Origin: Phage NC-G | Sequence record: MK310184 | Reading direction: 5' to 3' (one strand) | DNA length: 64,000 nt | Part shown: piece by piece, positions 1 through 64,000 of the stretch | Numbering within the stretch: position 1 is the first letter of the stretch | Layout of the letters: each line of letters opens with the position of its first letter | The notes under the pieces: generated by a model | Told to the model about the DNA's origin: nothing | What the model saw: only the letters and a program-made list of their open reading frames with translations | Databases searched by the model: none | Program-made: the position numbers and the translations under genes

Positions 1-147
1 CTCTGTTTCATTTTCTTTCAAGATATACGCTTCTTCAATCAGAGCATCAAACATCAATCCAAGACGGACTTCTGCATCTTTAATAGCGTTCACTTTACCG
101 ATTTTATCGTCGGTATGTGGCTTGTAGCCTTTGATGTCTTCAATCAT
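1..147 (-). CDS. Hypothetical protein, N-terminal part only; gene runs off the window start
   Basis: ATG at 147..145 preceded by a GGAAGTGA Shine-Dalgarno; reading frame stays open to position 1; ATGA overlap with the upstream gene stop. Confidence 0.45.
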   Translation of the reverse strand, partial: MIEDIKGYKPHTDDKIGKVNAIKDAEVRLGLMFDALIEEAYILKENETE

Positions 148-362
148 TTCACTTCCTCACCTGTTGCAATATCATATTCAACTAAACGAAGCCCATCCGT
201 CCAACCTTGCACGGAGATATAAGTTGTTGGATAAACCATTTCTTTACCGTTCCATTGGCCACCGTCCCAAACTTCCAGAAAGCTTTGTTCGCCTGGTCCA
301 TTAAACCATTCAACGAATCTTTTCAAGGCTGCATCAGAGCCTTCAATCGTCAGTTTAGACAT
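144..362 (-). CDS. Hypothetical small protein, 72 aa
   Basis: ORF in the track, same strand as and tightly packed with neighbouring genes. Confidence 0.45.
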   Translation of the reverse strand: MSKLTIEGSDAALKRFVEWFNGPGEQSFLEVWDGGQWNGKEMVYPTTYISVQGWTDGLRLVEYDIATGEEVK

Positions 363-651
363 ATTTTTTCCAGTCAGAAATCATACGAATCTCTTGGTCA
401 TACGTCAAGAGACTACGAGTAATAATACCCTTACAAGGCCCTGAGATGAACTCGAGGGTGAAATAAGGAACCTGTTTCATTAATCGGATACTAGGAGCGT
501 GACATCTAAAACGAGAGCCCTTAAAGGGCCCTGACATGAATACATATTCTAATGGATAGAAATAAGCATATTCGAAATTTGTAGTAAGGTCCTCTCTTCG
601 AACCTTACGTGAGAAATAACAGAACTCAAAAAGTTCTTCATCAGTCATCAT
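355..651 (-). CDS. Hypothetical protein, 98 aa, with an internal duplicated GPxKG motif
   Basis: ORF in the track; two similar segments (SGPFKGSRF and SGPCKGIIT) in the protein; overlaps neighbours by a few nt. Confidence 0.4.
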   Translation of the reverse strand: MMTDEELFEFCYFSRKVRREDLTTNFEYAYFYPLEYVFMSGPFKGSRFRCHAPSIRLMKQVPYFTLEFISGPCKGIITRSLLTYDQEIRMISDWKKYV

Positions 652-1175
652 TGCATTCCTATCACAAAGAACAGCGGCAGAGGTTTAGAACCCTGGCACA
701 TAAATTTATTAATCATTACCTGGTAAGCTTCATAGAACTTATCCATCGCTGGAAGGCGCATTGGCTCTTCGATAATAATCAATAATCGAGTAACTGATAG
801 ACCACGATACTTATGGAAATTATCTTCGTCTAAAAATGAACGCACGGTATCATATACAACAAACCCGGGACCTTCTACTTGAAGATGCGGTTGGGCCTTA
901 GAAACCTGTTTTATTACATTACAGATTTCTCGTGAGCGATGTGAAGAACTTGACATAACAATCACATCATTACCCTTGGAAACCCAATCAGCGGCGAACT
1001 GAGCAATGGCACTTGTTTTACCTGTTTGGCGCCCGCCGTCAAGCCGAAGAGTACCAAACTCTTGCATTCTTGAAGTGGGTTCGTACCAGGTATATTGGTC
1101 TGAGTCTAATCGTTCAATGGCGCGTTCAGCGAAGGCGTGCATTAAGGTTAGATAAATGGGAGTTAAAAATTTCAT
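648..1175 (-). CDS. Small P-loop NTPase-like protein, 175 aa
   Basis: Walker A-like GGRQTGKTS and Walker B-like LLIIIEE in the translation; ATG at 1175..1173. Confidence 0.5.
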   Translation of the reverse strand: MKFLTPIYLTLMHAFAERAIERLDSDQYTWYEPTSRMQEFGTLRLDGGRQTGKTSAIAQFAADWVSKGNDVIVMSSSSHRSREICNVIKQVSKAQPHLQVEGPGFVVYDTVRSFLDEDNFHKYRGLSVTRLLIIIEEPMRLPAMDKFYEAYQVMINKFMCQGSKPLPLFFVIGMQ

Positions 1176-1335
1176 AGTCGTCTCTTAGTTGTGGGGCCAT
1201 TCCTTGGCACATAATTCATCCATGTATCCGTATGTAAACCCTTTACCGCACTTGGGCTCGACCTTATTACAGGTAGGGAAAGGTCCATCACTCAGAGGAC
1301 TCGATGTTCATGAGGAGAGGGCCGGCTTGCCTTTA

Positions 1336-1635
1336 TTAGAAAGAACCAGAGCCTTTAATTGTGTTCTGGCGACCTTTATTTTCTAATTCAGAGTGGTCGA
1401 TTTCGTATGCTTGGGCTACACCAAAGGCCTTTTTAACTTTAGCTAAAGAGCCTTTAGACGTAACAATATTAAAAGTATTACCTTTGGTAAAATCAACCAA
1501 ATCCACTTGTACACCCTGTTTGCCGAGGCTTGCTACAATAGCATCAACATATTGTTGGTCTAAGGTGCCTTGGACCCCAATTTGGAATGCTTTAGGAGCT
1601 TTGGCTTCTGTGATAAATTCTTGATAAGTTTTCAT
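1336..1635 (-). CDS. Internal-protein-like capsid-targeted protein, 99 aa
   Basis: N-terminus MKTYQEFITEA matches the T4 IP capsid-targeting sequence; paralogue of the ORF at 15267..15578 (shared FGVA and RQNTI segments). Confidence 0.6.
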   Translation of the reverse strand: MKTYQEFITEAKAPKAFQIGVQGTLDQQYVDAIVASLGKQGVQVDLVDFTKGNTFNIVTSKGSLAKVKKAFGVAQAYEIDHSELENKGRQNTIKGSGSF

Positions 1636-1677
1636 ATTATTCCTTAAGTTGATAGAAGTATTCTATCACGGATTTAA

Positions 1678-2094
1678 TTAAGCGTAAATAGCCTTGCCAT
1701 AATGTTTGTACCAGGTAGGACGCTGTGCAATTTTTTCGTCCAAACGAGCTTGTGAAATGGCGATGGAAGCTTCGTGTGGAGTATAATCACCACGGAATTC
1801 CTGAGGAATATCACTAATGTCCTGGACCGTAGTATCCTTGATATTAAAACCACGTTTTAAACATTCGGCTATAAGCTCGATTTGACGTTTACGTAAAAAT
1901 TCAAGCTTATCATAAAAGAAAGTAACATGGCCTGTACCAAGGATAAAAGTAGAGCTAATTTTAAAATCACGAACACGTTTACCATTAGCAACATGCTTAC
2001 GAACTGCGCCGAAAACACGTGGTAATTCGCGATATTCAGCCATTAAGTGTTGGTCGGCCAATTCAGATACTAAGGTAAGGTTGATACGAGTCAT
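1678..2094 (-). CDS. denV: Endonuclease V (pyrimidine-dimer DNA glycosylase)
   Basis: Translation from [44 protein letters not shown] is near-identical to T4 endonuclease V as I recall it; start set at the internal Met to give the catalytic Thr2 N-terminus. Confidence 0.9.
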
Positions 2095-2109
2095 TTTAGT
2101 GTTCTCCAT

Positions 2110-2150
2110 GTTTGTATGAGAACACTATATCACAGCTAGTGTAAAAGTAA
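2110..2150 (-). promoter_or_regulatory. Early promoter-like element with embedded inverted repeat, upstream of denV
   Basis: Minus strand reads GTTTACT, about 16 nt, TGATATAGT; CACTA/TAGTG inverted repeat spans the -10. Confidence 0.4.
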
Positions 2151-2154
2151 ACTG

Positions 2155-2457
2155 TTATTTAGCTTTAATTGCTTTAGCTGCTTCGGTAGCCGCTTGCTGA
2201 AGGTCATCCATAGACATACCGAACTTAGAAGCAAAGTTATCAATTTTCTTTTCGACAGAATTCAAAGGCTTGGCCTGTTTACCTTCATTAGCGCCCGGGA
2301 GAGCGAGAATACGCTCTTTGTCAATATAAAGGCTTACAAGTTTCTTACGGTCTTTATCCGACAAATCATGAAATGAATGGGCCTTTTTATTTACAGCGGC
2401 TTCTAATTTACCTGCGGTTACGCGGGCTTCAGTGATAAATTCTTGATAGGTTTTCAT
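2155..2457 (-). CDS. ipII: Internal protein II-like, 100 aa
   Basis: MKTYQEFITEA leader; size and position (between denV and the ipIII-like gene) match T4 ipII. Confidence 0.65.
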   Translation of the reverse strand: MKTYQEFITEARVTAGKLEAAVNKKAHSFHDLSDKDRKKLVSLYIDKERILALPGANEGKQAKPLNSVEKKIDNFASKFGMSMDDLQQAATEAAKAIKAK

Positions 2458-2485
2458 ATGTTTCCTTTAAAGGTAAATCGCTTTA

Positions 2486-3082
2486 TTAATTACCACGGGC
2501 TGCATTAGCAACGGCGTAAGCGTACTGAATATTAGCATCTTTAAACATACCTTTAGAGGTATCTATTTCCGCCTTAAAGCCACCTTTAGTCATAACATCG
2601 GCAAATTCTTTACGGAAAGCCATTGCATCAAGACCTTTCCATGCGGATTTGTGCTTGGCAAATTCAAGTCCGGCGAAGTTAACTGCTTTAGCTAATTTAT
2701 TATCAATAGTCCATTTACCTGCTTTAGGTACAAATACCGGACCTTTCTGTTTAGAGAACAGTTTTAAATTCCAGCGACGAAGGTCACCGTCAGCTTTAAC
2801 AAAAGCTGCGTCCAAGTTACTAGCAACAACATCTTGGATATGGGCAAATTTAAGCCCATCAGCTTCAATATTTAGGTCGTTACGCCAGCGAAGTCCTTCC
2901 CAAGCGAAAGCTTTAAAGTCGGAAGCTTTTGTAGCCAAGTACCGTTCAATAGGAGCTGTTTTAGCGTCAAAACCATTTCCTGGGCGGTCAACGCCGTTTC
3001 CTCGGTAAGTCCACTCATCTTTATTAATACCGCTGACCTTTCCTACAGAAGCTTCGGCGATAAATTCTTTATACGTTTTCAT
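2486..3082 (-). CDS. ipIII: Internal protein III-like, 198 aa
   Basis: MKTYKEFIAEA leader; size and position next to e match T4 ipIII. Confidence 0.6.
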   Translation of the reverse strand: MKTYKEFIAEASVGKVSGINKDEWTYRGNGVDRPGNGFDAKTAPIERYLATKASDFKAFAWEGLRWRNDLNIEADGLKFAHIQDVVASNLDAAFVKADGDLRRWNLKLFSKQKGPVFVPKAGKWTIDNKLAKAVNFAGLEFAKHKSAWKGLDAMAFRKEFADVMTKGGFKAEIDTSKGMFKDANIQYAYAVANAARGN

Positions 3083-3124
3083 ACGGGTTCCTTAAAGGTA
3101 AATATTTTAATTAGCCTGTTCAAG

Positions 3125-3165
3125 TAACTGTAGATATACTATCACAATTCTAGGAGATGTAAACT
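3125..3165 (-). promoter_or_regulatory. Early promoter-like element upstream of the ipIII-like gene
   Basis: Minus strand reads GTTTACA, 16 nt, TGATAGTAT. Confidence 0.4.
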
Positions 3166-3563
3166 TATTTGTAGGTTTTCATCCAATTCTTGAACAAAGC
3201 CGCGACGTCTTTCTCTTTAACGTTCAGTTTAACGTCCAACATTTTACCACCCGCTGCTCTCGTTTGGCGAATCTTAGCAGTACCGGTTTCGCCATTCCAC
3301 TCAACATAATACTGTCCAGTGTTCATTGCAATACCATCGCCATAGTCTTCATTTTTAGAAGTGGTGAATGCCAGCTTCATAGTCTTAGATACACGAGCCT
3401 GCATGCCTGACTGAAGGGCATTACGAACGCGAATAACCTGAGGAGTGGCCTGGGTTAGGTTCTCATTCAGTTCTTCAGTGAACTCTTCAGATTCAAACAT
3501 CGCCAAAAGTTCTTTAGATGCAGGAATTACATTCTCTGCGATAAATTCATTATAAGTTTTCAT
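3165..3563 (-). CDS. Additional internal-protein-like capsid-targeted protein, 132 aa
   Basis: [11 protein letters not shown] leader; sits between e and the ipIII-like gene, where T4 has no gene. Confidence 0.55.
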
Positions 3564-4044
3564 ATGCTTTCCAAGTACCTGTTTTAAATGTTGAAATCAC
3601 GCGCTTAGCACGATTAGGAGTTTGTTTATACCAACGGGATTGAGCCAGGTTAACTGCCGCATCGTTCCAACGTTTCTGTTGGAGCATACGTAAGGAGTTA
3701 GTGAACCCTGCTACACCTGCTTCACCCATTTGGAAGACCATATTAATTAGTGCACAACGACGAACTTCATCCAGTACATCATAAACAGGTTTCAATTTAG
3801 GATTACGCAGAATAGCTCTACGAGCATTTTCAACCGACCGGTTAAAGAGTTGTTCGGCTTCAGTCATTGTAATACGACCATTACAAACTCGACCCATAAG
3901 TTTATCAAGTTCGGCACGAGCAACATCTTTAGAAGGATTCTTGGTTATCAATTGGCCGATGCCAATAGTCCAATAACCCTCGGTATCTTTATACAAATCA
4001 AGTTTAAGGCCTTCGTCAATACGAAGCATTTCAAAAATATCCAT
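3550..4044 (-). CDS. e: Endolysin (T4 lysozyme, muramidase)
   Basis: 164 aa; [30 protein letters not shown] and [30 protein letters not shown] are near-identical to T4 lysozyme including the catalytic E11/D20/T26 context. Confidence 0.95.
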
Positions 4045-4048
4045 AATA

Positions 4049-4065
4049 CCTCCTGAGTATAGGAG
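4049..4065 (-). promoter_or_regulatory. Hairpin sequestering the gene e Shine-Dalgarno
   Basis: Minus strand CTCCTatactcAGGAGG immediately 5' of the e ATG; a GATAAATA late-promoter-like motif lies just upstream (plus 4068..4075). Confidence 0.5.
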
Positions 4066-4078
4066 ATATTTATCATTC

Positions 4079-4528
4079 TTAGAACAACGAACTCAGGACC
4101 TTATACATCGACTGACCCATGACATATTCCCATTGCGGACGTTTAATCAAGGCGAAAGCATCGAACTCAGGAATACTACGACCGTCAGGGAACGTATGAT
4201 AAGCCGTACATTTGCAATCCTTGAACTGCTCGTGTTCCACAGGCACTGTATATAAGAACAGATGTAGATTCTTATTGCTTGAATATTTGAACTCACCTAG
4301 GTCTTTCAGGAATGCAGGATCGTATGCTGTGAATCCAATCTCTTCTTCAGTTTCACGCATAGCCGCTTGAATTGGTTCTTCACCCGGTTCAACATGACCT
4401 TTAGGAATGTCCCATTTATGATGCATATTCTCTGGATTACGAGAGCCTGTTACACGACCCATAACTAATTCTTTATCAACGGTCATGAACAAAATACCGG
4501 CTGATAGTTCTTTAACTTTCTTACTCAT
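4079..4528 (-). CDS. nudE: Nudix hydrolase
   Basis: Nudix box [22 protein letters not shown]; position directly next to e as T4 e.1; start set at MSKKVKEL, whose ATG overlaps the upstream stop. Confidence 0.85.
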
Positions 4529-4760
4529 CGTCTCGTTTCCATGATTGGTTAAAAATATCTTGCATAATAATAATTTCAAGGCGTGTTTCTGTTGATGGAC
4601 TTTCACTATTAGATACTTGAACCATATAGTCGGAAATAGGTTGGAACATATCCAAGTCGCTTTCCAAATCTTCTTTTATTTTCTCTTCTGATGTTCCTGT
4701 GTCATAGGAATACAGATATGAATCACACGACTCGGATTTAATATAAATCGCAATACTCAT
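4521..4760 (-). CDS. Hypothetical small acidic protein, 79 aa
   Basis: ORF in the track; its TGA overlaps the nudE ATG. Confidence 0.45.
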   Translation of the reverse strand: MSIAIYIKSESCDSYLYSYDTGTSEEKIKEDLESDLDMFQPISDYMVQVSNSESPSTETRLEIIIMQDIFNQSWKRDDE

Positions 4761-5344
4761 TTACGGCATTCCTCAATAAAAGAATTCAATGTATTTTTCT
4801 TAGTGATATCGTCGTATAGCTTTTTAACTTTAGAAATACGAAAAGGCACTTCAATAACTGCAGTCCATAAAAATGATGCGATAAGACCTAAGATAGCCGC
4901 AGACATAGCTGAAGCGAATACAGAAATAGGCAGGTCGTTATCTGTTGTCAGGAAAAACCCTAGGAGTGGGAAAAATAATATACCCATCCAAACATAGAAT
5001 CTAGAACTCACCAATTTGTCATATTCATCACTCCACGTACGAAAACCATATTTTTCACTATAACAAATCAATGGGTCCGGTGTTTGTTCTTTATGTGGTT
5101 TCGCTTGCCACCCATTTACGATATAACCCATTCTGAACTCCTCAATTAAAAGTCGTTTCATTTCAGCAGTACAGCCTGACCAATCTACTGTACTGGCTGA
5201 AATTCCTTCATCACCATCATCAAGATTCAGCCAGGACTTTTTAATAATCATATTCTCACCACTTGGGATAATAATTCCGGCATTTTCTGACCTACGGATG
5301 AAGTTTGTATCAATACCCATACACCCAGGTTCATAAAGGGCCAT
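4757..5344 (-). CDS. Hypothetical membrane protein, 195 aa, ending in FIEECRK
   Basis: Two hydrophobic segments (FYVWMGILFFPLLGFFL and AAILGLIASFLWTAVI); C-terminal motif shared with two other ORFs. Confidence 0.5.
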   Translation of the reverse strand: MALYEPGCMGIDTNFIRRSENAGIIIPSGENMIIKKSWLNLDDGDEGISASTVDWSGCTAEMKRLLIEEFRMGYIVNGWQAKPHKEQTPDPLICYSEKYGFRTWSDEYDKLVSSRFYVWMGILFFPLLGFFLTTDNDLPISVFASAMSAAILGLIASFLWTAVIEVPFRISKVKKLYDDITKKNTLNSFIEECRK

Positions 5345-6030
5345 TACCAGCCCTCCATAGGGAATTCCAGATAAACTTGGGCATTAACGCGGATTTCATT
5401 GGTAATATTTTTAACACGGTCAGTGTTACGAGATACACGTCCAAACCAGCGCCAGCCGTTACTTACCGTACGAGAACCAGTATGCCAGGTTTGCCAATCA
5501 AACTGCAAGAGTGTACGGTCCGGAGCTTCCCACTGTTCTAATTCACCTGATTCAATTTTGGCCAAGACTTCTTTATGCCATTGGCGATAAATCAATTCAC
5601 CTTCTGGGATTTCACTAAAGGTGGCTTCACCGGTAGCAAAATGGGTAGGACACACATCAGCGTTAACAAGACCAAGAATGTGTTCAGACAAATAGTGAGG
5701 ATTGTCATAATCGGGTTGACCTGCAGTAATAAAATGTTGGCCCGTTGGAATAGGTGGACGTGGAACATCGTCGTGGTGATAACCTGGGATAGCCGGATAC
5801 CAGCCAGGCATCAACATATGCACACGTGAATCAAACACTACTTGATCATTATTCCAATCATCAGGCAAGTTCATAATAAAAGAGCGAGTAATAGGACCAC
5901 CATTATTATAAGCAAATTCTAAACTACAGTTGAAGAACATAGGCTCGTTCTTGATTTTATCATTAGAAATACCGCCAGCAAAACCACCTACTGCACGAGC
6001 TTTAGAATTAAAAGTTTTCGGACCGTTCAT
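5344..6030 (-). CDS. Hypothetical protein, 228 aa
   Basis: Long ORF, same strand, abuts neighbours. Confidence 0.5.
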   Translation of the reverse strand: MNGPKTFNSKARAVGGFAGGISNDKIKNEPMFFNCSLEFAYNNGGPITRSFIMNLPDDWNNDQVVFDSRVHMLMPGWYPAIPGYHHDDVPRPPIPTGQHFITAGQPDYDNPHYLSEHILGLVNADVCPTHFATGEATFSEIPEGELIYRQWHKEVLAKIESGELEQWEAPDRTLLQFDWQTWHTGSRTVSNGWRWFGRVSRNTDRVKNITNEIRVNAQVYLEFPMEGW

Positions 6031-6044
6031 AATATTTTCCTCGC

Positions 6045-6257
6045 TTACTTTTTGTTGAAAAAGTACATTTTACCTTTAGGAGATAAGGATACACGAAGTG
6101 CGTTACCAATACCAACTGAACATTTAACCAGGTCAGCAGATTTCAATTCACCAAATGCTTGACGAAGGTCACCGTCACGAGTGTTAACCATCAGACATTT
6201 AGCACCAGCTGCACGAACTTCGTTTAACATGTTGATTGCTTGGTTAGAAAGTTTCAT
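6045..6257 (-). CDS. Hypothetical small protein, 70 aa
   Basis: Start at MKLSNQ preceded by GGAGAAT; promoter cassette directly upstream. Confidence 0.45.
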   Translation of the reverse strand: MKLSNQAINMLNEVRAAGAKCLMVNTRDGDLRQAFGELKSADLVKCSVGIGNALRVSLSPKGKMYFFNKK

Positions 6258-6284
6258 TTTATTCTCCATTTCACTCTGTTGTTT

Positions 6285-6325
6285 TGATAGGTCTATAGTA
6301 TCACACCTATAGACCTTGTACACTG
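6285..6325 (-). promoter_or_regulatory. Early promoter plus stem-loop cassette (PeSL-like)
   Basis: Minus strand GTGTACA, then GGTCTATAGgtgTGATACTATAGACC (9-bp stem enclosing an extended -10), then conserved leader CTATCAAAACAACAG. Confidence 0.5.
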
Positions 6326-6335
6326 TTTTATGCAA

Positions 6336-7295
6336 TTATTTTTCGAAAGGGCGAATTAAATGTTGGTTACGCTTAAACCGGTTGATGTAGTCACTTTCAC
6401 CTAGGGTCTTATACATATTCACTACAGCTTGGTAGTTTTCCCAGGCGTACTCACGGAACCACCCGGAAGTAATTGAGGTACACACTTTCTCAAGAGCCAT
6501 ATAAAAACTTAACGATGGTGAAATATTAAAGTCATTAGGAACCTGCGAACGTTCTAGTGCCAACACACAGGTTTCTTCATATACACCAGCCAGTTTAATA
6601 GCTTCAGGCAAAGCTTCAAACTTCTCACGCGAGGTCATGACTTCAGAACCATCTTTCATATAAAAGGTATATGCCGGACGTCCAGCCAATGCCACGGCTT
6701 CATGAATAGAGTCATGGTCTAATGTATAAATGGTATCATTAAAGAACGATGATTTGTTAACGTCTAATTTAGGGTGGGAATAGCTCAACGTTTCTTTCTG
6801 ACGTTGCAGCATGATTTCTTGGAGCTCTTCATTCAAGGTTACACCTTTATTACGAAGGTATTTGATGTGAGACATCGTCTTCAGAAAGAACGGGTTGTTC
6901 TTCAAATATCGATGGCTCATTTTGATAGCCAGACAGATATCAGGCGTGGCCCAATAGAAACCAGTAAGACGGTCCTTTTTAATATGATTTTCAGCATATT
7001 TCAAAAGACGATAGCTTGAAGTGAAATCTTCGTCTTGGAGCTCACCGGTGATTTCTCGTACGTTAGTCAGAGCACGGACAATATAAGCTTCAAAATAGGT
7101 TTCTTTACCATTGTACATACATTTAAAGGCTTGGACATCAGGGTTATCCACAGGAACATGGGCACCAAACATCCGAGCTTTAAAGTGATTCCACGAGCCT
7201 TGGTCGGCAATGAAATCCCAATCAGAATTTTCGATATACTTACTTTCAATCAAACCAGCGTGGTGCAGTGCACGAGAACCAATAACTAGCATCAT
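6336..7295 (-). CDS. Hypothetical protein, 319 aa
   Basis: Long ORF with ATGATG start and GAGGAAAATATT Shine-Dalgarno; no family recognised by eye. Confidence 0.55.
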   Translation of the reverse strand: MMLVIGSRALHHAGLIESKYIENSDWDFIADQGSWNHFKARMFGAHVPVDNPDVQAFKCMYNGKETYFEAYIVRALTNVREITGELQDEDFTSSYRLLKYAENHIKKDRLTGFYWATPDICLAIKMSHRYLKNNPFFLKTMSHIKYLRNKGVTLNEELQEIMLQRQKETLSYSHPKLDVNKSSFFNDTIYTLDHDSIHEAVALAGRPAYTFYMKDGSEVMTSREKFEALPEAIKLAGVYEETCVLALERSQVPNDFNISPSLSFYMALEKVCTSITSGWFREYAWENYQAVVNMYKTLGESDYINRFKRNQHLIRPFEK

Positions 7296-7308
7296 AATAT
7301 TTTCCTCA

Positions 7309-7476
7309 TTAATAAAGACGAGTTACTTCATATTTACCCAATTCAGATTTTTTTGCTTCAATTCGAGTAACAGCAAGATTAGCAGCCTCTAGTGAAGAAA
7401 ATTGGACCACTTGGGAAGTATTCTGCCTTACGCCACCTTGTGGGTGAGTAACAAAAACAATAAGAACATTATACAT
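7309..7476 (-). CDS. Hypothetical small protein, 55 aa (below the ORF-track cutoff)
   Basis: ATG preceded by the same GAGGAAAATATT module used by the adjacent gene; translates MYNVLIVFVTHPQGG... Confidence 0.35.
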   Translation of the reverse strand: MYNVLIVFVTHPQGGVRQNTSQVVQFSSLEAANLAVTRIEAKKSELGKYEVTRLY

Positions 7477-7497
7477 AATATTTTCCTCAGAGTAAAC

Positions 7498-7737
7498 TTA
7501 AATTTCAGCAACATAATCGTTATGCAACTCCCACATATCATCAGAATTATTCTTAATGATAGGAATTATCTCATTAGAGATTTCTTCTGCATAAGGGTCA
7601 TTGATACAGTGGGCATCTTCAAAACGAACACCGTAATCGGACTTCTTATAGGCAAAGCCATAAATCTTTTTAAACTTGGCACGACTAATTCGTACCGGCT
7701 CACCAGACTTATCAGACAGTGGAGAGTAATACCACAT
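7498..7737 (-). CDS. Hypothetical small protein, 79 aa
   Basis: ORF with GAGGAGAACATT Shine-Dalgarno. Confidence 0.4.
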   Translation of the reverse strand: MWYYSPLSDKSGEPVRISRAKFKKIYGFAYKKSDYGVRFEDAHCINDPYAEEISNEIIPIIKNNSDDMWELHNDYVAEI

Positions 7738-7781
7738 AATGTTCTCCTCATGTTTGTGTAGGGTAATAGTAACACAAGTTT

Positions 7782-8111
7782 TTAGAGTTGTACATCACTT
7801 CTGCAATATTCTAAAAATAATTTATCGTTGTCTACGGTATCCCAACGTCGCCAAGATGGATTCCAGACCAAAGCATTGTCACCGCAATCATTGAGCTTAA
7901 AATGGTCATAGTACATAGCTATGCGTTTAGTCTCGTCACCGGAGAACCCTAGTATAGGCTCGCCGTGGGTATGATACATATGATGGTGCATTGAGAGGTC
8001 GCATTTATAAAACATCTCACGTTTACCACGAACGAACAAGAAAGCTTGCCCGTTCATATAGAATTCTTTATCGGTTTTCAAAAGATATTTGAATACTGAA
8101 TCTTTGTGCAT
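7782..8111 (-). CDS. Hypothetical His-rich protein, 109 aa
   Basis: Start at MHKDSV with GGAGGACTT Shine-Dalgarno; contains HHHMYHTHGEP. Confidence 0.45.
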   Translation of the reverse strand: MHKDSVFKYLLKTDKEFYMNGQAFLFVRGKREMFYKCDLSMHHHMYHTHGEPILGFSGDETKRIAMYYDHFKLNDCGDNALVWNPSWRRWDTVDNDKLFLEYCRSDVQL

Positions 8112-8141
8112 AAGTCCTCCTACCACATCCTTGTGGCTATA

Positions 8142-8369
8142 TTATTTTCCTAACGAAATACGAGTAGGTTTTTTGCCAAAGTATTCTTCATAAGAACCAT
8201 CTAAACGTCCTGCTTTAGACCGGCAATATGAATCATACTTTTTGTAATAAGTCATCTCAGTATTATAACGTGGGTGTCTATCAGCCATAATAATACTTAG
8301 TGGCCAACCTTTGGCATAATCGCGAAGACCATTTATTTTACGAATGTATCTTTTCTTTAATTTTAGCAT
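8142..8369 (-). CDS. Hypothetical basic small protein, 75 aa
   Basis: ORF in the track; ATG overlaps the upstream stop. Confidence 0.4.
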   Translation of the reverse strand: MLKLKKRYIRKINGLRDYAKGWPLSIIMADRHPRYNTEMTYYKKYDSYCRSKAGRLDGSYEEYFGKKPTRISLGK

Positions 8370-8587
8370 GAGCTCGGATACCAGATTTTACCATCGGAAC
8401 GAGCAACGAAGGTGCGACCAGCTTCTTCACCATAACAAGAGCTATTCAGCCAATCTTCAAGACGAACTTCACCATCGTAATCGTCTAACTCAACACCAAA
8501 ACTTTGAGCAGAAGCCATATCTTTTACTTTCTTATACAATGCAGCCAGTTCAAGAGCAGCTTTTTCTAATTCATTAATATCAGACAT
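8363..8587 (-). CDS. Small acidic protein, tandem family member 5, 74 aa
   Basis: C-terminus IWYPSSC; N-terminal amphipathic helix; stop plus GGTGATAAA plus ATG coupling with the upstream gene. Confidence 0.5.
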   Translation of the reverse strand: MSDINELEKAALELAALYKKVKDMASAQSFGVELDDYDGEVRLEDWLNSSCYGEEAGRTFVARSDGKIWYPSSC

Positions 8588-8596
8588 TTTATCACC

Positions 8597-8806
8597 TTAG
8601 CAAGACATAGAGGATGTAAACCAGAAACCTTCACCATCTGGGATACCGTAATCATCACGGACCCATTCGTAATCATCATATTCCGGACTAGAAGCCGGAA
8701 TATATTCTTCGCCACCGGCGTGGAAGTGCTGACCTGTTTCGTCAGCCACGGACTGGCCTTTACGTACTAATTCACGGATTTGTTTTTCAATTTCATCAAT
8801 AGTCAT
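8597..8806 (-). CDS. Small acidic protein, tandem family member 4, 69 aa
   Basis: C-terminus FWFTSSMSC; same architecture as neighbours. Confidence 0.5.
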   Translation of the reverse strand: MTIDEIEKQIRELVRKGQSVADETGQHFHAGGEEYIPASSPEYDDYEWVRDDYGIPDGEGFWFTSSMSC

Positions 8807-8815
8807 TTTATTACC

Positions 8816-9013
8816 TTAGCATTCGTAAGAGGACGATACCCAAGAGGTACCGCTAATAGTAATACAACCGTTATAAAGCGTGATATGTCGTTCTAGGTCA
8901 CGAACACCATCGATATAGATATCGGCTTCTTCACGTTCTTCTTTACAAATCTGGATAACGTTTTCAATAGCTGCGGCGGCAGTACGGATTGCACAATCTA
9001 ATTCACGAGACAT
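8816..9013 (-). CDS. Small acidic protein, tandem family member 3, 65 aa
   Basis: C-terminus SWVSSSYEC. Confidence 0.5.
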   Translation of the reverse strand: MSRELDCAIRTAAAAIENVIQICKEEREEADIYIDGVRDLERHITLYNGCITISGTSWVSSSYEC

Positions 9014-9022
9014 AATATTTCC

Positions 9023-9304
9023 TTAACATTCAGAAGAGGAGGACACCCAGCCGCCATTTTCCAGGTCGGTTGTGTAGTCATGGGTATTAACAATAGCCCA
9101 TTCAGGATGACCATCTTCTTCCCAATGAGCAAGGTCAGCTTTCAAGGCGCCAGGAGAATAATAGTCACCGCCCATACCGCGAGCAGGGTATATATTAAAA
9201 TGAGTCTCATATTTGTCTGCAATTTCCTCAGCGCGGCGAATAGCTTCATGGATTTCTTTTACTGCGGCCAGAAGCTCTGGATGGTTGTGGTTATCATTCA
9301 TCAT
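9023..9304 (-). CDS. Small acidic protein, tandem family member 2, 93 aa
   Basis: C-terminus GWVSSSSEC. Confidence 0.5.
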   Translation of the reverse strand: MMNDNHNHPELLAAVKEIHEAIRRAEEIADKYETHFNIYPARGMGGDYYSPGALKADLAHWEEDGHPEWAIVNTHDYTTDLENGGWVSSSSEC

Positions 9305-9313
9305 AATAGTTCC

Positions 9314-9604
9314 TTAGCACAGCGCTGAAGAGGAGACCCAAGCACCAACTGTAACGACGCCATTTTCAACTTCACCGCCGTTGTTTTCGATTTCATCTTT
9401 AAACCACTGGGAGCATTCATAACCGACCGGATAGTATGTACGACCTGAGCCATAATCACCGGTCCCGAATTGAATACCGTACTTATCGGCAATAGCTTCA
9501 CATTTATGTTCGATGATATCTACTTTACCGAGTAGAGCATAGATAGCCTTTTCTGCAGATTTCTCGTCATTGTATTCGGGGATTTCAATTTCAATTTTAT
9601 TCAT
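9314..9604 (-). CDS. Small acidic protein, tandem family member 1, 96 aa
   Basis: C-terminus AWVSSSALC. Confidence 0.5.
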   Translation of the reverse strand: MNKIEIEIPEYNDEKSAEKAIYALLGKVDIIEHKCEAIADKYGIQFGTGDYGSGRTYYPVGYECSQWFKDEIENNGGEVENGVVTVGAWVSSSALC

Positions 9605-9954
9605 GATTTACATTCCTTAATAAAGGTTTCAAGGTCATTACATTTGGTTTGTTTTACATACTCATTATAATTAGCCATCTCTAAAGCATATCTCTTACGG
9701 ATGGGAGCATTCAAAGCATTTGTGTGGCAAATATCATACACAACAGGGATAAAATAAGCTACAACTGCCGGGGCGATTATCATATAGAACCCCATCTCAA
9801 TTGGCATGACTCCTTCTATTGCAGCCATAACCGTGGTCATTACCAGGCCAACCAGGCCGCCGAGCATACCGGTGGCAATTCCTAATAATAAATTTGAGCC
9901 AATATCATATTCAGCCAATTGATAAACATGTGATGAAAGACTAGGCCGCTCCAT
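9601..9954 (-). CDS. Hypothetical membrane protein, about 117 aa, ending in FIKECKS
   Basis: Track ORF begins at a GTG; the internal ATG at MERPSL has an AAGAGG Shine-Dalgarno; two hydrophobic helices. Confidence 0.45.
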   Translation of the reverse strand: MERPSLSSHVYQLAEYDIGSNLLLGIATGMLGGLVGLVMTTVMAAIEGVMPIEMGFYMIIAPAVVAYFIPVVYDICHTNALNAPIRKRYALEMANYNEYVKQTKCNDLETFIKECKS

Positions 9955-10483
9955 TTTGAACCTCTTTAGCGTATTCACGACATTCTTTAATAAAATTATT
10001 AAGCTTACGTTGCTGTTTACGACTTTCTAATGTATACTCGTCAGCCAAGGCAAGAAGCTCATCTTTATCGTAATTTTTAATATCCGAATAACTCGGGCGG
10101 CGGTCGACCATTCCAAATACATCACCGTTTTCTAGTGCCACATAACATACTAAATGATAATCATCATCTGCAACATTAATATGTACACAGTCAGTACTCT
10201 CGTTTAAAGAATATACTGAATATCTCACTCCGGCGAATTTAGCGCTCTGTACACCCAGATTTATGTCAATAATTTCTAAAGCTTCTGCAAAAGAAAGGTC
10301 TTCAGCTAAAGCAAAGATAAAGGGTAATTTGGTAGTATCGCCACGGCTAGATGTTCTGCTTAAGAAATCGTTTGAATAGCCTAGGTCTTGGCGAATTCTA
10401 TAAAGAACTGAATTGGTTTCATGGGAAAGACCACTATTTTTAAACCAATCAATATTTGATATAAGGTTATCATATAAACTCAT
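9941..10483 (-). CDS. Hypothetical protein, 180 aa, with FIKECR near the C-terminus
   Basis: ORF in the track. Confidence 0.45.
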   Translation of the reverse strand: MSLYDNLISNIDWFKNSGLSHETNSVLYRIRQDLGYSNDFLSRTSSRGDTTKLPFIFALAEDLSFAEALEIIDINLGVQSAKFAGVRYSVYSLNESTDCVHINVADDDYHLVCYVALENGDVFGMVDRRPSYSDIKNYDKDELLALADEYTLESRKQQRKLNNFIKECREYAKEVQNGAA

Positions 10484-10531
10484 AATATTCTCCTCTCCTC
10501 CAAATAGGGAGACCGAAGTCTCCCGGTAACA

Positions 10532-11125
10532 TTACTTAAGTGAATTAATGTAGTCTTCGATATCAGCTGAAGTCGTATCCATTCCAACTTGAGGGCCTTT
10601 AAACGTTTCTACACGCATCAGGGTGTCTTCAATATCAATCTTAGTCAGTGCAGCGATTTCAACAACGTCATCGGCAGTAGCAATACCCAATGCAGCCATA
10701 TTACGAGTTTCACGGATATATTCCAACTTAACTGCTAGTTCCTGTCGAGAGTCATCAAGTTCCTTGACCTTCAGTTTAATTTCATTACGCATTTCGATAT
10801 AATCGTCAGCTTTCTTACGAAGCTGTGTAGCCGTACGACGATAAAGGAGGCCAAGTTTAGCATGCACCTGGACATCGGCGCCTTCTTTAATCAGTTTACG
10901 AATTTCGCGTTCTTTAGAAGCAGCGAGCTGGTCTTTTTCATTTGCCAATGCACGAATGCGTTTTTCTTCATTCACCGACTTAACATGAGCGGTCTGGAGT
11001 TCAGTAATTTTATCAATCAGGGTAGAAGCAGCTTTAGTGTACTGGTCTTCGATTGACAGGTTCTGAGTCATTGCAGTACCCAGTTTAGAACGGATGAATT
11101 CAACAATTTTCTTTAAAGTATTCAT
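10532..11125 (-). CDS. Coiled-coil protein, possibly PspA/IM30-like, 197 aa
   Basis: Start at MNTLKK with GAAGGAAAT Shine-Dalgarno; long charged heptad-like helices; promoter cassette upstream. Confidence 0.45.
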
Positions 11126-11149
11126 AGTATTTCCTTCAGTCGGTTGGTA

Positions 11150-11190
11150 TTTTGTAATCCATGAGGACATTATACCCTGTCCTCTGAGGG
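11150..11190 (-). promoter_or_regulatory. Early promoter plus stem-loop cassette (PeSL-like)
   Basis: Minus strand GTTTACAaccctcaGAGGACAggGTATAATGTCCTC: -35, -10 and a GAGGAC/GTCCTC stem around the -10. Confidence 0.5.
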
Positions 11191-11200
11191 TTGTAAACAT

Positions 11201-11473
11201 TTATTTCATTTTTGCGAGGCAGATTTCGTTGGCTTCCCATTGAGCTTGCTTAATAATAGCTTTGGATACAGGAACCCTTTGGCCGTAAGTTTTTGACGTT
11301 GAGAGAACAATATATTTGTTTGCCTCATTATGCCAACCTAGTGATTTTTCACCATGAGTACCTTTAACCACAGCTGACACCTCAACAGAGCAACCGCCAT
11401 CAGAAATCTTGGTTTCTACAATCCATTCATTTCTCTCGACAGCTTCAATTTCCGATCTCCTTTTTTTCTTCAT
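11201..11473 (-). CDS. Hypothetical protein, 90 aa
   Basis: ORF in the track. Confidence 0.4.
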   Translation of the reverse strand: MKKKRRSEIEAVERNEWIVETKISDGGCSVEVSAVVKGTHGEKSLGWHNEANKYIVLSTSKTYGQRVPVSKAIIKQAQWEANEICLAKMK

Positions 11474-11600
11474 ACATGGCGGCCCAATCGGTTTTTGCTA
11501 AGTTGAAAGCAAGAGCTTTCTCTAATTCTTTGGCAACTTTTTGTTGTTCGGGTGTTAATGAATTATACAACTCTTGCATTTCTTTATCTTCGATATTCAT
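11445..11600 (-). CDS. Hypothetical small protein, 51 aa (below the ORF-track cutoff)
   Basis: ATG with GAGGAGAACATA Shine-Dalgarno directly downstream of a promoter cassette; translates MNIEDKEMQELYNSLTPEQQK... Confidence 0.35.
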   Translation of the reverse strand: MNIEDKEMQELYNSLTPEQQKVAKELEKALAFNLAKTDWAAMYEEKKEIGN

Positions 11601-11617
11601 TATGTTCTCCTCAAATT

Positions 11618-11656
11618 ATGGGCTCATAATATCTCAATCATGAGCCCATGTAAACA
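11618..11656 (-). promoter_or_regulatory. Early promoter plus stem-loop cassette (PeSL-like)
   Basis: Minus strand GTTTACAtGGGCTCATgattgagaTATTATGAGCCC: 8-bp stem enclosing the -10. Confidence 0.5.
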
Positions 11657-11657
11657 A

Positions 11658-11921
11658 TTATTTCATATTATTGAAATAATCTTCCGCATCAAAATCGTTA
11701 TCGTGGTAAACTTTGGTAGACAATTTAACATAACCTTCGGCAGCGAACATATTAACCACAACCTTTACAGTATACCATTGTCCATCATCATTACCCATTA
11801 CGGCGTAAGTTTCAAATATAGGATGGTCATCACCTATAACCTTAATATCGTTAACAGTAGCACCAAATTCTTCAGGAACGCATTTCATAAAGAAATTAAA
11901 CAATTCACCATAATTATCCAT
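11658..11921 (-). CDS. Hypothetical acidic protein, 87 aa
   Basis: Track ORF begins at a GTG; the ATG at MDNYGELF has a GAAGGAGAG Shine-Dalgarno. Confidence 0.45.
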   Translation of the reverse strand: MDNYGELFNFFMKCVPEEFGATVNDIKVIGDDHPIFETYAVMGNDDGQWYTVKVVVNMFAAEGYVKLSTKVYHDNDFDAEDYFNNMK

Positions 11922-11944
11922 TTTACTCTCCTTCACACTGTTGT

Positions 11945-11990
11945 TTTGATAGGTCTATAGTATCATGTTTAAAGGAGGTGTAAACAACTT
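11945..11990 (-). promoter_or_regulatory. Early promoter cassette (PeSL-like)
   Basis: Minus strand GTTTACAcctcctttaaacaTGATACTATAGACCTATCAAAACAACAG, same leader as the other cassettes. Confidence 0.5.
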
Positions 11991-12018
11991 TGTGAAATTA
12001 TTTTTAGTTTAAACCCCC

Positions 12019-12040
12019 TAAAAGGAGACCGAAGTCTCCT
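12019..12040 (-). terminator. Rho-independent terminator hairpin
   Basis: GGAGACcgaaGTCTCC stem flanked by A/T runs just downstream of the 12045 gene stop. Confidence 0.5.
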
Positions 12041-12044
12041 TTCA

Positions 12045-12662
12045 CTATTTACGGGTCTTTTCGAACTGTGCTGCGTCACCTGCAAGGCGGCCCGCTTGGC
12101 GAAGTTTGTTATTGATTTCTTCGCGCATAGGCTGGGTATACTTAAGGCCTTCAACCGTCAGATAGAGGCGATAAAGGTCCGGGGTATCCAGGTTGTTAAT
12201 GTGTTGACCATTACGAAGAGCGTTGAATTCACGAACAAGGTGTTTAGTTTCAGATTCGATTTCCGAAACCAAAGAAGCCAGCTGGTTATATTTTTTAACT
12301 ATAGTGCTGGTGTCAAACTTGATTTTAGGTTTAGGAGCTTCTTTTACAGGCTCTGCTTTAGGTGTCGGTTTCGGTGCTGCAACTTTGGTCTGAGCCGCGG
12401 GTTTAGAAACAGGAGCTTTGGCTGGTTTAGCAGGCTTAGTAGCGCCACCGGCTACGATATCTTTAAAAGCTTTGGAAGCTTTGTAATATTCTTTCTGGTT
12501 ACTAGTATCAAAACCATACATATCATAGACGTTTTTAAAGAATTCGGTAGTGGTTTTAGTCCCAGAAATTTTATCATAAGCCGCTTGCCACATATCTTTA
12601 GTCATGCGAACGCCGGCTTCACTCAGAACGCTTTCGTTCAAAAATTCATTGTAAGTTTTCAT
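12045..12662 (-). CDS. Internal-protein-like capsid-targeted protein with a Pro/Ala/Lys-rich linker, 205 aa
   Basis: MKTYNEFLNES leader; KPAKPAKAPVSKPAAQTKVAAPKPTPKAEPVKEAPKPK low-complexity segment; late-promoter motif upstream. Confidence 0.6.
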   Translation of the reverse strand: MKTYNEFLNESVLSEAGVRMTKDMWQAAYDKISGTKTTTEFFKNVYDMYGFDTSNQKEYYKASKAFKDIVAGGATKPAKPAKAPVSKPAAQTKVAAPKPTPKAEPVKEAPKPKIKFDTSTIVKKYNQLASLVSEIESETKHLVREFNALRNGQHINNLDTPDLYRLYLTVEGLKYTQPMREEINNKLRQAGRLAGDAAQFEKTRK

Positions 12663-12690
12663 TGGTATTCCCTAAGTTAATTAACTTATC

Positions 12691-12698
12691 TATTTATA
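12691..12698 (-). promoter_or_regulatory. T4 late-promoter motif TATAAATA
   Basis: Exact TATAAATA on the minus strand about 30 nt upstream of the 12662 start codon. Confidence 0.5.
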
Positions 12699-12700
12699 CA

Positions 12701-12727
12701 AAAAGCCCGACCTTTCGGAAGGGCGGT
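12701..12727 (-). terminator. Terminator hairpin
   Basis: GCCCgacctttcggaaGGGC stem followed by a T-run on the minus strand. Confidence 0.45.
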
Positions 12728-12730
12728 GAA

Positions 12731-13285
12731 TCAGTTCTTATAGAATCGGAACGGGTTTACATGGAAGGCTAACATAGCTTTAGGGATTTTACGAGACAAA
12801 AGACTCTTAAGCTTCCAGCCACAGTACACTCGAAGGTAAAATGTGATTCCACCAACCTTAAGATAAGGAACTGAAGCAAAGACTCCCCATGCTTCGTCAT
12901 TCCACATCCACAACCAACCATGGTGAGCTTTATCAGGAGAACCGGATTCAACATCAGGATTACCACGATAATGGAATTCTGAGCTACAATCGCGACCTAG
13001 TTTATGGTAAGCAAAGTTATAAGCTTTATTTCGCCATAGCCAAGCTACTCTCTGGAGATAAACGCCGAAAGGTAGTTTTCTGATTTTAGCCCAACGTTTA
13101 ATATGGCCCTTGTCACCGTCAATTGGATTATCATATGTCATCATCCAATCAAAACCGTATGGCAATTTACCGGTCTTTTTATTGTAGAAAGGAACTACAA
13201 AAGGCGCAAGGATAACAGCCAGAACCATAGAGATAAAATCTAGTGGGACCAACAGAATCCAACTCAAATATTTTAAAAGTTTCAT
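12731..13285 (-). CDS. Hypothetical N-terminally membrane-anchored protein, 184 aa
   Basis: N-terminal hydrophobic segment LSWILLVPLDFISMVLAVILAPFVV; late-promoter motif upstream. Confidence 0.5.
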   Translation of the reverse strand: MKLLKYLSWILLVPLDFISMVLAVILAPFVVPFYNKKTGKLPYGFDWMMTYDNPIDGDKGHIKRWAKIRKLPFGVYLQRVAWLWRNKAYNFAYHKLGRDCSSEFHYRGNPDVESGSPDKAHHGWLWMWNDEAWGVFASVPYLKVGGITFYLRVYCGWKLKSLLSRKIPKAMLAFHVNPFRFYKN

Positions 13286-13311
13286 ATTATTTCCTAAGTT
13301 AGTTTACTACA

Positions 13312-13319
13312 TATTTATA
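13312..13319 (-). promoter_or_regulatory. T4 late-promoter motif TATAAATA
   Basis: Exact TATAAATA on the minus strand, directly after a terminator hairpin and upstream of the 13285 start. Confidence 0.5.
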
Positions 13320-13320
13320 C

Positions 13321-13348
13321 AAAAAAGGCCCAACCTTTCGGAAGGGCC
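13321..13348 (-). terminator. Terminator hairpin closing the tRNA cluster
   Basis: GGCCCaacctttcggaaGGGCC followed by TTTTTT on the minus strand. Confidence 0.5.
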
Positions 13349-13399
13349 TTTAACCTAGGGTAACCTTGTCGGGGTTCCACCTGCTAGGGCAAGTGTTTG

Positions 13400-13491
13400 T
13401 ACGAAACGCCGGGATTCGAACCCGGTTATTAAGCAGTTGACGCTACTCAATATTTTTAAAAGGCCATATCTCGACCATATCCGAACGTTCC
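13400..13491 (-). ncRNA. tRNA-like RNA with acceptor stem and T-arm but no canonical anticodon arm
   Basis: Perfect T-arm CCGGG-TTCGAAT-CCCGG; 7/7 acceptor pairing between CGGAACG (13491..13485) and CGTTTCG (13407..13401); no D or anticodon stem could be built by hand. Confidence 0.35.
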
Positions 13492-13559
13492 GTCAAAACG
13501 CTACTCGGCTTACGGCAAAGATATTTCCTCGAATCGATAATTCGATGCGCCGTTTCAGC

Positions 13560-13660
13560 TGTGATGTAAGGGAACATTAACAGATCGTAAAGATTTGTTA
13601 ATGCCAGTCCTTACCCAGGGAACATCAGTCCGACGACTTACCGGTAGCGACCCGGTTTCT
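13560..13660 (-). ncRNA. Structured small RNA candidate between the tRNA-like element and tRNA-Arg
   Basis: Nested inverted repeats (CATTAAC/GTTAATG, GTAAGG/CCTTAC, TGATGT/ACATCA, CCGG/CCGG), no ORF; T4 carries two stable small RNAs in its tRNA cluster. Confidence 0.3.
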
Positions 13661-13663
13661 TGT

Positions 13664-13739
13664 TTGGTCGAGACAGTAGGGATCGAACCTACGACCCAGG
13701 ACTTAGAAGGTCCTTGCTCTTCCTTCTGAGCTATGCCTC
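13664..13739 (-). tRNA. tRNA-Arg (anticodon TCT)
   Basis: Hand-folded cloverleaf: acceptor CGAGGCA/TGTCTCG, D-stem GCTC/GAGC, anticodon stem AGGAC/GTCCT with loop CTTCTAA, T-arm GTAGG-TTCGATC-CCTAC, encoded CCA. Confidence 0.8.
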
Positions 13740-13743
13740 GTAT

Positions 13744-13818
13744 TTGGCGGACGTGCATGGATTCGAACCATGGACCAATTGATTAACAGTCAACTGCTCT
13801 ACCACTGAGCTACACATC
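13744..13818 (-). tRNA. tRNA-Asn (anticodon GTT)
   Basis: Hand-folded cloverleaf: acceptor GGATGTG/CACGTCC, D-arm GCTC-AGTGGTA-GAGC, anticodon loop CTGTTAA, T-arm CATGG-TTCGAAT-CCATG, encoded CCA. Confidence 0.8.
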
Positions 13819-13822
13819 CAAA

Positions 13823-13896
13823 TTGGTGACCCTGGGTGGAATCGAACCACCATCCAGCGATTATGAGTCGCTCGCTTGACCGTCCAGCTACAGGGC
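13823..13896 (-). tRNA. tRNA with CAT anticodon (Met, or Ile if lysidine-modified)
   Basis: Hand-folded cloverleaf: acceptor GGCCCTG/CAGGGTC, anticodon stem AGCGA/TCGCT with loop CTCATAA, T-arm GGTGG-TTCGATT-CCACC, encoded CCA; D-stem slightly imperfect. Confidence 0.7.
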
Positions 13897-13973
13897 CAAT
13901 TCTATTATGAAAGGTTCTTTGAGGGAAGAACCTTTGGTAATAGAGGGTACTTATTAATAATAACACATAACTC

Positions 13974-14264
13974 TTAAAGCATATTAATGTATGTGCTTTT
14001 AATACAATTAAGATTCAAAGGATTTTTAAAAATATCATAATCCTCTGGACCTGTTTCAGTTTCAATAAAGAAATCAAAATTCACCGTATTGAATTTACGG
14101 TCTTCAAAAACCAATTTAACATTGGAATGGCTACGACCTATTTCAACACTTTCAACTTCAAAACACGTTAAGATGCCATAATCGTCAATCAATTGCTTTG
14201 CGGCATCTTGGTCTGATTTATACCCGTTATTAGCCTTGTCACCTATAGATGCGTAAAGAATCAT
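13974..14264 (-). CDS. Hypothetical protein, 96 aa
   Basis: ORF in the track. Confidence 0.4.
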   Translation of the reverse strand: MILYASIGDKANNGYKSDQDAAKQLIDDYGILTCFEVESVEIGRSHSNVKLVFEDRKFNTVNFDFFIETETGPEDYDIFKNPLNLNCIKSTYINML

Positions 14265-14668
14265 GCTTGACCCTCGTCTACAATAGTATGGGTGATGGCA
14301 TTAACAATCTGCCACCAGTCAAAACGATCAGAACCGTAACGAGGCTTTTTCTCATTTTCGTTAATAATATCACGTAGTTCGTCTTCAGAAAATGCTTTAG
14401 CGATTAAATCGGTATAGCCGCCACGTGGATAATAATTATCACCTGCAAACAAAAGGAAATTTACCTTTCCGGAAGGAATATACGCTTCCTTAGGATATTT
14501 GTTTCCTGCATGGTCTACCACTTCAATATAACGGTAAGGAATATCAGTACTTTCAACCCATTGCCAAGCCGCGGCAGGGGATTCAAAAGCATCAACACCT
14601 AAACGGTTATCTTCATCTTTAGACGGGTTATTTTCATAATCCGCATATACATAATATTCAACGTTCAT
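14261..14668 (-). CDS. Hypothetical protein, 135 aa
   Basis: ORF in the track with 4-nt overlaps to both neighbours. Confidence 0.45.
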   Translation of the reverse strand: MNVEYYVYADYENNPSKDEDNRLGVDAFESPAAAWQWVESTDIPYRYIEVVDHAGNKYPKEAYIPSGKVNFLLFAGDNYYPRGGYTDLIAKAFSEDELRDIINENEKKPRYGSDRFDWWQIVNAITHTIVDEGQA

Positions 14669-14853
14669 TATTCACCTTTAGAGATTTTATCCATAACAAA
14701 AGAGATTGAACCAATTAAAAATGCCACTACTAAAGAGATTATATTCTCGGAAGTTGAAAGCATATCGAGCATGAATCCTGCAAACATACTAAAGCCAAAA
14801 GCGGTAACAGCGGCCAGTGCAGTAACATTTCTAATTAATTCGCAACGTTTCAT
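14668..14853 (-). CDS. Hypothetical small membrane protein, 61 aa
   Basis: Start at MKRCEL with GAGGAGAAT Shine-Dalgarno; single hydrophobic helix; promoter cassette upstream. Confidence 0.4.
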   Translation of the reverse strand: MKRCELIRNVTALAAVTAFGFSMFAGFMLDMLSTSENIISLVVAFLIGSISFVMDKISKGE

Positions 14854-14874
14854 TTTATTCTCCTCAGTAGTTGA

Positions 14875-14915
14875 TAGGGCTATAGTATCACCACTAGAGC
14901 CCGTTGTACACAATT
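14875..14915 (-). promoter_or_regulatory. Early promoter plus stem-loop cassette (PeSL-like)
   Basis: Minus strand GTGTACAacGGGCTCTAGtggTGATACTATAGCCCTATCAAC. Confidence 0.5.
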
Positions 14916-15187
14916 TATTTCAAATAAATTGCATATTTTTTATAGCCAGCTGTCTCGTGGCGCAACCCTTTGTCATTAGCAAAGCGTTCAATATTATTAA
15001 TTTGATTTTGGTCGAGTTCTGAAATATCAAATACAAAAAAGTTTCGCTTATTGCCTAAAGTTACATGATTAGTCAAATCGATGTTATAGAGATGATTTAT
15101 ATTATCAATCATGGCCTTAACAGATTTGTTGATTTTTACTTCTTCATTAAGAATGGATTCAGCGATAAATTCTTGATAAGTTTTCAT
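14915..15187 (-). CDS. Internal-protein-like capsid-targeted protein, 90 aa
   Basis: Start at MKTYQEFIAESI; the track ORF extends upstream into the promoter leader. Confidence 0.55.
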   Translation of the reverse strand: MKTYQEFIAESILNEEVKINKSVKAMIDNINHLYNIDLTNHVTLGNKRNFFVFDISELDQNQINNIERFANDKGLRHETAGYKKYAIYLK

Positions 15188-15214
15188 TTTGATTTCCATT
15201 TGGATGTTTTGTTT

Positions 15215-15255
15215 TGATAGGGTAATAATATCACTACCCCATCTAAAAGTAAACA
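15215..15255 (-). promoter_or_regulatory. Early promoter plus stem-loop cassette (PeSL-like)
   Basis: Minus strand GTTTACTtttagatGGGGTAgTGATATTATTACCCTATCAAAACAAAAC; this leader plus the first codons are duplicated at 15547..15607. Confidence 0.5.
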
Positions 15256-15266
15256 CGGTTTATAAA

Positions 15267-15578
15267 CTATTTTATTCCACGTGATGCAATTGTGTTCTGT
15301 CGTTTAACACCGGTTTGTTTAAAGTCGTGATTGTCGATTTGATCGGTGCGAGCAACTCCGAATGATGATTTGATCTTAGCTTTAGATCCTTTAGTTATAG
15401 AAATAAACATCTCGGAAGCCCCTTTCTTAAAGTCTGAAGCGATTACTTCAACGCCGTTCTTAGCAAGTGACTTCAGAATTGCATCCGCATACTCATCGTC
15501 AAGACCAGCCAGAGTATTAATAATGAATGTCTTTGGTGCAACAGAAGCTTCGGAGATAAATTCTTGATAAGTTTTCAT
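15267..15578 (-). CDS. Internal-protein-like capsid-targeted protein, 103 aa (position of T4 ipI)
   Basis: MKTYQEFISEA leader; paralogue of the 1336..1635 ORF; sits immediately upstream of 57B as ipI does in T4. Confidence 0.6.
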   Translation of the reverse strand: MKTYQEFISEASVAPKTFIINTLAGLDDEYADAILKSLAKNGVEVIASDFKKGASEMFISITKGSKAKIKSSFGVARTDQIDNHDFKQTGVKRQNTIASRGIK

Positions 15579-15604
15579 TTTGATTTCCATTTGGATGTTT
15601 TGTT

Positions 15605-15648
15605 TTGATAAGACTACTATAACATAGCCCTATAACATTGTAAACTGG
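15605..15648 (-). promoter_or_regulatory. Early promoter cassette (PeSL-like)
   Basis: Minus strand GTTTACAatgttatagggctaTGTTATAGTAGTCTTATCAAAACAAAAC. Confidence 0.45.
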
Positions 15649-15657
15649 TTTGTGAAA

Positions 15658-16350
<693 letters not shown>

Positions 16351-16358
<8 letters not shown>

Positions 16359-17112
16359 TTTTATTTCCTAATAATTTATCAATAGTGGTGTATAGTTCAG
16401 AAAGAGTGCCGTTATTTTCGACAACAACGTCACCAGGTAAAATTGGTAGACCCGCTTCAGTGATGTGCGAGTCTTGTACTTGACCGGTTTCAGCGCGAAC
16501 TACATGAATAATCGTAGCACCCATCGCTCTGAGCGAATCAATTTCGTGTGTTTGACGAACATCAGGTACGACATAGTATTTCGCATCAGAATATATTCTA
16601 TCAAAATAGTCTAAAGCGAACAACTTAACCCAATACATCTTATCAAATTGGTTAACAATAATATCGGTCCCAAGGGTCTGCATGAGGCGACGTACTGACC
16701 AATTGTTATTTTTATTTATTACTTCAAATAGCTGGTCTTTTGTTTCTTCAGACAAATACTGGACTGGGGTAAGACCATAATGATACGCGGTACGAACATC
16801 AATTCCTGGAATAGGAAGGATATTATTCAGCTTAACAATAGCATGTTCAAAGATATCAATAACATCATACGATTTTAAAGGAAGGGCTTCTTCACGGTCA
16901 TAACCGATGCCTTCAAAACAATTAAAATCCAATTTAGGCATATAGCTACGATCTAATACAGGGTCATCAGATATGTATTCATAAGCTTCTGCCAGATACT
17001 TTTTAATAGGACCAGCGAGTTGAAATTTTACGGAATCCATATTTTCAATTACATAGTTAGCAACGGTGTCCTTACCGCTACGTTTGATTCCTACAATTGA
17101 TATTAGTTTCAT
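16351..17112 (-). CDS. 1: Deoxynucleoside monophosphate kinase gp1
   Basis: P-loop GIKRSGKDT near the N-terminus; size and position match T4 gp1. Confidence 0.9.
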
Positions 17113-17702
17113 TATTTTCTCATAGATGGATGCATAGACATACGAGCCACACGTTGTTCGGCATACGAATCAATTTGTGGACGACCTGTAACTATTGTAC
17201 CATCTATTTCTACAGCAAACGATTTGAAGTTGAATGTTGCTGTAGCGATTATCGCTGGGTCGGAATCTTCTTTATAAGAGTACTGAATCTCGGAAAGGTC
17301 GGACGGCCAACCACCATAGTAATGAATGCTCATTACGATTTTCTGTTTGTTGTTATCAAGAATGTGGAGGGTGATAGCCTCCGGCTGACCTTTAGGGTGC
17401 CAGGCTTCGGATTCATGTGTTACATAGTTGTTTAATGATAACATCCATTTATAAATGTCCAACCATGATTTCAGCTCACGGTCTACAAGAAAGTTCACAA
17501 TCAAAGGGTCGAATTCTACAGTAGAACCTGGCAGTTTAGCACGGTTTATACCCTGGGTCGATCCTGGGACGTCTGAGACCGGAATATGGATACCCGGTAG
17601 TGTTACATCTTGTACGTTCAATTTGAATGCCTGCGTCATTCCTGAGTCACTAACCTCTAAGATAAAGTTAGTAGTGTTAGTTTGGTTAAATAAACCGTTC
17701 AT
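17112..17702 (-). CDS. 3: Tail completion / tube terminator protein gp3
   Basis: Gene order 1-3-2-4 as in T4; 196 aa. Confidence 0.8.
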   Translation of the reverse strand: MNGLFNQTNTTNFILEVSDSGMTQAFKLNVQDVTLPGIHIPVSDVPGSTQGINRAKLPGSTVEFDPLIVNFLVDRELKSWLDIYKWMLSLNNYVTHESEAWHPKGQPEAITLHILDNNKQKIVMSIHYYGGWPSDLSEIQYSYKEDSDPAIIATATFNFKSFAVEIDGTIVTGRPQIDSYAEQRVARMSMHPSMRK

Positions 17703-17790
17703 AGGATTCCTATATTGCTTAAGTCCTAGCCAGTGTATAATGGTCCTAGGTCTGTTCCATTCAATAACTGGCTGGGATAATAGATTAATA

Positions 17791-18627
17791 TTATGCGTTC
17801 TTCCATACTTTCTGAGCTGAGTAACGCTTGCCTTTAGACATGAACTGCTGGAGAGGCATCATTACGACATTAGCCCAATCAGAAGGTTTTATCTCTACTA
17901 AAGGTCCCTTGATATTTCCAGGGATATAAGCCTTAATCATCGCGTCAGCACCAGCGAACCCTTTTACCTTACTCCAATCAATTTTTAATTTGGTCGAGTT
18001 CGTAATGGTAGGCGTACTCGCGTATTGCTTCAGCAATTCTTCTAGAAATTGCTGGCGTGCTTTAGGCGGAATATAGTGTAAGTTCAACCCGTACATCAGA
18101 TTATGCTTACCAAGCCCAAGATAAATGATTAAAGGATATTTGTCCCAGTAGGGTAATGTGTCCTTGTGTTTAGCATCATATATATAAGCATAAAGCTTAC
18201 CAGGGGATGGTTTAGATACCTGGTGTCCTCTAATTCCTTTCTTTAATGTTTCTGTAAACCATTTAGCTGATTTATTGTTTACAGCAGCGCCTTCGTTAGC
18301 AATCTTATCACGAATACTCTTTCTAAAACTATTCACCAAAATCAATTGACGTTCGGCTTTGGTCAATTTATTGCCAGGTTTCTTCTGGAGTTTTTCGACC
18401 TGTACAGCAGTTTTAATTCGACTCGAGTATCGAGACATCGCAGATGTAAAGCTGGAATATTTAATGCCTTTATCTTCAGCGAATTTCTTAGCCGAGACAC
18501 CTTTGGCCTTAGCTTTGGCATATTCAACACCTAAAGCTATCCATTGCTGTTCTGAACGGGTAGGCTTGGAACCTTTTGTGGTTTCAGTAGCCTCATTGAT
18601 GTAGGAAAATATACTCATCCTTTCCAT
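17791..18627 (-). CDS. 2: DNA end protector protein gp2
   Basis: 278 aa basic protein at the T4 gene 2 position. Confidence 0.8.
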
Positions 18628-19064
18628 CCTAATTTTTTCAGTGAGTTTTCAGTTATCAATCTAAAATTGATTCCCATTTTATCTGCTGTAGCTTTAGCAG
18701 CTTTCCATTTATCTTTATTTACACTCCATGTATAATGTTCGTTGATATATCTCTTTTTAGCAGCTGTAGTCATTTTAGCAGGCACAGCCGGAGGATGGGT
18801 TTCTTTAAAAGGTTTGACTTCAAAAAAGAATTGTTGGCCATTATCAAACTTAACCCAGAAGTCCATAAAATATCGACGTTTCTTTCCATCGGCATTACTA
18901 AAATACGGAATAACTACCTCTTCAGAGTTCCATTGGACTACGTTAGGATGATTGTCAAGCCAACGCATGAGCCATGCTTCCCATGAGGAACGATATTGGA
19001 TTTTCTTCCAGTCACCTTTATATTTTTGTAAGTTGGTAGGTTTAAATTTCCCTGAGTAAGCCAT
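18615..19064 (-). CDS. 4: Head completion protein gp4
   Basis: 149 aa at the T4 gene 4 position, overlapping gene 2. Confidence 0.8.
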
Positions 19065-19075
19065 AGTTGCCTCCT

Positions 19076-19083
19076 TATAAATA
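19076..19083 (+). promoter_or_regulatory. T4 late-promoter motif TATAAATA upstream of gene 53
   Basis: Exact TATAAATA 28 nt before the gene 53 ATG, at the divergent junction with gene 4. Confidence 0.55.
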
Positions 19084-19110
19084 TTAATATTATTTATACT
19101 CGGAGGCCCT

Positions 19111-19713
19111 ATGCTCTTCTCATTTTTCGATCCTATCGATTACGAATCAAAAACAGTCAAGCCAGATTCCGGCTCATTAACAAATGCCGATGTATTGAGC
19201 GTGCCGATGACTGATATATTTAGAAATTATAAAGAATATTTTGATAGAGTGGCTAAAAATTATACACTAAAAACTTATTATATCAATGGAGCCCCGCGCC
19301 CAGAAGAATTAGCCCATCTTCTTTATGGCAATGTCCAATTATATTGGGTTCTACTGATGTGTAATAATATATACGACCCGTATTATGGATGGATTACCGG
19401 CCAAGAAGCCGCCTACCAAGCAGCCATCCAAAGATATTCTACCGCTGGTGGAAACCAGGTCCTTTACCATGTAAACGAAAAAGGCGAGAAATTCTGGAAT
19501 CTTGTCAACACACCTGAAAATCCATATACTTGGTATGATAAAGGCGATACAGAAAAACGATATCCTCAATACGAAGGTCCATTGGCCGCAGTAGATATTT
19601 ACGAGGATGCTATTCGCAAAAATGAATATAAGCGCGAAATAAAAATTATAGACCCTAATGATATTGAGTCTTTTATTTCTGCTCTTATTCGTGAAATGGA
19701 GAAAGCCCTCTAA
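19111..19713 (+). CDS. 53: Baseplate wedge protein gp53
   Basis: 200 aa at the T4 gene 53 position; stop overlaps the gene 5 start. Confidence 0.85.
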   Translation: MLFSFFDPIDYESKTVKPDSGSLTNADVLSVPMTDIFRNYKEYFDRVAKNYTLKTYYINGAPRPEELAHLLYGNVQLYWVLLMCNNIYDPYYGWITGQEAAYQAAIQRYSTAGGNQVLYHVNEKGEKFWNLVNTPENPYTWYDKGDTEKRYPQYEGPLAAVDIYEDAIRKNEYKREIKIIDPNDIESFISALIREMEKAL

Positions 19714-21455
19714 TGATTAACATGTCTGATAACGTAAGTTGGTTCGTCGGTGTAGTTGAAGACAGAATGGACCCACTCCAACAAGGCCGAGTACGCGTAC
19801 GCGTCTGGGGTATGCATCCATATGAAAAAGTACAAGGTCCTGTAAAAGGCCTTCGTACAGAAGATTTACCATGGATGTCTGTATTAATGCCTACATCTTC
19901 TGCCTCTGTTTCAGGTATCCAAACCGCTATGACCGGTATGGTCCCGGGTACACAAGTTTACGGACACTTTCTTGATAAGTGGAAATTAAACGGGCTTGTC
20001 CTCGGTACATACGGTTCGGCTTCAAAACAAAAGGCAAATCCAAACGAAGGTTTTAGTGACCCTACAGGACAGTATCCACTTTATTTAGGTAATGATGCCG
20101 CTGCACTAAACCGAGGTGGTGAAGTTGGATATGATGCCACTTCTAACGTAATACAAGATGCAAACACCGATGTAGGTATTAATCCGGATGGATTAGATTT
20201 AAGCCAAGTTAAGCCTGATGATAATCCTAATTTCACAATAGAAAACATGCTTCATCGTGATGAGGGTCTTCGTCTGAAGGTATATTGGGACACCGAAGGA
20301 TATCCTACCATAGGTATAGGTCACCTTATTACTCCACAACCTATTAGAGATATGACTCAGATAAACAAAATATTATCTAATCAAATAGGTCGAGAAGTTA
20401 AAGGTAATCCAGGTGCAATATCAATGGACGAGGCTTCTAAGTTATTCCAAGAAGACCTTAAAAAAGTCCAAAACGATATAGGTCGACATAGTGTTGTAGG
20501 TCCGGTTTACAATAAAGAAAACCGTTCAAGGCAAATGGCCCTTGAAAACATGGCGTTCCAAATGGGATTAGGCGGACTTGCTAAATTCCGTGGTATGCTC
20601 AGTGCTATGTTAATAGGCGATTATAAAAAGGCATTTGAGGAAGCTCGTAATTCAGTATGGTTCAACCAAACTAAAGGCCGAGCATCAAGGGTGTCAATGA
20701 TTATCCTTACAGGTAATATGGAATCATACGGTATTATGGCCCCTAAAGAAAGAGAATTTAATGGCCGTTCTTATAGGATGATTCAAACTTTTGCAGCCCC
20801 TACAAATTCCGACCCAGCCGACCCATGGACTCCGGAAGATACAAGGATTCTTTTTAAAGAACCTGATTCTAGTTATAAAGGCGAATACCCGTATGTCCAA
20901 ACCATGCAAACTGAAGGCGGGCATATCCAAGAATTCGATAACACCCCAGGGCAAGAACGTTACCGATTAATCCACCCTACAGGTAGTTACGAAGAAGTCG
21001 CTCCTGACGGACGTAAAACTTCTAAGACGGTAGCCGACGGGTATTATATGACCCAAGGCGATTCTAATACTTATGTTGGTGGTAATAATAAAGTCAATAT
21101 AGGTGGCGATGAAACCTATTATAATATGGCAAACGTTCGACGTCAAACCGACGGTTCTGAAAGCATCCATATTCGTGGTAATGAAACCAAAACAGTAGAA
21201 GGCGACGGGACCCTTATTGTTAAAGGAAATGTTACGGTTATTGTTGAAGGCAATGCTGATATAACTGTTAAAGGTGATGCAAAAACCTTAGTCGAAGGCA
21301 ACCATGATTATACAGTAAACGGGAATGTTAAGTGGTCAGTAAATGGAAACGTCGATATGACTGTTGCCGGTAATTGGTCTGAAACTATGTCGACCATGAG
21401 TTCTATTGCATCCGGTCAATATACTATTGATGGTTCGAGGATTGACATTGGCTAA
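19713..21455 (+). CDS. 5: Baseplate hub / cell-puncturing protein gp5 with lysozyme domain
   Basis: 580 aa; internal lysozyme domain (GLRLKVYWDTEGYPTIGIGHLIT) resembling gene e; C-terminal beta-helix VxGxxxxx repeats. Confidence 0.95.
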   Translation: MINMSDNVSWFVGVVEDRMDPLQQGRVRVRVWGMHPYEKVQGPVKGLRTEDLPWMSVLMPTSSASVSGIQTAMTGMVPGTQVYGHFLDKWKLNGLVLGTYGSASKQKANPNEGFSDPTGQYPLYLGNDAAALNRGGEVGYDATSNVIQDANTDVGINPDGLDLSQVKPDDNPNFTIENMLHRDEGLRLKVYWDTEGYPTIGIGHLITPQPIRDMTQINKILSNQIGREVKGNPGAISMDEASKLFQEDLKKVQNDIGRHSVVGPVYNKENRSRQMALENMAFQMGLGGLAKFRGMLSAMLIGDYKKAFEEARNSVWFNQTKGRASRVSMIILTGNMESYGIMAPKEREFNGRSYRMIQTFAAPTNSDPADPWTPEDTRILFKEPDSSYKGEYPYVQTMQTEGGHIQEFDNTPGQERYRLIHPTGSYEEVAPDGRKTSKTVADGYYMTQGDSNTYVGGNNKVNIGGDETYYNMANVRRQTDGSESIHIRGNETKTVEGDGTLIVKGNVTVIVEGNADITVKGDAKTLVEGNHDYTVNGNVKWSVNGNVDMTVAGNWSETMSTMSSIASGQYTIDGSRIDIG

Positions 21456-21465
21456 TATTTTACCT

Positions 21466-21987
21466 ATGAGCACTGATTTAGGAGACTCCATGGAAGGAGC
21501 CTCAATCGATGTTACGTTTACCGCTCAATTAGAAACAAACGAAACATTAGTTGAAATAAATATAACAGAATATGAGCCGACAGAAGGCATTATTGTCGAT
21601 GGGGCTCGTTTATACGGAACCTATGAATCGGTATTTGGATTCTCTGAAGATGCGTTAAAATATCGATTAGGTGATGAATTTAAAACTGCCGGTTCATGGA
21701 AAGATTTACCAGAGGACAAGAGCACTCAATTATACCTCTGGAAAGCCCCTGGTAATCTTCAGAAGACTTTTTCCTATACTGTCACATTAATCTATGACTT
21801 TCAGGAAGAGTCATCAGGAGGTGATACAGGGAGCTCAGGAGGAAGTAATTCTAGAGCCGGTAACGAAACCGACCCTCCTCCAGCACCAGTAAGAAAAACC
21901 CTTACTAAGGTTTATACCAAGGTTATAGTGGGTAATTGGAGCAAATGGGCTAATCAACTCAGAGAATATGTATATGCGAGGCCATAA
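21466..21987 (+). CDS. 5.1: gp5.1-like protein
   Basis: Position between genes 5 and 5.4; start moved to the first ATG after the gene 5 stop. Confidence 0.6.
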
Positions 21988-22280
21988 TGTCAGGCTTAAG
22001 TTATAATCAATGCGTAACGGCGGGTCATGAAGCATGGCCTCCTACAGTAATAAATGCCACCCAGAGTAAAGTATTTACAGGCGGCATTCCTGTATTAGTC
22101 GATGGGGACTCAATAACTCCTCATACAGAAATTAAAAAACCATATGAAACCCACGGTGGGGTAACCCAACCTAGAACATCAAAGGTATATGTTACAGGCA
22201 AAAAGGCTGTCCAAATGGCAGACCCTATTTCGTGCGGTGATACAGTCGCACAAGCCTCATCTAAAGTATTCATAAAATAG
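21987..22280 (+). CDS. 5.4: PAAR-repeat spike-tip protein gp5.4
   Basis: 97 aa, same size and position as T4 gp5.4. Confidence 0.8.
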
Positions 22281-22288
22281 GAATTAAA

Positions 22289-24247
22289 ATGGCTACTCCT
22301 ACGAATTACCAATTAACAAGAACCGTTAACGCTATCCCAAAAGTATTTGTGGGAGCTACGTTTGAAGAAATTAAAAAGAATATTATCGATTGGCTTTCCA
22401 GCCAGGACGAATTTAAGGATTACGATTTCGTTGGTTCTCGAATGAATATCCTTATTGATATGCTTGCTTATAATACTCTTTATATACAGCAATTTGCTAA
22501 CACAGCTTTATACGAGTCTTTTATAGGAACGGCAAACCTTCGTTCTTCGGTTGTCCAGGCTGCACAAGATAACGGATATCTTCCTAGTTCTAAATCGGCG
22601 GCAAAAACAAGTATTATGTTGACCTGTACTCAGGCCCTGAATGAAAAGAATATTCGTATCCCACGTGGTACTAAATTCTTGGCCTATGCTCGTGATACTT
22701 CGGCAGACCCGTATGCTTTTGTTACCACGGAAAACGTTATTGCCGTACGTGATGTTAATAACCAATATCTCCCTATTGTATCTTTAGCACAAGGTCGTAT
22801 TATTCGTACCGAACTTAAGTATGACCCTAAAACCCCTATTCTTATTCGTGACCCGGATATTGATAGACAAGAAGTTAAACTTTATGTCGATGGTGCAGAA
22901 TGGACTAACTGGACTAATAAATCCATGGTTCATGCCGGTAGTACATCAACCATTTACTATATGCGTGAAACCGTAGATGGTAATACCGAATTCTTCTTTG
23001 GTGAAGGCGTTGCCGAAAAATCAGTTGCAGGCGGTGTATTAGAAGCTAACTATATTGGTGGTTTAAAACCTGTTAAAGATGCTACCATTGTTATAGAATA
23101 TCTTCGTACCGATGGTGAAGTTGCTAACGGAGCAGTGGACTTTAGTTATGCGGATTCTTTGGCATATATTACGGTTGAAAAAATTACAGAAAACTATGAT
23201 GGAAATCCGGATTATGTAGGTGCTGATGGTGGTGGTGACCCTGAAGATATCGAACGTATTCGTGAACTAGCTGTAGTTAAACGCGAAGCCCAGATGCGTG
23301 CCGTAACTGGTACAGATTATGATACATTCGTTTCAGAGCGATTTGGTTCTATTGTACAAGCAGTACAAACCTTTACGGACCCAAATAAACCAGGTTACGC
23401 CTTTGTTACTATTAAACCTAAATCAGGATTGTATTTGACCGCAGTTCAACGCGAAGATATCCAAAATTATCTTTCAGAATTTAACTTGGCGCCTATTACT
23501 CCTTCGGTTATTTCTCCGGACTACTTGTTCTTAAAGCATAAAATTAAGGTTTCATATGCACTGAACAAATTACAGGAATCCGAACAATGGCTAACGGCTC
23601 AAATCCTTTCCCAAATAGACCGTTATTATATTAACGAAGTTGAAATATTCAACCACGGATTTGCCAAGTCTAAAATGCTGACTTATATTGATAATGCAGA
23701 CCACAGTATCCTTGGCTCTTCGGCTACGGTAACAATGGTTCGCGAGGTATTAAACTTCTTCAAAACACCTGAAGCGGGTATTAAATACTATAATCAATAC
23801 ACCAACCGTTCTGTAACTTCTAGTGAATTTGAGTTCGTCCCAACAAACGTATCAGATGATATTAAATCTTATAACGTACGTATTGTTGCTACAGATAAAG
23901 ACGAACGAGGCGATGGTAAAATGGTTATAGGTCCTTTCCGTCCAGGTGATGTAATTGAAAACCAATACATCCAACCTTATACCGGAGATGACTTTGATAA
24001 AATGGCAGCTCCTGCAGACCAATCGGTCTACTATGTTATTGGCGAAATTGATTATTACTCAGACTTTATTTTCTGGGATATCGCCGCGATAGGCCTTACT
24101 TCCGACCGTTTTGAAGTCCAGTCTATTGAACTTTATGCAGGACCAGACCAAGACAACATCTTTACCAAAGACGGTTCTTTAATCGTATTTGAAGATGACC
24201 TTCGTCCTCAGTACACAACTATAGAGTTGGAACCAATTACAATATAA
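22289..24247 (+). CDS. 6: Baseplate wedge protein gp6
   Basis: 652 aa at the T4 gene 6 position. Confidence 0.9.
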   Translation: MATPTNYQLTRTVNAIPKVFVGATFEEIKKNIIDWLSSQDEFKDYDFVGSRMNILIDMLAYNTLYIQQFANTALYESFIGTANLRSSVVQAAQDNGYLPSSKSAAKTSIMLTCTQALNEKNIRIPRGTKFLAYARDTSADPYAFVTTENVIAVRDVNNQYLPIVSLAQGRIIRTELKYDPKTPILIRDPDIDRQEVKLYVDGAEWTNWTNKSMVHAGSTSTIYYMRETVDGNTEFFFGEGVAEKSVAGGVLEANYIGGLKPVKDATIVIEYLRTDGEVANGAVDFSYADSLAYITVEKITENYDGNPDYVGADGGGDPEDIERIRELAVVKREAQMRAVTGTDYDTFVSERFGSIVQAVQTFTDPNKPGYAFVTIKPKSGLYLTAVQREDIQNYLSEFNLAPITPSVISPDYLFLKHKIKVSYALNKLQESEQWLTAQILSQIDRYYINEVEIFNHGFAKSKMLTYIDNADHSILGSSATVTMVREVLNFFKTPEAGIKYYNQYTNRSVTSSEFEFVPTNVSDDIKSYNVRIVATDKDERGDGKMVIGPFRPGDVIENQYIQPYTGDDFDKMAAPADQSVYYVIGEIDYYSDFIFWDIAAIGLTSDRFEVQSIELYAGPDQDNIFTKDGSLIVFEDDLRPQYTTIELEPITI

Positions 24248-24274
24248 GCCTCTTCGGAGGTTTAAGGAGATTTA

Positions 24275-27200
24275 ATGTCTGTACAAGCGCCTTATGTTAC
24301 TAGTCTGAGAATTGATAAGCTCTCGGCTAACCATGTGAGCATTCTTTGGGATGACGTAGGCGCCAACTTCTATTATTTCGTAGAACTGGCCCAAACGAAG
24401 GATGCGGGTGTAGAAATTCCCGACGATAGATTATTTTGGAGAAATTTAGGTTACACCCCTAATAACGAATGGTTTGAAGAGGCATTCATTTCTCCTAATT
24501 CATTTTATAAAATGCGAGTTGCGGTCGCTGCTCAGGGGTTTGAGCAGTCTGAGTGGGTTTACACTGAAGAATTTGAAACTTTCTCTACCAACGCATATAC
24601 ATTTGAGCATATGCGTGAATTCACATTGTCTAATAAATTTATTGAAGAAAAATTCACAAAAAATAATCAGAATTATGTGAACTTTAATACTGACGCCATT
24701 ATGGCTTCCTTAATGACGGAAGATTTTAACTTTACGCCGGCGTATTCCCATTTGTCATCTATATCAAATTATGTTTTAAAAGCCGACCGATTCCATGAAA
24801 TCCAAGGAAGCATTCAAGCAGTTTGTAAAGACCCTAAACGTTCTATTTTAATGGAACTTGGTGGAGTTCTGTATCTTTTAGAAAGATTCCAAAGCACAGC
24901 TAAAGTTTCTAATGATAAAGGACAAAACTGGCACTATATTAGATTGTTTAACGATAGAGTGGGTAATCCGGTATCTAGAACGGCCCATTACCAAACAGAA
25001 ACTACTACATACGTACTAGGTTATGACCAAATATTTTACGGGCGTAAATCAAGTGATATTAGATGGTCCGCTGATGACGTTCGCTTTAGTTCTCAGGACG
25101 TAACATTTGCTAAAATCGGTAGTGATATAGACCTTCCGTTTGAAATAGAAATATTTGGGTCATACGCAAAACTCCCATTGCCTATTTCCACTATCGCCGA
25201 AGCTATGTGTGCTTCTGACGATTTCATTTATGTTGCAGGTAGAGACAGAGTTTATAAAGCAAAAACATCCGAGGCCCCTATAGACACTGACCCTAGCTCA
25301 CCAACTTACGGCGAGAAGATATTTGAAAGCGGATATTCAACTATCACAGGGAACCCTAAAGCTGTTTGCTATAAATTAGATTCTATTCAAGGGCATACGT
25401 TTGCTTTAATTACAGGTGAAGTTAAAGAAGAAAAAATGGACCCTACAGTAGAGGCTAACGTAATTGATTCTGAATCTAAAGGTGTCTATTGGTTGGATGT
25501 AGAAACAGATACTTGGACTCGTGTATTCGGAAATACTGAAGAAGAACGTCGTCGTATAGAGCATGGATATACTAGCATGTCTACAGATGGTGAAGAATTA
25601 TTTTTCAGTTCAAGCAACTTTAGATATGAAGTAGAGGTTGATTCTGAACTTCCTTGGAAATATCCTGAAATTGTTACTTCGGCCGTTAAATACGTTAAAG
25701 ACGAACAGTGGATTCATAATAAGCATTATTTGATGATGAGCTTTAGGTCTAACTCTAAATCAGATTTTAAAGAATTTAAACCGGGTCGTATGGCTTATTA
25801 TGCTGAACCGTTCTTCAGTTGGTCACGTCGTGATGGAACCCGTTCTTGGATTACTACGGGTGACCATGCTATGGTCGTTTATAATGATGCTTTGTATCAG
25901 AAAATAATCGACCTTAATAGTGGTTCATCGCCGGAACGTATTGTTCACGAGATTTGGAATAAAGGATTTTGCAAAGTTACATCCCCTAATATCGAATTTA
26001 ATGGCTTTAAAAAATATTCTTCTGGTATGATGATTCACAAATCTACAGGTGAATTAGTTGGTTATTTTGAATTCGACTATCGTGTGCGTGATGAAGTCCG
26101 TGTTATTTGGAAGCCTAAAGAAATTATGTTTACGGCAGAGCTCCAAAACCAAGAGCATGAAATTCCATGGGCCCCTAAAGAAGAGACTGGCGAACAAGAC
26201 CCTGATTTGAAACCGTTATTGGTCAAAATGGTTCCGGATAGTTATTTACTCCAAGATTCCAATTTTGAAAAATTCTGCGAATATTATCTACAGTTTATTA
26301 GTGATGGTTCTGGCACTCATTATAATAATTTGTTAAACCTTATTCGTAATCAGTATCCTCGTGAAGAAGACTCATGGGAATACCTATGGTCTGAAATTTA
26401 TAAACGTAATATCTATTTGTCAAAAGAAAAACGCGACGAAGTTGTTAGATTTTTCCAAGCTCGTCAGTCTGATTTTTGGTCAACTAAAGGTACTGAAGCT
26501 TCATATAAATTCCTGTTTAAATTGCTTTATAATGAAGATGTCGAAATTGATATCGAGTCCAAGAACTCTATCGAATATGATATCATCGTAGAATCCGACA
26601 ATATCAGTGAAGATATCGTAGGCCAAACGATTTATACTCCTACAGGAAGAAGTAATGTTACTTATATAGAACGAAATTACAAAGACGGTAAATTGCAATG
26701 GCGTTTAACCATTCATAATCTTTTAGGTCGTTTTATAGTCGGTCAGGAAATCAAATCTGAACGTACTTCATTTAAGGGTATGATTGTTCAAGGTGTTCGC
26801 GGCAAAGAGCTTTTGAGTAACAACATCGATTATATCAACCGTAACCGTTCTTACTATGTGATGACTATTAAGTCTAATCTCCCAACCTCTCGTTATCGCA
26901 ACGACGTTTTGAGATTTGTTCACCCTGTAGGTTTCGGCTTTATAGGTATAACTTTGCTTTCTATGTTTGTTAACGTTGGTTTAACACTAAAACATACAGA
27001 AACCATTATTAATATCCTTAAGAACTATAAATGGGACTCAGGTTTGCCATCTGAATGGTATGATAGAGTTGCTGTAATAGGTTTTGATGGTAATATAGAA
27101 CGAGACCCTCGTACAGGTGCTCCGATGTACAACGTTGGACCTAAAGCAGGTGAACCGTTTGATATTCCTGCCGATTATGATGCAGAAAATGATTTCTCTG

Positions 27201-27370
27201 TATTCCAAGGTCAATTACCACACGAACGTATTAAAAAGCATAGTCCATTGTTTGACCAAAGTGCTGTGACTTTTGCCAATTGGCGTGCACTGGTTGATAA
27301 GCGTCTTAAAGACGATATTGGAAATCCTAGAGACCCTAAAGTTCCAACTCAGGTAAAAATTAATGATTAA
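24275..27370 (+). CDS. 7: Baseplate wedge initiator gp7
   Basis: 1031 aa (T4 gp7 is about the same size). Confidence 0.9.
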   Translation: MSVQAPYVTSLRIDKLSANHVSILWDDVGANFYYFVELAQTKDAGVEIPDDRLFWRNLGYTPNNEWFEEAFISPNSFYKMRVAVAAQGFEQSEWVYTEEFETFSTNAYTFEHMREFTLSNKFIEEKFTKNNQNYVNFNTDAIMASLMTEDFNFTPAYSHLSSISNYVLKADRFHEIQGSIQAVCKDPKRSILMELGGVLYLLERFQSTAKVSNDKGQNWHYIRLFNDRVGNPVSRTAHYQTETTTYVLGYDQIFYGRKSSDIRWSADDVRFSSQDVTFAKIGSDIDLPFEIEIFGSYAKLPLPISTIAEAMCASDDFIYVAGRDRVYKAKTSEAPIDTDPSSPTYGEKIFESGYSTITGNPKAVCYKLDSIQGHTFALITGEVKEEKMDPTVEANVIDSESKGVYWLDVETDTWTRVFGNTEEERRRIEHGYTSMSTDGEELFFSSSNFRYEVEVDSELPWKYPEIVTSAVKYVKDEQWIHNKHYLMMSFRSNSKSDFKEFKPGRMAYYAEPFFSWSRRDGTRSWITTGDHAMVVYNDALYQKIIDLNSGSSPERIVHEIWNKGFCKVTSPNIEFNGFKKYSSGMMIHKSTGELVGYFEFDYRVRDEVRVIWKPKEIMFTAELQNQEHEIPWAPKEETGEQDPDLKPLLVKMVPDSYLLQDSNFEKFCEYYLQFISDGSGTHYNNLLNLIRNQYPREEDSWEYLWSEIYKRNIYLSKEKRDEVVRFFQARQSDFWSTKGTEASYKFLFKLLYNEDVEIDIESKNSIEYDIIVESDNISEDIVGQTIYTPTGRSNVTYIERNYKDGKLQWRLTIHNLLGRFIVGQEIKSERTSFKGMIVQGVRGKELLSNNIDYINRNRSYYVMTIKSNLPTSRYRNDVLRFVHPVGFGFIGITLLSMFVNVGLTLKHTETIINILKNYKWDSGLPSEWYDRVAVIGFDGNIERDPRTGAPMYNVGPKAGEPFDIPADYDAENDFSVFQGQLPHERIKKHSPLFDQSAVTFANWRALVDKRLKDDIGNPRDPKVPTQVKIND

Positions 27371-28367
27371 TTCTACAGTAGTTTATCGTTCTATTGTTAC
27401 TTCAAAATTTAGAACGGAAAAAATGTACAACTTTTACAGAACAATAGGTGACGGTGAAGACCAGAACACTATGTATGTATCTTTCGGAAGGGCCCGACCG
27501 TGGGCCGATAACGAAAATGACCCTGGTTTTGCACCACCCTATCCTGTAGATGATTCTGAAGGCGTAGAAGACGTCTGGACCAACATGATGGGTTGTGTTA
27601 AGGTTTATAAGAGTATGCTGGATTGTGTTGTCCCACGCAAAGACTGGGGTGACACAACTTATCCTAACCCATTTACTTTCCAGATTGGTGAAATTGTAGT
27701 AGCGAATAGCCAGCCACAAAACCGTACTGATGTAGGTGCCGGGTGGATGGTTTATCGTTGTGTAGATATTCCTGAAACGGGTACATGTTCCATTTTGTCC
27801 CTTGATAATAAAACCGAATGTATTAAACTTGGTGGCAAATGGACTTCAAATGTGCAATCAGTTAAAGCCCCGGCAGGACAGGGTGATACGGAAGGTATGG
27901 TGGATACTGGTGACGGATATCTCTGGGAATATTTGTATGAGATTCCACCTGATGTAAGTATTAACCGATGCACCAATGAATATATTGTAGTTCCATGGCC
28001 GGAAGAAATTGCTGAGGACCCAGAACGTTGGGGATACGAGAATAACCTCACTTGGCAACAAGACGATTATGGGTTAATTTACCGTATTAAAGCCAATACT
28101 ATTCGCTTTAAAGCATTCTTGGATTCGGTTTATTTCCCTGAATTTAGTTTGCCCGGCAACAAAGGTTTTAGACAGCTTTCGATAATTTCTAACCCGTTAG
28201 AAGCTAAAGCTCACCCATCAGATCCGATCATTAAAGCCGAAAAAGAGTATTATGATGTTATAGACCTCTCCCGCCACTCCGGTGAAATGATTTATATGGA
28301 AAACCGTCCTCCGGTTATTCGTTCCATGGACCAAACAGAAGAAATTAACATTGTCTTCGAATTCTAA
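27363..28367 (+). CDS. 8: Baseplate wedge protein gp8
   Basis: 334 aa, as T4 gp8. Confidence 0.9.
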   Translation: MINSTVVYRSIVTSKFRTEKMYNFYRTIGDGEDQNTMYVSFGRARPWADNENDPGFAPPYPVDDSEGVEDVWTNMMGCVKVYKSMLDCVVPRKDWGDTTYPNPFTFQIGEIVVANSQPQNRTDVGAGWMVYRCVDIPETGTCSILSLDNKTECIKLGGKWTSNVQSVKAPAGQGDTEGMVDTGDGYLWEYLYEIPPDVSINRCTNEYIVVPWPEEIAEDPERWGYENNLTWQQDDYGLIYRIKANTIRFKAFLDSVYFPEFSLPGNKGFRQLSIISNPLEAKAHPSDPIIKAEKEYYDVIDLSRHSGEMIYMENRPPVIRSMDQTEEINIVFEF

Positions 28368-28428
28368 TAAGGGCCGCAAGGCCCTTTCGGGTTTAATAAA
28401 TACAGTATATCAATAATGAGGCATACCT

Positions 28429-29289
28429 ATGATTAAGCAAACTGGTAAAGAACTAATTGACGTCGGTGAAATTGGTAATGCCAGCACCGGCGACATTCTT
28501 TATGACGGCGGTGTTAAACTGAACACTGACTTAAACAACATCTATAATACTTTCGGCGACCAACGTAAAACCGCTTTAACCGGCGAATTGACCGGCCAGA
28601 AATTACACGCTACAGGCTATTATCAAAAATTTGGTGATATGGACCAAGCAAGCTCGGTTGATTTAGGCTCTTTGGTGGATATCGATGCTTCTAGCGGTTC
28701 TATCGTATTAACCACTGTAAAGGGTGCAGTTGGTGAAGGAATTGAGATTATCAACTCTAACGGAAGTATTTCATCTACCAACTATCTTGAAATCCGTATA
28801 TTAGATACTTTTGCAAGTCATCCTACTTCAACCCTGCGTATTGTAACACCCTATACACGAGTTCTTTTATGGTGTGTATCAGATACAAACGGTGTTGCGG
28901 TATGGGATTATTCAATTGAAAGCATGTTTGGTGATAAACGAGTTCCATTAAATAAGACATATAATATATCTTCTGTCGCTCGTGATATCCCACTGGTTTA
29001 TTCAGGCCAGTATTCATTGGTCAAACTTTTAGTTACGGCAGTGAATGCCAACGAAACCATTTACAAAGCTTCAGAATATCTTGTGTTTATCGACAACCAA
29101 GCTAAAAAGATTTATTCCACAGAATATGCAGTTATTAAACGTGGACAAACTTCAGATGATGACGAAATTTATTCTCTAGATTTTAAATTCGATACATCAA
29201 ACTATATTATCGCGACCGCTTCTTCTGTCAATCCTATGAGGCTTGCAATTAAGGTCGTAGAAACCCAAACTATTGGAGTTCCAGTATAA
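28429..29289 (+). CDS. 9: Baseplate wedge / long tail fibre socket protein gp9
   Basis: 286 aa at the T4 gene 9 position. Confidence 0.9.
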   Translation: MIKQTGKELIDVGEIGNASTGDILYDGGVKLNTDLNNIYNTFGDQRKTALTGELTGQKLHATGYYQKFGDMDQASSVDLGSLVDIDASSGSIVLTTVKGAVGEGIEIINSNGSISSTNYLEIRILDTFASHPTSTLRIVTPYTRVLLWCVSDTNGVAVWDYSIESMFGDKRVPLNKTYNISSVARDIPLVYSGQYSLVKLLVTAVNANETIYKASEYLVFIDNQAKKIYSTEYAVIKRGQTSDDDEIYSLDFKFDTSNYIIATASSVNPMRLAIKVVETQTIGVPV

Positions 29290-31100
29290 TGAAACAAGAC
29301 TTAAAAGTAGGTTCCGCTGTTGATGACGGGTCCGGTGATTACCTGCGCGCAGGTGGTCTTAAAATTAATAATAACTTCAATGAGCTTTATTATCAATTAG
29401 GCGACGGCAATAACCCACATGCCGCGGGCGCTTGGAAACAACATTCTACTGAAGACGGTGCTTTGTTGAATGCCGTAATGGGTCATAGCTATACCCTTAA
29501 TACCCAGGGTGGGCGTATTAACGTCCAGCTTCCTAAAGGCTCTCCTGAAGAATATAACTTTGTTATCCGTGTACGTGACGTGTATTCTTCATGGCAAGCT
29601 AACCCAGTAACATTAATCCCTGCCACAGGCGATACCATTAAAGGTTCAGCTACTCCAGTTGAAATTGCTCGCAACTTCTCTGACCTTGAATTAGTTTATT
29701 GTGCGCCTGGTCGTTGGGAATACGTTGAAAATAAGCAAGTAAACCGTATTCCAAATAACGACCTTGCTACCGTAGCAACTAAGCAGTTTATTGCTACTGA
29801 AGGTCAAACAGATTTTCTAGATGTTTTCCCTGGCCTTTCTTATAACGTAGCAAGTTTAAGCGTTTCACAACGTGGTAACAATTTGTTCTATGGTGTTGAT
29901 GATATTTTTGATGCAGCTACCGCAGAGTTTGGTTCTCCGGGTGCTCAACCAGGTGAATTGGTTGCCTTGAATGGTAAGGACATCCGTTTAAAATATCCAT
30001 GCGAAGCAGGTGATACTGTTATTATCAAATCGTATAATGACGGACTTGCCCAATGGCGCAGTTCTTATAACCGCCGTGATATAACAATCAAAAGTTCAGA
30101 ATTGACTAAAGACGTTTCTGTTCCTGGTTCTTCTTTCGTGGGCGATTTGAGTACTTCACATGTTATATCAGCAGCTGATTTGAATATTTCCGTTAACAGT
30201 CCTATCAACCCAAATGCTTGCCAAGTCATGCTTAATAGCACATTACTTCATCAAGCCGGTACTGCAGGCCTTCCTTCGTTTTATTGTGAAGGTGCCGATG
30301 GACGTACTGCTACCGAGTGTTTTAATGCAGGCGGGCAATGGACCCAATCTAAATCAGACTATATTTTTAATTTGACTCCTGAAGACAAGATTGAATCCAT
30401 TGAATTTGGACGTAACTTTGAACACGGCGATATTCTTACAGTAATTTGGTACAATAACGATATCGGTACCACCATGGAAATTGATGAGATTTTGGATTAT
30501 ACCAACAACATCTATATTTCTAAAGGCCCTTCTATTGATATATCAGGCCAGGTTCGTATCACTGATGTAGATAATCCTTTTGCACCTAACGTTGAACCTG
30601 TCGCCCCATCTAATATTACAATAGATACGGCATCAACATTTTTTGATTTAATTTACCCTATAGGAACCATCTATGAGAACACAGTGAACCCTAACAACCC
30701 TAAAACTTATATGGGCTTTGGTTCATGGAAGCGTTTATCTGATGTGTTCTTGGTAGGTTGGTCTCCTGACGCTAGTTCTTTGTTTAATGCAAACAATAAC
30801 GACCTGGATTCAGCGGGTGTTCCACAATCAACTGCAGGCGGGACTGGTGGTGCTCATGTGGCTAATTTGAAATATGAGAATATCCCGGAACTTAATACAG
30901 ATGATAAAGTCCTTATTGCAGATAATGATGGCCCTATTTTTGTAGGTGGATGTTTAGTTGACCCTGATTCACAAGGACCGGCTTATACAAAATATCGTGA
31001 AGATAAAGCCAGTATTAATAAGGCTCAAGGGACCACTCCTATCCCGGTTAATACTCTACCACCATACTTAACTGTTCATCGCTGGATGAGGATTGCATAA
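29289..31100 (+). CDS. 10: Baseplate wedge protein gp10
   Basis: 603 aa at the T4 gene 10 position. Confidence 0.9.
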   Translation: MKQDLKVGSAVDDGSGDYLRAGGLKINNNFNELYYQLGDGNNPHAAGAWKQHSTEDGALLNAVMGHSYTLNTQGGRINVQLPKGSPEEYNFVIRVRDVYSSWQANPVTLIPATGDTIKGSATPVEIARNFSDLELVYCAPGRWEYVENKQVNRIPNNDLATVATKQFIATEGQTDFLDVFPGLSYNVASLSVSQRGNNLFYGVDDIFDAATAEFGSPGAQPGELVALNGKDIRLKYPCEAGDTVIIKSYNDGLAQWRSSYNRRDITIKSSELTKDVSVPGSSFVGDLSTSHVISAADLNISVNSPINPNACQVMLNSTLLHQAGTAGLPSFYCEGADGRTATECFNAGGQWTQSKSDYIFNLTPEDKIESIEFGRNFEHGDILTVIWYNNDIGTTMEIDEILDYTNNIYISKGPSIDISGQVRITDVDNPFAPNVEPVAPSNITIDTASTFFDLIYPIGTIYENTVNPNNPKTYMGFGSWKRLSDVFLVGWSPDASSLFNANNNDLDSAGVPQSTAGGTGGAHVANLKYENIPELNTDDKVLIADNDGPIFVGGCLVDPDSQGPAYTKYREDKASINKAQGTTPIPVNTLPPYLTVHRWMRIA

Positions 31101-31765
31101 TGACTTTAACTGAAATGAAAAGCGGGTTAAAATCCCGCTTAGCTGACTATTTGGAATTATCTTACACCAGTGACAAGCCTACTGCTGTCGCTGACCAACG
31201 ACCTATCGGTGGCCCTTCTGCAAACCAAACCCAGAAGGGTGTTTATTTTCCTACAGTCCAAAGTGCAATAGATGATATTGCATTTAGAACAGAGCTTCCT
31301 GTGAACTCTGTTATTATTACCACAGAAAACAGAGCACCCGGATTTATCCAACAATCTGATAAAATTACATTTACCGGTTCTATTTCTTCAGGCGGCGAAC
31401 TTGGTGACCCGGTTATTATTAAAGTGTTTGGACTTCCTGTAGAGGTCTTAGTTGGTGATTCATCTGTATTGGTAGCATCTAAAGTAAATGAGGTATTTTT
31501 AGACGCCATTGCTAATAGCTATATTTTAGCCGAAACAGCTATTGACGCCTTAGACCAATCTACCTTGAATATTAAATACAATGACTATCAGAATCATATT
31601 TTTTCACCATATAAACAATCGGGTTGTACAATTTCCCATACTATAGTCCAACAGCCAAGGGCCGGATATGGTAAGTGGGAATACTTAGGTAACTCTACCC
31701 AATCGTTAGCAGGTGGTACAGTTAACGGCACGATTCCTTTATATTACTATAAGAGATTATATTAA
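31100..31765 (+). CDS. 11: Baseplate wedge protein gp11
   Basis: 221 aa at the T4 gene 11 position. Confidence 0.9.
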   Translation: MTLTEMKSGLKSRLADYLELSYTSDKPTAVADQRPIGGPSANQTQKGVYFPTVQSAIDDIAFRTELPVNSVIITTENRAPGFIQQSDKITFTGSISSGGELGDPVIIKVFGLPVEVLVGDSSVLVASKVNEVFLDAIANSYILAETAIDALDQSTLNIKYNDYQNHIFSPYKQSGCTISHTIVQQPRAGYGKWEYLGNSTQSLAGGTVNGTIPLYYYKRLY

Positions 31766-33291
31766 TGTCAACAAACACACTAAAACACATTAGTGATAAA
31801 TCGGAATTCAAATCATTCGACCCTACTGGGTCGAATTTCCCGCCTGATATTACTAATGTTCAAGAAGCATTGGCGGCTATTTCATTAATCGGTGTCACAG
31901 GTAATGTTCCTTCAGCCACAGAAACATCCCAAGGTATTATTCGTCTTGCCACAACACAAGAAGTAATGGATGGGTTGGATGCTTATAGTGCAGTGACTCC
32001 GGCAACTTTAAAAGCACGTTTAGATATTCCTACTCAGGCAACAGAAACTTATGTAGGTATTACCCGTTATGCTACTAACGCTGAAGCTATAGCAGGCACA
32101 GAGCCCCAGGCTGCAATCGTAGCAACCTCTTTGAAAGCGGTAATGGATTATACATTTGAGAACCGTTTATCAACAGAGAACGCCACAGGCGTTATCAAGA
32201 TTTCAACTACACCTGCTGCATTAGCTGGTACCGATGATACCACAGCAATGACCCCACTTAAAGTATCTCAAGCAATTGGTGCGGCCACAGCAGCGTTACC
32301 GGTTTATTCTACGGCAACGACAACAAATGAAGGTTTAGTTCGTTTAGCGACTAATGCTGAAGTTGGTAATGGAAATCTTTCTGTAGGTATCGCTATTTCT
32401 CCTGCAGGGCTGGCAACTTTAACTTCCACCGAATCAAGAAGTGGTATTATTAAACTCGCAGGTTGGGATATGGTATCTAATGGTACTGACCACACTGCCG
32501 CTGTTACTCCGGCCTCTTTGCTAGCTCGTACAGGTAATACAGGACGAATTGGCTTAGTGCGTTTAACTACTACAGTAGGTCAAGGCGATGGTAATACGGC
32601 GCTGGCTTATAATGCTAACGTTATTTCTACTTCAGGCGGTGAAATATGGGGTACTTTAAACGTTAATGGTGCATTACGTCGTAATGGTGTTGATGTTGTT
32701 ACCCACGACCAATTATCAGATAGCGTTCCGGTAGGTACTATTTGTATGTGGGGCGGCCATGAAGGTAATATCCCTGGCAAATGGCGGGCTTGTGTAGGCG
32801 GAACTTATACTGGTGGTGCATATTTAAATGCTGTTGGTGGACGTTGGGGATGGTGGGGTGCTATTCCAGATTTCCGTGGATTATATCCTCGCGGTGCTAA
32901 CATGGTTGGTGGATATTCTGAAGGTGAAGTTAACCCACATATTGCCGGTAACCGAGGAGAAGACGGTAAAGGTAAAGCCCGTTTAGGTAACGGTGTAGGT
33001 TCGTTCCCACAATCTTCTGTTCAAGCCCAAGCATTACGTTATCATAAACATGCCGGTGGTTTTGGTGAACATGATAACTATGGCGCTTTTGGTAACACCG
33101 CTAACTCTGGATATGTCGGTACTCGTAAAGGACTTGACTGGGATAACCGTAGTTATTATACTAACGAAGGTTTTGAGACCACTGAACCTTGGAACCGTGA
33201 CGGCCATACCACACTGAATAGTGAAGGACTTATTGCAAATGAAACACGTCCTTGGACAATGTCCGTTCTTTTTATTATTAAAGTAGAATAA
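31765..33291 (+). CDS. 12: Short tail fibre protein gp12
   Basis: 508 aa at the T4 gene 12 position; Ala/Thr-rich repetitive N-terminal region. Confidence 0.9.
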   Translation: MSTNTLKHISDKSEFKSFDPTGSNFPPDITNVQEALAAISLIGVTGNVPSATETSQGIIRLATTQEVMDGLDAYSAVTPATLKARLDIPTQATETYVGITRYATNAEAIAGTEPQAAIVATSLKAVMDYTFENRLSTENATGVIKISTTPAALAGTDDTTAMTPLKVSQAIGAATAALPVYSTATTTNEGLVRLATNAEVGNGNLSVGIAISPAGLATLTSTESRSGIIKLAGWDMVSNGTDHTAAVTPASLLARTGNTGRIGLVRLTTTVGQGDGNTALAYNANVISTSGGEIWGTLNVNGALRRNGVDVVTHDQLSDSVPVGTICMWGGHEGNIPGKWRACVGGTYTGGAYLNAVGGRWGWWGAIPDFRGLYPRGANMVGGYSEGEVNPHIAGNRGEDGKGKARLGNGVGSFPQSSVQAQALRYHKHAGGFGEHDNYGAFGNTANSGYVGTRKGLDWDNRSYYTNEGFETTEPWNRDGHTTLNSEGLIANETRPWTMSVLFIIKVE

Positions 33292-33300
33292 GGGTAAAAA

Positions 33301-35556
33301 ATGATTAACAAATTGGAACTTAGTGAGTTACCATTTGTTGACGGCGTACCTGATGCTCCTCAAAAGCGTATCCAATGGATACGCGAGGGTGATTGTATGT
33401 CTGCAGCAAAAACAAAATACGGCAATGAAGGTAATTTGAACGCTGCTGCTTTAGGAGTTCAGAAAAACGTAGAAGCTCTTGATGCCAACGATTTAAAAAC
33501 TGCTGATAAAGTTAATGAGCTTATAGAAAACGTTAATAATATCAATGACGCTTTAGAAATGTCAACAGATATTTCTATCATTCAACAAATAGAGAAAAAC
33601 CGTGTTGATATTGTAGACCTTAAAAAAGTCACCGAAGATACAACAGAAAAATTGGACACCTTAACAACCAATTTTGATTTCTTGCGTGAAGATGTTGGAT
33701 ATCATGACCCTTTACAAGACGGCCCATATTTAACTGTACGTGAAAATATTGTTCTTCTTAAAAATGAAATTGGTCACTATGAGAACCAGGATATAAACGG
33801 TAATCCTTTACCTCCGGGTGAAACTAGTGAAGCCACTGGTATAAAACGCCGCATCATGGATAATACCACTGAATTGGTGGACCATCGTCTTCGTATTGAT
33901 ACCCTTGAAAGAAACTATGAAGATTCTGATGTTGGGCAATTAGGTATTAAACTAAATGAAATTCGTGCCGAATTAGGACCACATTCTGATACGGTAGGTA
34001 AACAACCTGCATATACCCGAATTTCAGTATTAGAAACGGCTGCAGTTAATTTTAATACGGCTATTGACGAAATTAAGGATAATATTGATTTCTCTGGTAT
34101 GCCTATAAAGGACCGAGTAACTACTTTAGAAAGCAAAACCCTTACCTTAGAAAATTCAGTTAACGTTGATTTAAAACCTAGAGTAACTTCTATAGAAACT
34201 CAAATCGGTTCTGAGTCTGCACCAGCATCTATTAATGGTCGTTTAAGCGGGCTTCGTACTGATGTAAATGATTTAAAAACCGTTGTTGGTAATAGTTCTA
34301 GTGAAGGGCTTCGTTTCCAGGTTTCCGATATTAATCGACGCCTTGGTAGTGAAGTGTCTCCTGCTGCCGGCACGATTAATAAGCGTTTGAATGATGTTAT
34401 TATTCAAGCAAACCAATCCACCTCGTCCATCCAGGATATTCAGGTAGAAATTGGTAACAACCAATCCGGTATAAAAGGTACTTTGCTTAAGCTCACAAAT
34501 AAGGTTGACGGGACGAACCCTAACGGAGCTACTGTAGAAGAACGTGGTCTTATTAATGCGGTTACTTCTTTAGAAACCCAGATGCAAGGTAAATTAGGTG
34601 ACGCACCTTCTGATGGTAAACTCTATGCACGTCGAAATGCGGCATGGGCTGAAGTTGTTAATAATTCCACAGAAATAGAAACTGTTAAAGCCGATTTGGT
34701 TGTTACCAATGGTAAAGTGACCGCTTTAACTTCCAGAGTAGATGATAATGATACTTCTATTTCATCTCTTAATACTCACACCACTGCTCTAAATACTTCG
34801 GTTGGTGAGATTAAAGCCGATATAGTTACTATAAAGGCTAAAGATGTTGAACAGGACGGTCGTTTAACTTCTTTGGAAGAGGCTGATGTTGCTATTAACG
34901 GTAAAATTGCTGCTCTCGAAACTAAGACAGATACCACTGATGATGATGTCACAGCACTGGCTTTAGACGTTTCTTCTTTAGAGAACCAATTGACTCCTAT
35001 AAAAGCCGATATTACCAAAAACAAAGGTGATATTGTTGCCTTAACTGGTCGGGTGGCTTCTACTGAAGGTGAAATTACCGCAATTAAAGTTGATACAGCC
35101 AAAATTGCTCCTTTAACAACTAGAGTTACTACAGCAGAAGGTAAAATCACTACTTTAGAAACAGGGCTTGCCGCTGTTAAAGTCGAATCTGATAAGGTAG
35201 CAGGTATTAATACCCGCCTTGGCACTGCAGAAGATGACATCGGAACACTTGAAACGGGTTTAGCTGCTGTTAAAGTCGAATCCGATAAGGTAGCAGGTAT
35301 TAATACCCGTTTAGGTACGGTCGAAGGTAAAGTTGGTACTCTTGAAACAGGTTTGGCTGCTGTTAAAGTTGAATCTGATAAAGTTGCTGACTTAGGAACC
35401 CGTTTAACCGCCGCCGAAGGTAAAATTACAGCCTTAGAAACAGAATTATCTAAACGTCCACCGGTGGCTCCTGCCGCAGACGGACTTCCGTATGTTCTGG
35501 TTGATAATGCATGGGTATTATTATCTGATTTTGTGACTTTAAACTCAGCACCATAA
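33301..35556 (+). CDS. wac: Fibritin (whisker/collar protein), expanded to 751 aa
   Basis: Long coiled-coil protein with foldon-like C-terminus DGLPYVLVDNAWVLLSDF; T4 fibritin is under 500 aa. Confidence 0.85.
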   Translation: MINKLELSELPFVDGVPDAPQKRIQWIREGDCMSAAKTKYGNEGNLNAAALGVQKNVEALDANDLKTADKVNELIENVNNINDALEMSTDISIIQQIEKNRVDIVDLKKVTEDTTEKLDTLTTNFDFLREDVGYHDPLQDGPYLTVRENIVLLKNEIGHYENQDINGNPLPPGETSEATGIKRRIMDNTTELVDHRLRIDTLERNYEDSDVGQLGIKLNEIRAELGPHSDTVGKQPAYTRISVLETAAVNFNTAIDEIKDNIDFSGMPIKDRVTTLESKTLTLENSVNVDLKPRVTSIETQIGSESAPASINGRLSGLRTDVNDLKTVVGNSSSEGLRFQVSDINRRLGSEVSPAAGTINKRLNDVIIQANQSTSSIQDIQVEIGNNQSGIKGTLLKLTNKVDGTNPNGATVEERGLINAVTSLETQMQGKLGDAPSDGKLYARRNAAWAEVVNNSTEIETVKADLVVTNGKVTALTSRVDDNDTSISSLNTHTTALNTSVGEIKADIVTIKAKDVEQDGRLTSLEEADVAINGKIAALETKTDTTDDDVTALALDVSSLENQLTPIKADITKNKGDIVALTGRVASTEGEITAIKVDTAKIAPLTTRVTTAEGKITTLETGLAAVKVESDKVAGINTRLGTAEDDIGTLETGLAAVKVESDKVAGINTRLGTVEGKVGTLETGLAAVKVESDKVADLGTRLTAAEGKITALETELSKRPPVAPAADGLPYVLVDNAWVLLSDFVTLNSAP
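35152..35430 (+). repeat. Three tandem 93-bp in-frame repeats inside wac
   Basis: Protein repeat TLETGLAAVKVESDKVAGINTRLGT... occurs three times in a row with near-identical DNA. Confidence 0.8.
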
Positions 35557-35581
35557 TAAAAGGGCTTCGGCCCTTTTTTGC

Positions 35582-35589
35582 TATAAATA
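35582..35589 (+). promoter_or_regulatory. T4 late-promoter motif TATAAATA upstream of gene 13
   Basis: Exact TATAAATA after the wac terminator hairpin GGGCttcgGCCC. Confidence 0.55.
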
Positions 35590-35610
35590 CGGTTATTAGA
35601 GGAATAAAAC

Positions 35611-36546
35611 ATGGCAAGTGAATCATATAACCCTAAGCAACTCAAGGACGCTATTCTGCGCCGCCTGGGTGCACCGATTACAAATATTGAAGTAACTACT
35701 GACCAAGTGTATGATTGTATCCAGAGGGCCTTAGAGCTCTACGGTGAATACCATTATAACGGGTATAACAAAGGTTATCAGGCTTTTTATATTGGCCATG
35801 ACGATGAAGAAAAATTCCGTAATGGTGTATTCGACCTTAAAGGACGTAATATATTTGCAGTAACACAAATTTTGAGAACTAACGTTGGTTCTTTAACATC
35901 TATGGACGGGCAAGCAACTTATCCGTGGTTTACAGATTTTGTACTAGGTTTGGCAGGTATTAATGGCGGTCTTGGGTCTTCATGTAACAGTTTTGGACCT
36001 AATGCCTTCGGCGCCGACCTTGGTTATTTTACACAATTAATGCAATATCGTTCTATGATGCAGGACCTTTTGGTTCCGCTGCCTGATTATTGGTATAATG
36101 ATGCCACTGAACAATTAAAGGTAATGGGCAACTTTGTTAAAGGCGACTTTATTGTAATTGAAGTTTATACCCGTTCATTTAATGGCGTTGATTCCATGGT
36201 TGGGAATACAGCAGGATATGGATACGCTTCTGGCGGCTGTGACGAAAATGAATGGAGCCCTGGGGCTATTTGGGACAATCCTGCACGTCGAATTTCCGGA
36301 ATGAGAGCTGGCGAAGACCTTGGACTACAAGATGGTGCTTATAATAACCGTTGGGTCAAAGATTACGCTACGGCATTAGTTAAAGAGGTCAATGGTAATA
36401 TTTTAGCCAAACACCAAGGTATGCAATTAGCAGGCGGGACCACTGTAGACGGCATTCGATTGATTGAAGAAGCTCGTTTAGAAAAAGAACGTCTTCGCGA
36501 AGAATTAGATTTGCTCGACCCACCAACACCTATTTTAATTGGATAA
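35611..36546 (+). CDS. 13: Neck protein gp13
   Basis: 311 aa at the T4 gene 13 position. Confidence 0.9.
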
Positions 36547-36548
36547 TT

Positions 36549-37319
36549 ATGGCCACTTTCGATTCGAGTTTATTCGCTAAGCTGGAAAATAACACCGGCT
36601 ATGCTAACACGAACGAAACTGAAATAATGAACCCTTTCGTCAACTTTTATCGCCATGAGAACACTCAAACATTGGCTGATGCTTTAGTTGCTGAGTCTAT
36701 TCAAATGCGTGGTATCGAGCTTTATTATATACCACGCGAATACGTTAATCCTGACCAGCTATTTGGCGAAGACCTTCAGAACAAATTTACTAAAGCCTGG
36801 AAGTTTGCGGGTTATTTGGATTCCTTTGAAGGTTATTCCGGTGACAATACTTATTTCAGTAAGTTCGGTATGATGGTTAATGATGAAGTAACAATCACAA
36901 TTAACCCTAACCTTTTTAAACATCAATGCAACGGTACTGAACCTGTTTCAGGTGACTTGATTTATTTCCCAATGGACAATAGTCTATTCGAAATTAACTG
37001 GGTTCAACCTTACGACCCTTTCTATCAAGTCGGTACAAACGTCCAGCGTCGCATTACTGCTACCAAGTTCATTTATAATGGTGAGGAACTTCGTCCTGAA
37101 TTACAGAGAAATGAAGGCATTAATATTCCTGAATTCAGTGAGCTTGATTTAATGCCTGTTAAGAATATTGATGGGTTGGCTGATATCTCTGACATTCAAT
37201 ACGAAGAGGTTAATGAGATTAATGCTGAAGCGGCGGAATTCGTACATCCTTATGTGGTGATTAATGGTAGAGGAGAAGATGCTCCTACAGCATTTGATGA
37301 TGCTTTTTTAGATGATTAA
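36549..37319 (+). CDS. 14: Neck protein gp14
   Basis: 256 aa, as T4 gp14. Confidence 0.9.
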
Positions 37320-37355
37320 ATAATACATGGCGCATCCCGCGCCATTTTAGGAGGT

Positions 37356-38221
37356 TTGATGTTTGGACATTGGTATAATAGTTCGCTACGTCGCTATATT
37401 GTTTTGATGGGTGATTTATTTTCCCATGTTCAAGTAGCACGTCAAAGAGAAGATACAGGGCTTAAATTTATTAAGGTTCCTATTACGTATGCTTCTAAAG
37501 AAAGATTTATGGCTAACTTAGGTAAATGGACGGCAGTACAGAATATCCCAAATCCTAATATGACGCCAAAAGAACGGGCTGAACAAAAAGCTAAAGTGGA
37601 AACTGTTCTTCCACGTATGAACCTTCAAATGGTTGACATGCTTTATAACTCACAATACAAAACAGCTCTTCAAAACAGAACACAAATTCAATTTGAGAAT
37701 GGGGACCCTCGGAAACGAGTCAGCCAATATTCTCCTACTCCAGTAAAAATGATTTTTGAACTGGGTATTTACACCAGAACTCAAGATGATATGTTCCAGA
37801 TTGTGGAACAAATTATGCCGTATTTCCAACCTCACTTTAATACAACAATTACCGAACTCTATACAAACGAAATTAAATTTGACCGTGATATTCGTATTGT
37901 GTTCCAATCTATAGCAATGGACGAACAATTAGAGGGTGATACCACTTCACGTCGTCGCTTGGAATGGTCTATGATGTTTGAGGTTAACGGATGGCTATAT
38001 CCTCCTGTTAAAGAAATGGAAGGCGAAATCAAAACCATTTATCTTGATTTCTTTGCCAACTCTAAAGAACTCGCTCCTGAAGGTAATTTTGAATCGGTTG
38101 ATAGCGAAGTAGTTCCTAGAGGTGTAGAAGAAAAAGAATGGGATGGTAAGTCCATTCAAACGTATTCACAAGATATTCCGGTGCCTGTTGAACCAGAACC
38201 TCCAGCACCAAGGAGAAACCC

Positions 38222-38225
<4 letters not shown>
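37356..38225 (+). CDS. 15: Tail sheath stabiliser / tail terminator gp15
   Basis: 289 aa at the T4 gene 15 position. Confidence 0.9.
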
Positions 38226-40535
<2,310 letters not shown>

Positions 40536-40564
40536 ACAATAAAGCATAACCAAGAGGATTCAAA

Positions 40565-42547
40565 ATGGCTTTATTATCACCGGGCATTGAGCTCAAAGAA
40601 ACGTCCGTACAGAGTACTGTCGTTCGTAACGCAACGGGTCGTGCAGCGCTGGTTGGTAAATTCCAGTGGGGCCCTGCTTTCCAGGTAACTCAGATTACCA
40701 ATGAAGTTGAACTGGTTGATTTGTTTGGAGGTCCTAATAACGAAGTAGCAGATTACTTTATGTCTGGTATGAACTTCCTCCAGTATGGTAATGACCTTCG
40801 TACAGTTCGTGTCGTTAGTCGCGAATTTGCTAAAAACGCATCTCCTATCGCTGGTAATATCGAAACCACTATTACTACGGCTGGTTCCAACTATGCTGTA
40901 GGCGATAAAATTAATATTAAATATAACCAAACTGTAGTCGAATCTGAAGGTCGTGTGACTTCTGTAGATACAGACGGTAAAATTCTTTCTGTGTTTATTC
41001 CGTCAGCAAAAATTATTGCTTACGCACGTTCTTTAAACCAGTATCCTACCCTAGGCCCGGCTTGGACTGCTGAAGTTACTTCCGCCTCTTCGGGTGTTTC
41101 CGGTACTATTACCGTAGGTAAAATTGTTACGGATTCCGGTATTCTTTTGACCGAAGCCGAGAATAGTGAAGAAGCTATTACTTCTCTTGAATTCCAAGCG
41201 GCCCTTAAGAAATTTGCTATGCCAGGCGTAGTGGCTCTTTATCCTGGTGAAATTGGTTCTACTCTGGAAGTAGAAATCGTTTCTAAAGCAGCTTATGAAG
41301 CTGGTTCTTCTAAAATGTTGGATGTTTATCCTGGTGGCGGTACCCGTGCTTCTATTGCCAAGGCAGTATTTAATTACGGACCTCAAACAGATGACCAATA
41401 TGCTATTATCGTTCGTCGCGATGGCGCTATCGTAGAATCAGTCGTACTTTCCACCAAAGAAGGTGAAAAAGACGTTTACGGTAATAACATTTATCTTGAC
41501 GATTATTTCGCTAAAGGTACTTCTAATTACATCTATGCTACCTCGTTAAACTGGCCGAAAGGATTTAGTGGTATCATTAATCTGTCTGGTGGTATTTCCG
41601 CCAACGATAAAGTTACTGCAGGCGATTTGATGCAGGGTTGGGATTTGTTTGCCGACCGTGAAGCACTCCATATTAACCTGCTTATTGCTGGTGCTGTTGC
41701 TGGTGAAGGCGATGAAGTGGCTTCTACTGTTCAGAAACACGTTGTGAGTATTGCTGATGAACGTCAGGATTGCTTAGCATTTATTTCTCCTCCTAAAGGT
41801 CTGTTGGTTAACGTTCCACTGACTCGTGCAGTAGATAACCTTATCGACTGGCGTACCGGTGCAGGTACTTTCGATGCCAACAACATGAACATCAGTACCA
41901 CTTATGCCGCTATTGATGGTAACTATAAATATCAATACGACAAATATAACGACGTAAACCGTTGGGTACCACTGGCTGCCGATTTGGCTGGTTTGTGTGC
42001 ACGTACTGATGATGTGTCCCAGCCTTGGATGTCTCCTGCCGGTTATAACCGTGGTCAGATTCTTAACGTTCTGAAATTGGCAATTGAACCGCGTCAAGCA
42101 CAACGCGACCGCATGTACCAGGAAGCTATTAACCCGGTTGTTGGTTTTGCTGGTGGTGATGGTTTTGTATTGTTTGGTGATAAGACTGCAACTAAAGTTC
42201 CATCTCCGATGGACCATATTAACGTTCGCCGTCTGTTCAACATGCTTAAGAAAAATATCGGTGATGCCTCTAAATATAAACTGTTTGAATTGAACGATAA
42301 CTTCACTCGTTCAAGCTTCCGTATGGAAGTTTCTCAGTACTTAGATGGTATTAAGGCACTTGGTGGGATTTATGAAGGACGTGTGGTTTGTGATACTACA
42401 GTGAACACCCCTGCGGTTATCGACCGTAACGAGTTTATTGCTAATATCTATGTTAAACCTGCTCGTTCTATTAACTACATCACGTTGAACTTCGTTGCAA
42501 CGAGCACTGGTGCTGATTTTGATGAATTGATTGGACCTTTAGTATAA
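40565..42547 (+). CDS. 18: Tail sheath protein gp18
   Basis: 660 aa at the T4 gene 18 position. Confidence 0.95.
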   Translation: MALLSPGIELKETSVQSTVVRNATGRAALVGKFQWGPAFQVTQITNEVELVDLFGGPNNEVADYFMSGMNFLQYGNDLRTVRVVSREFAKNASPIAGNIETTITTAGSNYAVGDKINIKYNQTVVESEGRVTSVDTDGKILSVFIPSAKIIAYARSLNQYPTLGPAWTAEVTSASSGVSGTITVGKIVTDSGILLTEAENSEEAITSLEFQAALKKFAMPGVVALYPGEIGSTLEVEIVSKAAYEAGSSKMLDVYPGGGTRASIAKAVFNYGPQTDDQYAIIVRRDGAIVESVVLSTKEGEKDVYGNNIYLDDYFAKGTSNYIYATSLNWPKGFSGIINLSGGISANDKVTAGDLMQGWDLFADREALHINLLIAGAVAGEGDEVASTVQKHVVSIADERQDCLAFISPPKGLLVNVPLTRAVDNLIDWRTGAGTFDANNMNISTTYAAIDGNYKYQYDKYNDVNRWVPLAADLAGLCARTDDVSQPWMSPAGYNRGQILNVLKLAIEPRQAQRDRMYQEAINPVVGFAGGDGFVLFGDKTATKVPSPMDHINVRRLFNMLKKNIGDASKYKLFELNDNFTRSSFRMEVSQYLDGIKALGGIYEGRVVCDTTVNTPAVIDRNEFIANIYVKPARSINYITLNFVATSTGADFDELIGPLV

Positions 42548-42553
42548 TCTATT

Positions 42554-42716
42554 ATCCCAGGCTGTAATATAAAGAACCTAAAACCATTATACCATGTGTT
42601 TGGTTACAGCGTACATCACGTAGAATTGCGCCTGGGATTGATTAACTATCAGGAATATGATTTATCAACTGTTATAAATAAATTAATCAGAACGTTCCTG
42701 GTGTGGCCAGGAACTG
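42554..42716 (+). promoter_or_regulatory. Structured gene 18 / gene 19 intergenic region
   Basis: Nested inverted repeats ATCCCAGGCTGTAA ... TTACAGC ... GCCTGGGAT and a second hairpin GTTCCTGG/CCAGGAAC; no ORF. Confidence 0.35.
42673..42680 (+). promoter_or_regulatory. T4 late-promoter motif TATAAATA upstream of gene 19
   Basis: Exact TATAAATA inside the 18/19 intergenic region. Confidence 0.55.
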
Positions 42717-42732
42717 ACTTATGAGGCATCCC

Positions 42733-43224
42733 ATGGAGTTGACAGATATCACTCGTGCGTTTGAGTCAGGTGACTTTGCACGCCCTAACCTTTTCGAAGT
42801 GGAAATTCCATTTCTTGGTAAAAACTTTAGCTTTAAATGTAAAGCAGCACCTATGCCTGCAGGCATTGTAGAAAAAGTACCGGTTGGCTACATGAACCGT
42901 AAAATTAACGTAGCTGGTGACCGTACATTTGATGATTGGACTATTACCATTTATAACGATGATGCTCATGACACCCGTCAGGCAATTGTTGATTGGCAAA
43001 ACCTCTGCCATGGTATGACCAATGAAATTACCGGTGCAGCACCTGCAGAATATAAGAAACAAGCAATTGTTCGACAGTTCCACCGTGACGGTAAGACTGT
43101 GACTAAAGAAGTTACAATTTATGGCTTATGGCCTACTAACGTTGGTGAAGTCCAGATGGACTGGGATTCTAACAACGAAGTTGAAACGTTTGAAAGTACG
43201 TTCGCTATCGATTGGTGGGAATGA
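42733..43224 (+). CDS. 19: Tail tube protein gp19
   Basis: TRAFESGDFARPNLFEVEIPFLGKNFSFKCKA closely matches T4 gp19; start set at MELTDI by alignment to the T4 N-terminus. Confidence 0.9.
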   Translation: MELTDITRAFESGDFARPNLFEVEIPFLGKNFSFKCKAAPMPAGIVEKVPVGYMNRKINVAGDRTFDDWTITIYNDDAHDTRQAIVDWQNLCHGMTNEITGAAPAEYKKQAIVRQFHRDGKTVTKEVTIYGLWPTNVGEVQMDWDSNNEVETFESTFAIDWWE

Positions 43225-43225
43225 G

Positions 43226-43233
43226 TATAAATA
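43226..43233 (+). promoter_or_regulatory. T4 late-promoter motif TATAAATA upstream of gene 20
   Basis: Exact TATAAATA overlapping the gene 19 stop, followed by a GGAGCttcgGCTCC hairpin. Confidence 0.5.
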
Positions 43234-43281
43234 GAATTATAAAGGAGCTTCGGCTCCTTATCCCATTCATCGGAGACTCTA

Positions 43282-44856
43282 ATGGCAAACTTTAATACAA
43301 TATTAAGTTTTCTTAAGCCATGGGCTAATGAAGACGAAAAAGAATATAAACAACAATTAAATAACAATTTAGAGTCTGTCACTGCACCTAAGCTTGATGA
43401 TGGCGCTCGCGAAATTGAAACCCAAGAGCAAAATATCCCTTATAACGCTCTTATGCAACAAATGTTTGGTAGTAATGAGCCTGAAGTTAAAAACACCAGG
43501 GAACTCATTGATACCTACCGTAATTTGATGAACAACTATGAAGTCGATAACGCAGTTCAAGAAATTGTGTCTGACGCTATTGTCTACGAGGATGATAAAG
43601 AAGTAGTTGCATTAAATTTAGACGGGACTGATTTCAGCCAAGCAATTAAAGATAAAATTTTGGCCGAATTTAGTGAAGTTTTAAACCTTTTAAATTTCCA
43701 ACGTAAAGGCACTGACCATTTCCAACGTTGGTATGTAGACTCAAGAATATTCTTTCATAAAATTATAAACCCTAAAAAAATGAAAGATGGTATACAAGAG
43801 CTCCGTCGTTTAGACCCTCGCCAACTCCAATATATCCGTGAAATTGTTACACGTATGGAAGACGGTGTTAAAATTGTAGATGGATACCGCGAGTTTTTCG
43901 TTTACGATACTGGTCATGAAAGTTATTGTGCTGATGGACGCATTTATTCAGCTGGGACTAAAGTTAAAATTCCTCGTGCTGCTGTAGTTTATGCACATTC
44001 TGGGTTATTGGATTGTTGTGGTAAAAACATCATTGGCTATTTGCAACGTGCTATTAAGCCTGCAAACCAGCTTAAATTGATGGAAGATGCAATGGTCATC
44101 TATCGTATTACCCGTGCTCCCGACCGTCGTGTATTTTATATCGATACAGGAAATATGCCTTCTCGTAAGGCTGCGGCACAAATGCAACATATCATGAACA
44201 CGATGAAAAACCGTGTGGTATATGATGCTTCGACCGGTAAAATTAAAAACCAGCAACATAATATGTCGATGACTGAAGACTATTGGTTGCAACGTCGAGA
44301 CGGTAAAGCGGTAACAGAAGTTGATACCATGCCTGGTGCCACAGGTATGAGTGATATGGATGACGTTCTTTATTTCCGCACAGCACTTTACCGTGCATTG
44401 CGTATTCCAGAGTCACGTATCCCTAGTGAATCTAATTCCGGTGTTATGTTTGATGCTGGTACGGCTATAACTCGTGATGAGTTGAAATTTGCCAAATGGA
44501 TTCGCCAGCTCCAAAATAAATTCGAAGAAATTTTCTTAGACCCATTAAAAACAAACCTCATTCTTAAAAAGATTATTACAGAAGATGAGTGGGAAAGAGA
44601 AATAAATAATATTAAAGTTACGTTCAACCGTGATAGCTACTTCAGTGAAATGAAAGATGCGGAAATCATGGAACGCAGAATCAATATGCTAACGATGGCT
44701 GAACCATTTATTGGTAAGTATATTTCACATCAAACGGCTATGAAAGATTTCCTTCAGATGACTGACGAAGAAATTAATCAAGAAGCTAAGCAAATTGAAG
44801 AAGAGTCTAAAGAGGCTCGTTTCCAAAACCCAGATGAAGAAGAAGAGGATTTCTAA
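43282..44856 (+). CDS. 20: Portal vertex protein gp20
   Basis: 524 aa, as T4 gp20. Confidence 0.95.
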
Positions 44857-45128
44857 TGGAAGATTTAATCGAAGCTATTAAATCAAACGACCTCGTAGCA
44901 GTTCGTAAAGCAGCAGCCCCGCTTATCGAATCTCGAGTAGCCGCTTTGATTGAAGCCCGTAAAGCAGAAATTGCTCGCTCCGTTATGATTGAAGGCGAAG
45001 AAGCCGACGAAGATGACGAAGACGAAGATAAAGACGAAAAATCCGATAAAGCAGATAAGAAAGACAAAAAAGAATCTGACGATGCGGATGAAGGTGATGA
45101 TGGTGATGACGACGAGGACGATGAATAA
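44856..45128 (+). CDS. 67: Prohead core protein gp67
   Basis: 90 aa with poly-acidic tail, at the T4 gene 67 position. Confidence 0.8.
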
Positions 45129-45556
45129 TGTTCCTTATCCCTGATGATTACGAATTAACTCTAGAAAGCGTAGAGGCCAAAATTCCAGAAGCACAGGGAC
45201 GTTTTGCTACTCTTTCTGAAGCCCTCGAGAAAAGCGATATAAATAATCTTGTAGAGAACATGATTGCTGATGGCGATATTGATACAGCTATTGCCATCGC
45301 CTCTTTGAATGAAAATATGGCTCTTAACGAATTTATCGTTAAGCACGTTTCTTCTAAAGGTGAGCTTACTCGTACTAAAGATATTAAAACCCGTCAACGC
45401 AACGCTTATCAAACGACCGGGTTGTCTAAAGCAAAACGCCGTCAGATTGCTCGCAAAGCATCTAAAACCAAACGTGCTAACCCGTCTATTCAAGTACGCG
45501 CCGAACGTAAGCGTAAGAAAGCTCGTTCTAAACGTAAAGCCTTTGGACTTAACTAA
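45128..45556 (+). CDS. 68: Prohead core protein gp68
   Basis: 142 aa, as T4 gp68. Confidence 0.8.
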
Positions 45557-46191
45557 TGAAACCTGAATTGCTCATCGAACATTGGGGACAACCAGGTGAA
45601 ATTATCGATGGGGTTCCAATGTTGGAATCTCATGATGGAAAAGATTCTGGACTTGCCCCAGGCCTTTATATAGAAGGCATATTCATGCAAGCCGAAGTGG
45701 TTAACCGTAATAAACGTCTTTATCCAAAACCTATTTTGGAAAAAGCTGTTGCTGATTATATGGCAGAACAGGTTGCTACTAAACAAGCTTTAGGAGAATT
45801 AAATCATCCGCCTCGTGCTAACGTCGACCCTATGCAAGCCGCTATTATTATTGAAGATATGTGGTGGAAAGGTAATGACGTTTATGGACGTGCTCGTATT
45901 ATTGAAGGCGACCATGGTCCTGGTGATAAACTAGCTGCTAATATTAGAGCCGGTTGGGTACCTGGTGTTAGTTCTCGTGGTCTAGGTTCTTTAACTGAAA
46001 CCAATAAAGGATATAAGCGCGTAAACGAAGGTTATAAATTAACCGTCGGTGTTGATGCAGTATGGGGTCCATCTGCTCCTGATGCTTATGTAACTCCTAA
46101 ACAAATTACAGAATCACAAACGGTAGATACCGATACCAGTGCCGATGACGCCTTTATGGCTCTCGCAGAGGCCATGAAAAAAGCGTTATAA
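45556..46191 (+). CDS. 21: Prohead core protease gp21
   Basis: 211 aa at the T4 gene 21 position. Confidence 0.9.
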   Translation: MKPELLIEHWGQPGEIIDGVPMLESHDGKDSGLAPGLYIEGIFMQAEVVNRNKRLYPKPILEKAVADYMAEQVATKQALGELNHPPRANVDPMQAAIIIEDMWWKGNDVYGRARIIEGDHGPGDKLAANIRAGWVPGVSSRGLGSLTETNKGYKRVNEGYKLTVGVDAVWGPSAPDAYVTPKQITESQTVDTDTSADDAFMALAEAMKKAL

Positions 46192-46194
46192 ATA
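46187..46194 (+). promoter_or_regulatory. T4 late-promoter motif TATAAATA upstream of gene 22
   Basis: Exact TATAAATA overlapping the gene 21 stop. Confidence 0.55.
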
Positions 46195-46221
46195 TTATTA
46201 TCTAAACAACAGGACTACAAA

Positions 46222-47037
46222 ATGCTTAAAGAACAACTGATCGCTGAAGCACAGAATATTGATGCTTCCGTTGCTCTTGACAGTATTTTCGAATCAGTTA
46301 ATATTTCTCCGGAAGCAAAAGAAACTTTCGGCACTGTATTCGAAGCTACCGTCAAGCAACACGCCGTTAAACTGGCTGAATCTCATATCGCTAAAATCGC
46401 TGAAAAAGCGGAAGAAGAAGTTGAGAAAAATAAAGAAGAAGCTGAAGAAAAAGCTGATAAGAAAATCCAAGAAGCTGCTGGTCGTTTCCTTGACCACGTT
46501 GCTAAAGAATGGATGGCTGAAAACCAGCTGGCTGTTGATAAAGGTATTAAAGCCGAACTGTTCGAATCCATGTTGATGGGTATGAAAGAACTGTTTGTTG
46601 AACACAATGTGGTTGTTCCAGAAGAAGCAGTAGACGTTGTTGCTGAAATGGAAGAAGAACTCCAAGAGCAGAAAGATGAAACCGCTCGTCTGTTCGAAGA
46701 AGTTGGTAAGCGCGATGCGTATATTAATTACGTACAGCGTGAAGTTGCGTTGACTGAAGCAACTAAAGACCTGACCGAATCTCAAAAAGAAAAAGTTAGT
46801 TCTCTGGTAGAAGGCATGGATTATTCCGATGCATTTGGTAAAAAAATTGGCGCTATCGTTGAAATGGTTAAAGGCCAGACTGACGTTGAAAAACCAATCA
46901 CCGAAGCCGCTATAAATAAAACTGAAGACGATGCTGCAGCACTGAATTATATTTCGGAAGCAGTTGAAGAAAAAGGCACTAAGCCTACCCTGTCCTTCGC
47001 GGACCTGTCTGCAATCGCAGCATCTCGAATTTCTTAA
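46222..47037 (+). CDS. 22: Prohead core scaffold protein gp22
   Basis: 271 aa, highly acidic coiled coil, at the T4 gene 22 position. Confidence 0.9.
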   Translation: MLKEQLIAEAQNIDASVALDSIFESVNISPEAKETFGTVFEATVKQHAVKLAESHIAKIAEKAEEEVEKNKEEAEEKADKKIQEAAGRFLDHVAKEWMAENQLAVDKGIKAELFESMLMGMKELFVEHNVVVPEEAVDVVAEMEEELQEQKDETARLFEEVGKRDAYINYVQREVALTEATKDLTESQKEKVSSLVEGMDYSDAFGKKIGAIVEMVKGQTDVEKPITEAAINKTEDDAAALNYISEAVEEKGTKPTLSFADLSAIAASRIS

Positions 47038-47058
47038 TTTAATAAGGTTATACAACAC

Positions 47059-48618
47059 ATGAAAAAGAATGCATTAGTTCAAAAATGGTCCGCTCTGCTG
47101 GAAAACGAAGCTCTTCCTGAAATCGTTGGTGCTTCTAAACAAGCTATCATCGCTAAAATTTTCGAAAACCAGGAACAAGACATCCTGACTGCTCCGGAAT
47201 ACCGTGACGAAAAAATCTCTGAAGCATTTGGTTCTTTCCTGACCGAAGCTGAAATCGGTGGTGACCACGGTTATGATGCTACCAATATCGCTGCTGGCCA
47301 GACCTCTGGTGCAGTAACTCAGATTGGGCCGGCAGTAATGGGTATGGTTCGTCGTGCTATTCCTCATCTGATTGCTTTTGATATTTGTGGTGTCCAGCCT
47401 CTGAATAACCCTACCGGTCAGGTATTTGCACTGCGTGCAGTATATGGTAAAGACCCTATCGCTGCAGGCGCTAAAGAAGCTTTCCATCCGATGTATGCTC
47501 CGAACGCTATGTTCTCTGGTCAGGGTGCTGCTGAAACTTTCGAAGCACTGGCTGCAAGCAAAGTTCTGGAAGTTGGTAAAATTTATTCTCACTTCTTCGA
47601 AGCTACCGGTTCTGCACACTTCCAGGCTGTTGAAGCTGTAACCGTTGATGCAGGCGCTACTGATGCCGCTAAACTGGATGCTGCTGTTACCGCTCTGGTT
47701 GAAGCTGGTCAGCTGGCTGAAATCGCTGAAGGTATGGCTACTTCTATCGCCGAACTTCAGGAAGGTTTCAACGGTTCTACCGATAACCCGTGGAACGAAA
47801 TGGGCTTCCGCATCGACAAACAAGTTATCGAAGCTAAATCTCGTCAGCTGAAAGCAAGCTACTCTATCGAACTGGCACAGGACCTTCGTGCAGTACACGG
47901 TATGGATGCAGATGCTGAACTGTCCGGTATCCTTGCTACCGAAATTATGCTCGAAATCAACCGTGAAGTTATCGATTGGATTAACTACTCTGCACAGGTT
48001 GGTAAATCTGGTATGACCAACACCGTTGGCGCTAAAGCTGGTGTGTTTGACTTCCAGGACCCGATTGATATCCGTGGTGCTCGTTGGGCCGGTGAGAGCT
48101 TTAAAGCCCTTCTGTTCCAGATTGATAAAGAAGCAGCCGAAATCGCTCGTCAGACCGGTCGTGGTGCTGGTAACTTCATCATCGCTTCCCGTAACGTAGT
48201 TAACGTACTGGCTGCAGTTGATACTTCTGTAAGTTATGCAGCTCAAGGTCTGGGTCAGGGTTTCAACGTTGACACAACCAAAGCAGTATTTGCCGGTGTT
48301 CTTGGTGGTAAATATCGTGTTTACATCGACCAGTATGCTCGTTCCGATTACTTCACCATCGGTTATAAAGGTTCCAACGAAATGGACGCAGGTATCTACT
48401 ATGCTCCGTACGTTGCACTGACTCCGCTGCGTGGTTCCGATCCGAAGAACTTCCAACCGGTAATGGGCTTCAAAACTCGTTACGGTATCGGTATTAACCC
48501 GTTCGCTGACCCAGCTGCTCAGGCGCCTACCAAACGTATTCAGAATGGTATGCCTGACATCGTTAACAGCCTCGGTCTGAATGGTTACTTCCGTCGCGTA
48601 TATGTTAAAGGTATCTAA
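47059..48618 (+). CDS. 23: Major capsid protein gp23
   Basis: 519 aa; N-terminal propeptide ending LTEAEIGGDHGY at a gp21-type LxE cleavage context. Confidence 0.95.
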   Translation: MKKNALVQKWSALLENEALPEIVGASKQAIIAKIFENQEQDILTAPEYRDEKISEAFGSFLTEAEIGGDHGYDATNIAAGQTSGAVTQIGPAVMGMVRRAIPHLIAFDICGVQPLNNPTGQVFALRAVYGKDPIAAGAKEAFHPMYAPNAMFSGQGAAETFEALAASKVLEVGKIYSHFFEATGSAHFQAVEAVTVDAGATDAAKLDAAVTALVEAGQLAEIAEGMATSIAELQEGFNGSTDNPWNEMGFRIDKQVIEAKSRQLKASYSIELAQDLRAVHGMDADAELSGILATEIMLEINREVIDWINYSAQVGKSGMTNTVGAKAGVFDFQDPIDIRGARWAGESFKALLFQIDKEAAEIARQTGRGAGNFIIASRNVVNVLAAVDTSVSYAAQGLGQGFNVDTTKAVFAGVLGGKYRVYIDQYARSDYFTIGYKGSNEMDAGIYYAPYVALTPLRGSDPKNFQPVMGFKTRYGIGINPFADPAAQAPTKRIQNGMPDIVNSLGLNGYFRRVYVKGI

Positions 48619-48633
48619 TATAAACCTTATTAT

Positions 48634-48655
48634 GGGAGACTTCGGTCTCCCATTC
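48634..48655. terminator. Bidirectional terminator hairpin after gene 23
   Basis: GGGAGACttcgGTCTCCC with flanking A/T runs, between convergent genes. Confidence 0.55.
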
Positions 48656-48666
48656 TTGTTTCTATA

Positions 48667-48933
48667 CTATGCAATCTTAACACGACGGTTGATGATATCA
48701 CGGAAGTCAATACGATTTTCTTGGATTTTCAGCCAGTTACCAGATTTGTCTTTGGTATGGGTAGAGTATTCACCGTTCCACCAGAAGTCGGTAGCATAAG
48801 CCATGGCTTCGTATTTCTTAACTAGTGCATTCACTGCATTACCGTTAGGATTGGAACCATATTTTTCTACCAGGGCTTTGATGTCTTTATCAAGAGCGGA
48901 AAGAGTAGTACGAATAAAGTTTAACTTGTTCAT
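48667..48933 (-). CDS. Hypothetical small protein, 88 aa, in the position occupied by segD in T4
   Basis: Start at MNKLNF with GAGGAGATT Shine-Dalgarno; driven by its own promoter cassette; no GIY-YIG motif. Confidence 0.5.
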   Translation of the reverse strand: MNKLNFIRTTLSALDKDIKALVEKYGSNPNGNAVNALVKKYEAMAYATDFWWNGEYSTHTKDKSGNWLKIQENRIDFRDIINRRVKIA

Positions 48934-48944
48934 TTTTAATCTCC

Positions 48945-48995
48945 TCATGTTTTGATAGGTCTATAGTAACATGTGATAACCTTGCTGTAAACAAC
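48945..48995 (-). promoter_or_regulatory. Early promoter cassette (PeSL-like) between genes 23 and 24
   Basis: Minus strand GTTTACAgcaaggttatcacaTGTTACTATAGACCTATCAAAACATG, same leader as the cassettes near the tRNA cluster. Confidence 0.5.
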
Positions 48996-48998
48996 TTT

Positions 48999-49006
48999 TA
49001 TAAATA
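48999..49006 (+). promoter_or_regulatory. T4 late-promoter motif TATAAATA upstream of gene 24
   Basis: Exact TATAAATA about 28 nt before the gene 24 ATG. Confidence 0.55.
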
Positions 49007-49034
49007 AACATATACCCTCAATAAGGAAAGCGCA

Positions 49035-50318
49035 ATGGCAAAGATTAACGAATTACTGCGCGAGTCAACAACTACTTCTAGCAACTCATTGGGTCGCCCT
49101 AATCTTGTTGCTTTGACCCGTGCTACAACCAAATTGATTTACCGTGATATTATTGCTGAACAACGTACTAGCCAGCCTATTGCTGCATTGTATGGTGTCA
49201 AATATCTTACTCCTGATAATGAATTTAGCTTCCAAACTGGTGCCGTTTATGGTGGTGAAGTTGGTTCTAAAGACCGTGAAACTATCCCGGAACTCACAGA
49301 TAAGGCCCAGGCTATTGCCAAGGGTGAATATTTCAAGTATCAGAACATAGTTTATAAGGCTCTTCAAGCAAGCCCACTCGCATCCACTAGCGCTACAGAA
49401 TTGACTGATGCCCTTCAAGAAGGTTTGGTGTCATTAACATGTCGTCTGGTTCCTGATGCGGCTCACACAGAGAAATTCGAAGCAGGTGATGTTGAAATTA
49501 GTAATGCAGTATTCCAGGTTAATAAATGGAACGCACCTGTTAAGTCTCGTAAACTTAAAACCGCTTTGACTGTAGAACTAGCCCAAGACATGGAATCCAA
49601 TGGCTTCGACGCCCCTGCGTTCTTAGAAGACCTTTTAGCCACTGTAATGGCTGATGAAATCAATAAAGACGTACTACAATCCTTGATTACCGTATCCAAA
49701 CGCTATAAAGTTACTGGTGTATCTGATAATGGTATTATTGATTTGACTTATGATAGTGCTCCGGAATCTGCACGTAAACTTTATGAAATTGTTTGTGAGA
49801 TGAATTCTGAAATCCAGAAAACTACTTCTTATTCTGGTACGTTTGTTGTGGCTTCAAGTCGTGTAGCTGCAATGCTTGCGGGTTCAGGCTGGTTAAAACA
49901 TAAACCTGAAGATAATAATTGGCTCCCAGAAACTGCCTATGGTTATTTGTTGAATGGATTACCTCTGTTCTGTGACGTTAACAGCCCGTTGGATTATGTT
50001 ATCGTCGGTGTTAAAGAGAACTATGGTGGTAATGAAGTTGTCGGTTCTATTTTCTATGCCCCGTACACAGAAGGCCTGGATTTAGACGACCAAGAACACG
50101 TTGGTGCTTATAAGGTTATTGTCGACCCGGATTCATTACAGCCTTCTATTTCTCTGATGGTTCGTTATGCACTGTCCGCTAACCCGTACACCGTAGCTAA
50201 AGACGATAAAGAAGCTCGTGTTATAGATGCAACCAATATGGATTTAATGGCTGGACAGAGTAATATGTCTTATCTGCTTGGTGTTAAACTTCCAGCAATT
50301 ATTTACGAGGCTGATTAA
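49035..50318 (+). CDS. 24: Capsid vertex protein gp24
   Basis: 427 aa; MAKINELLRESTTT... is near-identical to the T4 gp24 N-terminus. Confidence 0.95.
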   Translation: MAKINELLRESTTTSSNSLGRPNLVALTRATTKLIYRDIIAEQRTSQPIAALYGVKYLTPDNEFSFQTGAVYGGEVGSKDRETIPELTDKAQAIAKGEYFKYQNIVYKALQASPLASTSATELTDALQEGLVSLTCRLVPDAAHTEKFEAGDVEISNAVFQVNKWNAPVKSRKLKTALTVELAQDMESNGFDAPAFLEDLLATVMADEINKDVLQSLITVSKRYKVTGVSDNGIIDLTYDSAPESARKLYEIVCEMNSEIQKTTSYSGTFVVASSRVAAMLAGSGWLKHKPEDNNWLPETAYGYLLNGLPLFCDVNSPLDYVIVGVKENYGGNEVVGSIFYAPYTEGLDLDDQEHVGAYKVIVDPDSLQPSISLMVRYALSANPYTVAKDDKEARVIDATNMDLMAGQSNMSYLLGVKLPAIIYEAD

Positions 50319-51598
50319 TGTCTAAGATTATAGACCTAATTAAAGAATCCACATTGACGGCTGCCAACTCGGTTGGCCGTCCTGCTCTTCTTTCATACAC
50401 CCAAGCAACTAATAAACGAATCTTTAAAGCCCTAGTTGCTGAACAAAAAACAAGCCAACCTGTTGCCGCTCTGTACGGGGTTCGTGTACTTAATCCCGAC
50501 GACAAAATGACTTATCTTGGTGGTGCTACATTTGCAGGCCAGATTGGTATGTCGGAACGTGAAAATATTCCTGAATTTACCGATTCGTCTACAGCTTATG
50601 CAGCCGGAGATATGTTCCAGTTTGAAAGTGTAGTGTTTAAAGTTCTAGAAGCATCCCCTTTCGCCGGAACCACAGAAACCGACCTCGGTGAAGTTATTTC
50701 TGAAGCAGTGGCCGCTGGACATATTCGTATGGTATCAGATGCTGCTATTACTTCTAAATTTGAACAAGGCCATCCTGAAATTGCTGAAGCAGGCTTCCGT
50801 ATTGACAAATGGCAATCTGAAGTTAAATCACGTAAACTGAAAACTTCATTGACAGTCGAATTGGCCCAAGACCTAGAATCAAACGGGTTTAATGCTCCTA
50901 ATTTCGTTGAAAATCTGCTAGGTATTCAAATGGCGGAAGAAATTAATAAGGACGTATTACAGTCATTAATTACGGTGAGTTCTCGTTTTAAAGTCCAGGG
51001 TGTTTCTGAAAAGGGTGTATTAGACCTTACTAACCCGCGTTACGATAATGCCCAGGACCGTGCTCGTACATTATATTATTACATGTGTGAGATGAACTCT
51101 GCCGTCCAACGTCAAACTTCTTTCGCCGGGACTTATGCAGTAGCTAGTTCTCGTTGTGCTGCTATTCTCGCCGCTTCCGGTTGGGTTGAGAAAAAGGAAG
51201 ACCAAGACGAACTGGCTTATGGTGTATTAAAGAATGGTCTGCCTCTTTATGCCGATATGAATAGTCCATGTGATTATGTTATTGTTGGTGTAAATGCTCA
51301 GATGGGTGAAGGACAGACGGTCGCATCTTTATATTATGCGCCTTATACGGAAGGTTTGGATGTGGTTGATGAAGAAGGTGATACTTCAGTAGGTGAATTT
51401 AAGGTTATTGTTGACCCGGAAAGCTTACAACCTACAGTAGCATTGCTTGCTCGTTATGCATTGACTGCAAACCCTTATACCGTCGCTAAGGACGATAAAG
51501 AAGCCCGCATTATTGATGGCTCTGATATGGACAAAATGGCTAACCAAAGCCAGTTGAGTTCTTATCTTGGTGTTAAACTTCCACCACTAGAAAAATAA
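50318..51598 (+). CDS. Second, diverged gp24-family vertex protein paralogue
   Basis: 426 aa, colinear with gp24 at roughly half identity by eye (shared KSRKLKT, TVELAQD, INKDVLQSLITVS, PYTVAKDDKEAR); TAATG overlap with gene 24. Confidence 0.85.
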   Translation: MSKIIDLIKESTLTAANSVGRPALLSYTQATNKRIFKALVAEQKTSQPVAALYGVRVLNPDDKMTYLGGATFAGQIGMSERENIPEFTDSSTAYAAGDMFQFESVVFKVLEASPFAGTTETDLGEVISEAVAAGHIRMVSDAAITSKFEQGHPEIAEAGFRIDKWQSEVKSRKLKTSLTVELAQDLESNGFNAPNFVENLLGIQMAEEINKDVLQSLITVSSRFKVQGVSEKGVLDLTNPRYDNAQDRARTLYYYMCEMNSAVQRQTSFAGTYAVASSRCAAILAASGWVEKKEDQDELAYGVLKNGLPLYADMNSPCDYVIVGVNAQMGEGQTVASLYYAPYTEGLDVVDEEGDTSVGEFKVIVDPESLQPTVALLARYALTANPYTVAKDDKEARIIDGSDMDKMANQSQLSSYLGVKLPPLEK

Positions 51599-51600
51599 AA

Positions 51601-51622
51601 GGGACCGTAAGGTCCCTTTATT
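51601..51622. terminator. Bidirectional terminator hairpin
   Basis: GGGACCgtaaGGTCCC between the convergent gp24 paralogue and rnlB. Confidence 0.5.
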
Positions 51623-51624
51623 GT

Positions 51625-52632
51625 TTATTTGGATACTAATTCAATCCATACGGCTCTTAAGGTATCTTTTACACACTCAACGAGCTGCTTTTTAACTTCA
51701 ACAGGGTTTTCTGCATCGGTTAATTCTAATTCTTCACGGGCTGCCTCTTCCAAAATATCTTGGACCGTTAGTCCCATTACCTTTCCGAAATCTTTAGGTG
51801 ATACTTCACCAATCTTACTGATAACGTTGTTAATACGGTTAACAGTCACATAATCAGTGAATTGCCACATCAAGTCCATATCGTCTTGGGACAATACCAC
51901 TGGAACCTTAATAGGCTTGTCAGACTTTTTCTTCTCGCTGAATTTAGAGTTCTTACATTTAATAGCTACACGATTTCCGTTTGGAAGCCAGAGTGGGTAG
52001 CAAGGTTTTAATACATACCCTTCAGCCGTAAATACTTCGCCTTTTGCTTCAGACTTCCATACACGGGCATTAGCTTCAATTAACCCGACATTATCTACCA
52101 TAAAATTATAATCTTGGACAACAGAATCTAAATCATTTGGCAATTTAATAAGGTCTTCAAATTTACCACGGCCTAAAAGTGGGGCAACTTTAAATCGAAA
52201 TGTCTTACAGAATGATTCCAACATATAATCATCGACATAAGTCACATCGCCACTTTCTGTGGTAACAATAATGTCAAATACATAAAAATCTTTATCACCA
52301 TAATCAACATTCTTCTGAATGCCAGGCCCGGCTAGTTCACCAAAAACTTGATAAGATACAGCAGCTGAAGTTTCCATGATATCTTGTACTGCTTTAATGG
52401 AATCAGCATAATTCTTTAAAACAATTTCATAACCAAAGAAATCTTCGGCTGGGAGAATTGGGCCAGTTCGCTTGGCACATGTGACTGCGCCACGTTCTAT
52501 GATTAAACTAAAGTTGGTTCCATGAATCTTCTCACGTGCTACCCATTCACCACCAGTCAAACCATGGATACGGAGTTTTTCGATAAACTTACTGTTGTAG
52601 TGGTTTTCGAGACTGCTATATTTCTTAAACAT
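51625..52632 (-). CDS. rnlB: RNA ligase 2
   Basis: [20 protein letters not shown]...[19 protein letters not shown] is near-identical to T4 Rnl2, including the adenylylation lysine motif KIHG. Confidence 0.95.
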
Positions 52633-52633
52633 A

Positions 52634-53002
52634 TTATTTGCTTCCATAATCAATTTTAACTAATTTACCTTTAAGGTAACCATAATTTGAAGGTTTACAA
52701 TCAGACATATACATGCTTTCTACTAAGGTTTGGTGCCTTGCATGATGTATTTCTGTTTTCCATAATCCGATATTCGTAACTTCTTGGGCCCTAGGCATAA
52801 CTATAACAAACCCTAACCAAGATTTCCATATAACAGGACACAAATACGGGTCCTTCAATGATGAGAATTCGTGTTCCGTTATATTGCAATAGAGCCCGGT
52901 TAAAAACAGTTTCCAACTATAGAAGCTTGGTATCTTAATGGCGTATCGTTTCGTCAGGAAGACCTGCCGGGTTGCACCATTTCTTTTTCTGATAAATGGC
53001 AT
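52634..53002 (-). CDS. Mini protein-kinase-like protein, 122 aa
   Basis: AIK (beta3-lysine-like), DCKPSN (catalytic-loop-like) and IDYG (DFG-like) motifs in kinase order. Confidence 0.4.
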
Positions 53003-53116
53003 AAATCACCATAATAAATATAATTAAATAGAAGAGCTAGTAATCTTCTGTCACCAAGCCAAATGGTTTAACGGAAGGACCTAGACCCATTATAACACAC
53101 CTAAATTTAAAGCATA

Positions 53117-53326
53117 TTACTTTGAACTAGAACGCGCTTTGCGCCGAACCTTATTGATTAGACGTTTACGATATACCACTTTCTCTTTTGTTTTAAATTT
53201 CTCTTTGGCTTGTTCCACATCAACCCATGCTTTGGCCATATCCTTAGCGGTCCCGCCCATTTTTTTAGCAATTTCTATAAAATTCAAACCAGATTCGTGT
53301 AAAAAATGTACTTTAACCTTATCCAT
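53117..53326 (-). CDS. Small helix-turn-helix-like DNA-binding protein with basic tail
   Basis: SGLNFIEIAKKMGGTAKDMAKAW resembles an HTH; start at MDKVKV because a promoter-like element overlaps the upstream ATG. Confidence 0.4.
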   Translation of the reverse strand: MDKVKVHFLHESGLNFIEIAKKMGGTAKDMAKAWVDVEQAKEKFKTKEKVVYRKRLINKVRRKARSSSK

Positions 53327-53429
53327 AACAATTCTCTCGTTGAGTTGGTAAACCCATCTTAACATAGGATTTTTAACTTGTAAACAGGAATTTTGTACTT
53401 TAATGCAAAATGGGCCTTGCGGCCCATAA

Positions 53430-54278
53430 TTAGTAAACGTAATCGTATATAATACCAGCTTCTAAAGCGGTGCGATGAATAATTCGACCATTACGAGATT
53501 CCTGTACATCAACCTCTGGGTAGTCGGTAATCATTTTTTGAAGTGTGTATCGGTGCAAATAATACGGGCTATCCGGGTCATCTGTTTTCCAGTCTTGTCC
53601 GGCAAGAGCCATTTTCTGGATTTCATCCATAACCCACCAACCACACCAGATATAAGCTGAATTACGAACTGGCAGCGGGTGGACGTAAGGTAGTTCGCCT
53701 TCCGGTTCAGGAGCAACTTTAGGCGTAATTGTTACATTACCAGATTTTTTGACAGTCACAGGATTATAGTCGGTAGCCGAAACCACAACAGAAACTTCAA
53801 TAACCTGTGAACCTTCGGCACTAGTATCAACCACTAAAGTATCTGTGGTGCCAACTACAGGAGAACCGTCTTTCTTCCAAGAATAGGCAAAAGTAGCTCC
53901 ACTCGGTGCGCCGGCTACAGTAGCTTTAAAAGAAGCCGGAGTTCCTTCAGGAACATTAATTGATTCTGGGGTTAATGTCACAGAAACACCAGACATAGTT
54001 TTATTCTGGATAGTTAAAGTTGTCTCGGCCTCAGCAGTTTCCGGTTCGCCTTCCGCTGGTGTAGTTGTTGCAACAACTTTAATAGTCTTGCTGCCTGCTG
54101 GACCAACAGCAACATAATCCATTGCAGCAGTCACAGAAGATTGAGGAACGCCATCAACGGTCCAGACAAATGATTCGGTACCTTCAGCTGCAGCACCGGA
54201 ACCGGTCGCAGTGAAATTGGTTGTTGCTCCAATAACGGCCGTAGCCGCCAAAGGAGCAATAGATACGGTATAAGCCAT
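53430..54278 (-). CDS. hoc: Head outer capsid protein Hoc (Ig-like domains), 282 aa
   Basis: Thr/Val/Ser-rich Ig-like repeats followed by a C-terminal capsid-binding region; position next to inh. Confidence 0.75.
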   Translation of the reverse strand: MAYTVSIAPLAATAVIGATTNFTATGSGAAAEGTESFVWTVDGVPQSSVTAAMDYVAVGPAGSKTIKVVATTTPAEGEPETAEAETTLTIQNKTMSGVSVTLTPESINVPEGTPASFKATVAGAPSGATFAYSWKKDGSPVVGTTDTLVVDTSAEGSQVIEVSVVVSATDYNPVTVKKSGNVTITPKVAPEPEGELPYVHPLPVRNSAYIWCGWWVMDEIQKMALAGQDWKTDDPDSPYYLHRYTLQKMITDYPEVDVQESRNGRIIHRTALEAGIIYDYVY

Positions 54279-54287
54279 AATAAACCC

Positions 54288-54959
54288 TTATTTTAAAGTG
54301 ACAAAAGATGAGTTACGAGTTTCTCGTATTAGAACAGACCCATTACGATTGATGTAATAAATCAAGCTGAATAGTGTTTGGTGTGCAGTAGGATGTGGGA
54401 AAGCAGTTGGACGTTCTTTCCAATCCAGAGTCTCAGAAATCCACTGATAAATCCACCATGGAACAGTACAGAATCCAGGGTTCTTACCGATAAGCAAAAG
54501 ATTAGGACTGAAGTTTTCGGGTAAAGAGAACACAGGTTTTTCCGATTCAATAACCTTGGCTACAGCCTCTTTGAATTTCTCTTCGACAAATGGGGCATCC
54601 TCTTCAATAATCTCTACCTTAGGAAGTTCGGCTACCTCTATTACTTCAACAACCGCCTCAGGAGCATCGAACAACAGGGTTGCTTCTTCTTTAGCTGGTT
54701 CTGCACCTTCGATAAAATCGTTATCACCGGTGAGTTCGTCAGCAGCATCAATCAAATCAGAAATAGACAAACCTTCGGTTTCTGGGAGTGGTTCGTCAGC
54801 CAAGGCTTTAAGGCCTTCAGAGATATCGATAATCAAATTATCAAACGAACGGGTTTTCTTAAGTTTTAAACCGAACTGTTCGCCGTATTCGATTAACTTA
54901 GCTTTAGCTTCTTTTTTATCTTCGAGTGCACGAAGCTCTTCAATATATTGAGTATCCAT
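54288..54959 (-). CDS. inh: Inhibitor of prohead protease
   Basis: 223 aa at the T4 inh position. Confidence 0.7.
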   Translation of the reverse strand: MDTQYIEELRALEDKKEAKAKLIEYGEQFGLKLKKTRSFDNLIIDISEGLKALADEPLPETEGLSISDLIDAADELTGDNDFIEGAEPAKEEATLLFDAPEAVVEVIEVAELPKVEIIEEDAPFVEEKFKEAVAKVIESEKPVFSLPENFSPNLLLIGKNPGFCTVPWWIYQWISETLDWKERPTAFPHPTAHQTLFSLIYYINRNGSVLIRETRNSSFVTLK

Positions 54960-55014
54960 AATTAGTCTCTTGTTGGTGTATAAATATAGTTATATTTATA
55001 ACTGAGAATTAGAC

Positions 55015-56511
55015 ATGCAAATTCAAGTACATTTTGATAATTTTAGTCATGTTCGTGTTGAGTGTGATGAATCCACCTTCTACGAACTCAGAGACTATTT
55101 CAGCTTTGAAGCTGATGGATATAAATTTAACCCTAAATACCGTTACGGGCAATGGGATGGGAGAATTCGTCTTCTAGATTATAACCGTAAACTTCCGTAT
55201 GGTCTAGTCCCACAAATTAAAAAATTCGCTGACCAGTTTGAATACTCTCTTTGGATAGACCCACGTATTCTTGAACAGGAAGATATTTCTCGCGAAGATT
55301 TTGACTCATGGGTAGCTTCACAAGAGATTTATTCAGGTTCTACCAAGATTGAGCCACATTGGTATCAGAATGAAGCCGTATACAACGGTCTGACAAAACG
55401 TCGTGCAATTCTGAATTTACCTACATCCGCAGGTAAATCATTGATTCAGGCGCTCCTGAGTCGATATTACGTTGAGAACTATGAAGGTAAAATTCTTATC
55501 TTAGTTCCTACTACTGCACTTGTCGACCAGATGATTAATGACTTCGTTGATTATCGTTTGTTCCCTAAAGCTGCTATGCTTGGTATTCGTTCAGGTACTG
55601 CTCGTGATTCCGATGCAATGATTTATGTTTCAACTTATCAAACGGCTATTAAACAACCTAAAGAATGGTTTGCTCAGTTTGGTATGTTTATGAACGACGA
55701 ATGCCATTTGGCGACAGGTAAATCAATTTCTACCATCATCGAAGGCCTAACCAATTGTATGTTTAAATTCGGTTTGTCTGGTTCTTTAAAAGACGGTAAA
55801 GCTAATTTAATGCAATATATGGGTTTGTTTGGTGATGTGTTTAAGCCGGTATCCACTTCACAGTTAATGGAAGAAGGACAGGTTACAGACCTTAAAATCA
55901 ACAGTATTTTCCTTCGGTACCCAGACGAATTCACTGTTAAGATGAAAGGTAAAGATTACCAATCAGAAATAAAGGTCATTACTAAGGCTACTCGTCGTAA
56001 TAAATGGGTTGCTAATTTAGCTGTTAAACTCGCTAAGAAAGAAGAGAACGTATTCTTGATGTTTAAAAACATCGAACACGGTAAAACTCTTTTTGAAATG
56101 GTTAAAGAGCAACATAAAGAAGTTTATTACGTATCAGGTGAAGTTAATACCGAAACGCGTAATGCTCTGAAAGTAATGGCGGAAAATGGTAAGGGTATTA
56201 TTGTTGTGGCAAGTTATGGTGTGTTCTCTACTGGTATTTCCGTTAAGAACCTTCATCATGTTGTATTTGCTCATCCGGTAAAATCTAAAATCATTGTACT
56301 CCAGACAATTGGTCGTGTACTCCGTAAACATGCTTCTAAATCAACAGCACAAGTTTGGGACATTATAGACGACATGGGCGTTAAGCCTAAATCAGCAAAT
56401 GCTAAAAAGAAATATGTTCATTTGAATTATGCATTAAAACATGCCTTAGAACGTATTCAACGTTATGCTGACGAGAAATTTAATTACGTAATGAAACAGG
56501 TGGATTTATGA
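55015..56511 (+). CDS. uvsW: UvsW helicase (SF2)
   Basis: 498 aa; Walker A TSAGKS, DEAD-like DECH; position before uvsY. Confidence 0.9.
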   Translation: MQIQVHFDNFSHVRVECDESTFYELRDYFSFEADGYKFNPKYRYGQWDGRIRLLDYNRKLPYGLVPQIKKFADQFEYSLWIDPRILEQEDISREDFDSWVASQEIYSGSTKIEPHWYQNEAVYNGLTKRRAILNLPTSAGKSLIQALLSRYYVENYEGKILILVPTTALVDQMINDFVDYRLFPKAAMLGIRSGTARDSDAMIYVSTYQTAIKQPKEWFAQFGMFMNDECHLATGKSISTIIEGLTNCMFKFGLSGSLKDGKANLMQYMGLFGDVFKPVSTSQLMEEGQVTDLKINSIFLRYPDEFTVKMKGKDYQSEIKVITKATRRNKWVANLAVKLAKKEENVFLMFKNIEHGKTLFEMVKEQHKEVYYVSGEVNTETRNALKVMAENGKGIIVVASYGVFSTGISVKNLHHVVFAHPVKSKIIVLQTIGRVLRKHASKSTAQVWDIIDDMGVKPKSANAKKKYVHLNYALKHALERIQRYADEKFNYVMKQVDL

Positions 56512-56735
56512 AGTCCTTTAAAGAAGTTATCTATGAAGCCTCTATTGAGAGCTTCATGTCTAAAATTAGTTCTTGTCAAACCATGGACGGTTTGGAGGAA
56601 TTGGAGAAGTATTACAAAACTCGTAGTAAAGAAGCTGAGCTTCGAGATTCGGATGATATCAGTGTTCGTGATGCCTTAGCAGGTAAACGAGCTGAATTAG
56701 AATCTATGGACGACGAGGAAGAGGAAGATTTCTAA
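56508..56735 (+). CDS. uvsW.1: UvsW.1 small acidic protein
   Basis: 75 aa overlapping the uvsW stop, as in T4. Confidence 0.75.
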   Translation: MKSFKEVIYEASIESFMSKISSCQTMDGLEELEKYYKTRSKEAELRDSDDISVRDALAGKRAELESMDDEEEEDF

Positions 56736-56741
56736 ACAAAA

Positions 56742-56768
56742 AAGGCCCAACCTTTCGGAAGGGCCAAT
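56742..56768. terminator. Terminator hairpin, same family as 13321..13348
   Basis: GGCCCaacctttcggaaGGGCC between convergent genes. Confidence 0.5.
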
Positions 56769-56795
56769 AACCATAAAATGGCTATACACACTAGA

Positions 56796-56963
56796 CTAAA
56801 GTAGTAATTGGGTTTCGTTCAGCTGTTCTTCAGTGTTTTCCGTAACAGGCATGCTTTGAACGTAATTATAACATGAACCCGGATGAACCGGACCTTTTTC
56901 TGTTTCAACAACCAATGCAGCATCGATTGGAGTTTTACAGACAACGCAAATCTTATCTGACAT
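56796..56963 (-). CDS. Small Cys-containing protein, 55 aa, at the uvsY.-2 position
   Basis: ATG with AAGGAGACAATC Shine-Dalgarno; translates MSDKICVVCKTPIDAALVVETEKGPVHPGSCYNY... with CxxC and C spacing. Confidence 0.55.
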   Translation of the reverse strand: MSDKICVVCKTPIDAALVVETEKGPVHPGSCYNYVQSMPVTENTEEQLNETQLLL

Positions 56964-56991
56964 GATTGTCTCCTTAGTTTAACTTACATAT

Positions 56992-57090
56992 CTATTTATT
57001 ACTTGCTAAAGCGGCATTAATGAATTCTTGGAGAAGTTTCATCTTATCGGCACCTACTTTAATGGGTTTGATATTTTTAGTACGTCTCAT
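56992..57090 (-). CDS. Very small basic protein, 32 aa, at the uvsY.-1 position
   Basis: ATG overlaps the uvsY stop (TAATG); translates MRRTKNIKPIKVGADKMKLLQEFINAALASNK. Confidence 0.4.
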   Translation of the reverse strand: MRRTKNIKPIKVGADKMKLLQEFINAALASNK

Positions 57091-57524
57091 TATTTGCCAG
57101 CCTCAAATTGTCTCATTTCATGCATGGTCTTAAGGTTAAAACCTCGCGCCTTAATAGCATCCAGTGCTGAACTACAAAAGTCCTGTAATAAGGCCCAATA
57201 CTGGATTGATGTATCTATTTTAATCACGCTAGAATCTGCGGCCATTACAGTCTTTAATTCTGACTTCTCATATTGGTCCATACAAACCTCATCACCAGGC
57301 TCTCCACGTCCCGTGTAGAAATCTAAACGCTTCTTAAGAGAGGTCTTTTTCTGGATTTCTAATCGCATTATCTCTTTCTTACAATTCGTATACAGCCTTA
57401 GCCATTTGCTGTGCAGCAAAACGTTGTTCTGAACTTCATACTGTAAACGAGTCCCATCAATCTTTAAATCTTCATCCAAAGCATCCTGAAACGACTCTAA
57501 TTTATATTCAATCTCTTTACTCAT
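57090..57524 (-). CDS. uvsY: Recombination mediator UvsY
   Basis: LQYEVQNNVLLHSKWL ... YEKSELKTVMAADSSVIKIDTSIQYWALLQDFCSSALDAIKARGF closely matches T4 UvsY; start set at MSKEIEY. Confidence 0.9.
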   Translation of the reverse strand: MSKEIEYKLESFQDALDEDLKIDGTRLQYEVQNNVLLHSKWLRLYTNCKKEIMRLEIQKKTSLKKRLDFYTGRGEPGDEVCMDQYEKSELKTVMAADSSVIKIDTSIQYWALLQDFCSSALDAIKARGFNLKTMHEMRQFEAGK

Positions 57525-57582
57525 CGCATGTTTCCTGTGTAATAACCATAGGACCATTATACACTATTCATTTGAACAGCAA

Positions 57583-57972
57583 TTAACCACTCTGTGAGAG
57601 CTGGATTCTAATTTGCTCTAATGTATCCGGGTCGTCAACAATACTAAACTGGACGGTTACTATAATAGAGTTGTCATCATAAACAGGGGTAACGCCTACG
57701 GCAAGAGCAGAAATTCTAGGTTCGAAGTTCCGAACGGCAGAAACTATATTACGCTTAATGGTATCCGTGATTAATGGGGTAATATTCTCAAATAGTTGAT
57801 TACTGATATCACAACCAAATTCAGGCATAAAAGGGCGAGAACCCTTACGAGTAGTAATAATGCCTAACAAGCTATTTTTTACTGCGCGAGCCCCTGTAGC
57901 TTTAGCGACGTCTCTATTCCAAGACGTCCTCATTTCAGGGTCTAAATCTGAATACATTTTATCGATATTCAT
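57583..57972 (-). CDS. 25: Baseplate wedge protein gp25 (lysozyme-like fold)
   Basis: 129 aa at the T4 gene 25 position. Confidence 0.85.
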   Translation of the reverse strand: MNIDKMYSDLDPEMRTSWNRDVAKATGARAVKNSLLGIITTRKGSRPFMPEFGCDISNQLFENITPLITDTIKRNIVSAVRNFEPRISALAVGVTPVYDDNSIIVTVQFSIVDDPDTLEQIRIQLSQSG

Positions 57973-58595
57973 TACATCACCTTAAAGAACTCTTTAAGTC
58001 CCTCAATAACGTGGACGGTATGCTCACCACATTCACAAGAAATAGGTATGGCCAAAATAGGCTTAGGGGCGACTAGAGCATCATAAATTTCTTTTACATC
58101 TTTTTCTGTTATCACAGAATAAAGGTCGTCTAGTTCCGCATCACTTAAATCAGAAAGAAGAAGCTTTTCGCCTGCAGAAGTTAAAATATAATCGATACAT
58201 CCTGCAACCATCATAGCCCTATTTTTGTCTTCAAAGAGCTTAGGATATCTGAACACTATTTTAAAGTTGCCGAAGTCCTTAATAATATCAGGCTCTTTAC
58301 CTAATGTAGCGCGAGTTAACGTCATAGGGACAACCTGGGAGCGGCCACAACTGCAAACCCACTCACGTTCTATATTCACTTCAGCTAGTGAATGGGCCCA
58401 CAGGTTTATCACCAGGAGCTCAGATTCTTGCTTGTTTAAACCACGAGCATCTGTGCAATTCAAAATGAGTTCATTGATAAAGGGCTCTATTCTGTCTTCT
58501 AATTTAGCTTGGAGCAAGTCCTTATACTCTCTGAGGGTAAATGCTCTGCATTTTATGGTCTTGTTTTTAATTTTTACGTCAAAAGTATAATTCAT
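57972..58595 (-). CDS. 26: Baseplate hub protein gp26
   Basis: 207 aa at the T4 gene 26 position. Confidence 0.8.
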   Translation of the reverse strand: MNYTFDVKIKNKTIKCRAFTLREYKDLLQAKLEDRIEPFINELILNCTDARGLNKQESELLVINLWAHSLAEVNIEREWVCSCGRSQVVPMTLTRATLGKEPDIIKDFGNFKIVFRYPKLFEDKNRAMMVAGCIDYILTSAGEKLLLSDLSDAELDDLYSVITEKDVKEIYDALVAPKPILAIPISCECGEHTVHVIEGLKEFFKVM

Positions 58596-58613
58596 TGTCT
58601 TCTCCTTTAAGCT

Positions 58614-58625
58614 TATTTATAAATA
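58614..58625. promoter_or_regulatory. Overlapping divergent late promoters for genes 26 and 51
   Basis: TATTTATAAATA reads TATAAATA on both strands (plus 58618..58625, minus 58614..58621). Confidence 0.55.
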
Positions 58626-58645
58626 CATCAATAAGAGGATACCCT

Positions 58646-59398
58646 ATGGCTAATATAGTACGTTGCGAAATGCCTGATGGAGTCCACCGATTTAAACCTT
58701 TTACAGTAGCTGATTATCGTGATTTTATTTTGATTCGAAATGATATGAATAATAAATCACCTGAAGAGCAAAAACAAATTTTAGATGAGTTACTGGAAGA
58801 ATACTTTGGTGAGTACCCTGTGTCATGGCGCCCATACATGTTTATTGAATTGTATACGTCATCTCTCGGCAAGACCAAAATTCCTATCCGATACACTTGC
58901 AGTAAGTGTGAAAAGGATAGACAAGTTTTATTCAATTTGAAGCAGACCGGGTTAGTTAACCCTACAATTGAAGTGGCTGGCTTGAAATTGACATTCAAAT
59001 TCCCTGAAATAGAATATCATGATAAATCCGAATTGATTTTGAATACCCTCCAGTCAGTAGAAGATGAAAATGGGGTTTATAACTGGACAGACCTTTCTGA
59101 AGAAGACCAGTTAGCCGTAATAGATGCTATAGACTTATCTACTTTAGAGGATATAGTCAAACAAACAAGCCCTATTCATTTCGAGCTCAAATATGGGTGC
59201 TGTAATCGTAGAACAATTACATACACTGACATTTTAGAAGTGTTTAAACTTATAGTCAATCCGGATGAGATATTTTTATTTTACCAAATAAACCATTTAC
59301 TGGTAAAGAACAACTATTCATTAGAAAGCATTATGCAGATGATTCCAATCGAACGCGGTATTGCTTTGTCTTTGGTTGAAAAGGACCTTAAGAAATGA
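58646..59398 (+). CDS. 51: Baseplate hub assembly protein gp51
   Basis: Start at MANIVRCE after the late promoter, AAGAGGATACCCT Shine-Dalgarno; 250 aa. Confidence 0.8.
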
Positions 59399-60564
59399 GT
59401 TCAAAAACTATGCAGCGTGAAGGCTTTCCTAATATTAGTATACGCCTTTACGAAGATTATGACGCCTGGTTAGAGCATCGTTTTGTTGAACTAGGCGCGA
59501 CATTTACTACCCTAACAATGCGAGATGGTCTTTATGGTAATAATGAAGGATTGCTCCAGTTTTATGATGCAAAAAACCTTCATACTAAAATGGATGGTGA
59601 ACAAATTATCCAAGTTTCTGTTAAGAATGCCAACTCGGAACGTACCCAATCAAGAATTTACGGAAGTAAACACTTTGCAGTAGGGGTGGATTCTAAGGGC
59701 GACAATATCATAACAATACAACTCGCCCCTATCCACTTTTTAGAAAATCTTAAATTCGGACGTATGTTCTTCCCTAGTGTCCAAGAAACATTAACAGAAA
59801 TGATTGGCGTTATTTACCAGGACCGACCGCTCCTTGCACCCCCATTGAACGGGATAAACGTTTATGTTCCTAATGTTCCGTGGTGTGATTCTATGGACAG
59901 ATATATGGAATTTGTACGAGAAGTTGGTATGGCCGTTGAATCCGATAAATTTGTATTTGTCTGGGAAGATATAGATGGTATTTCTATAATGGACTACGAA
60001 TTTATGGTTAATCAAGAGCCTATCAATTTTGTGGTTGGTGAGCCTCGTTTAATAGGCCAATACGTCCAAGATATGGATACTCCTATTGCATTTGATTTTG
60101 AGTGGTTAACTAAAGCTAACCAACATACCCGAAAACCTTACGAAAATGCTACAGTATACGCCCATTCGTTCTTAGATAAAAACGCCACACGAATTACTTT
60201 TGGTGATGGACAAAACAGTATATTGGTTTCTCGTTCAGGTGGATATTCTGATTATACCTACCGAAACGGATTTGAAGAAGCCGATAGATTGGTTACTATG
60301 GCCCAGTATGATGGGTACGCTCATTGCAAGGTATATGGGAACTTTGAATTAACTCCAGGTGATAAGATTAACTTCTATGACCCTAAAAACCAATTCCAAT
60401 ACGATTTTTATGTAGACGAAGTTATTCATGAAGTGAGTAACAATACATCAATTACAAACCTTTATATGTTTACTAATGGTAAGCCTATTAAGATTGAAGA
60501 GCCACCGAAGGTTAAAAATGAACTTAAAACTGATACTCCCGATCAAGAAAATAACGCTGGGTGA
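59395..60564 (+). CDS. 27: Baseplate hub protein gp27
   Basis: 389 aa, as T4 gp27. Confidence 0.9.
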
Positions 60565-61039
60565 TAAAGAGATTTCCATTCCTAAATTAGGTCTTAAACA
60601 CCAAAAATTGGTTAAAGATGAAAAGGACCCATATAAAGCTCTTCATATATTAATGAATTCCATTTATAAGGGTTTAACTGCGGCAGAGACTGATTTCGCT
60701 GCTCTTCATCTTTTAGAATTCAACGGACGGTTAAAAGAAAAGGTGACTAAGGATGGATTTACATATAACCTAAATGACCTTTATATCTGCCAACGTCTTG
60801 AATTCCAATTCCAAGGTAAAACATTTAAATTTAAATCACACGAACCGTTCCAAACATTTGGTCCTGTTGATAGTGTACTACAATCTCTTTACCTTGGCGA
60901 TGATGTACCAGATTTTCTGGATATGCCTGCCTTTGTTGCTACATGGGCCGACGATATAACTTCTACTGTAGCTATCCCTGGTCCTAATGGTCCTATTAAA
61001 GGATTGCTTAAAATCATGGATATCTTAAATGAAGAATGA
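60518..61039 (+). CDS. 28: Baseplate hub distal protein gp28
   Basis: Start at the first ATG (MNLKLIL), overlapping the gene 27 end; 173 aa. Confidence 0.75.
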
Positions 61040-62765
61040 ATCTAATCAGAATAGTTTTCGTCGCAATAAACTGATTGAAGAAATGGCTCCTCAGCGTCGT
61101 GCTGAGGCGCTAGCTCAAACCCAGAACGACGAATTAGGAAATATAACAGAAGCTTTATCAGAAACCCAGGCGGCTTCTGAATTGCTCTCTGAAGTTGTTG
61201 AAACAAAGTCTAATCAGATTATTAATTCTATAGACCGAGTAGATAAAAGTGTTCAAGATGTTGTCGCCGGAACAGAATTAACAGCCGAAGCTATATCAGA
61301 ACAAACCCAACAATCTAAAGCTCTTTCGGATGCATTAAACGAAAAGATTAATAAGCTTTCTAATATGTTGGAGGCTAAATTTTCTGGTATTTCTATACCA
61401 CCAGAAGGGAGCTCGTTAAAGGTTATTGAAGACTCTATTCCAGAAGAACCTAAGGCCGAAACTCCTAAAGTCCCGGCAGTTGTTGAAGATATTCTTCCAC
61501 CTGAAGATAATAAACCTGATGCTGAATTTGTACCGGAACCTCCTAAAAATTCGGATGAAGGTAAAGAAGGTGATAAGTCTTCTCTTTCTGATAAAATCGA
61601 AGCCCTTACAAAAATAACCGAAAAAGGATTTAAAGCTTCTATAGGCGTCGCAGATAGAATTTCAGGTATGCTTTTTAAGTATACTATTACTGCTGCTGCA
61701 GAAGCCGCTAAACTGGCTGCAGGCCTGGCCCTTTTAATATTTGGTATAGATGCTATTCGTGTATACTTCCAATATTTCATGGACCAATTTAATGAAGGAT
61801 GGAAAAAATTTAACGATAAGTTTAAAGAGTGGGGTCCTGTACTTGAAGGATTAATGACCTGGGCCAAGAATGCTGAAGCTATGTTTAGCGAAAGAAATTG
61901 GCTAGGTCTGGCTGAAGCTATTATTCGCGGTATGGTTAATCTTACCAAAAATATGGCACAACTGTTAATGCTTGGTATTTCTAAATTGATTTCTGCTATT
62001 TTAAGTAAAATACCGGGTATGGGTAATTTGGCTGAAAACGTAGAGGCATCCGCTTTAATGTCGTATCAACAAAATACCGGAGCCACTTTAGATGACGAAG
62101 ACCAAACTAAAGTAGCCAAGTACCATGATAGACGTTCAGCTGAGGCTTTAGAAACAGCCGAGAAAATGAATAAGAAGTATAAGGGTAAACCTGAGCTTAT
62201 AAACCAGGCAGAGAAATACGGTAACCTTACTAAAGAACAAGCCGACCAATTACGCGCTGGTGGAATTGACACAAGCTTCCGTGACCTCCCTGAAGAAGAA
62301 CGTTTAGAGTATTTTAAGAAACGTGATAAAGCCCAGGCTGATATTATTCGTTTAACCCAAACCGCCGATAATATAATGAAGCCTGATTCTAAAGATATCG
62401 AAAATGCCAAGGCATTTAAAGCGGATATCGAGAAACAATTGACTGACCCTATTATGGCTAAAGGTGGAGCACCTAAAGACCTTAATATTCAGCAATTACT
62501 TGATAAGATGAATAAATCTTTAGAGAAATTTAATGAAGCTGAAAAGCCTAAACCTGCTTCTGTAGCGGAATCTCCTGAAAATACCCAGGTTAAAAAGGTT
62601 GACGAGCAAATGAGAGCAAAGGAAAATGCTAAATATAGTCAGCAAGCTCCAACTCAAATAAATCAGCAAACGAATATCAAGAAAACGAGTAAGACTAGTT
62701 ATAATTTACCACCACAGTCTTCCACTCCTGCTCCTGGTATGCGTCAAGCTACTAAAGTTAATTAG
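61029..62765 (+). CDS. 29: Tail length tape-measure / baseplate hub protein gp29
   Basis: 578 aa, low-complexity and coiled-coil, at the T4 gene 29 position. Confidence 0.85.
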   Translation: MKNESNQNSFRRNKLIEEMAPQRRAEALAQTQNDELGNITEALSETQAASELLSEVVETKSNQIINSIDRVDKSVQDVVAGTELTAEAISEQTQQSKALSDALNEKINKLSNMLEAKFSGISIPPEGSSLKVIEDSIPEEPKAETPKVPAVVEDILPPEDNKPDAEFVPEPPKNSDEGKEGDKSSLSDKIEALTKITEKGFKASIGVADRISGMLFKYTITAAAEAAKLAAGLALLIFGIDAIRVYFQYFMDQFNEGWKKFNDKFKEWGPVLEGLMTWAKNAEAMFSERNWLGLAEAIIRGMVNLTKNMAQLLMLGISKLISAILSKIPGMGNLAENVEASALMSYQQNTGATLDDEDQTKVAKYHDRRSAEALETAEKMNKKYKGKPELINQAEKYGNLTKEQADQLRAGGIDTSFRDLPEEERLEYFKKRDKAQADIIRLTQTADNIMKPDSKDIENAKAFKADIEKQLTDPIMAKGGAPKDLNIQQLLDKMNKSLEKFNEAEKPKPASVAESPENTQVKKVDEQMRAKENAKYSQQAPTQINQQTNIKKTSKTSYNLPPQSSTPAPGMRQATKVN

Positions 62766-62773
62766 GATTGATA

Positions 62774-63862
62774 ATGAAAGTAAAAGAAATTGACATTGAC
62801 GTAGCCTCCTTATTTAAAGGAGGTTCAAAAACCTCCGCGGGCCAATCTAAAGCTAAACCGGCCCAAACTACGGTAACTGCCCAGTATCCAGCCGAAAGGG
62901 CCTCGGGCAATGATACCTCTACAGATATGGTGTTAAACGATTTATATAAAAATGGATTACTTTTTACGGCATATAATTTTAGCTCTCGCGTATCACCTGA
63001 TTTACGTAACGACCGCTCGAGCCAAATGACCAAAAAGTTTTCAAAAGCTGCAGGTAAACTTACCGGTAATACTGGAGGGTTCAGTGCTGTTAAAAACTTG
63101 TTTAGTAACAACTCTAAAGGAGTTAAATTTGATAGCCAGGCTTTAGCCAATATTTTGCTCCCTCGTTCCAAATCTGATGTTGATTCGGTTACGCATAAAT
63201 TTAATGATGTAGGCGAATCATTAATTACTAAAGGTGGTGGTACTGCTACAGGTATTTTGAGTAACGTTGCCAGTACTGCTGTATTTGGCGCATTGGAATC
63301 TGTAACTAACGGTGTAATGGCCGATTCCGGTGAGCAAATATACACAACCGCTCGTAGTATGTATGCAGGCCCGGATAACCGTACTAAGGTATTCACTTGG
63401 GAAATGACCCCTAGAAACGCCCAAGACCTTATTCAGATTATTAAAATATATGAAATCTTTAATTACTATTCTTATGGTGAAACAGGCAACTCTGCCTTCG
63501 CCGGCGAATTAAAAGAGAAGATTGATACATGGTACCGTTCCACGTTTAAAAAAGAAGCTATTGATAACTTTGACGGCAAGCTATTAGGAGAAGGTATCAC
63601 AAGTTTCCTTTCTAATGTTATTGTGGTAAGTAACCCAACTATTTGGTATATTCGAAACTTTGGTAATACAAGTTCATATGACGGACGCGAAGATATTTTC
63701 GGACCGTGCCAAATCCAAAGTATACGATTTGATAAAACTCCTGACGGACATTTTAATGGTTTGGCTATTGCTCCTAACTTACCATCCACGTTTAGTTTAG
63801 AAGTTACTTTCCGTGAAATCATTACTTTGAACCGTGGCTCACTTTATACGGAAGGATTCTAA
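62774..63862 (+). CDS. 48: Baseplate tail tube cap gp48
   Basis: Track ORF begins at a TTG; first ATG gives MKVKEIDIDV; about 362 aa. Confidence 0.85.
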   Translation: MKVKEIDIDVASLFKGGSKTSAGQSKAKPAQTTVTAQYPAERASGNDTSTDMVLNDLYKNGLLFTAYNFSSRVSPDLRNDRSSQMTKKFSKAAGKLTGNTGGFSAVKNLFSNNSKGVKFDSQALANILLPRSKSDVDSVTHKFNDVGESLITKGGGTATGILSNVASTAVFGALESVTNGVMADSGEQIYTTARSMYAGPDNRTKVFTWEMTPRNAQDLIQIIKIYEIFNYYSYGETGNSAFAGELKEKIDTWYRSTFKKEAIDNFDGKLLGEGITSFLSNVIVVSNPTIWYIRNFGNTSSYDGREDIFGPCQIQSIRFDKTPDGHFNGLAIAPNLPSTFSLEVTFREIITLNRGSLYTEGF

Positions 63863-64000
63863 TGTATACTTTACAAGAATTTCAAAACCAGGCAATTAAC
63901 ATTGACCTACAAAGGAATAACCTGTTTAGTGTAGTATTTGCTACAGTTCCTTCTTCTAAATCCCAAGCGCTCCTCGACCAGTTCGGTGGAGCTTTATTTA
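63862..64000 (+). CDS. 54: Baseplate tail tube initiator gp54, N-terminal part; gene runs off the window end
   Basis: ATG overlapping the gene 48 stop; MYTLQEFQNQAINIDLQRNNLFSVVFATVPSSK at the T4 gene 54 position. Confidence 0.8.
   Translation, partial: MYTLQEFQNQAINIDLQRNNLFSVVFATVPSSKSQALLDQFGGALF

Follow-up and report, generated by a model that had tools for sequence, protein, structure and literature searches.

A JS98-type fibritin gene of Phage NC-G with two foldon-like motifs and a spacer of probably old, reshuffled coiled-coil modules

The 64,000-nucleotide stretch of Phage NC-G DNA analysed here (the window; sequence record MK310184) encodes, in its ORF list, a 751 aa protein on the + strand at 33301..35556, which is very probably the JS98-type fibritin of a JS98-like T4-type coliphage (Dhakavirus), with spacer repeats that are old paralogues and a length that changes by the gain and loss of modules and by recombination. 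Judged from its sequence, wac appears to be an ordinary gene that had been annotated before and not the site of a freshly expanding repeat, because the three repeats of 31 residues in it are of old origin and their DNA has diverged considerably. The gene, its parts and the elements at its two ends are the following.

33290..33295, + strand: Shine-Dalgarno-like AAGGGT, 5 nt 5' of the wac ATG, read from the sequence and putative in function
33301..35556, + strand: wac, fibritin (neck whisker/collar protein) of the JS98 type, 751 aa plus stop, assigned by homology, Pfam, PHROG and identity to JS98
33301..33450, + strand: N-terminal domain, aa ~1-50, homologous to the T4 neck-attachment domain
33451..34584, + strand: segmented coiled-coil shaft, aa 51-428, colinear with the T4 fibritin shaft
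34588..34659, + strand: internal foldon-like motif, aa 430-453, GKLGDAPSDGKLYARRNAAWAEVV, from Pfam, conservation and an AF2 hairpin
34663..35451, + strand: variable-length spacer between the foldon motifs, aa 455-717, with coiled-coil heptads; 264 aa by the boundaries of the length comparison
35059..35151, + strand: degenerate upstream copy of the repeat unit, aa 587-617, STEGEITAIKVDTAKIAPLTTRVTTAEGKIT; profile score 65.3, whereas 500 shuffles reached 31.3 at most
35152..35244, + strand: repeat unit 1, aa 618-648, TLETGLAAVKVESDKVAGINTRLGTAEDDIG; 96.8% nt identity to the JS10 unit at aa 618-648 and 76.3% to unit 2
35245..35337, + strand: repeat unit 2, aa 649-679, TLETGLAAVKVESDKVAGINTRLGTVEGKVG; 97.8% nt identity to the JS10 unit at aa 697-727
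35338..35430, + strand: repeat unit 3, aa 680-710, TLETGLAAVKVESDKVADLGTRLTAAEGKIT; nt identity 66.7% to unit 1 and 73.1% to unit 2
35455..35535, + strand: terminal foldon-like motif, aa 719-745, RPPVAPAADGLPYVLVDNAWVLLSDFV, from identities to the T4 foldon and conservation
35558..35577, + strand: short hairpin AAAAGGGC-UUCG-GCCCUUUU directly 3' of the wac stop; fold -11.1 kcal/mol, z = -1.42

The identity of the gene, which the earlier note had read as a wac much longer than that of T4, is borne out by several lines of homology. Residues 4-429 of T4 fibritin, the chains of which are 486-487 aa long in the PDB, correspond to aa 6-428 in a single continuous alignment (E 4.5e-73), and the product matches the Pfam family Fibritin_C (PF07921; 100 bits, cutoff 21) and PHROG 1056, ‘fibritin neck whisker’ (E 5e-195). 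The wac of JS98 is of equal length and 97.6% identical at the nucleotide level (55 mismatches), with the flanking 24 kb 97.9% identical between the two phages, and all 751 aa are those of the deposited QBP35503.1, "neck whiskers protein [Phage NC-G]". The locus follows the order 12-wac-13-14-15: the ORF 5' of wac carries the Pfam domains of gp12 (short tail fibre), the ORFs 3' of it match JS98 gp13 (neck protein) and onward, and no extra ORF stands between wac and gene 13 in the window ORF list. The AAGGGT ahead of wac overlaps the stop codon of gene 12 (TAA, 33289-33291). The hairpin beyond the wac stop may act as a weak terminator or as an RNA-stabilising element; because the intrinsic-terminator scan did not flag it and its z value is only -1.42, a terminator is given here as a possibility. 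An antisense ORF of 289 aa that runs across the repeats (34776..35645) had no PHROG match and was rejected as a gene. Open antisense frames of 140-422 aa occur in every genome and grow with spacer length, and are therefore regarded as a by-product of composition.

The architecture of the protein can be followed from the neck outwards. Structures of N-terminal fragments of T4 fibritin (1ox3, 2ibl) match aa 6-68 (E 1.4e-13); in T4 this domain attaches the fibre to the neck (PMC3797505) and it would fix the fibre there in NC-G as well. The T4-colinear segmented coiled-coil shaft, in a product with a heptad pattern and register shifts, runs to aa 428. A beta-hairpin motif that is internal and foldon-like (aa 430-453) comes next, then a coiled-coil spacer that differs in length between phages (aa 455-717) and, at the C-terminal end, a second foldon-like motif (aa 719-745). 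From its homology to T4 fibritin, the product would assemble into parallel trimers, with nucleation at the foldon motifs, and, to judge from T4 and JS98, these trimers would build a collar and six whiskers that would help the long tail fibres to attach and keep them retracted. T4 fibritin itself forms the collar and whiskers and assists long tail fibre attachment and retraction (PMC3797505).

The internal motif was recognised with aa 421-470 alone, which match positions 52-92/93 of Fibritin_C at 29.7 bits (cutoff 21), and its pattern D-A-P-x-D-x-K-x-Y-x-R-x4-W-x-E is invariant in nine divergent fibritins. It shares 8 of 27 residues with the T4 foldon, including A6, P7, D9, G10, Y13, R15 and W20, and in the AF2 model, a monomer with a mean pLDDT of 68 that served for secondary structure only, aa 442-451 form a predicted beta-hairpin with helices on either side (pLDDT about 70). 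The motif also weakly matches PDB 8rk3, a DUF2793 protein with a structure from the phage JBD30 paper (E 0.065). The terminal motif, which the earlier note had called a foldon-like C-terminus with good reason, agrees without gaps with the T4 foldon at 11 of 27 positions (D-G, Y, V, D, W-V-L-L-S and F among them), gives a weak HMMER alignment to the foldon of the T4 structures 1aa0 and 2bsg, and is nearly invariant across 15 Dhakavirus and three Gaprivervirus fibritins; scanned alone it has no Pfam match. Glu5 and Arg15 of the T4 foldon, which form its salt bridge, are replaced by Val and Leu in the terminal motif. Both motifs, which in the window protein sit at aa 438 and 727, lie at equivalent positions in all 15 Dhakavirus genes. 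The viral-contig scan yielded one natural single hybrid foldon (L027), which, going by its sequence, would represent a naturally occurring conversion between forms with two foldons and with one. The internal motif and the degenerate fourth unit at aa 587-617 had both been overlooked in the first reading of the DNA.

Between the motifs, the heptad register is constant over ~aa 449-592 and then shifts by +3 with each 31-aa unit, each of which would consist of four heptads plus three residues. The matches of the spacer are generic coiled coils only, such as P22 gp26 and reovirus sigma-1. An omega of ~0.1 (aa 455-617) argues that the spacer is translated and constrained. The three units account for only 93 of the ~264 residues in excess of T4 fibritin, and the extra length appears to consist mainly of the JS98-type spacer and the second foldon, rather than of the three repeats.

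Three tandem, in-frame units of 93 nt (31 aa) occupy exactly 35152..35430, and to this extent the earlier description of ‘three perfect 93-bp in-frame repeats’ stands. The best 93-nt window at an offset of 93 has 76 of 93 matches. In codon-shuffled versions of wac the same offset averaged 39.9 and reached 50 at most, and no in-frame offset exceeded 52, which places the tandem units far beyond chance. The units are not perfect, nor near-identical in DNA as had been supposed: the pairs are 76.3/66.7/73.1% identical in nucleotides, the longest exact run at an offset of 93 is 26 nt and common to units 1 and 2, and TRF reports 75-82% matches. As proteins they are in tandem and of 31 aa each, with identities of 87/74/74% that fall short of near-identity, and the only stretch identical in all three is the first 17 residues (TLETGLAAVKVESDKVA), for which the DNA differs at 8-10 positions per 51 nt. 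Repeats that are called perfect on inspection by eye may thus owe this to protein similarity, behind which about 25-30% divergence in DNA is hidden. Between the units dS is 0.88-1.28 (a rough value, each unit having 31 codons and being near saturation) and dN 0.13-0.28, against a dS of 0.054 between the window and JS98 orthologues. Of the four units arrayed in the distal spacer these three would be the best preserved, and they would be old paralogues in which purifying selection keeps the protein similar and synonymous sites would have diverged almost to saturation.

Across 15 Dhakavirus genomes, wac encodes 514-827 aa, the alleles differing by modules of 14, 17, 31 or 48 aa, with spacers of 27, 42, 202, 233, 247, 250, 264, 281, 312 and 340 aa. 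Whisker length polymorphism between related phages, as the earlier note had predicted, is thus found here and is also described in PMC3797505. The JS98-type fibritin is present in Gaprivervirus and Kanagawavirus as well. A large protein search with aa 425-751 returned 13 proteins, was swamped by generic coiled-coil words, missed JS98 and gave no length census, while the viral-contig scan mostly recovered the same isolate genomes again and amounts to no real population sample. The window allele is JS98-like at nt 1-1699 and its repeat region is closer to JS10. Twenty of the 55 mismatches with JS98 wac sit in repeat unit 2, which is of a different type from unit 2 of JS98 and of the same type as the penultimate unit of JS10, UP19 and MX01, such that the two alleles are of equal length and differ in module content. 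Compared with UP19, the window shaft has a dS of 0.047 and the window spacer one of 0.98, and IME08 has the reverse of this pattern. Length differences would come from the gain or loss of whole modules (14, 17, 31 or 48 aa), spacer segments would also pass between lineages by homologous recombination, and length change would not stem from the ongoing slippage of identical repeats. Whisker length within the group, which spans 514-827 aa in one genus, would on this evidence change through the reshuffling of old modules and recombination.

Among the other explanations, the one that survives best, though it appears unlikely, is that the spacer and terminal foldon are an accessory, length-tunable module (such as an adhesin or a sensor of the environment, or else a periodic surface for docking that is based on the 17-aa core) and that the internal foldon docks the long tail fibres. 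The internal foldon does lie near the position of the T4 foldon on the shaft and is unchanged from genus to genus, the distal part ranges between 27 and 340 aa in length and so places the terminal foldon at no fixed distance from the neck, the 17-aa core is kept in three units despite its differences in DNA, and PMC3797505 calls it unclear whether fibritin variants share the functions of that of T4. However, the spacer bears no sequence or domain sign of a binding function, with matches that are all to generic coiled coils, structure alone predicts purifying selection on a coiled-coil core, and the single hybrid foldon of L027 suggests that the two foldon motifs are interchangeable. In a fuller form of the idea, which is rather improbable, the distal half of fibritin would be a recombination-shuffled, length-tunable cassette under selection of its own, in which the invariant internal foldon folds the protein and docks the tail fibres at a T4-like distance from the neck and the spacer with the terminal foldon provides an adjustable ‘reach’ for sensing or adhesion. 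Were this the case, the reach would be about 4 to 50 nm (taking 0.15 nm per coiled-coil residue), and the equal-length JS98 and NC-G alleles with different modules, the identical 17-aa cores despite saturated synonymous sites and the exchange of spacers between lineages would all reflect selection on whisker length or on a repeated binding surface, and not neutral indel drift.

Very unlikely is the recent expansion that the earlier note had proposed, by slippage or unequal recombination of near-identical repeats, with a unit number that is unstable in the phage population. The units follow one another in tandem, in frame and with no difference in length, their number differs between related phages, and the 26-nt run in units 1 and 2 could support rare unequal recombination. 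Yet the units are only 67-76% identical in nucleotides, with a dS of about 1, and since they differ so substantially at the DNA level recent slippage is rejected. The comparison with wac in related phages also speaks against recent expansion: the units are 95-98% nt-identical to their positional counterparts in other phages and only 76% to their neighbour, JS98, independently sequenced, has a wac of the same length, and perfect repeats occur in none of the 15 relatives, as no exact in-frame repeat >41 nt is present in the 15 Dhakavirus wac genes.

That the long ORF is an artefact, through mis-assembly of the repeats or a spurious fusion of wac with a downstream frame, is extremely improbable, for while repeats are classic sites of assembly error and wac length varies among deposited genomes, the units can be assembled unambiguously because no exact run at the 93-nt offset exceeds 26 nt, the architecture with its conserved start, terminal foldon and stop recurs in 18 or more genomes that were sequenced independently and belong to three genera, the spacer has the omega of about 0.1 noted above, and biochemistry on JS98-type fibritin is cited in PMC3797505.

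In comparison with known systems, the spacer of the preferred reading, a JS98-type fibritin with old repeats, shows weak similarity to the P22 tail needle gp26 (4lin_A, E 2.3e-5) and reovirus sigma-1 (6gap_A, E 0.0095); because this similarity is generic to coiled coils and neither domains nor genomic context are shared, these are not homologues in a useful sense. The RB43-type fibritins have one or three Ig-like domains, and close relatives differ in the copies of C-terminal modules (PMC3797505), a variability in copy number that is shared with the protein described here, but their modules are Ig-like and not coiled-coil, and the C-terminal sequence is unrelated. In T4 fibritin (2bsg, 3j2o, 1aa0, 1avy, 1ox3) the N-terminal domain and the shaft are homologous to those of the window protein, the C-terminus is likewise a foldon-type motif, and the gene has the same place between genes 12 and 13. 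Its 487 aa end in a single terminal foldon, whereas in the window the foldon that follows the shaft is internal and is succeeded by ~265 aa of coiled coil and a second foldon, and T4 has about 27 more coiled-coil residues ahead of its foldon than the window has ahead of the internal one. A foldon-like motif with further coiled coil behind it is perhaps modestly interesting to engineers who use foldon trimerisation tags. The closest likeness is to the JS98-type fibritins, in which two foldon motifs like that of T4 are separated by a coiled-coil spacer, the length of which differs between phages (Letarov & Krisch 2013, PMC3797505); the window protein shares both traits and has no essential difference from them. 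By the account of Latypov et al. 2007 given in PMC3797505, the fibritin of JS98/JS98C3 trimerises by its foldons alone, without a separate chaperone. JS98 Wac (AAU29287.1 / YP_001595288.1) shares length, position and architecture with the window wac, and NC-G QBP35503.1 is the same protein. Descriptions from 2007 to 2013 had already covered wac with its unusual length, its pair of foldon motifs and its variable spacer, and the deposited protein is correctly named. A literature search returned no publications on phage NC-G. To the description of the JS98 type, the present sequence comparison adds how large the modules are (14, 17, 31 and 48 aa), how old the repeats are, the pattern of recombination and the occurrence in Gaprivervirus and Kanagawavirus.

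The wac ORF encodes a 751-aa fibritin, as the earlier note had claimed, an identity on which several lines of evidence agree. Residues 6-428 are colinear with T4 fibritin 4-429 (E 4.5e-73), the N-terminal 60 residues match T4 fibritin N-terminal fragment structures, and the product matches Pfam Fibritin_C (100 bits; cutoff 21) and PHROG 1056 'fibritin neck whisker' (E 5e-195). Flanked by a gp12-type short tail fibre gene on one side and homologues of gp13/14/15 on the other, it shares 97.6% DNA identity over its full length with the wac of JS98, an Escherichia phage of the genus Dhakavirus, and the surrounding 24-kb stretch is 97.9% identical to JS98. The exact protein is already deposited ('neck whiskers protein [Phage NC-G]', NCBI QBP35503.1); the feature is real, previously known and correctly annotated. 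The elements of the locus are:

33301..35556 (+), wac, fibritin
aa 430-453, internal foldon-like motif, GKLGDAPSDGKLYARRNAAWAEVV
aa 587-617, fourth, degenerate 31-aa unit directly upstream of unit 1
35152..35244 (+), unit 1
35245..35337 (+), unit 2
35338..35430 (+), unit 3
aa 719-745, terminal foldon-like motif, RPPVAPAADGLPYVLVDNAWVLLSDFV
34776-35645 (-), antisense ORF of 289 aa, overlapping both the repeat region and the 5' end of gene 13

The Fibritin_C match falls mid-protein (aa 371-454), and the product possesses two foldon-like motifs. Scanned alone, the internal motif still clears the Pfam threshold at 29.7 bits. Nine fibritins with only ~40% identity elsewhere all retain its residues D-A-P-x-D-x-K-x-Y-x-R-x4-W-x-E, and in an AlphaFold monomer model (mean pLDDT 68) two helices flank a beta-hairpin at aa 442-451. 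The foldon-like C-terminus noticed earlier is borne out by the terminal motif, which has 11 of 27 residues in common with the T4 foldon and no Pfam match when scanned alone. The two motifs are separated by a coiled-coil spacer of ~264 aa, in which the heptad register is constant over ~aa 449-592; thereafter each 31-aa unit moves it by +3, since 31 = 4 x 7 + 3. Spacer and second foldon account for most of the length by which the protein exceeds T4 fibritin.

A 93-nt period at ~35131-35430 was detected by both Tandem Repeats Finder and a repeat finder, and the register 35152..35430 gives three tandem in-frame units, as had been proposed. This periodicity is far above chance: at offset 93 the top-scoring 93-nt window has 76/93 matches, whereas codon-shuffled wac averages 39.9 and reaches at most 50 there, or 52 when every in-frame offset is considered. 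The description of the repeats as perfect or near-identical fails at the DNA level, where the pairwise identities are 76.3, 66.7, and 73.1% and exact runs at offset 93 reach at most 26 nt; substantial DNA divergence of the units is the outcome that the earlier note had itself named as refuting its claim. Protein identities between pairs are 87, 74, and 74%; all three units share just their first 17 residues (TLETGLAAVKVESDKVA).

The recent expansion that perfect repeats would have implied, the claim that gave the feature its apparent interest, is wrong. Between the three units, dS is 0.88-1.28 and dN 0.13-0.28 (Nei-Gojobori), while orthologue dS over wac aa 1-430 is much below, or comparable to, these values:

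window vs JS98, 0.054
window vs the MX01/Bp7 clade, ~0.6
window vs IME08, C6, and 04086, 1.4-1.6

Each unit has 95-98% DNA identity to its positional equivalent in another phage and only 76% to its neighbour, and none of 15 Dhakavirus wac genes contains an exact in-frame direct repeat >41 nt. Based on the between-unit dS, the positional orthologues, and the lack of such exact repeats, the duplication is old; the likeness of the units is maintained by purifying selection on the protein.

The predicted length polymorphism of the whisker is present between phages, with products of 514-827 aa across 15 Dhakavirus genomes, and is already in the literature. All of the variation lies between the two foldons (spacers of 27, 42, 202, 233, 247, 250, 264, 281, 312 or 340 aa), with entire modules of 14, 17, 31 or 48 aa distinguishing the alleles. 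Although the window and JS98 both encode 751 aa, they have different module types as unit 2, which holds 20 of the 55 nucleotide differences between them and in the window is matched by the penultimate unit of JS10 (97.8%). Over wac nt 1-1699 the window is JS98-like (25 mismatches, compared to 97 to JS10), whereas across the repeats JS10 minus its 48-aa unit is the nearer match (14 mismatches, compared to 30 to JS98); the equal fibritin length in the window and JS98 was arrived at by different module content.

Relative to the window, UP19 has a shaft dS of 0.047 and a spacer dS of 0.98. The pattern is opposite in IME08, whose shaft is very divergent (69% nt) but whose C-terminal region is 87% identical. 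The shaft/spacer dS discordance in wac of UP19, VR5, and IME08 implies putative recombination breakpoints near the internal foldon. MN04 (locus L010), classified as 'Dhakavirus JS98', possesses a short 529-aa Bp7-like wac with only 87% nt identity to the window over aa 1-430, and here species-level lineages appear to have swapped the entire gene. The spacer is under constraint, based on an omega of ~0.1. Judged from these patterns of similarity, recombination between diverged modules and between lineages would be the best explanation.

An open antisense frame of 140-422 aa occurs in all relatives and scales with spacer length, and the 289-aa antisense ORF, which has no PHROG match, therefore seems to be a side effect of coiled-coil codon composition. 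At 35582-35589, 21 nt ahead of the start codon of gene 13 (ATG at 35611), is an exact T4 late-promoter consensus (TATAAATA); the window has 18 exact copies compared to ~8 expected, most on the + strand at 40 to 49 kb. The conserved MIDKLS start lies 69 nt inside the deposited IME08 wac CDS (L012:596-3064), which overlaps gene 12 and is probably mis-annotated at its start. Fibritins are labelled 'phospholipase' in ESCO10 and 'hypothetical protein' in LHE83, PSD2002, and CLB_P2. Gene 13 of vB_EcoM_005 (L009:3769-4734) is recorded as two CDSs (378 and 477 nt) where a single one of ~936 nt would be expected, which suggests a frameshift or sequencing error. In VR26, genes 13 and 14 are separated by a gene for a SegC-like homing endonuclease (L015:3741-4322), an insertion absent from the window, where gene 14 directly follows gene 13.

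By analogy with T4 (PMC3797505), the N-terminal domain would anchor fibritin trimers to the neck, the foldon motifs would nucleate and register a parallel three-stranded coiled coil, and the fibres would form the collar and whiskers, which may help the long tail fibres attach and keep them retracted in unfavourable conditions. Because the internal foldon lies near the shaft position of the T4 foldon and the distal part has a ~tenfold length range, the internal motif could be the functional equivalent of the T4 foldon and the distal part accessory, a reading of low probability.

The window wac is a 'JS98-type' fibritin of Letarov & Krisch 2013, who described two T4-like foldon motifs and a coiled-coil spacer whose length differs among JS98-like phages (PMC3797505). 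In a statement there that cites Latypov et al. 2007, trimer folding of JS98 fibritin is by the foldons alone (PMC3797505). Two-foldon fibritins also occur in Gaprivervirus (VR7, 528 aa; VR20, 525 aa; VR26, 722 aa) and in the Kanagawavirus CIP9, an Enterobacter phage (548 aa). A metagenomic Kanagawavirus-like contig (L027:3001-4365; IMGVR_UViG_3300045988_154884) encodes a 455-aa fibritin with one foldon that is 95.6% identical to CIP9 (loci L024/L018) over aa 1-430. This foldon is a hybrid, its 5' part matching the CIP9 internal motif and its 3' part the CIP9 terminal motif, joined at a GATGG common to both. The contig is a natural example of conversion between two-foldon and one-foldon fibritins, as in the deletion/duplication by which Letarov & Krisch proposed that the JS98 and T4 types are connected (PMC3797505).

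Follow-up and report, generated by a model that had tools for sequence, protein, structure and literature searches.

The stretch of DNA analysed here (64,000 nt of Phage NC-G, record MK310184; hereafter the window) comes from a JS98-type member of the T4-type phages. When 901 nt across the junction of genes 23 and 24 were used as a query, the identity was 100% with Escherichia phage EcWhh-1 and 99.6% with JS98, which is the type species of Dhakavirus, a genus of the Tevenvirinae. Between these two head genes lies a short gene on the opposite strand, which encodes a protein of 88 aa (hereafter ORF88) and is preceded by the ribosome site GAGGAG and by an early promoter, as the initial annotation had described (Table 1). 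The JS98 annotation lists at the same junction orf173, a hypothetical protein identical to ORF88. The left flank is formed by the terminator hairpin of gene 23, with its UUCG loop in the gene 23 sense, and the right flank by the late promoter of gene 24a, which lies outside the insert. The hairpin is likely to stop the convergent transcript of ORF88 as well. A longer, 93-aa reading of the ORF, as annotated in IME08 (3953-4234 of our record L002 of that locus), begins at an ATG that lies in the leader and overlaps the GAGGAG, and no ribosome site precedes it; the credible start is that of the 88-aa form used in JS98, with GAGGAG 7 nt upstream. Gene 24 is present in the window as a tandem duplication, also annotated in JS98, IME08 and VR26, and a single copy is found in T4, T2, G28 and the Mosigvirus phages.

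Table 1. Features of the gene 23/gene 24 junction, in window coordinates
Feature	Position	Strand	Basis
Gene 23	47059-48618	+	ORF list and sequence
Gene 23 terminator hairpin, GGGAGAC-TTCG-GTCTCCC with T-rich tail	48632..48653	+	terminator scan
Whole inserted unit, ~330 nt	48666..48995	-	empty junctions of X20, T2 and Mineola; seven-phage alignment
ORF88, 88 aa (JS98 orf173; PHROG 6003 member)	48667..48933	-	ATG at 48933, stop codon at 48667-48669
Shine-Dalgarno GAGGAG, 7 nt before the ATG	48941..48946	-	sequence and alignment of early-promoter leaders
-10 and leader block TACTATAGACCTATCAAAACA, 21 nt	48948..48968	-	three exact copies in the window
-10 hexamer TACTAT	48963-48968	-	promoter scan
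-35 block AAAGTTGTTTACA	48986..48998	-	promoter scan
-35 hexamer TTTACA	48986-48991	-	promoter scan
Gene 24a late promoter TATAAATA	48999..49006	+	sequence; conserved in seven aligned phages and at empty sites
Gene 24a, capsid vertex protein	49035-50318	+	ORF list
Gene 24b, second copy of gene 24	50318-51598	+	ORF list

The limits of the insertion were read from an alignment of the junction across T4-like genomes that includes sites without the gene. The empty spacer measures 83 nt in T2 and RB3 (Tequatrovirus), 81 nt in Klebsiella phage Mineola (Jiaodavirus) and 89 nt in Serratia phage X20 (Winklervirus). In X20, 32 nt (GGGAGACTTCGGTCTCCCATTCTTGTTTCTAT) identical to positions 48634-48665 of the window are followed by GGCTT and then by the late promoter TATAAATA (junction TATAAATAAAC), which sets the insert at about 48666-48995, i.e. 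roughly 330 nt, and agrees almost to the base with the interval of 48667-48995 given in the initial annotation. The insert holds exactly the promoter (-35 block, spacer and -10), the leader, the ribosome site and ORF88 through its stop codon. The hairpin was considered as a further part of it and rejected, since X20, which has no insert, carries the same hairpin and tail unchanged. The alignments identify the ORF88 unit as a real insertion, a promoter with its gene placed as a discrete piece among the late head genes, and one that is not conserved as such across all relatives. By the same comparison it is to be regarded as dispensable for the capsid module, because most Tequatrovirus phages lack it, as do the Jiaodavirus and Winklervirus phages whose empty junctions were read.

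Early-type promoters were sought by a regular-expression scan of the window, which returned eight credible candidates, seven of them at 6-16 kb and the eighth at ORF88. The ORF88 promoter (TTTACA-17-TACTAT with a TG-extended -10, 48991..48963 on the minus strand) matches the consensus of T-even PeSL promoters, TTTACW-N17-TAYWAT (PMC4122927). Upstream of its -35 element there is an A/T-rich tract, GTTTATTTATAAAAGTTG, which overlaps the late promoter of gene 24a and runs directly into it, so that an early and a late promoter stand back-to-back. The 21-mer comprising the -10 and the leader occurs in the window in three exact copies, at 6280, 11942 and 48948, all on the minus strand (none expected, and no match in 100 shuffled sequences). 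The first two copies are near the tRNA genes at 13665-13897, which bears out the claim that the leader is the same as that found around the tRNA cluster. The 13-mer at -35 is common within the window only to the promoter at 11984. Since the latter has the hairpin GGAGACTTCGGTCTCC just upstream (12024) and is followed by the 11942 leader, the segment 11942-12039 constitutes a complete PeSL, to which the -35 and leader regions of ORF88 are identical at 13/13 and 26/27 positions. The 16-mer of this hairpin has three exact copies in the window, against 0.01 expected: at 10508-10523 (-), 12024-12039 (-) and, in the gene 23 terminator, 48635-48650 (+).

The leader is nevertheless a poor marker of origin. 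The sequence CCTATCAA follows the -10 element in five of the eight candidate early promoters (6322, 11984, 14910, 15253 and 48991) and a close variant follows that of a sixth (7794), and for this reason it looks like a genome-wide trait of an early-promoter family, and not like a unique tag or a proof of a shared recent source. Inverted repeats overlap early promoters at 6295-6322, 11169-11197, 11626-11654 and 14882-14910 (all on the minus strand), with the 3' arm in the -10 or in the leader (AGGTCTATAG...CTATAGACCT at 6322 and TGGGCTC...GAGCCCA at 11654 are examples), which means that the terminator of an upstream gene and the promoter of the next one overlap there. The consensus promoter of ORF88 suggests early timing of its expression. 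T4 RegB cleaves the GGAG motif in early mRNAs, and the GGAG within the ribosome site of ORF88 would make its mRNA a potential RegB substrate.

The initial annotation regarded this promoter as PeSL-type, which is correct with respect to the consensus and to the PeSL-like leader, but not to the stem-loop. The unit shares with PeSLs the sigma-70-type early promoter fitting the T-even consensus, the A/T-rich upstream tract, the ribosome site and start codon of a small ORF at the 3' end, and the presence in the genome of multiple similar promoter/leader copies near variable genes. On the other hand, the segment 48934-49040 (minus strand) folds with an energy of -15.2 kcal/mol (z = +0.69), and 157 of its 200 shuffled versions fold at least as well as the real sequence. 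No inverted repeat was found upstream of the -35 element of ORF88, where the available space is occupied by the late promoter and ribosome site of gene 24. Lacking an upstream stem-loop, the unit is not a complete PeSL. A second PeSL bracketing ORF88 was not found either; the sole further element, the gene 23 hairpin, has the orientation of gene 23 and is present at the empty sites. The sequence features of a moron are there, namely a predicted promoter, a single gene, a terminator and a presence/absence polymorphism between conserved genes. In its organization the ORF88 unit appears to work like a PeSL-type or moron-type cassette and to be an ordinary accessory early-gene cassette. Cassettes of this type are already known, and orf173 has already been annotated as hypothetical.

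The search for relatives of the 88-aa protein placed it in a family devoid of annotation, PHROG 6003 (E = 4.2e-50, residues 1-88 against a profile of 90 positions). Neither Pfam, NCBIfam nor PADLOC gave anything usable, and searches of PDB sequences, with the single protein and with the profile, revealed no relative. A sub-threshold Pfam match to DUF5380 (E = 0.1) was treated as a chance hit; it is not common to the other family members. A profile search of 1.84 billion representatives returned only about six true relatives; two long matches (P0017 and P0020) are false positives caused by repetitive or low-complexity sequence, and another (P0021) looks like a chimeric assembly. In comparison with close alleles the dN/dS ratio is 0.03-0.13 and the differences are mostly synonymous. 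Family members at 30-36% identity retain the same length, with M1, K3, F6, G31, N32, N35 and Q71 invariant and N30 nearly so. The low dN/dS and the preservation of length and motifs to such a low identity mark ORF88 as a real, constrained protein, evidently under purifying selection. It has a net charge of about +5 (15 K/R vs 10 D/E) and, as judged by eye, no long hydrophobic stretch. A confident AlphaFold2 model based on an alignment of 11 sequences (mean pLDDT 83.8, pTM 0.67) comprises helices 3-25, 31-48 and 77-87, with a short hairpin between them. Foldseek found nothing in the PDB at E <= 0.001, the only BFVD match was a member of the same family, and comparison of the model in three ways yielded no informative fold match in any library.

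ORF88 is not a degraded seg-type endonuclease. As the initial annotation had stated, T4 carries segD at the same place, also on the minus strand, and ORF88 exhibits no GIY-YIG or HNH motif: Pfam gave no nuclease match, ten scanned family members share no consistent nuclease domain, and BLASTP reveals no similarity to T4 SegD (E = 0.96). The suggestion that segD and ORF88 are alternative cargoes did not hold, as the two genes also occur together. In IME08 and KAW3E185 segD is nested inside the unit: it starts at a distance of 3 nt from the stop codon of ORF88 and extends to just short of the gene 23 hairpin, and both ORF88 and segD are of full length. In the segD-bearing phages ORF88 differs from the window by five substitutions in the last ~15 nt (window 48667-48681; IME08 L002 ~3950-3965), which change the C-terminal KIA* to KAA*, and the rest of the gene is 100% identical; these substitutions would fit changes at an endonuclease recognition site. 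We rejected a replaced C-terminus in these phages, which the tblastn matches to residues 1-72 only had seemed to indicate, because direct translation gives a full-length protein with no other change than KIA to KAA.

T4 and the Gelderlandvirus CGG4-1 have segD only, without ORF88. The interval between segD and gene 24 in these phages aligns with the ORF88 promoter region. In T4 it contains, some 50 nt upstream of segD (4754-4782 on the minus strand of our locus record L004, from NC_000866), the element TTTACA-17-TATTAT, whose -10 is TG-extended and which agrees with the consensus at 10 of 12 positions, and in CGG4-1 the equivalent place is occupied by TTTACA-17-TAAAAT (L025, ~1940-1975, minus strand). 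T4 thus retains the same promoter. According to a 2010 review of the T4 mobile elements, no segD-specific promoter could be identified and transcript levels are possibly vanishingly low (PMC2988022); the element described here suggests that a candidate segD promoter in T4 has been overlooked.

The ORF88 protein was detected by tblastn in 237 phage records, one copy in each. In about 20 T4-type loci examined the homologue is always antisense and always at the 23/24 junction: in Dhakavirus (JS98, IME08), Tequatrovirus (G28), Gaprivervirus (VR26, 63% identity), Mosigvirus (G53 and O157 typing phage 6, 34-36% identity) and in metagenomic T4-like contigs. A scan of IMG/VR for distant members retrieved only the same T4-type lineages, mostly matching isolates already seen. 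Among the sequence records, the empty junction of T2 type is found in about 500-600, the segD junction of T4 type in 53, and ORF88 together with an IME08-type segD in 38. A distant member of PHROG 6003 (P0018, ~33% identity, E = 2e-17) was found at 3923-4340 of Logan contig SRR30397407_518 (L020), in an array of small ORFs; the only DNA matches of this contig are short stretches to Erwinia phages of ~84 kb. A promoter-like site is present 50 nt upstream of the P0018 gene, and a GC-rich hairpin right after its stop codon is followed by a near-consensus promoter, TTGACA-17-TATACT, for the next ORF, a PeSL-like layout outside the T4 group. From this context it follows that the family has the character of a portable unit of one gene in two types of phages that are unrelated to each other.

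The alleles at the 23/24 junction fall into three classes, at about 100%, 65% and 35% identity, all with the same left and right boundaries, which argues for one old insertion followed by divergence and exchange via the homologous flanks. An allele identity of 35% contrasts with 62-94% in the DNA of the capsid genes and could reflect the replacement of resident alleles by distant homologues instead of their divergence in situ. Horizontal exchange was assessed by sliding-window identity on an alignment of eight phages. In G28, almost the whole of genes 23 and 24 has 97-100% identity to T4 and T2, whereas the stretch between ~48560 and ~49010 is 92-100% (mostly >=95%) identical to the window, which itself is mostly 62-90% identical to T4 over the flanking genes. 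This switch indicates the transfer of a segment of ~450 nt from one genus to another, the crossovers being in the final ~50 nt of gene 23 on one side and in the late promoter and start of gene 24 on the other. The flanks of KAW3E185 are those of another Mosigvirus, G53 (93-100% identity), but KAW3E185 carries an ORF allele of the JS98 type (82-95% to the window) together with segD, and G53 an allele of the Mosigvirus type (44-55%). Homologous recombination in the conserved flanks, possibly assisted by homing, would be enough to explain these exchanges.

From these comparisons we consider it likely that the ORF88 unit is a self-contained antisense early unit which was inserted once, diverged, was exchanged between genera through its flanks and serves as a landing pad for SegD. 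According to this reconstruction, a unit in which a sigma-70 early promoter and a ~22-nt leader precede a strong ribosome site and the 88-aa ORF, and which converges on the gene 23 hairpin, would have entered the 23/24 junction a single time, as its boundaries are equal in Dhakavirus, Gaprivervirus, Mosigvirus and some Tequatrovirus phages. The three allele classes most probably moved from one genus to another through homologous recombination in the conserved last part of gene 23 and first part of gene 24. The unit would then have become, as the nested arrangement strongly suggests, both a landing pad and a promoter donor for SegD-type homing endonucleases inserting 3 nt after its stop codon, and T4 would very plausibly represent the end state, in which the promoter and leader were kept, the ORF was lost and segD was left. 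Right after infection the host RNA polymerase is predicted to make a monocistronic mRNA of ~320 nt, starting near 48956 and stopping at the gene 23 hairpin.

The initial annotation proposed that the mobile module found near the tRNA genes delivered an unrelated gene into this site. A discrete insertion of a gene unrelated to SegD at the place of segD is what we observe; its delivery by a PeSL module is another matter. In such a scenario a mini-circle from the hyperplastic region near the tRNA genes would have integrated ORF88 at the 23/24 junction, and recombination at the conserved promoter/leader and at the hairpin would have swapped the alleles. Mini-circles of this kind have been shown experimentally in RB49 and phi1 (PMC2839356). 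The ORF88 promoter and leader are nearly identical to those of the complete PeSL (11942-12039), more so than promoter function alone requires, which leaves some room for a cassette-mediated origin, and the gene 23 terminator contains the 16-mer that forms the hairpin of that PeSL. The profile of identity between the window and G53 (87-89% in the terminator and 68-72% in the promoter/leader, but only 46-58% in the ORF) also agrees with swaps inside the cassette, as does the end of the JS98-like stretch of KAW3E185 within the -10/leader. The hairpin, however, belongs to gene 23, being in the gene 23 sense and unchanged at the empty X20 site, and the ORF88 promoter is associated neither with an upstream stem-loop nor with a second flanking PeSL. 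Moreover, the leader is common to most early promoters in the window, ORF88 occurs at no other locus of the T4-type genomes covered by tblastn and by the loci examined, and the crossovers of G28 are in gene 23 and in the start of gene 24, outside the cassette. On balance we find delivery by the PeSL module improbable.

Still less probable, in our opinion, is a reading in which ORF88 is tied to a SegD-type endonuclease, as its target site or partner, and has spread mainly as co-converted flanking DNA. It would account for the 38 records in which segD follows 3 nt after ORF88, for the joint acquisition of segD and a JS98-type allele in the Mosigvirus backbone of KAW3E185, and for the confinement of the substitutions in the segD-bearing phages to the very end of an otherwise identical gene. 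However, ~200 of the 237 ORF88-bearing records are without an IME08-type segD, G28 gained the unit without any endonuclease, T4 and CGG4-1 retain segD without ORF88, and purifying selection extends over the whole ORF88 protein. The convergence of the ORF88 transcript with gene 23, whose terminator it shares, could also be taken to mean that the ORF is incidental and that an early antisense RNA modulates read-through or expression at the 23/24 boundary; this we regard as very unlikely in view of the low dN/dS (0.03-0.13), the conservation of length and motifs at 30-35% identity, the strong ribosome site, the occurrence of a family member in an unrelated phage context, and the expression of genes 23 and 24 without the unit in most relatives. 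The derivation of ORF88 from a seg-type homing endonuclease, of which it would be a degraded remnant, has only the position at the segD site in its favour and can practically be dismissed: it is contradicted by the lack of a nuclease domain and of similarity to SegD, and by the presence of intact ORF88 beside full-length segD in IME08 and KAW3E185.

With respect to function, we propose only tentatively that ORF88, inserted once and exchanged through its flanks as outlined above, is a small cytoplasmic accessory factor of the first minutes of infection, which acts on a target of the host or of a competitor (in host takeover, anti-defence or exclusion) and not in head assembly. Such a target seems the most plausible one because of the predicted early timing, the portability and the hyper-divergence of alleles, and head assembly can do without ORF88 because most relatives lack it. 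It is conceivable, though rather doubtful as a complete scheme, that the unit is parasitised by SegD-type endonucleases riding its promoter, that the retained promoter drives segD in T4, and that ORF88 is a fast-diverging early effector against the host or competitors, whose alleles are shuffled by flank recombination and by homing. What the analysis adds is a clean history of a locus with four states (empty; promoter and ORF; promoter, ORF and segD; promoter and segD), together with a candidate promoter for T4 segD. Because the boundaries are clean, the succession of events can be read off: the accessory early gene came first, a homing endonuclease followed, and the original gene was lost in T4. 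The candidate promoter offers a concrete and testable explanation of segD expression in T4, and the pair of IME08 and JS98 provides a natural system for studying SegD homing and co-conversion. The profile of ORF88 (predicted to be early, dispensable, exchanged and hyper-divergent) resembles that of anti-defence and host-takeover genes and makes it a reasonable candidate for screens. These findings do not change the understanding of T4-type genomes.

Among known systems, a close counterpart is the T4 segD locus, where a free-standing GIY-YIG homing endonuclease occupies the same junction in the same antisense orientation, with a homologous early-type promoter back-to-back with the late promoter of gene 24. 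The cargo is different, as ORF88 is an unrelated helical protein of 88 aa, and the nesting of segD downstream of ORF88 in phages of the IME08 type makes the two genes successive occupants of one unit, not alternatives. The PeSL cassettes (Arbiol et al. 2010, PMC2839356; Comeau et al. 2014, PMC4122927) resemble the ORF88 unit in the early sigma-70 promoter, the A/T-rich tract upstream of it, the 3' ribosome site and start of a small uncharacterised ORF, the near-identical copies adjoining variable small genes in the genome, and the association with indels. Unlike them, the ORF88 unit has no upstream stem-loop and no second flanking cassette, resides in a conserved late structural block and not in a hyperplastic region, and was exchanged by crossovers in the flanking capsid genes. 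Morons, known from the literature on lambdoid phages (Juhala, Hendrix), are autonomous promoter-gene-terminator units between conserved genes. The ORF88 unit is similar to them in having its own promoter, a single small accessory gene and a terminator, in its insertion between two essential late genes and in its absence from close relatives. It differs from them in that its host is a strictly lytic T4-type phage, and in that it is antisense, borrows the terminator of the neighbouring gene and has been colonised by a homing endonuclease.

Follow-up and report, generated by a model that had tools for sequence, protein, structure and literature searches.

Bacteriophage T4 possesses a single gene 24 for its capsid vertex protein, as its own locus confirmed, whereas phage NC-G (MK310184) had two such genes side by side. 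The question raised by this locus was what the second protein might contribute to the capsid, and how old and how common the arrangement was. We analysed it computationally in a window of 64,000 nucleotides, which was the whole stretch of DNA under study. A preliminary description had reported two adjacent open reading frames of 427 and 426 aa, and these were confirmed at 49035..50318 and 50318..51598; they are called here 24A and 24B.

Organization of the gene 24 locus

The head genes of NC-G followed the order 20, 67, 68, 21, 22, 23, 24A, 24B, and the last two appeared to fit a late-gene position directly downstream of gene 23 in the head cluster. The following features were found around them:

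48632..48653, no strand assigned: terminator-like hairpin GGGAGAC-TTCG-GTCTCCC, followed by a T-rich run (terminator scan and sequence)
48999..49006, plus strand: T4-type late promoter box TATAAATA, 29 nt 5' of the 24A start codon (pattern search and sequence)
49023..49029, plus strand: Shine-Dalgarno AAGGAAA for 24A (sequence)
49035..50318, plus strand: gene 24A ("24a", capsid vertex protein I), 427 aa ORF, the T4-gp24-like first copy
50307..50310, plus strand: Shine-Dalgarno GAGG for 24B (sequence), within the 3' end of 24A and 7 nt 5' of the ATG
50318..51598, plus strand: gene 24B ("24b", capsid vertex protein II), 426 aa ORF, the diverged second paralogue
51598..51619, no strand assigned: bidirectional terminator-like hairpin AAAGGGACC-GTAA-GGTCCCTTT (terminator scan and sequence)

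The first hairpin was G+C-rich, lay just 3' of the gene 23 stop and could separate gene 23 from the gene 24 unit in the manner of a terminator. According to the pattern search, TATAAATA was the only such box from gene 23 to the end of 24B. It was also present 5' of the first gp24 gene in JS98, VR26, STML-198, F48, T4, KIT01 and RCIP0032, as well as in the metagenome loci L019, L021 and L022; the metagenome locus L024 had CATAAATA. The relatives that were compared carried a purine-rich AAGGAAA, GAGGAA or GAGA at the position equivalent to the 24A Shine-Dalgarno. The TAA stop of 24A (50316-50318) overlapped the ATG of 24B (50318-50320) as TAATG, so the translation of 24B was probably coupled to that of 24A. 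In 11 two-copy loci, the stop and start likewise overlapped or were no more than 1 nt apart. The second hairpin had T-runs on both strands and was located between 24B and the convergent rnlB gene. We infer that 24A and 24B would be co-transcribed late as one unit. Similar to 24A, gene 24 of T4 lies 3' of gene 23 and has a late promoter in front of it, but there the segD homing endonuclease gene is located between genes 23 and 24.

Family membership and predicted fold of the two proteins

The two proteins aligned by BLASTP from end to end with 243/428 identities (57%), 77% positives and 10 gap positions, which was a similarity far beyond chance and agreed with the earlier view of colinear, substantially diverged paralogues. 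Both matched the Pfam family PF07068 (329 bits for 24A and 326 bits for 24B) and phrog_138. Their best PDB sequence matches were the T4 gp24 entries 1YUE, 5VF3 and 8GMO. Namely, T4 gp24 (1YUE) scored 661 bits with 24A and 509 bits with 24B, as against ~45-47 bits for gp23 chains, and the overall identity to T4 gp24 was 70.5% and 56.6%, respectively. The near-identity to T4 gp24 that had been noticed at the N-terminus of the first copy was found in 36/40 of the first residues, as counted from the alignment. Each protein was ~27% identical to gp23 of NC-G (47059-48618). Judged by these sequence comparisons, 24A and 24B were gp24-like and not gp23-like.

The AlphaFold model of 24B had a mean pLDDT of 72 and a pTM of 0.65. 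Its top Foldseek matches were gp24* chains (5vf3_a, 1yue and 7vrt_he; TM 0.72-0.84, with 0.78-0.84 for the best, E 1e-41 to 9e-49), and TM values against gp23* chains were about 0.52-0.62. In this prediction, 24B models as an HK97-like gp24 fold with the T4-type insertion (I) domain. The fold test was applied to this predicted model of 24B, and for 24A the fold rested on its identity to the crystallised T4 protein; the PDB sequence search returned no solved structure of any B-type protein, that is, of the 24B kind.

Many columns were invariant along the whole chain across B-type, first-copy and single-copy gp24 proteins, and nothing in 24B pointed to a new domain or to missing P and A domains, which form the shell. 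The propeptide motifs (arrow, cleavage site) were MAKINELLRE↓S in 24A and MSKIIDLIKE↓S in 24B, and the cleavage motif (L/I)xE↓S was present in every B-type N-terminus of the alignment. In T4, the prohead protease removes 10 residues from gp24 (PMC9546572), and NC-G encoded a gp21 homologue at 45556-46191. T4 gp24 (1YUE; in situ 5VF3, 7VRT/7VS5) resembled 24A and 24B in family, fold and propeptide motif. The mature proteins were predicted to be 45.5 and 45.2 kDa with a pI of 4.66 and 4.65, and their net charges were virtually identical. Since the predicted masses and pI were nearly equal, gel-based virion analyses would not separate 24A from 24B. The decoration-like role that had been suggested for the second copy found nothing in its support: 24B kept the gp24 length, the cleavage motif and the gp24-type predicted fold.

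Distribution and earlier annotation of the pair

NC-G was a Dhakavirus of the JS98/JS10-like kind, and its genes were the known 24a/24b pair (capsid vertex protein I/II), not a new one. In GenBank, the labels were 24a/24b in JS98, JS10 and IME08, "24(2)" in VR7, "head vertex protein I/II" in Salmonella phage CGG4-1 and "capsid vertex protein I/II" in the VR phages (VR5/VR20/VR25/VR26). A full-text literature search for work on 24b yielded neither proteomics nor genetics nor a structure, and no direct sign of the protein in virions. The literature on F48, the Kosakonia phage, Morganella MP1, Jiaodavirus proteomics and Tn-seq said nothing on the gene 24 pair.

Like NC-G, JS98 (EF469154) and JS10 (EU863409) had gene 23, a small antisense ORF, 24a, 24b and the convergent rnlB. 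NC-G 24A was 97% identical to JS10 24a, and 24B was 99.8% identical to JS10 24b. These phages differed from NC-G by allelic mosaicism only: 24A was more diverged than 24B against JS10 (dS 0.33 and 0.06), and the reverse was true against JS98 (dS 0.29 and 1.13).

B-type genes were found in 113 of the 1,452 gp24-carrying phage records. They belonged to several genera, namely Dhakavirus, Gaprivervirus, Gelderlandvirus and Marfavirus, and to relatives infecting Enterobacter, Kosakonia and Erwinia. The tandem of a first copy and a B-type gene between gene 23 and rnlB was identical in JS10, JS98, VR5, VR26, STML-198, F48 and Ec2-ASingh, and the tandem was also present in 10 metagenome loci. Wherever the layout was read (18/18 loci: the NC-G window, L001-L006, L018 and L019-L028), gene 23 was followed by the first gp24 gene and then by the B-type gene, which never occurred alone.

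Age, co-inheritance and selection

In the neighbor-joining tree, with bootstraps counted by bipartitions, the B-type proteins including NC-G 24B formed a separate clade (100% bootstrap) with a long stem (0.18). This clade was placed outside a 99%-supported clade that contained 24A and the T4, RB69-like, Karamvirus and Moonvirus proteins. The first and the second copy of the same genome were 52-57% identical in 16/16 genomes. Across these 16 two-copy genomes the copies co-diverged (Mantel r = 0.82, p = 2e-4), and B was slightly more conserved, with a mean identity of 77% versus 72% for the first copy. The dS between 24A and 24B was ~2, with saturated synonymous sites. Strong purifying selection acted on both genes, with pairwise dN/dS among eight genomes of 0.04-0.14 for 24A and 0.02-0.08 for 24B, and the pair was clearly functional. 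24A and 24B were ancient, stably co-inherited gp24 paralogues and not a fresh duplication. The initial idea of a tandem duplication of gene 24 was thus right in that there were two tandem paralogues, but they were neither peculiar to NC-G nor recent (dS ~2, a clade of their own, several genera).

An assembly artefact had been named as a possible source of the pair, and we considered it together with a recent duplicate and a decaying pseudogene. Only the tandem arrangement itself would suggest any of them. The same pair was found in phages sequenced independently in many laboratories (113 records with B-type genes) and in independent metagenome assemblies, which argued against an artefact. The 57% identity and the saturated dS spoke against a recent duplicate, and the intact frames under purifying selection against a pseudogene. 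On these grounds, we ruled this group of explanations out as virtually impossible. Gene conversion or concerted evolution between 24A and 24B was rejected separately: third-position identity was 26-60% throughout, and the longest exact match was 18 nt.

The deep nodes of the tree, which bear on the date of the duplication, had bootstraps of 19-39%, and a synapomorphy count gave 1-2 informative sites per alternative deep grouping. A different origin was also conceivable, in which recombination brought the B-type gene in from some remote T4-like phage, as yet unsampled, and placed it beside the resident gene 24. In the trees, B was not sister to A and branched close to, or below, the gp24 groups of Jiaodavirus/Tegunavirus and of Acinetobacter phages. 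Moreover, A and B alleles clearly reassorted among related phages, as in the dS contrasts of NC-G with JS98 and JS10, and partner mismatches were observed (e.g., P0047 and P0089). However, there was no single-copy B-type phage in the 113 B-type records or in the metagenome contigs inspected for seven B-type clusters, so no donor lineage is known. The deep placement of B had the low bootstraps given above with informative sites almost absent, and acceleration after duplication would account equally well for the topology. The correlation of r = 0.82 showed that the pair had been together for most of its history. Thus, we regarded capture as quite unlikely; it would concern the origin of B only.

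B-specific residues and possible pentamer contacts

In the alignment, 22 sites were fixed differently between the B clade and the first-copy (T4-type) clade. Seven of them were located in the N-arm, residues 11-59 (positions 25, 26, 32, 34, 36, 56 and 57; binomial p = 0.009), and one was in linker 1 of the I domain (position 68). Together with a two-residue deletion at T4 positions 292-293, these fixed differences set 24B apart from the T4-type clade. In T4 gp24*, aa 26-29 pair with the I-domain linker of the neighbouring subunit of the same pentamer (PMC9546572). This role and the changes in the N-arm and linker 1 favoured the view that B may have its own co-adapted intra-pentamer contacts. 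There was a hint that B-rich or all-B pentamers might occupy a subset of vertices, rather than the two proteins mixing at random. The homopentamer preference came from a few fixed substitutions read in the light of the T4 structure.

Alternatively, 24B could have left the vertex role and kept the gp24 fold for other work, such as a prohead assembly or size factor that is later removed, a portal-proximal or special position in the shell, or a non-structural decoy. Unique fixed changes were roughly doubled on the B stem relative to the first-copy clade (20 versus 10), as after a change of function, and the B-specific deletion, the N-arm substitutions and the dependence of B on a canonical gp24 in 18/18 loci were in line with it. 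On the other hand, 24B was of full length with invariant columns along the chain, and retained the propeptide motif and the predicted gp24* fold. Its size, pI and net charge were virtually those of 24A, and there was no hint of a new domain or of lost P or A shell domains. Departure from the vertex was therefore, in our judgement, very unlikely.

Proposed role of the pair in the capsid

The explanation that we considered reasonably probable as a whole was a co-diverged 24a/24b pair in which both proteins were vertex subunits of the prohead shell. 24B itself would most likely be a second capsid vertex subunit. The 24A and 24B proteins would enter the prohead shell as HK97-fold vertex subunits, and the gp21 protease would cut a 10-residue propeptide off both after Glu10, the end of the conserved (L/I)-x-E. 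Together they would fill the 11 pentameric vertices other than the portal vertex, which take 55 subunits. The mixed or alternative vertex composition put forward at the outset was compatible with all observations made here.

The paralogy of gp23 and gp24 was a similar case: it was likewise a tandem duplication of a capsid-shell gene, after which one of the copies became specialised for some of the lattice positions, and gp23, 24A and 24B were all PF07068 members encoded by consecutive genes. However, the gp23/gp24 split was much deeper (27% identity), and the split of its two products into hexamer and pentamer proteins has been demonstrated, whereas any such division between 24a and 24b would be hypothetical. 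The vertex protein is itself an older duplicate of the major capsid protein. In gene 23 "bypass-24" mutants, gp23 fills the vertices (PMC9546572).

Several Dhakaviruses had a single gene 24 with flanking genes as in NC-G (KIT01, MX01, AnYang, PSD9, C6, UGJNEcP3/4, fDHCT2, 04086 and vB_EcoM_005). KIT01, which is filed under Dhakavirus, encoded a gp23 97% identical to that of NC-G, and the pair was therefore not an absolute requirement of this lattice. The KIT01-type gene 24 was a separate lineage (68% identical to 24A and 54% to 24B), and DNA homology between the KIT01-type and two-copy loci extended over only the first ~250 nt of gene 24, to about position 757 in a query of 2,001 nt. An origin of the KIT01 gene as an A/B recombinant with one copy deleted was rejected: a sliding window detected no switch between A-like and B-like sequence, and the gene fell in a separate clade. 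In T4, all 55 gp24* subunits are conformationally alike (PMC9546572), so there was no obvious structural need for two vertex proteins.

These single-copy Dhakaviruses with nearly identical gp23, along with T4 and many other genera that manage on one gp24, would also fit redundant or alternative vertex proteins, where either 24A or 24B alone could build all 11 vertices and the pair would buffer conditions or hosts. Such conditions could be temperature, pH, or a bacterial defence that either senses the vertex protein or depends on it. In T4, the vertex protein adds to capsid stability at low pH and 37 C (PMC10580926), and the vertex protein of T6 is needed to trigger type IV Thoeris, from which an A380V mutant escapes (PMC13243611). 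We nevertheless found redundancy unlikely. The B-type gene was never seen without the first copy in 18 loci, which would be unexpected if B alone were enough, and redundancy rarely preserves two copies at dN/dS ~0.05 over such divergence. The single late promoter for both genes gave no sign of condition-specific expression. As for immune escape, A380 was unchanged in both 24A and 24B, which left the idea without support at that position, and the wild-type T6 protein in trans restored immunity (PMC13243611), which means that the trigger would stay exposed despite a second copy.

Returning to two vertex subunits in one shell, a more specific version would have two chemically distinct kinds of pentamers in the prolate head, with B homopentamers in one geometric class and A elsewhere. 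The B class might be the apical vertex alone or either of the two five-vertex rings. We put this forward tentatively, as an arrangement that was on balance improbable.

Implications for T4-like capsids

The 24A/24B pair of NC-G was an annotated feature observed again, and what was added to the known annotation was evolutionary: the age of the pair, its co-divergence and fixed order, the purifying selection and the clustering of B changes in the N-arm. One-gene and two-gene Dhakaviruses with near-identical gp23 provide a built-in natural control. If the version with two kinds of pentamers were true, this would be a natural capsid with fivefold vertices unequal in composition, and the vertex classes could differ in stability or in what they interact with, such as host sensors that recognise the vertex protein. 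Large prolate capsids are commonly understood through T4, for which one species of vertex protein is assumed. Since more than 100 sequenced relatives keep a strongly constrained second vertex paralogue, never alone, the rule of "55 copies of gp24" may not apply to the subfamily as a whole.

Gene content and layout of the locus

The gene 24 region of Phage NC-G contained the following features.

47059..48618, gene for gp23, the major capsid protein
48632-48653, hairpin then a T-rich run, 3' of the gene 23 stop
48667-48948, minus strand, small antisense ORF of 93 aa between genes 23 and 24 (phrog_6003, function not assigned)
48999-49006, T4-type late promoter box TATAAATA, upstream of A
49023-49029, ribosome-binding site AAGGAAA, ahead of A
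49035..50318, plus strand, A (24a), first gp24 copy, ORF of 427 aa
50318..51598, plus strand, B (24b), second gp24 copy, ORF of 426 aa adjoining A
51598-51619, bidirectional hairpin between B and the convergent rnlB
51625-52653, minus strand, rnlB (RNA ligase 2), mechanically called ORF of 342 aa with a TTG start

The two adjacent ORFs were present in the window exactly where the preliminary description had placed them. It had also called them colinear yet diverged, and pairwise alignment agreed, since they aligned end to end with 57% identity, 77% positives and 10 gap positions. The T4-like N-terminus ascribed to A was borne out by 36 identical residues among the first 40 (counted from the alignment), and T4 indeed had a single copy of gene 24. 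Both proteins matched Pfam PF07068 (Gp23 family, ~327 bits each) and phrog_138, and each was only 27% identical to the gp23 of the window. Against solved structures, both matched T4 gp24 (1YUE, 5VF3, 8GMO) far above gp23; the best T4 gp24 structure scores were 661 bits for A and 509 bits for B, and whole-length identity to T4 gp24 was 70.5% and 56.6%, respectively.

Judging from the signals in the DNA, we read A and B as one late unit in which B, the second cistron, was probably translationally coupled to A. A search between A and B found no second TATAAATA box, GAGG was located inside A 7 nt upstream of the ATG of B, and the stop of A and the start of B overlapped as TAATG. JS98, VR5, VR26, STML-198, F48 and four metagenome contigs shared this arrangement: a late-promoter box and a ribosome-binding site preceded the first copy, whose stop overlapped or abutted the start of the second.

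At the site of the antisense phrog_6003 ORF, in the gap between genes 23 and 24, T4 had the segD homing endonuclease, and an endonuclease was additionally present there in IME08 and IME341; this intergenic slot appears to be an insertion hotspot. For rnlB, a T4-like start (MFKKYSS) was found 7 codons further downstream (ATG at ~52632), giving 335 aa, in agreement with the 1,005-1,008 nt rnlB annotated in JS98 and JS10. Downstream of rnlB, a variable region (window 52634-54278 versus 7030-11105 of the JS10 locus) encoded a 122-aa ORF (phrog_4301), a gp24.3-like 82-aa ORF (phrog_1566) and one Hoc-like gene (282 aa, minus strand) in the window, whereas the JS10 annotation listed a "tail fiber-like protein" there, together with hoc-like genes in either orientation. 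VR5 and VR26 had a plus-strand ORF at this point, described in VR26 as similar to a VR7 collagen-repeat protein. Some metagenomic two-copy loci also had extra ORFs directly 3' of the B-type gene and ahead of the convergent rnlB block.

L019 (metagenome locus), 5327-6046, plus strand
L022 (metagenome locus), 4890-6427, plus strand
L024 (metagenome locus), 5326-6841, plus strand
L026 (metagenome locus), 2634-4140, plus strand

One of these loci had a single 239-aa ORF and three had a pair of ~335-350 aa and ~165 aa; none of the ORFs in the four loci had a Pfam match, and the window lacked such ORFs.

Distribution of the pair

The gene 24 pair was already known as genome annotation. In GenBank it was named 24a/24b in JS98, JS10 and IME08, "24(2)" in VR7, "capsid vertex protein I/II" in VR5/VR20/VR25/VR26 and "head vertex protein I/II" in Salmonella phage CGG4-1, and the JS98 genome paper reportedly remarked on it. 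Searching with B by tblastn, we found gp24 homologues in 1,452 phage records (1,578 places), of which 113 had a B-type gene (E ≤ 1e-180). These belonged to Dhakavirus (where the window was placed as JS98/JS10-like), Gaprivervirus, Gelderlandvirus (S16, STML-198, Melville) and Marfavirus (F48, Marfa), as well as to Enterobacter and Kosakonia phages (CIP9, Q7622, Kosakonia phage 305). By searching at the protein level we added Erwinia phage FBB1 and numerous metagenome clusters; the B-type proteins found in this way (P0001-P0021) showed 91-66% identity.

In every layout read (the window, seven phage records and ten metagenome loci) the order was gene 23, first gp24, B-type, and in none of them did a B-type gene stand by itself or come first. 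In these loci B occurred only beside a first copy, which we regarded as dependence on its presence.

Origin and divergence of the two copies

In a neighbor-joining tree of 147 gp24 proteins (100 bipartition bootstraps), the B-type proteins formed one clade with 100% support and a long stem (0.18). B was placed outside another clade (86 proteins, 99% support), to which A belonged together with every other first copy and with the T4, RB69-like, Karamvirus, Moonvirus and KIT01 proteins. The deep nodes that set B against the Jiaodavirus/Tegunavirus and Acinetobacter-phage proteins had a support of only 19-39%, and when group-specific states were counted, informative sites were nearly nil. Unique fixed changes were about twice as many in B as in the first-copy clade (20 versus 10). 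Two proteins, one the Serratia phage X20 vertex protein (P0080) and the other from a metagenome (P0031), were ~57-58% identical to B, yet they branched outside all of the Tevenvirinae, Acinetobacter-phage and B-type groups; this placement may be unreliable or a sign of another old gp24 lineage.

Within each of 16 two-copy genomes, identity between the copies was a constant 52-57%. For A and B of the window dS was ~2, and no gene-conversion tract was found between them, the longest exact match being 18 nt. The 24a/24b pair is therefore ancient, and B went through a phase of accelerated change before it was held under constraint. Since no single-copy B-type phage was seen, we leaned toward duplication in place, no later than the base of Tevenvirinae, with losses afterwards. 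Capture of B from an unsampled lineage would also account for its position, and we considered it quite improbable.

First-copy and second-copy divergence were strongly correlated across the 16 genomes (Mantel r = 0.82, p = 2e-4), and the few outliers indicated partner swapping. Accordingly, A and B were mostly inherited together since B settled under constraint. Compared with JS10, dS of the window was 0.33 in A and 0.06 in B; compared with JS98, it was 0.29 in A and 1.13 in B. These contrasting values showed allelic mosaicism inside the gene 24 pair (window 49035-51598), with a recombination breakpoint at or near the A/B junction. A matched the database protein of Phage NC-G at 100% identity, and B was 99.8% identical to that of JS10, dhabil and CLB_P2.

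A lineage of 13 records, to which KIT01, MX01, AnYang, PSD9, C6, UGJNEcP3/4, fDHCT2, 04086 and vB_EcoM_005 belonged, had a single gene 24, which was flanked as the pair was and belonged to a different clade. In the Dhakavirus KIT01 (locus L011, 2501-3781) this gene product shared 68% identity with A and 54% with B, and gp23 was 97% identical to that of the window. DNA homology between KIT01-type and two-copy phages was lost near position 757 of the 2,001-nt query, some 250 nt inside gene 24. An A/B chimera was ruled out for the KIT01-type gene.

Constraint and the possible role of B

Purifying selection on both copies was strong. Pairwise dN/dS among 8 genomes was 0.04-0.14 for A and 0.02-0.08 for B, and mean identity among the 16 genomes was 77% for B versus 72% for the first copy, making B, if anything, the more conserved. 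The possibilities of an artefact, a recent duplicate or a pseudogene were excluded.

T4 gp21 cuts 10 residues off gp24 (PMC9546572), and the counterpart of this site, an (L/I)-x-E|S motif at residues 8-11, was kept in every B-type N-terminus printed. B was modelled with AlphaFold from an alignment of 44 sequences (mean pLDDT 72), and the model resembled in-situ and crystal gp24 (TM 0.72-0.84) clearly better than gp23* (0.52-0.62). The mature proteins had predicted masses of 45.5 kDa (A) and 45.2 kDa (B), pI values of 4.66 and 4.65 and a net charge of -19. With such similar size and pI, A and B would run together on gels, a possible reason why routine virion SDS-PAGE left the question unsettled. 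A non-vertex role for B seemed quite unlikely, as nothing in its length, fold, motif or charge pointed to one.

We propose that A and B would both be made late from a single transcript, taken into the prohead as vertex subunits and processed by gp21. At 22 positions the B clade and the first-copy clade were fixed differently. Seven of these were in N-arm residues 11-59 (V25L, A26S, T32N, L34R, Y36F, K56R, Y57V; binomial p = 0.009 for the excess), and another, T68G, was in I-domain linker 1. In expanded T4 heads, gp24* residues 26-29 make a parallel β interaction with an I-domain linker of the subunit next to them within one pentamer, and residues 11-20 extend onto the neighboring hexamer (PMC9546572). 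Set beside these T4 contacts, the N-arm and linker changes would fit intra-pentamer contacts that co-adapted in B separately, a hint of B-rich or all-B pentamers. That the structure strictly needs two vertex proteins was argued against by the conformational likeness of all 55 gp24* subunits in T4 (PMC9546572) and by the single-gene-24 lineage, with its non-chimeric gene and the 97% gp23 identity of KIT01.

Alternatively, A and B might be redundant or alternative vertex proteins, serving stability or an interplay with capsid-sensing immunity. In its favor, type IV Thoeris requires the T6 vertex protein as a trigger, and the A380V change allows escape (PMC13243611). However, A380 was retained in both copies, and this reading was hard to reconcile with B never being found alone and with the constitutive co-expression suggested by the sequence signals, so that we regarded it as unlikely. 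The alanine at T4 gp24 position 380 (about residue 380 of A and B) was near-invariant in both clades.

The gene 24 pair is real and biologically tidy, and its presence would hardly surprise a specialist. In the accessible literature we found no proteomic, genetic or structural study of 24b. Our analysis added that the pair is widespread, in 113 phage records and in metagenomes, and that its gene order is fixed. It also added that identity between the copies within a genome stays at 52-57%, that they co-diverge under strong constraint, that B-specific changes are concentrated in the N-arm, and that one-gene sister phages exist as natural controls.

Follow-up and report, generated by a model that had tools for sequence, protein, structure and literature searches.

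Can a protein of about 120 residues that stops just past its DFG-like motif be a working kinase? The question is raised by an ORF of the T4-like Phage NC-G (genome size 170 kb), analysed here in a window of 64,000 nucleotides from sequence record MK310184, to which all positions below refer unless another record is named. The original prediction, made from the letters of this window, had pointed to a small protein-kinase-like product carrying, in the correct order, an AIK lysine motif, a DCKPSN catalytic-loop-like motif and an IDYG motif. This was borne out by the ORF listing of the window, in which an ATG-start ORF of the minus strand displays AIK at residues 21-23, DCKPSN at residues 101-106 and IDYG at residues 117-120, the chain stopping two residues past the glycine of the last motif (G120). 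Its product, hereafter designated as the mini-kinase, is an exact match to QBP35521.1, a "hypothetical protein" of Phage NC-G.

The gene order around this ORF is the same as in T4 and comprises two gp24 copies, rnlB, the mini-kinase ORF, a 24.3 homologue, hoc, inh and uvsW (Table 1). The adjoining downstream gene encodes RNA ligase 2, as had been proposed, and the slot is occupied in T4 by the unrelated gene 24.2 (92 aa). BLASTP detected no similarity between the two products, and the mini-kinase was rejected on this ground as a counterpart of 24.2. The TAA of the mini-kinase (52634-52636) and the ATG of rnlB (52630-52632) are separated by one nucleotide (junction GGAAGCAAATAATATG), a proximity that points to co-transcription and, probably, to translational coupling.

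Table 1. Features of the mini-kinase locus of Phage NC-G (positions in the 64,000-nucleotide window).
Feature	Position	Strand	Remarks
GC-rich hairpin, 9 bp	51598..51619		between the convergent gp24 and rnlB; terminator-like on both strands
rnlB (RNA ligase 2)	51625..52632	-	335 aa; 82% identity to T4 Rnl2
370-bp cassette (ORF + 1 nt)	52633..53002		in NC-G, JS10 and IME341; not in UP19, EcWhh-1 and others
Mini-kinase ORF	52634..53002	-	122 aa + stop codon; QBP35521.1; PHROG 4301
D118-Y-G120	52643..52651	-	DFG-equivalent Mg-binding motif (putative); two residues before the C-terminus
D101-C-K-P-S-N106	52685..52702	-	putative catalytic loop (D-x-K-x-x-N), from conservation and hhalign onto PKA RDLKPEN
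N40...E43	52874..52885	-	on helix alphaC (30-47)
A21-I-K23	52934..52942	-	beta3 "VAIK" lysine, strand 20-25
G9-A-T-R-Q-V14	52961..52978	-	modified glycine-rich loop, consensus G-x-T-R-x-V, between beta1 and beta2
GGTGA, Shine-Dalgarno-like	53006..53010	-	3 nt 5' of the mini-kinase ATG; read from sequence
Putative T4-type middle promoter	53089..53115	-	read by eye

Several other features were observed in this neighbourhood. The head vertex protein gp24 is encoded by tandem paralogues on the plus strand (49035-50318 and 50318-51598; 427 and 426 aa), which are annotated as 24a and 24b in JS10, and the second of these has 57% identity with T4 gp24. Hoc (53430-54278, minus strand) has a length of 282 aa, while its counterparts in T4 and in UP19, a close relative, reach 376 and 375 aa, respectively; the NC-G protein was aligned by BLASTP to T4 residues 98-375 and apparently has one Ig-like repeat fewer. 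The hoc region of JS10 is arranged otherwise, with a tail-fibre-like gene and hoc on the opposite strand. At 54959-55015, inh is directly followed by uvsW, the homing endonuclease gene segE that lies between them in T4 being missing.

In NC-G, the mini-kinase is an accessory cassette. While 552 T4-like records matched the rnlB-to-24.3 region in megablast searches, a mini-kinase ORF was found at this locus only in JS10 and IME341. The closest relatives by their flanks, UP19 and EcWhh-1 (96% identical), gave a two-piece match without the ORF, and alignment with these relatives placed both borders of the cassette between CAT and A. In UP19, a conserved leader (...AATTATATTTATTATGGTGATTT) joins the rnlB ATG directly; in the NC-G window, the same leader joins the mini-kinase ATG and rnlB comes after the mini-kinase stop. 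This leader, with its GGTGA, is kept in UP19 and JS10 and serves rnlB in relatives devoid of the mini-kinase ORF. The NC-G gene and its JS10 orthologue differ by 18 nucleotides, 15 synonymous and 3 non-synonymous (dN/dS 0.044), indicating that the gene is real and under purifying selection.

The putative middle promoter is placed directly past the 24.3 stop and upstream of the mini-kinase leader. It is composed of a MotA-box-like ATGCTTTA (53115-53108), a 13-nt spacer and a TATAAT (53094-53089) with a TG one base upstream, and resembles the consensus of T4 MotA-dependent middle promoters; a sigma-70 scan did not list it on the minus strand. UP19 and JS10 have kept this region as well, and in those two phages rnlB would be the gene expressed from it. 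Being terminator-like on both strands, the GC-rich hairpin probably marks where the mini-kinase/rnlB transcript stops. A middle-type promoter would probably drive the two genes together, and the mini-kinase may be expressed before the late genes.

The mini-kinase falls within a PHROGs family annotated as of unknown function (phrog_4301, E 3.7e-39, residues 3-121), and homologues are broadly distributed. Searches by tblastn retrieved 103 phage records from many lineages, including T4-like phages, Asteriusvirus jumbo phages (121Q, G17), Vequintavirinae, N4-like and FelixO1-like phages, as well as jumbo phages of Erwinia, Aeromonas, Ralstonia, Klebsiella and Pseudomonas. A profile search of a 90%-identity collection yielded 765 family proteins, and an exhaustive HMMER search identified at least 1,585 clusters at 50% identity (E<=1e-3), 1,004 of them with E<=1e-10. 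Judged from plasmid records and E. coli genomes, the family looks phage-restricted: blastn revealed no homologue in 5,426 complete E. coli genomes, and a single one of 72,556 records in a plasmid database contained one. That sole match (NZ_CP148392.1, 50078-50425; H81; 48% identity) lies in a 92.8-kb, non-mobilizable E. coli "plasmid", possibly a phage-plasmid or the genome of a phage.

Short length is a family trait. Members measure 110-139 aa in 226 of the 263 proteins retrieved, and nearly all 110-150 aa; 231 of 264 aligned chains end 0-3 residues past D-Y-G. In the few longer members (up to 350 aa), heads and tails show neither conservation nor any mutual relationship, and scans of these proteins for informative fusions revealed no Pfam domain. 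Among them are a member of the Kosakonia phage Kc263 (L006, 3944-4747) with a 127-aa tail, P0267 (350 aa) with a 190-aa tail and P0237 (238 aa) with a hydrophobic, possibly membrane-spanning N-terminal head, each without a Pfam match. With this common end point and the purifying selection noted above, the proposal that the ORF might be a kinase fragment left by a decayed gene was rejected.

Conservation was counted in a family alignment of 264 sequences. Three residues are invariant (K23, N40 and D118), closely followed by G9, R12, P25 and G108 (263 each), E43 and G36 (262 each), Y119 (260) and V14 (258), then by T11 (235) and G120 (214). Position 101 is always acidic (D in 173, E in 91) and position 106 is occupied by N (177), S (86) or T (1); K103, found in 199 sequences, is not invariant. 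Positions 101, 106 and 116 define two co-varying classes, D101/N106/K116 (n=171) and E101/S106/A116 (n=84). The pairing of a longer acid with a shorter polar residue (E101/S106) looks compensatory, as if both shared one active site, but the two classes may simply represent two clades. Beyond the kinase pattern, the family has invariants of its own at R12, N40, W30, F33 and C55-P56.

These residues can be matched to the catalytic apparatus of protein kinases. From its spacing, the G9-V14 loop would be the equivalent of the kinase G-loop, and E43 would be expected to form a salt bridge with K23. The spacings of the mini-kinase (K23-E43, 20; E43-Met69, 26; D101-N106, 5; N106 to DYG, 12) match those of PKA, which are 19 (Lys-Glu), 29 (Glu-gatekeeper), 5 (Asp-Asn) and 13 (Asn-DFG), Met69 being presumably the counterpart of the PKA gatekeeper M120. 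Pseudokinases usually lack at least one of the catalytic-base or Mg-ligand residues. A pseudokinase, one of the options originally considered, is not favoured here, with every ATP, Mg and catalytic position conserved across the 264 sequences.

The predicted fold agrees with this assignment. AlphaFold2, run with a 121-sequence alignment, returned a model of the mini-kinase with a pLDDT of 92.5 and a pTM of 0.83, in which the predicted elements follow one another in kinase order: beta1 (5-8), beta2 (12-16), beta3 (20-25), alphaC (30-47) and beta4/beta5 (to 70), then helices 78-89 and 95-99, the catalytic loop, beta7 (107-110), beta8 (113-116), DYG and the C-terminus. A member of the E/S class, 42% identical, was modelled with the same topology and an even shorter helical linker (pLDDT 94.1). 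Four structural and sequence features of the protein-kinase-like (PKL) superfamily were found, namely an N-lobe made of a five-stranded antiparallel sheet and helix alphaC, the beta3 Lys with the alphaC Glu, a catalytic-loop D-x-x-x-x-N and a DFG-type Asp. Foldseek matched the model to TTK/Mps1 kinases in the PDB (E 3e-4) and to small phage proteins and annotated viral kinases in BFVD; RIO, Bud32 and Ark1 were also among the structural matches. Structure prediction, which had been suggested as a check, thus clearly gave a kinase-like fold, and with high confidence we regard both this fold and the family membership as settled.

Sequence profiles, the other check, gave a divided answer. Scans of the ORF against Pfam, NCBIfam and PADLOC identified no kinase family, nor did a Pfam scan of 121 family members, and PDB searches using phmmer or hmmsearch with the family profile returned nothing; the search is therefore negative for the mini-kinase itself, whereas structure prediction is positive. 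Sub-threshold matches to Pfam DUF3440 were detected in 14 of the 121 members (best E 4.5e-4), covering beta3-alphaC and profile positions 57-104 of 182; members that were scanned one by one (P0016, P0019, P0040 and L004:3983-4354) scored 17-18 bits, the cutoff being 25. On two repeat scans these matches were still sub-threshold and uninformative.

A link to kinases emerged from more sensitive comparisons and from a sister clade. Alignment by hhalign to four canonical kinases reached an E-value of only 0.1 but placed sDcKPsN...KIDYG on RDLKPEN...VTDFG of PKA in the correct register. The sister clade is represented by ORF186 of the Ralstonia phage RP12 and its relatives (tblastn E 2e-8 to the window ORF), proteins of about 142-165 aa that end some 15 residues past DYG and share with the window ORF the K, P, G, N, E, D, N and DYG positions. 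Searched against the PDB, the RP12-clade profile matched 731 sequences at E<=10, and protein kinases make up nearly all of the best 60; the best matches were PAK1 (E 0.0076) and PKA (0.015-0.03), PAK1 and PKA together spanning 0.008-0.07, and these were aligned in register from alphaE to DFG. The RP12 protein also matched PD-T4-6 kinase models (E 1e-4). This signal is probably the reason why homologues in a few jumbo-phage records are labelled "serine/threonine kinase" or "STE family kinase domain". Full-text literature searches found no study of the PHROG 4301 family. We would describe it as a drastically shortened form of the protein-kinase-like fold, picked up by automated annotation in a few genomes and otherwise uncharacterised.

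How far this shortening goes is seen by comparison with known kinases. Hanks-type enzymes (PknB 1mru, PAK1, PKA) possess an activation segment, an APE motif and helices alphaF-alphaI, all of which are missing from the mini-kinase, while alphaD/alphaE are shrunk to one or two short helices. Only G9 is kept from the G-x-G-x-x-G loop, which reads G-x-T-R-x-V with an Arg at the place of the third glycine; the His and Arg of HRD are missing; and neither the ORF nor the 121 members reached the Pfam Pkinase threshold. Bud32, RIO1/2, the archaeal RNA kinase Ark1/ArkI and Shigella OspG are the nearest minimal systems, the atypical kinases. The mini-kinase lacks the post-DFG helices retained by RIO, Bud32 and Ark1 and is not recognised by their family HMMs. 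The earlier suggestion of a KdoK/RIO-like minimal fold stands for the structural matches to RIO, Bud32 and Ark1 but not for the weak sequence signal, which leads to the Hanks-type PAK1 and PKA. APH(2''), with about 300 residues, has a helical substrate-binding C-lobe; its H-x-D-x-x-x-x-N motif is not found in the mini-kinase family, where positions 99-100 are variable and no His occurs, and the ORF and 121 members gave no Pfam APH match. ATP-grasp enzymes and SAICAR synthetase share an ATP-binding core with protein kinases, yet the conserved residues of the mini-kinase follow the protein-kinase pattern (K, E, DxKxxN, DFG) and not that of ATP-grasp.

Among phage proteins, the T7 Gp0.7 kinase (T7K) and JSS1_004, likewise phage-encoded and located outside the core replication and structural modules, would offer the best functional analogy. 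Both promiscuously phosphorylate host and defence proteins (PMC13645617, PMC12345140), and bacterial defences are broadly disarmed by the T7 kinase (PMC13645617). T7K has a kinase domain of about 242 residues with a DPV motif in place of DFG, and a C-terminal shut-off domain is frequent in its family (PMC13645617); the mini-kinase differs in carrying DYG instead of DPV. The Asteriusvirus 121Q (L004) has two kinase-like genes, unrelated in sequence and about 3 kb apart, the T7 Gp0.7-like gene 205 (165-839, DP motif; PMC13645617) and the mini-kinase gene 215 (3983-4354); BLASTP detected no similarity between the mini-kinase and the product of gene 205.

Across phages, mini-kinase genes usually have small unannotated ORFs as neighbours and lie close to genes for replication or nucleotide metabolism, and one adjoins a tRNA cluster. 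Clustering of all ORFs from 32 loci revealed no neighbour family common beyond near-identical phages, and the ORFs that directly follow the mini-kinase gene in PhiZZ30, 121Q and A7_1 show no relationship either among themselves or with the Kc263 tail. A split kinase, with its C-lobe encoded by an adjacent small ORF, was rejected on these grounds. The coupling with rnlB in NC-G is suggestive and not general across the family. In a phage from a soil/root metagenome (L011), the mini-kinase (5001-5423) lies three genes upstream of a homologue of the anti-Gabija protein Gad2 (PF26128; 6129-6728) among small accessory ORFs, and the same was observed in L012.

The reading that we prefer, held with modest confidence, is that of a stand-alone minimal protein-kinase-like domain, probably an active Mg-ATP phosphotransferase that is expressed ahead of the late genes and acts on host targets. 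It would consist of a complete kinase N-lobe (beta1-beta3, alphaC, beta4-beta5) followed by a linker reduced to one or two small helices, then by the catalytic loop, beta7-beta8 and the DFG-type Mg-binding motif, without the activation segment and alphaF-alphaI. Mg-ATP would lie in the cleft, held by the K23-E43 pair, the G9-x-T-R12-x-V14 loop, N106 and D118, with K23 expected to contact the alpha and beta phosphates, and D101 would serve as catalytic base for the hydroxyl of the substrate. The conserved ATP, Mg and catalytic residues, the apparently compensatory classes and the purifying selection together argue for a predicted active phosphotransferase over a pseudokinase or a remnant.

In canonical kinases, helix alphaF and the activation segment are essential organisers of catalysis and substrate binding. 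Having neither an activation segment nor C-lobe helices, the mini-kinase must recognise its substrates differently. These may dock on the face usually covered by the activation segment, and because that face is open, the protein is probably promiscuous, or else reliant on R12, N40, W30, F33 and C55-P56, on self-association or on a host partner. Alternatively, the absence of alphaF and of the activation segment could mean that the protein binds nucleotides only, or functions only in a complex. Both the D-x-K-x-x-N loop and the resemblance of the sequence signal to PAK/PKA speak for proteins as substrates. That these are host proteins is a guess by analogy with T7 Gp0.7-type kinases, under which they would be modified during takeover or counter-defence, to date the most plausible role. 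Taken further, this reading makes the family one of self-sufficient active kinases of about 120 residues, the smallest protein-kinase-like enzymes known and, next to the T7 Gp0.7 type, a second widespread class of phage kinases used by virulent phages to rewire or disarm their hosts; this broader view is tentative, and we hold it at somewhat less than an even chance.

Two other functions retain some plausibility, both being considered unlikely. The first is a non-catalytic binder of ATP or of an adenine-containing immune signal, acting as a sponge, a decoy, or an inhibitor that docks on a host kinase-fold or defence protein. Small size, stand-alone occurrence, accessory status and variability are traits typical of known phage sponge proteins, and the mini-kinase combines them: it has no partner gene, varies between close relatives and is surrounded by small accessory ORFs, with the Gad2 homologue three genes away in one case. 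Binding would also fit the loss of every kinase substrate-binding element, but a binding-only function hardly explains why position 101 is always acidic, why the Mg ligands N/S106 and D118 are kept and why compensatory D/N and E/S classes seem to exist. The second, to which we give a similarly low probability, is a kinase of RNA or small molecules. It might phosphorylate RNA, either at a 2'-OH in the manner of Ark1 or at a 5'-OH to supply RNA ligase 2, or it might resemble APH and modify a metabolite or signalling nucleotide. Chance motifs, or a functionless decayed remnant of a longer kinase gene, might be argued from the lack of Pfam or PDB sequence matches for the ORF itself and from its absence in the closest relatives, but 1,585 clusters of conserved length, the low dN/dS, motif residues that are invariant (K23, D118) or nearly so (E43, 99%; D or E at 101) and two high-confidence fold predictions leave this idea a vanishingly small probability, and on family-wide conservation it is already refuted.

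Returning to the preferred phosphotransferase, the question is directly testable, the protein being small, its prediction of high confidence, and phages with (NC-G, JS10) and without (UP19) the gene naturally available. In kinase structural biology, alphaF and the activation segment are regarded as the scaffold of the enzyme, and here is a family of at least 1,585 clusters that ends at DFG. If active, a mini-kinase of about 122 residues would be the smallest kinase-like enzyme known and its family would show how small the catalytic core of the kinase fold can truly be; phosphotransfer would then require nothing past the DFG motif. With an active mini-kinase, the means by which phages take over their hosts and counter defences would include a second kinase family.
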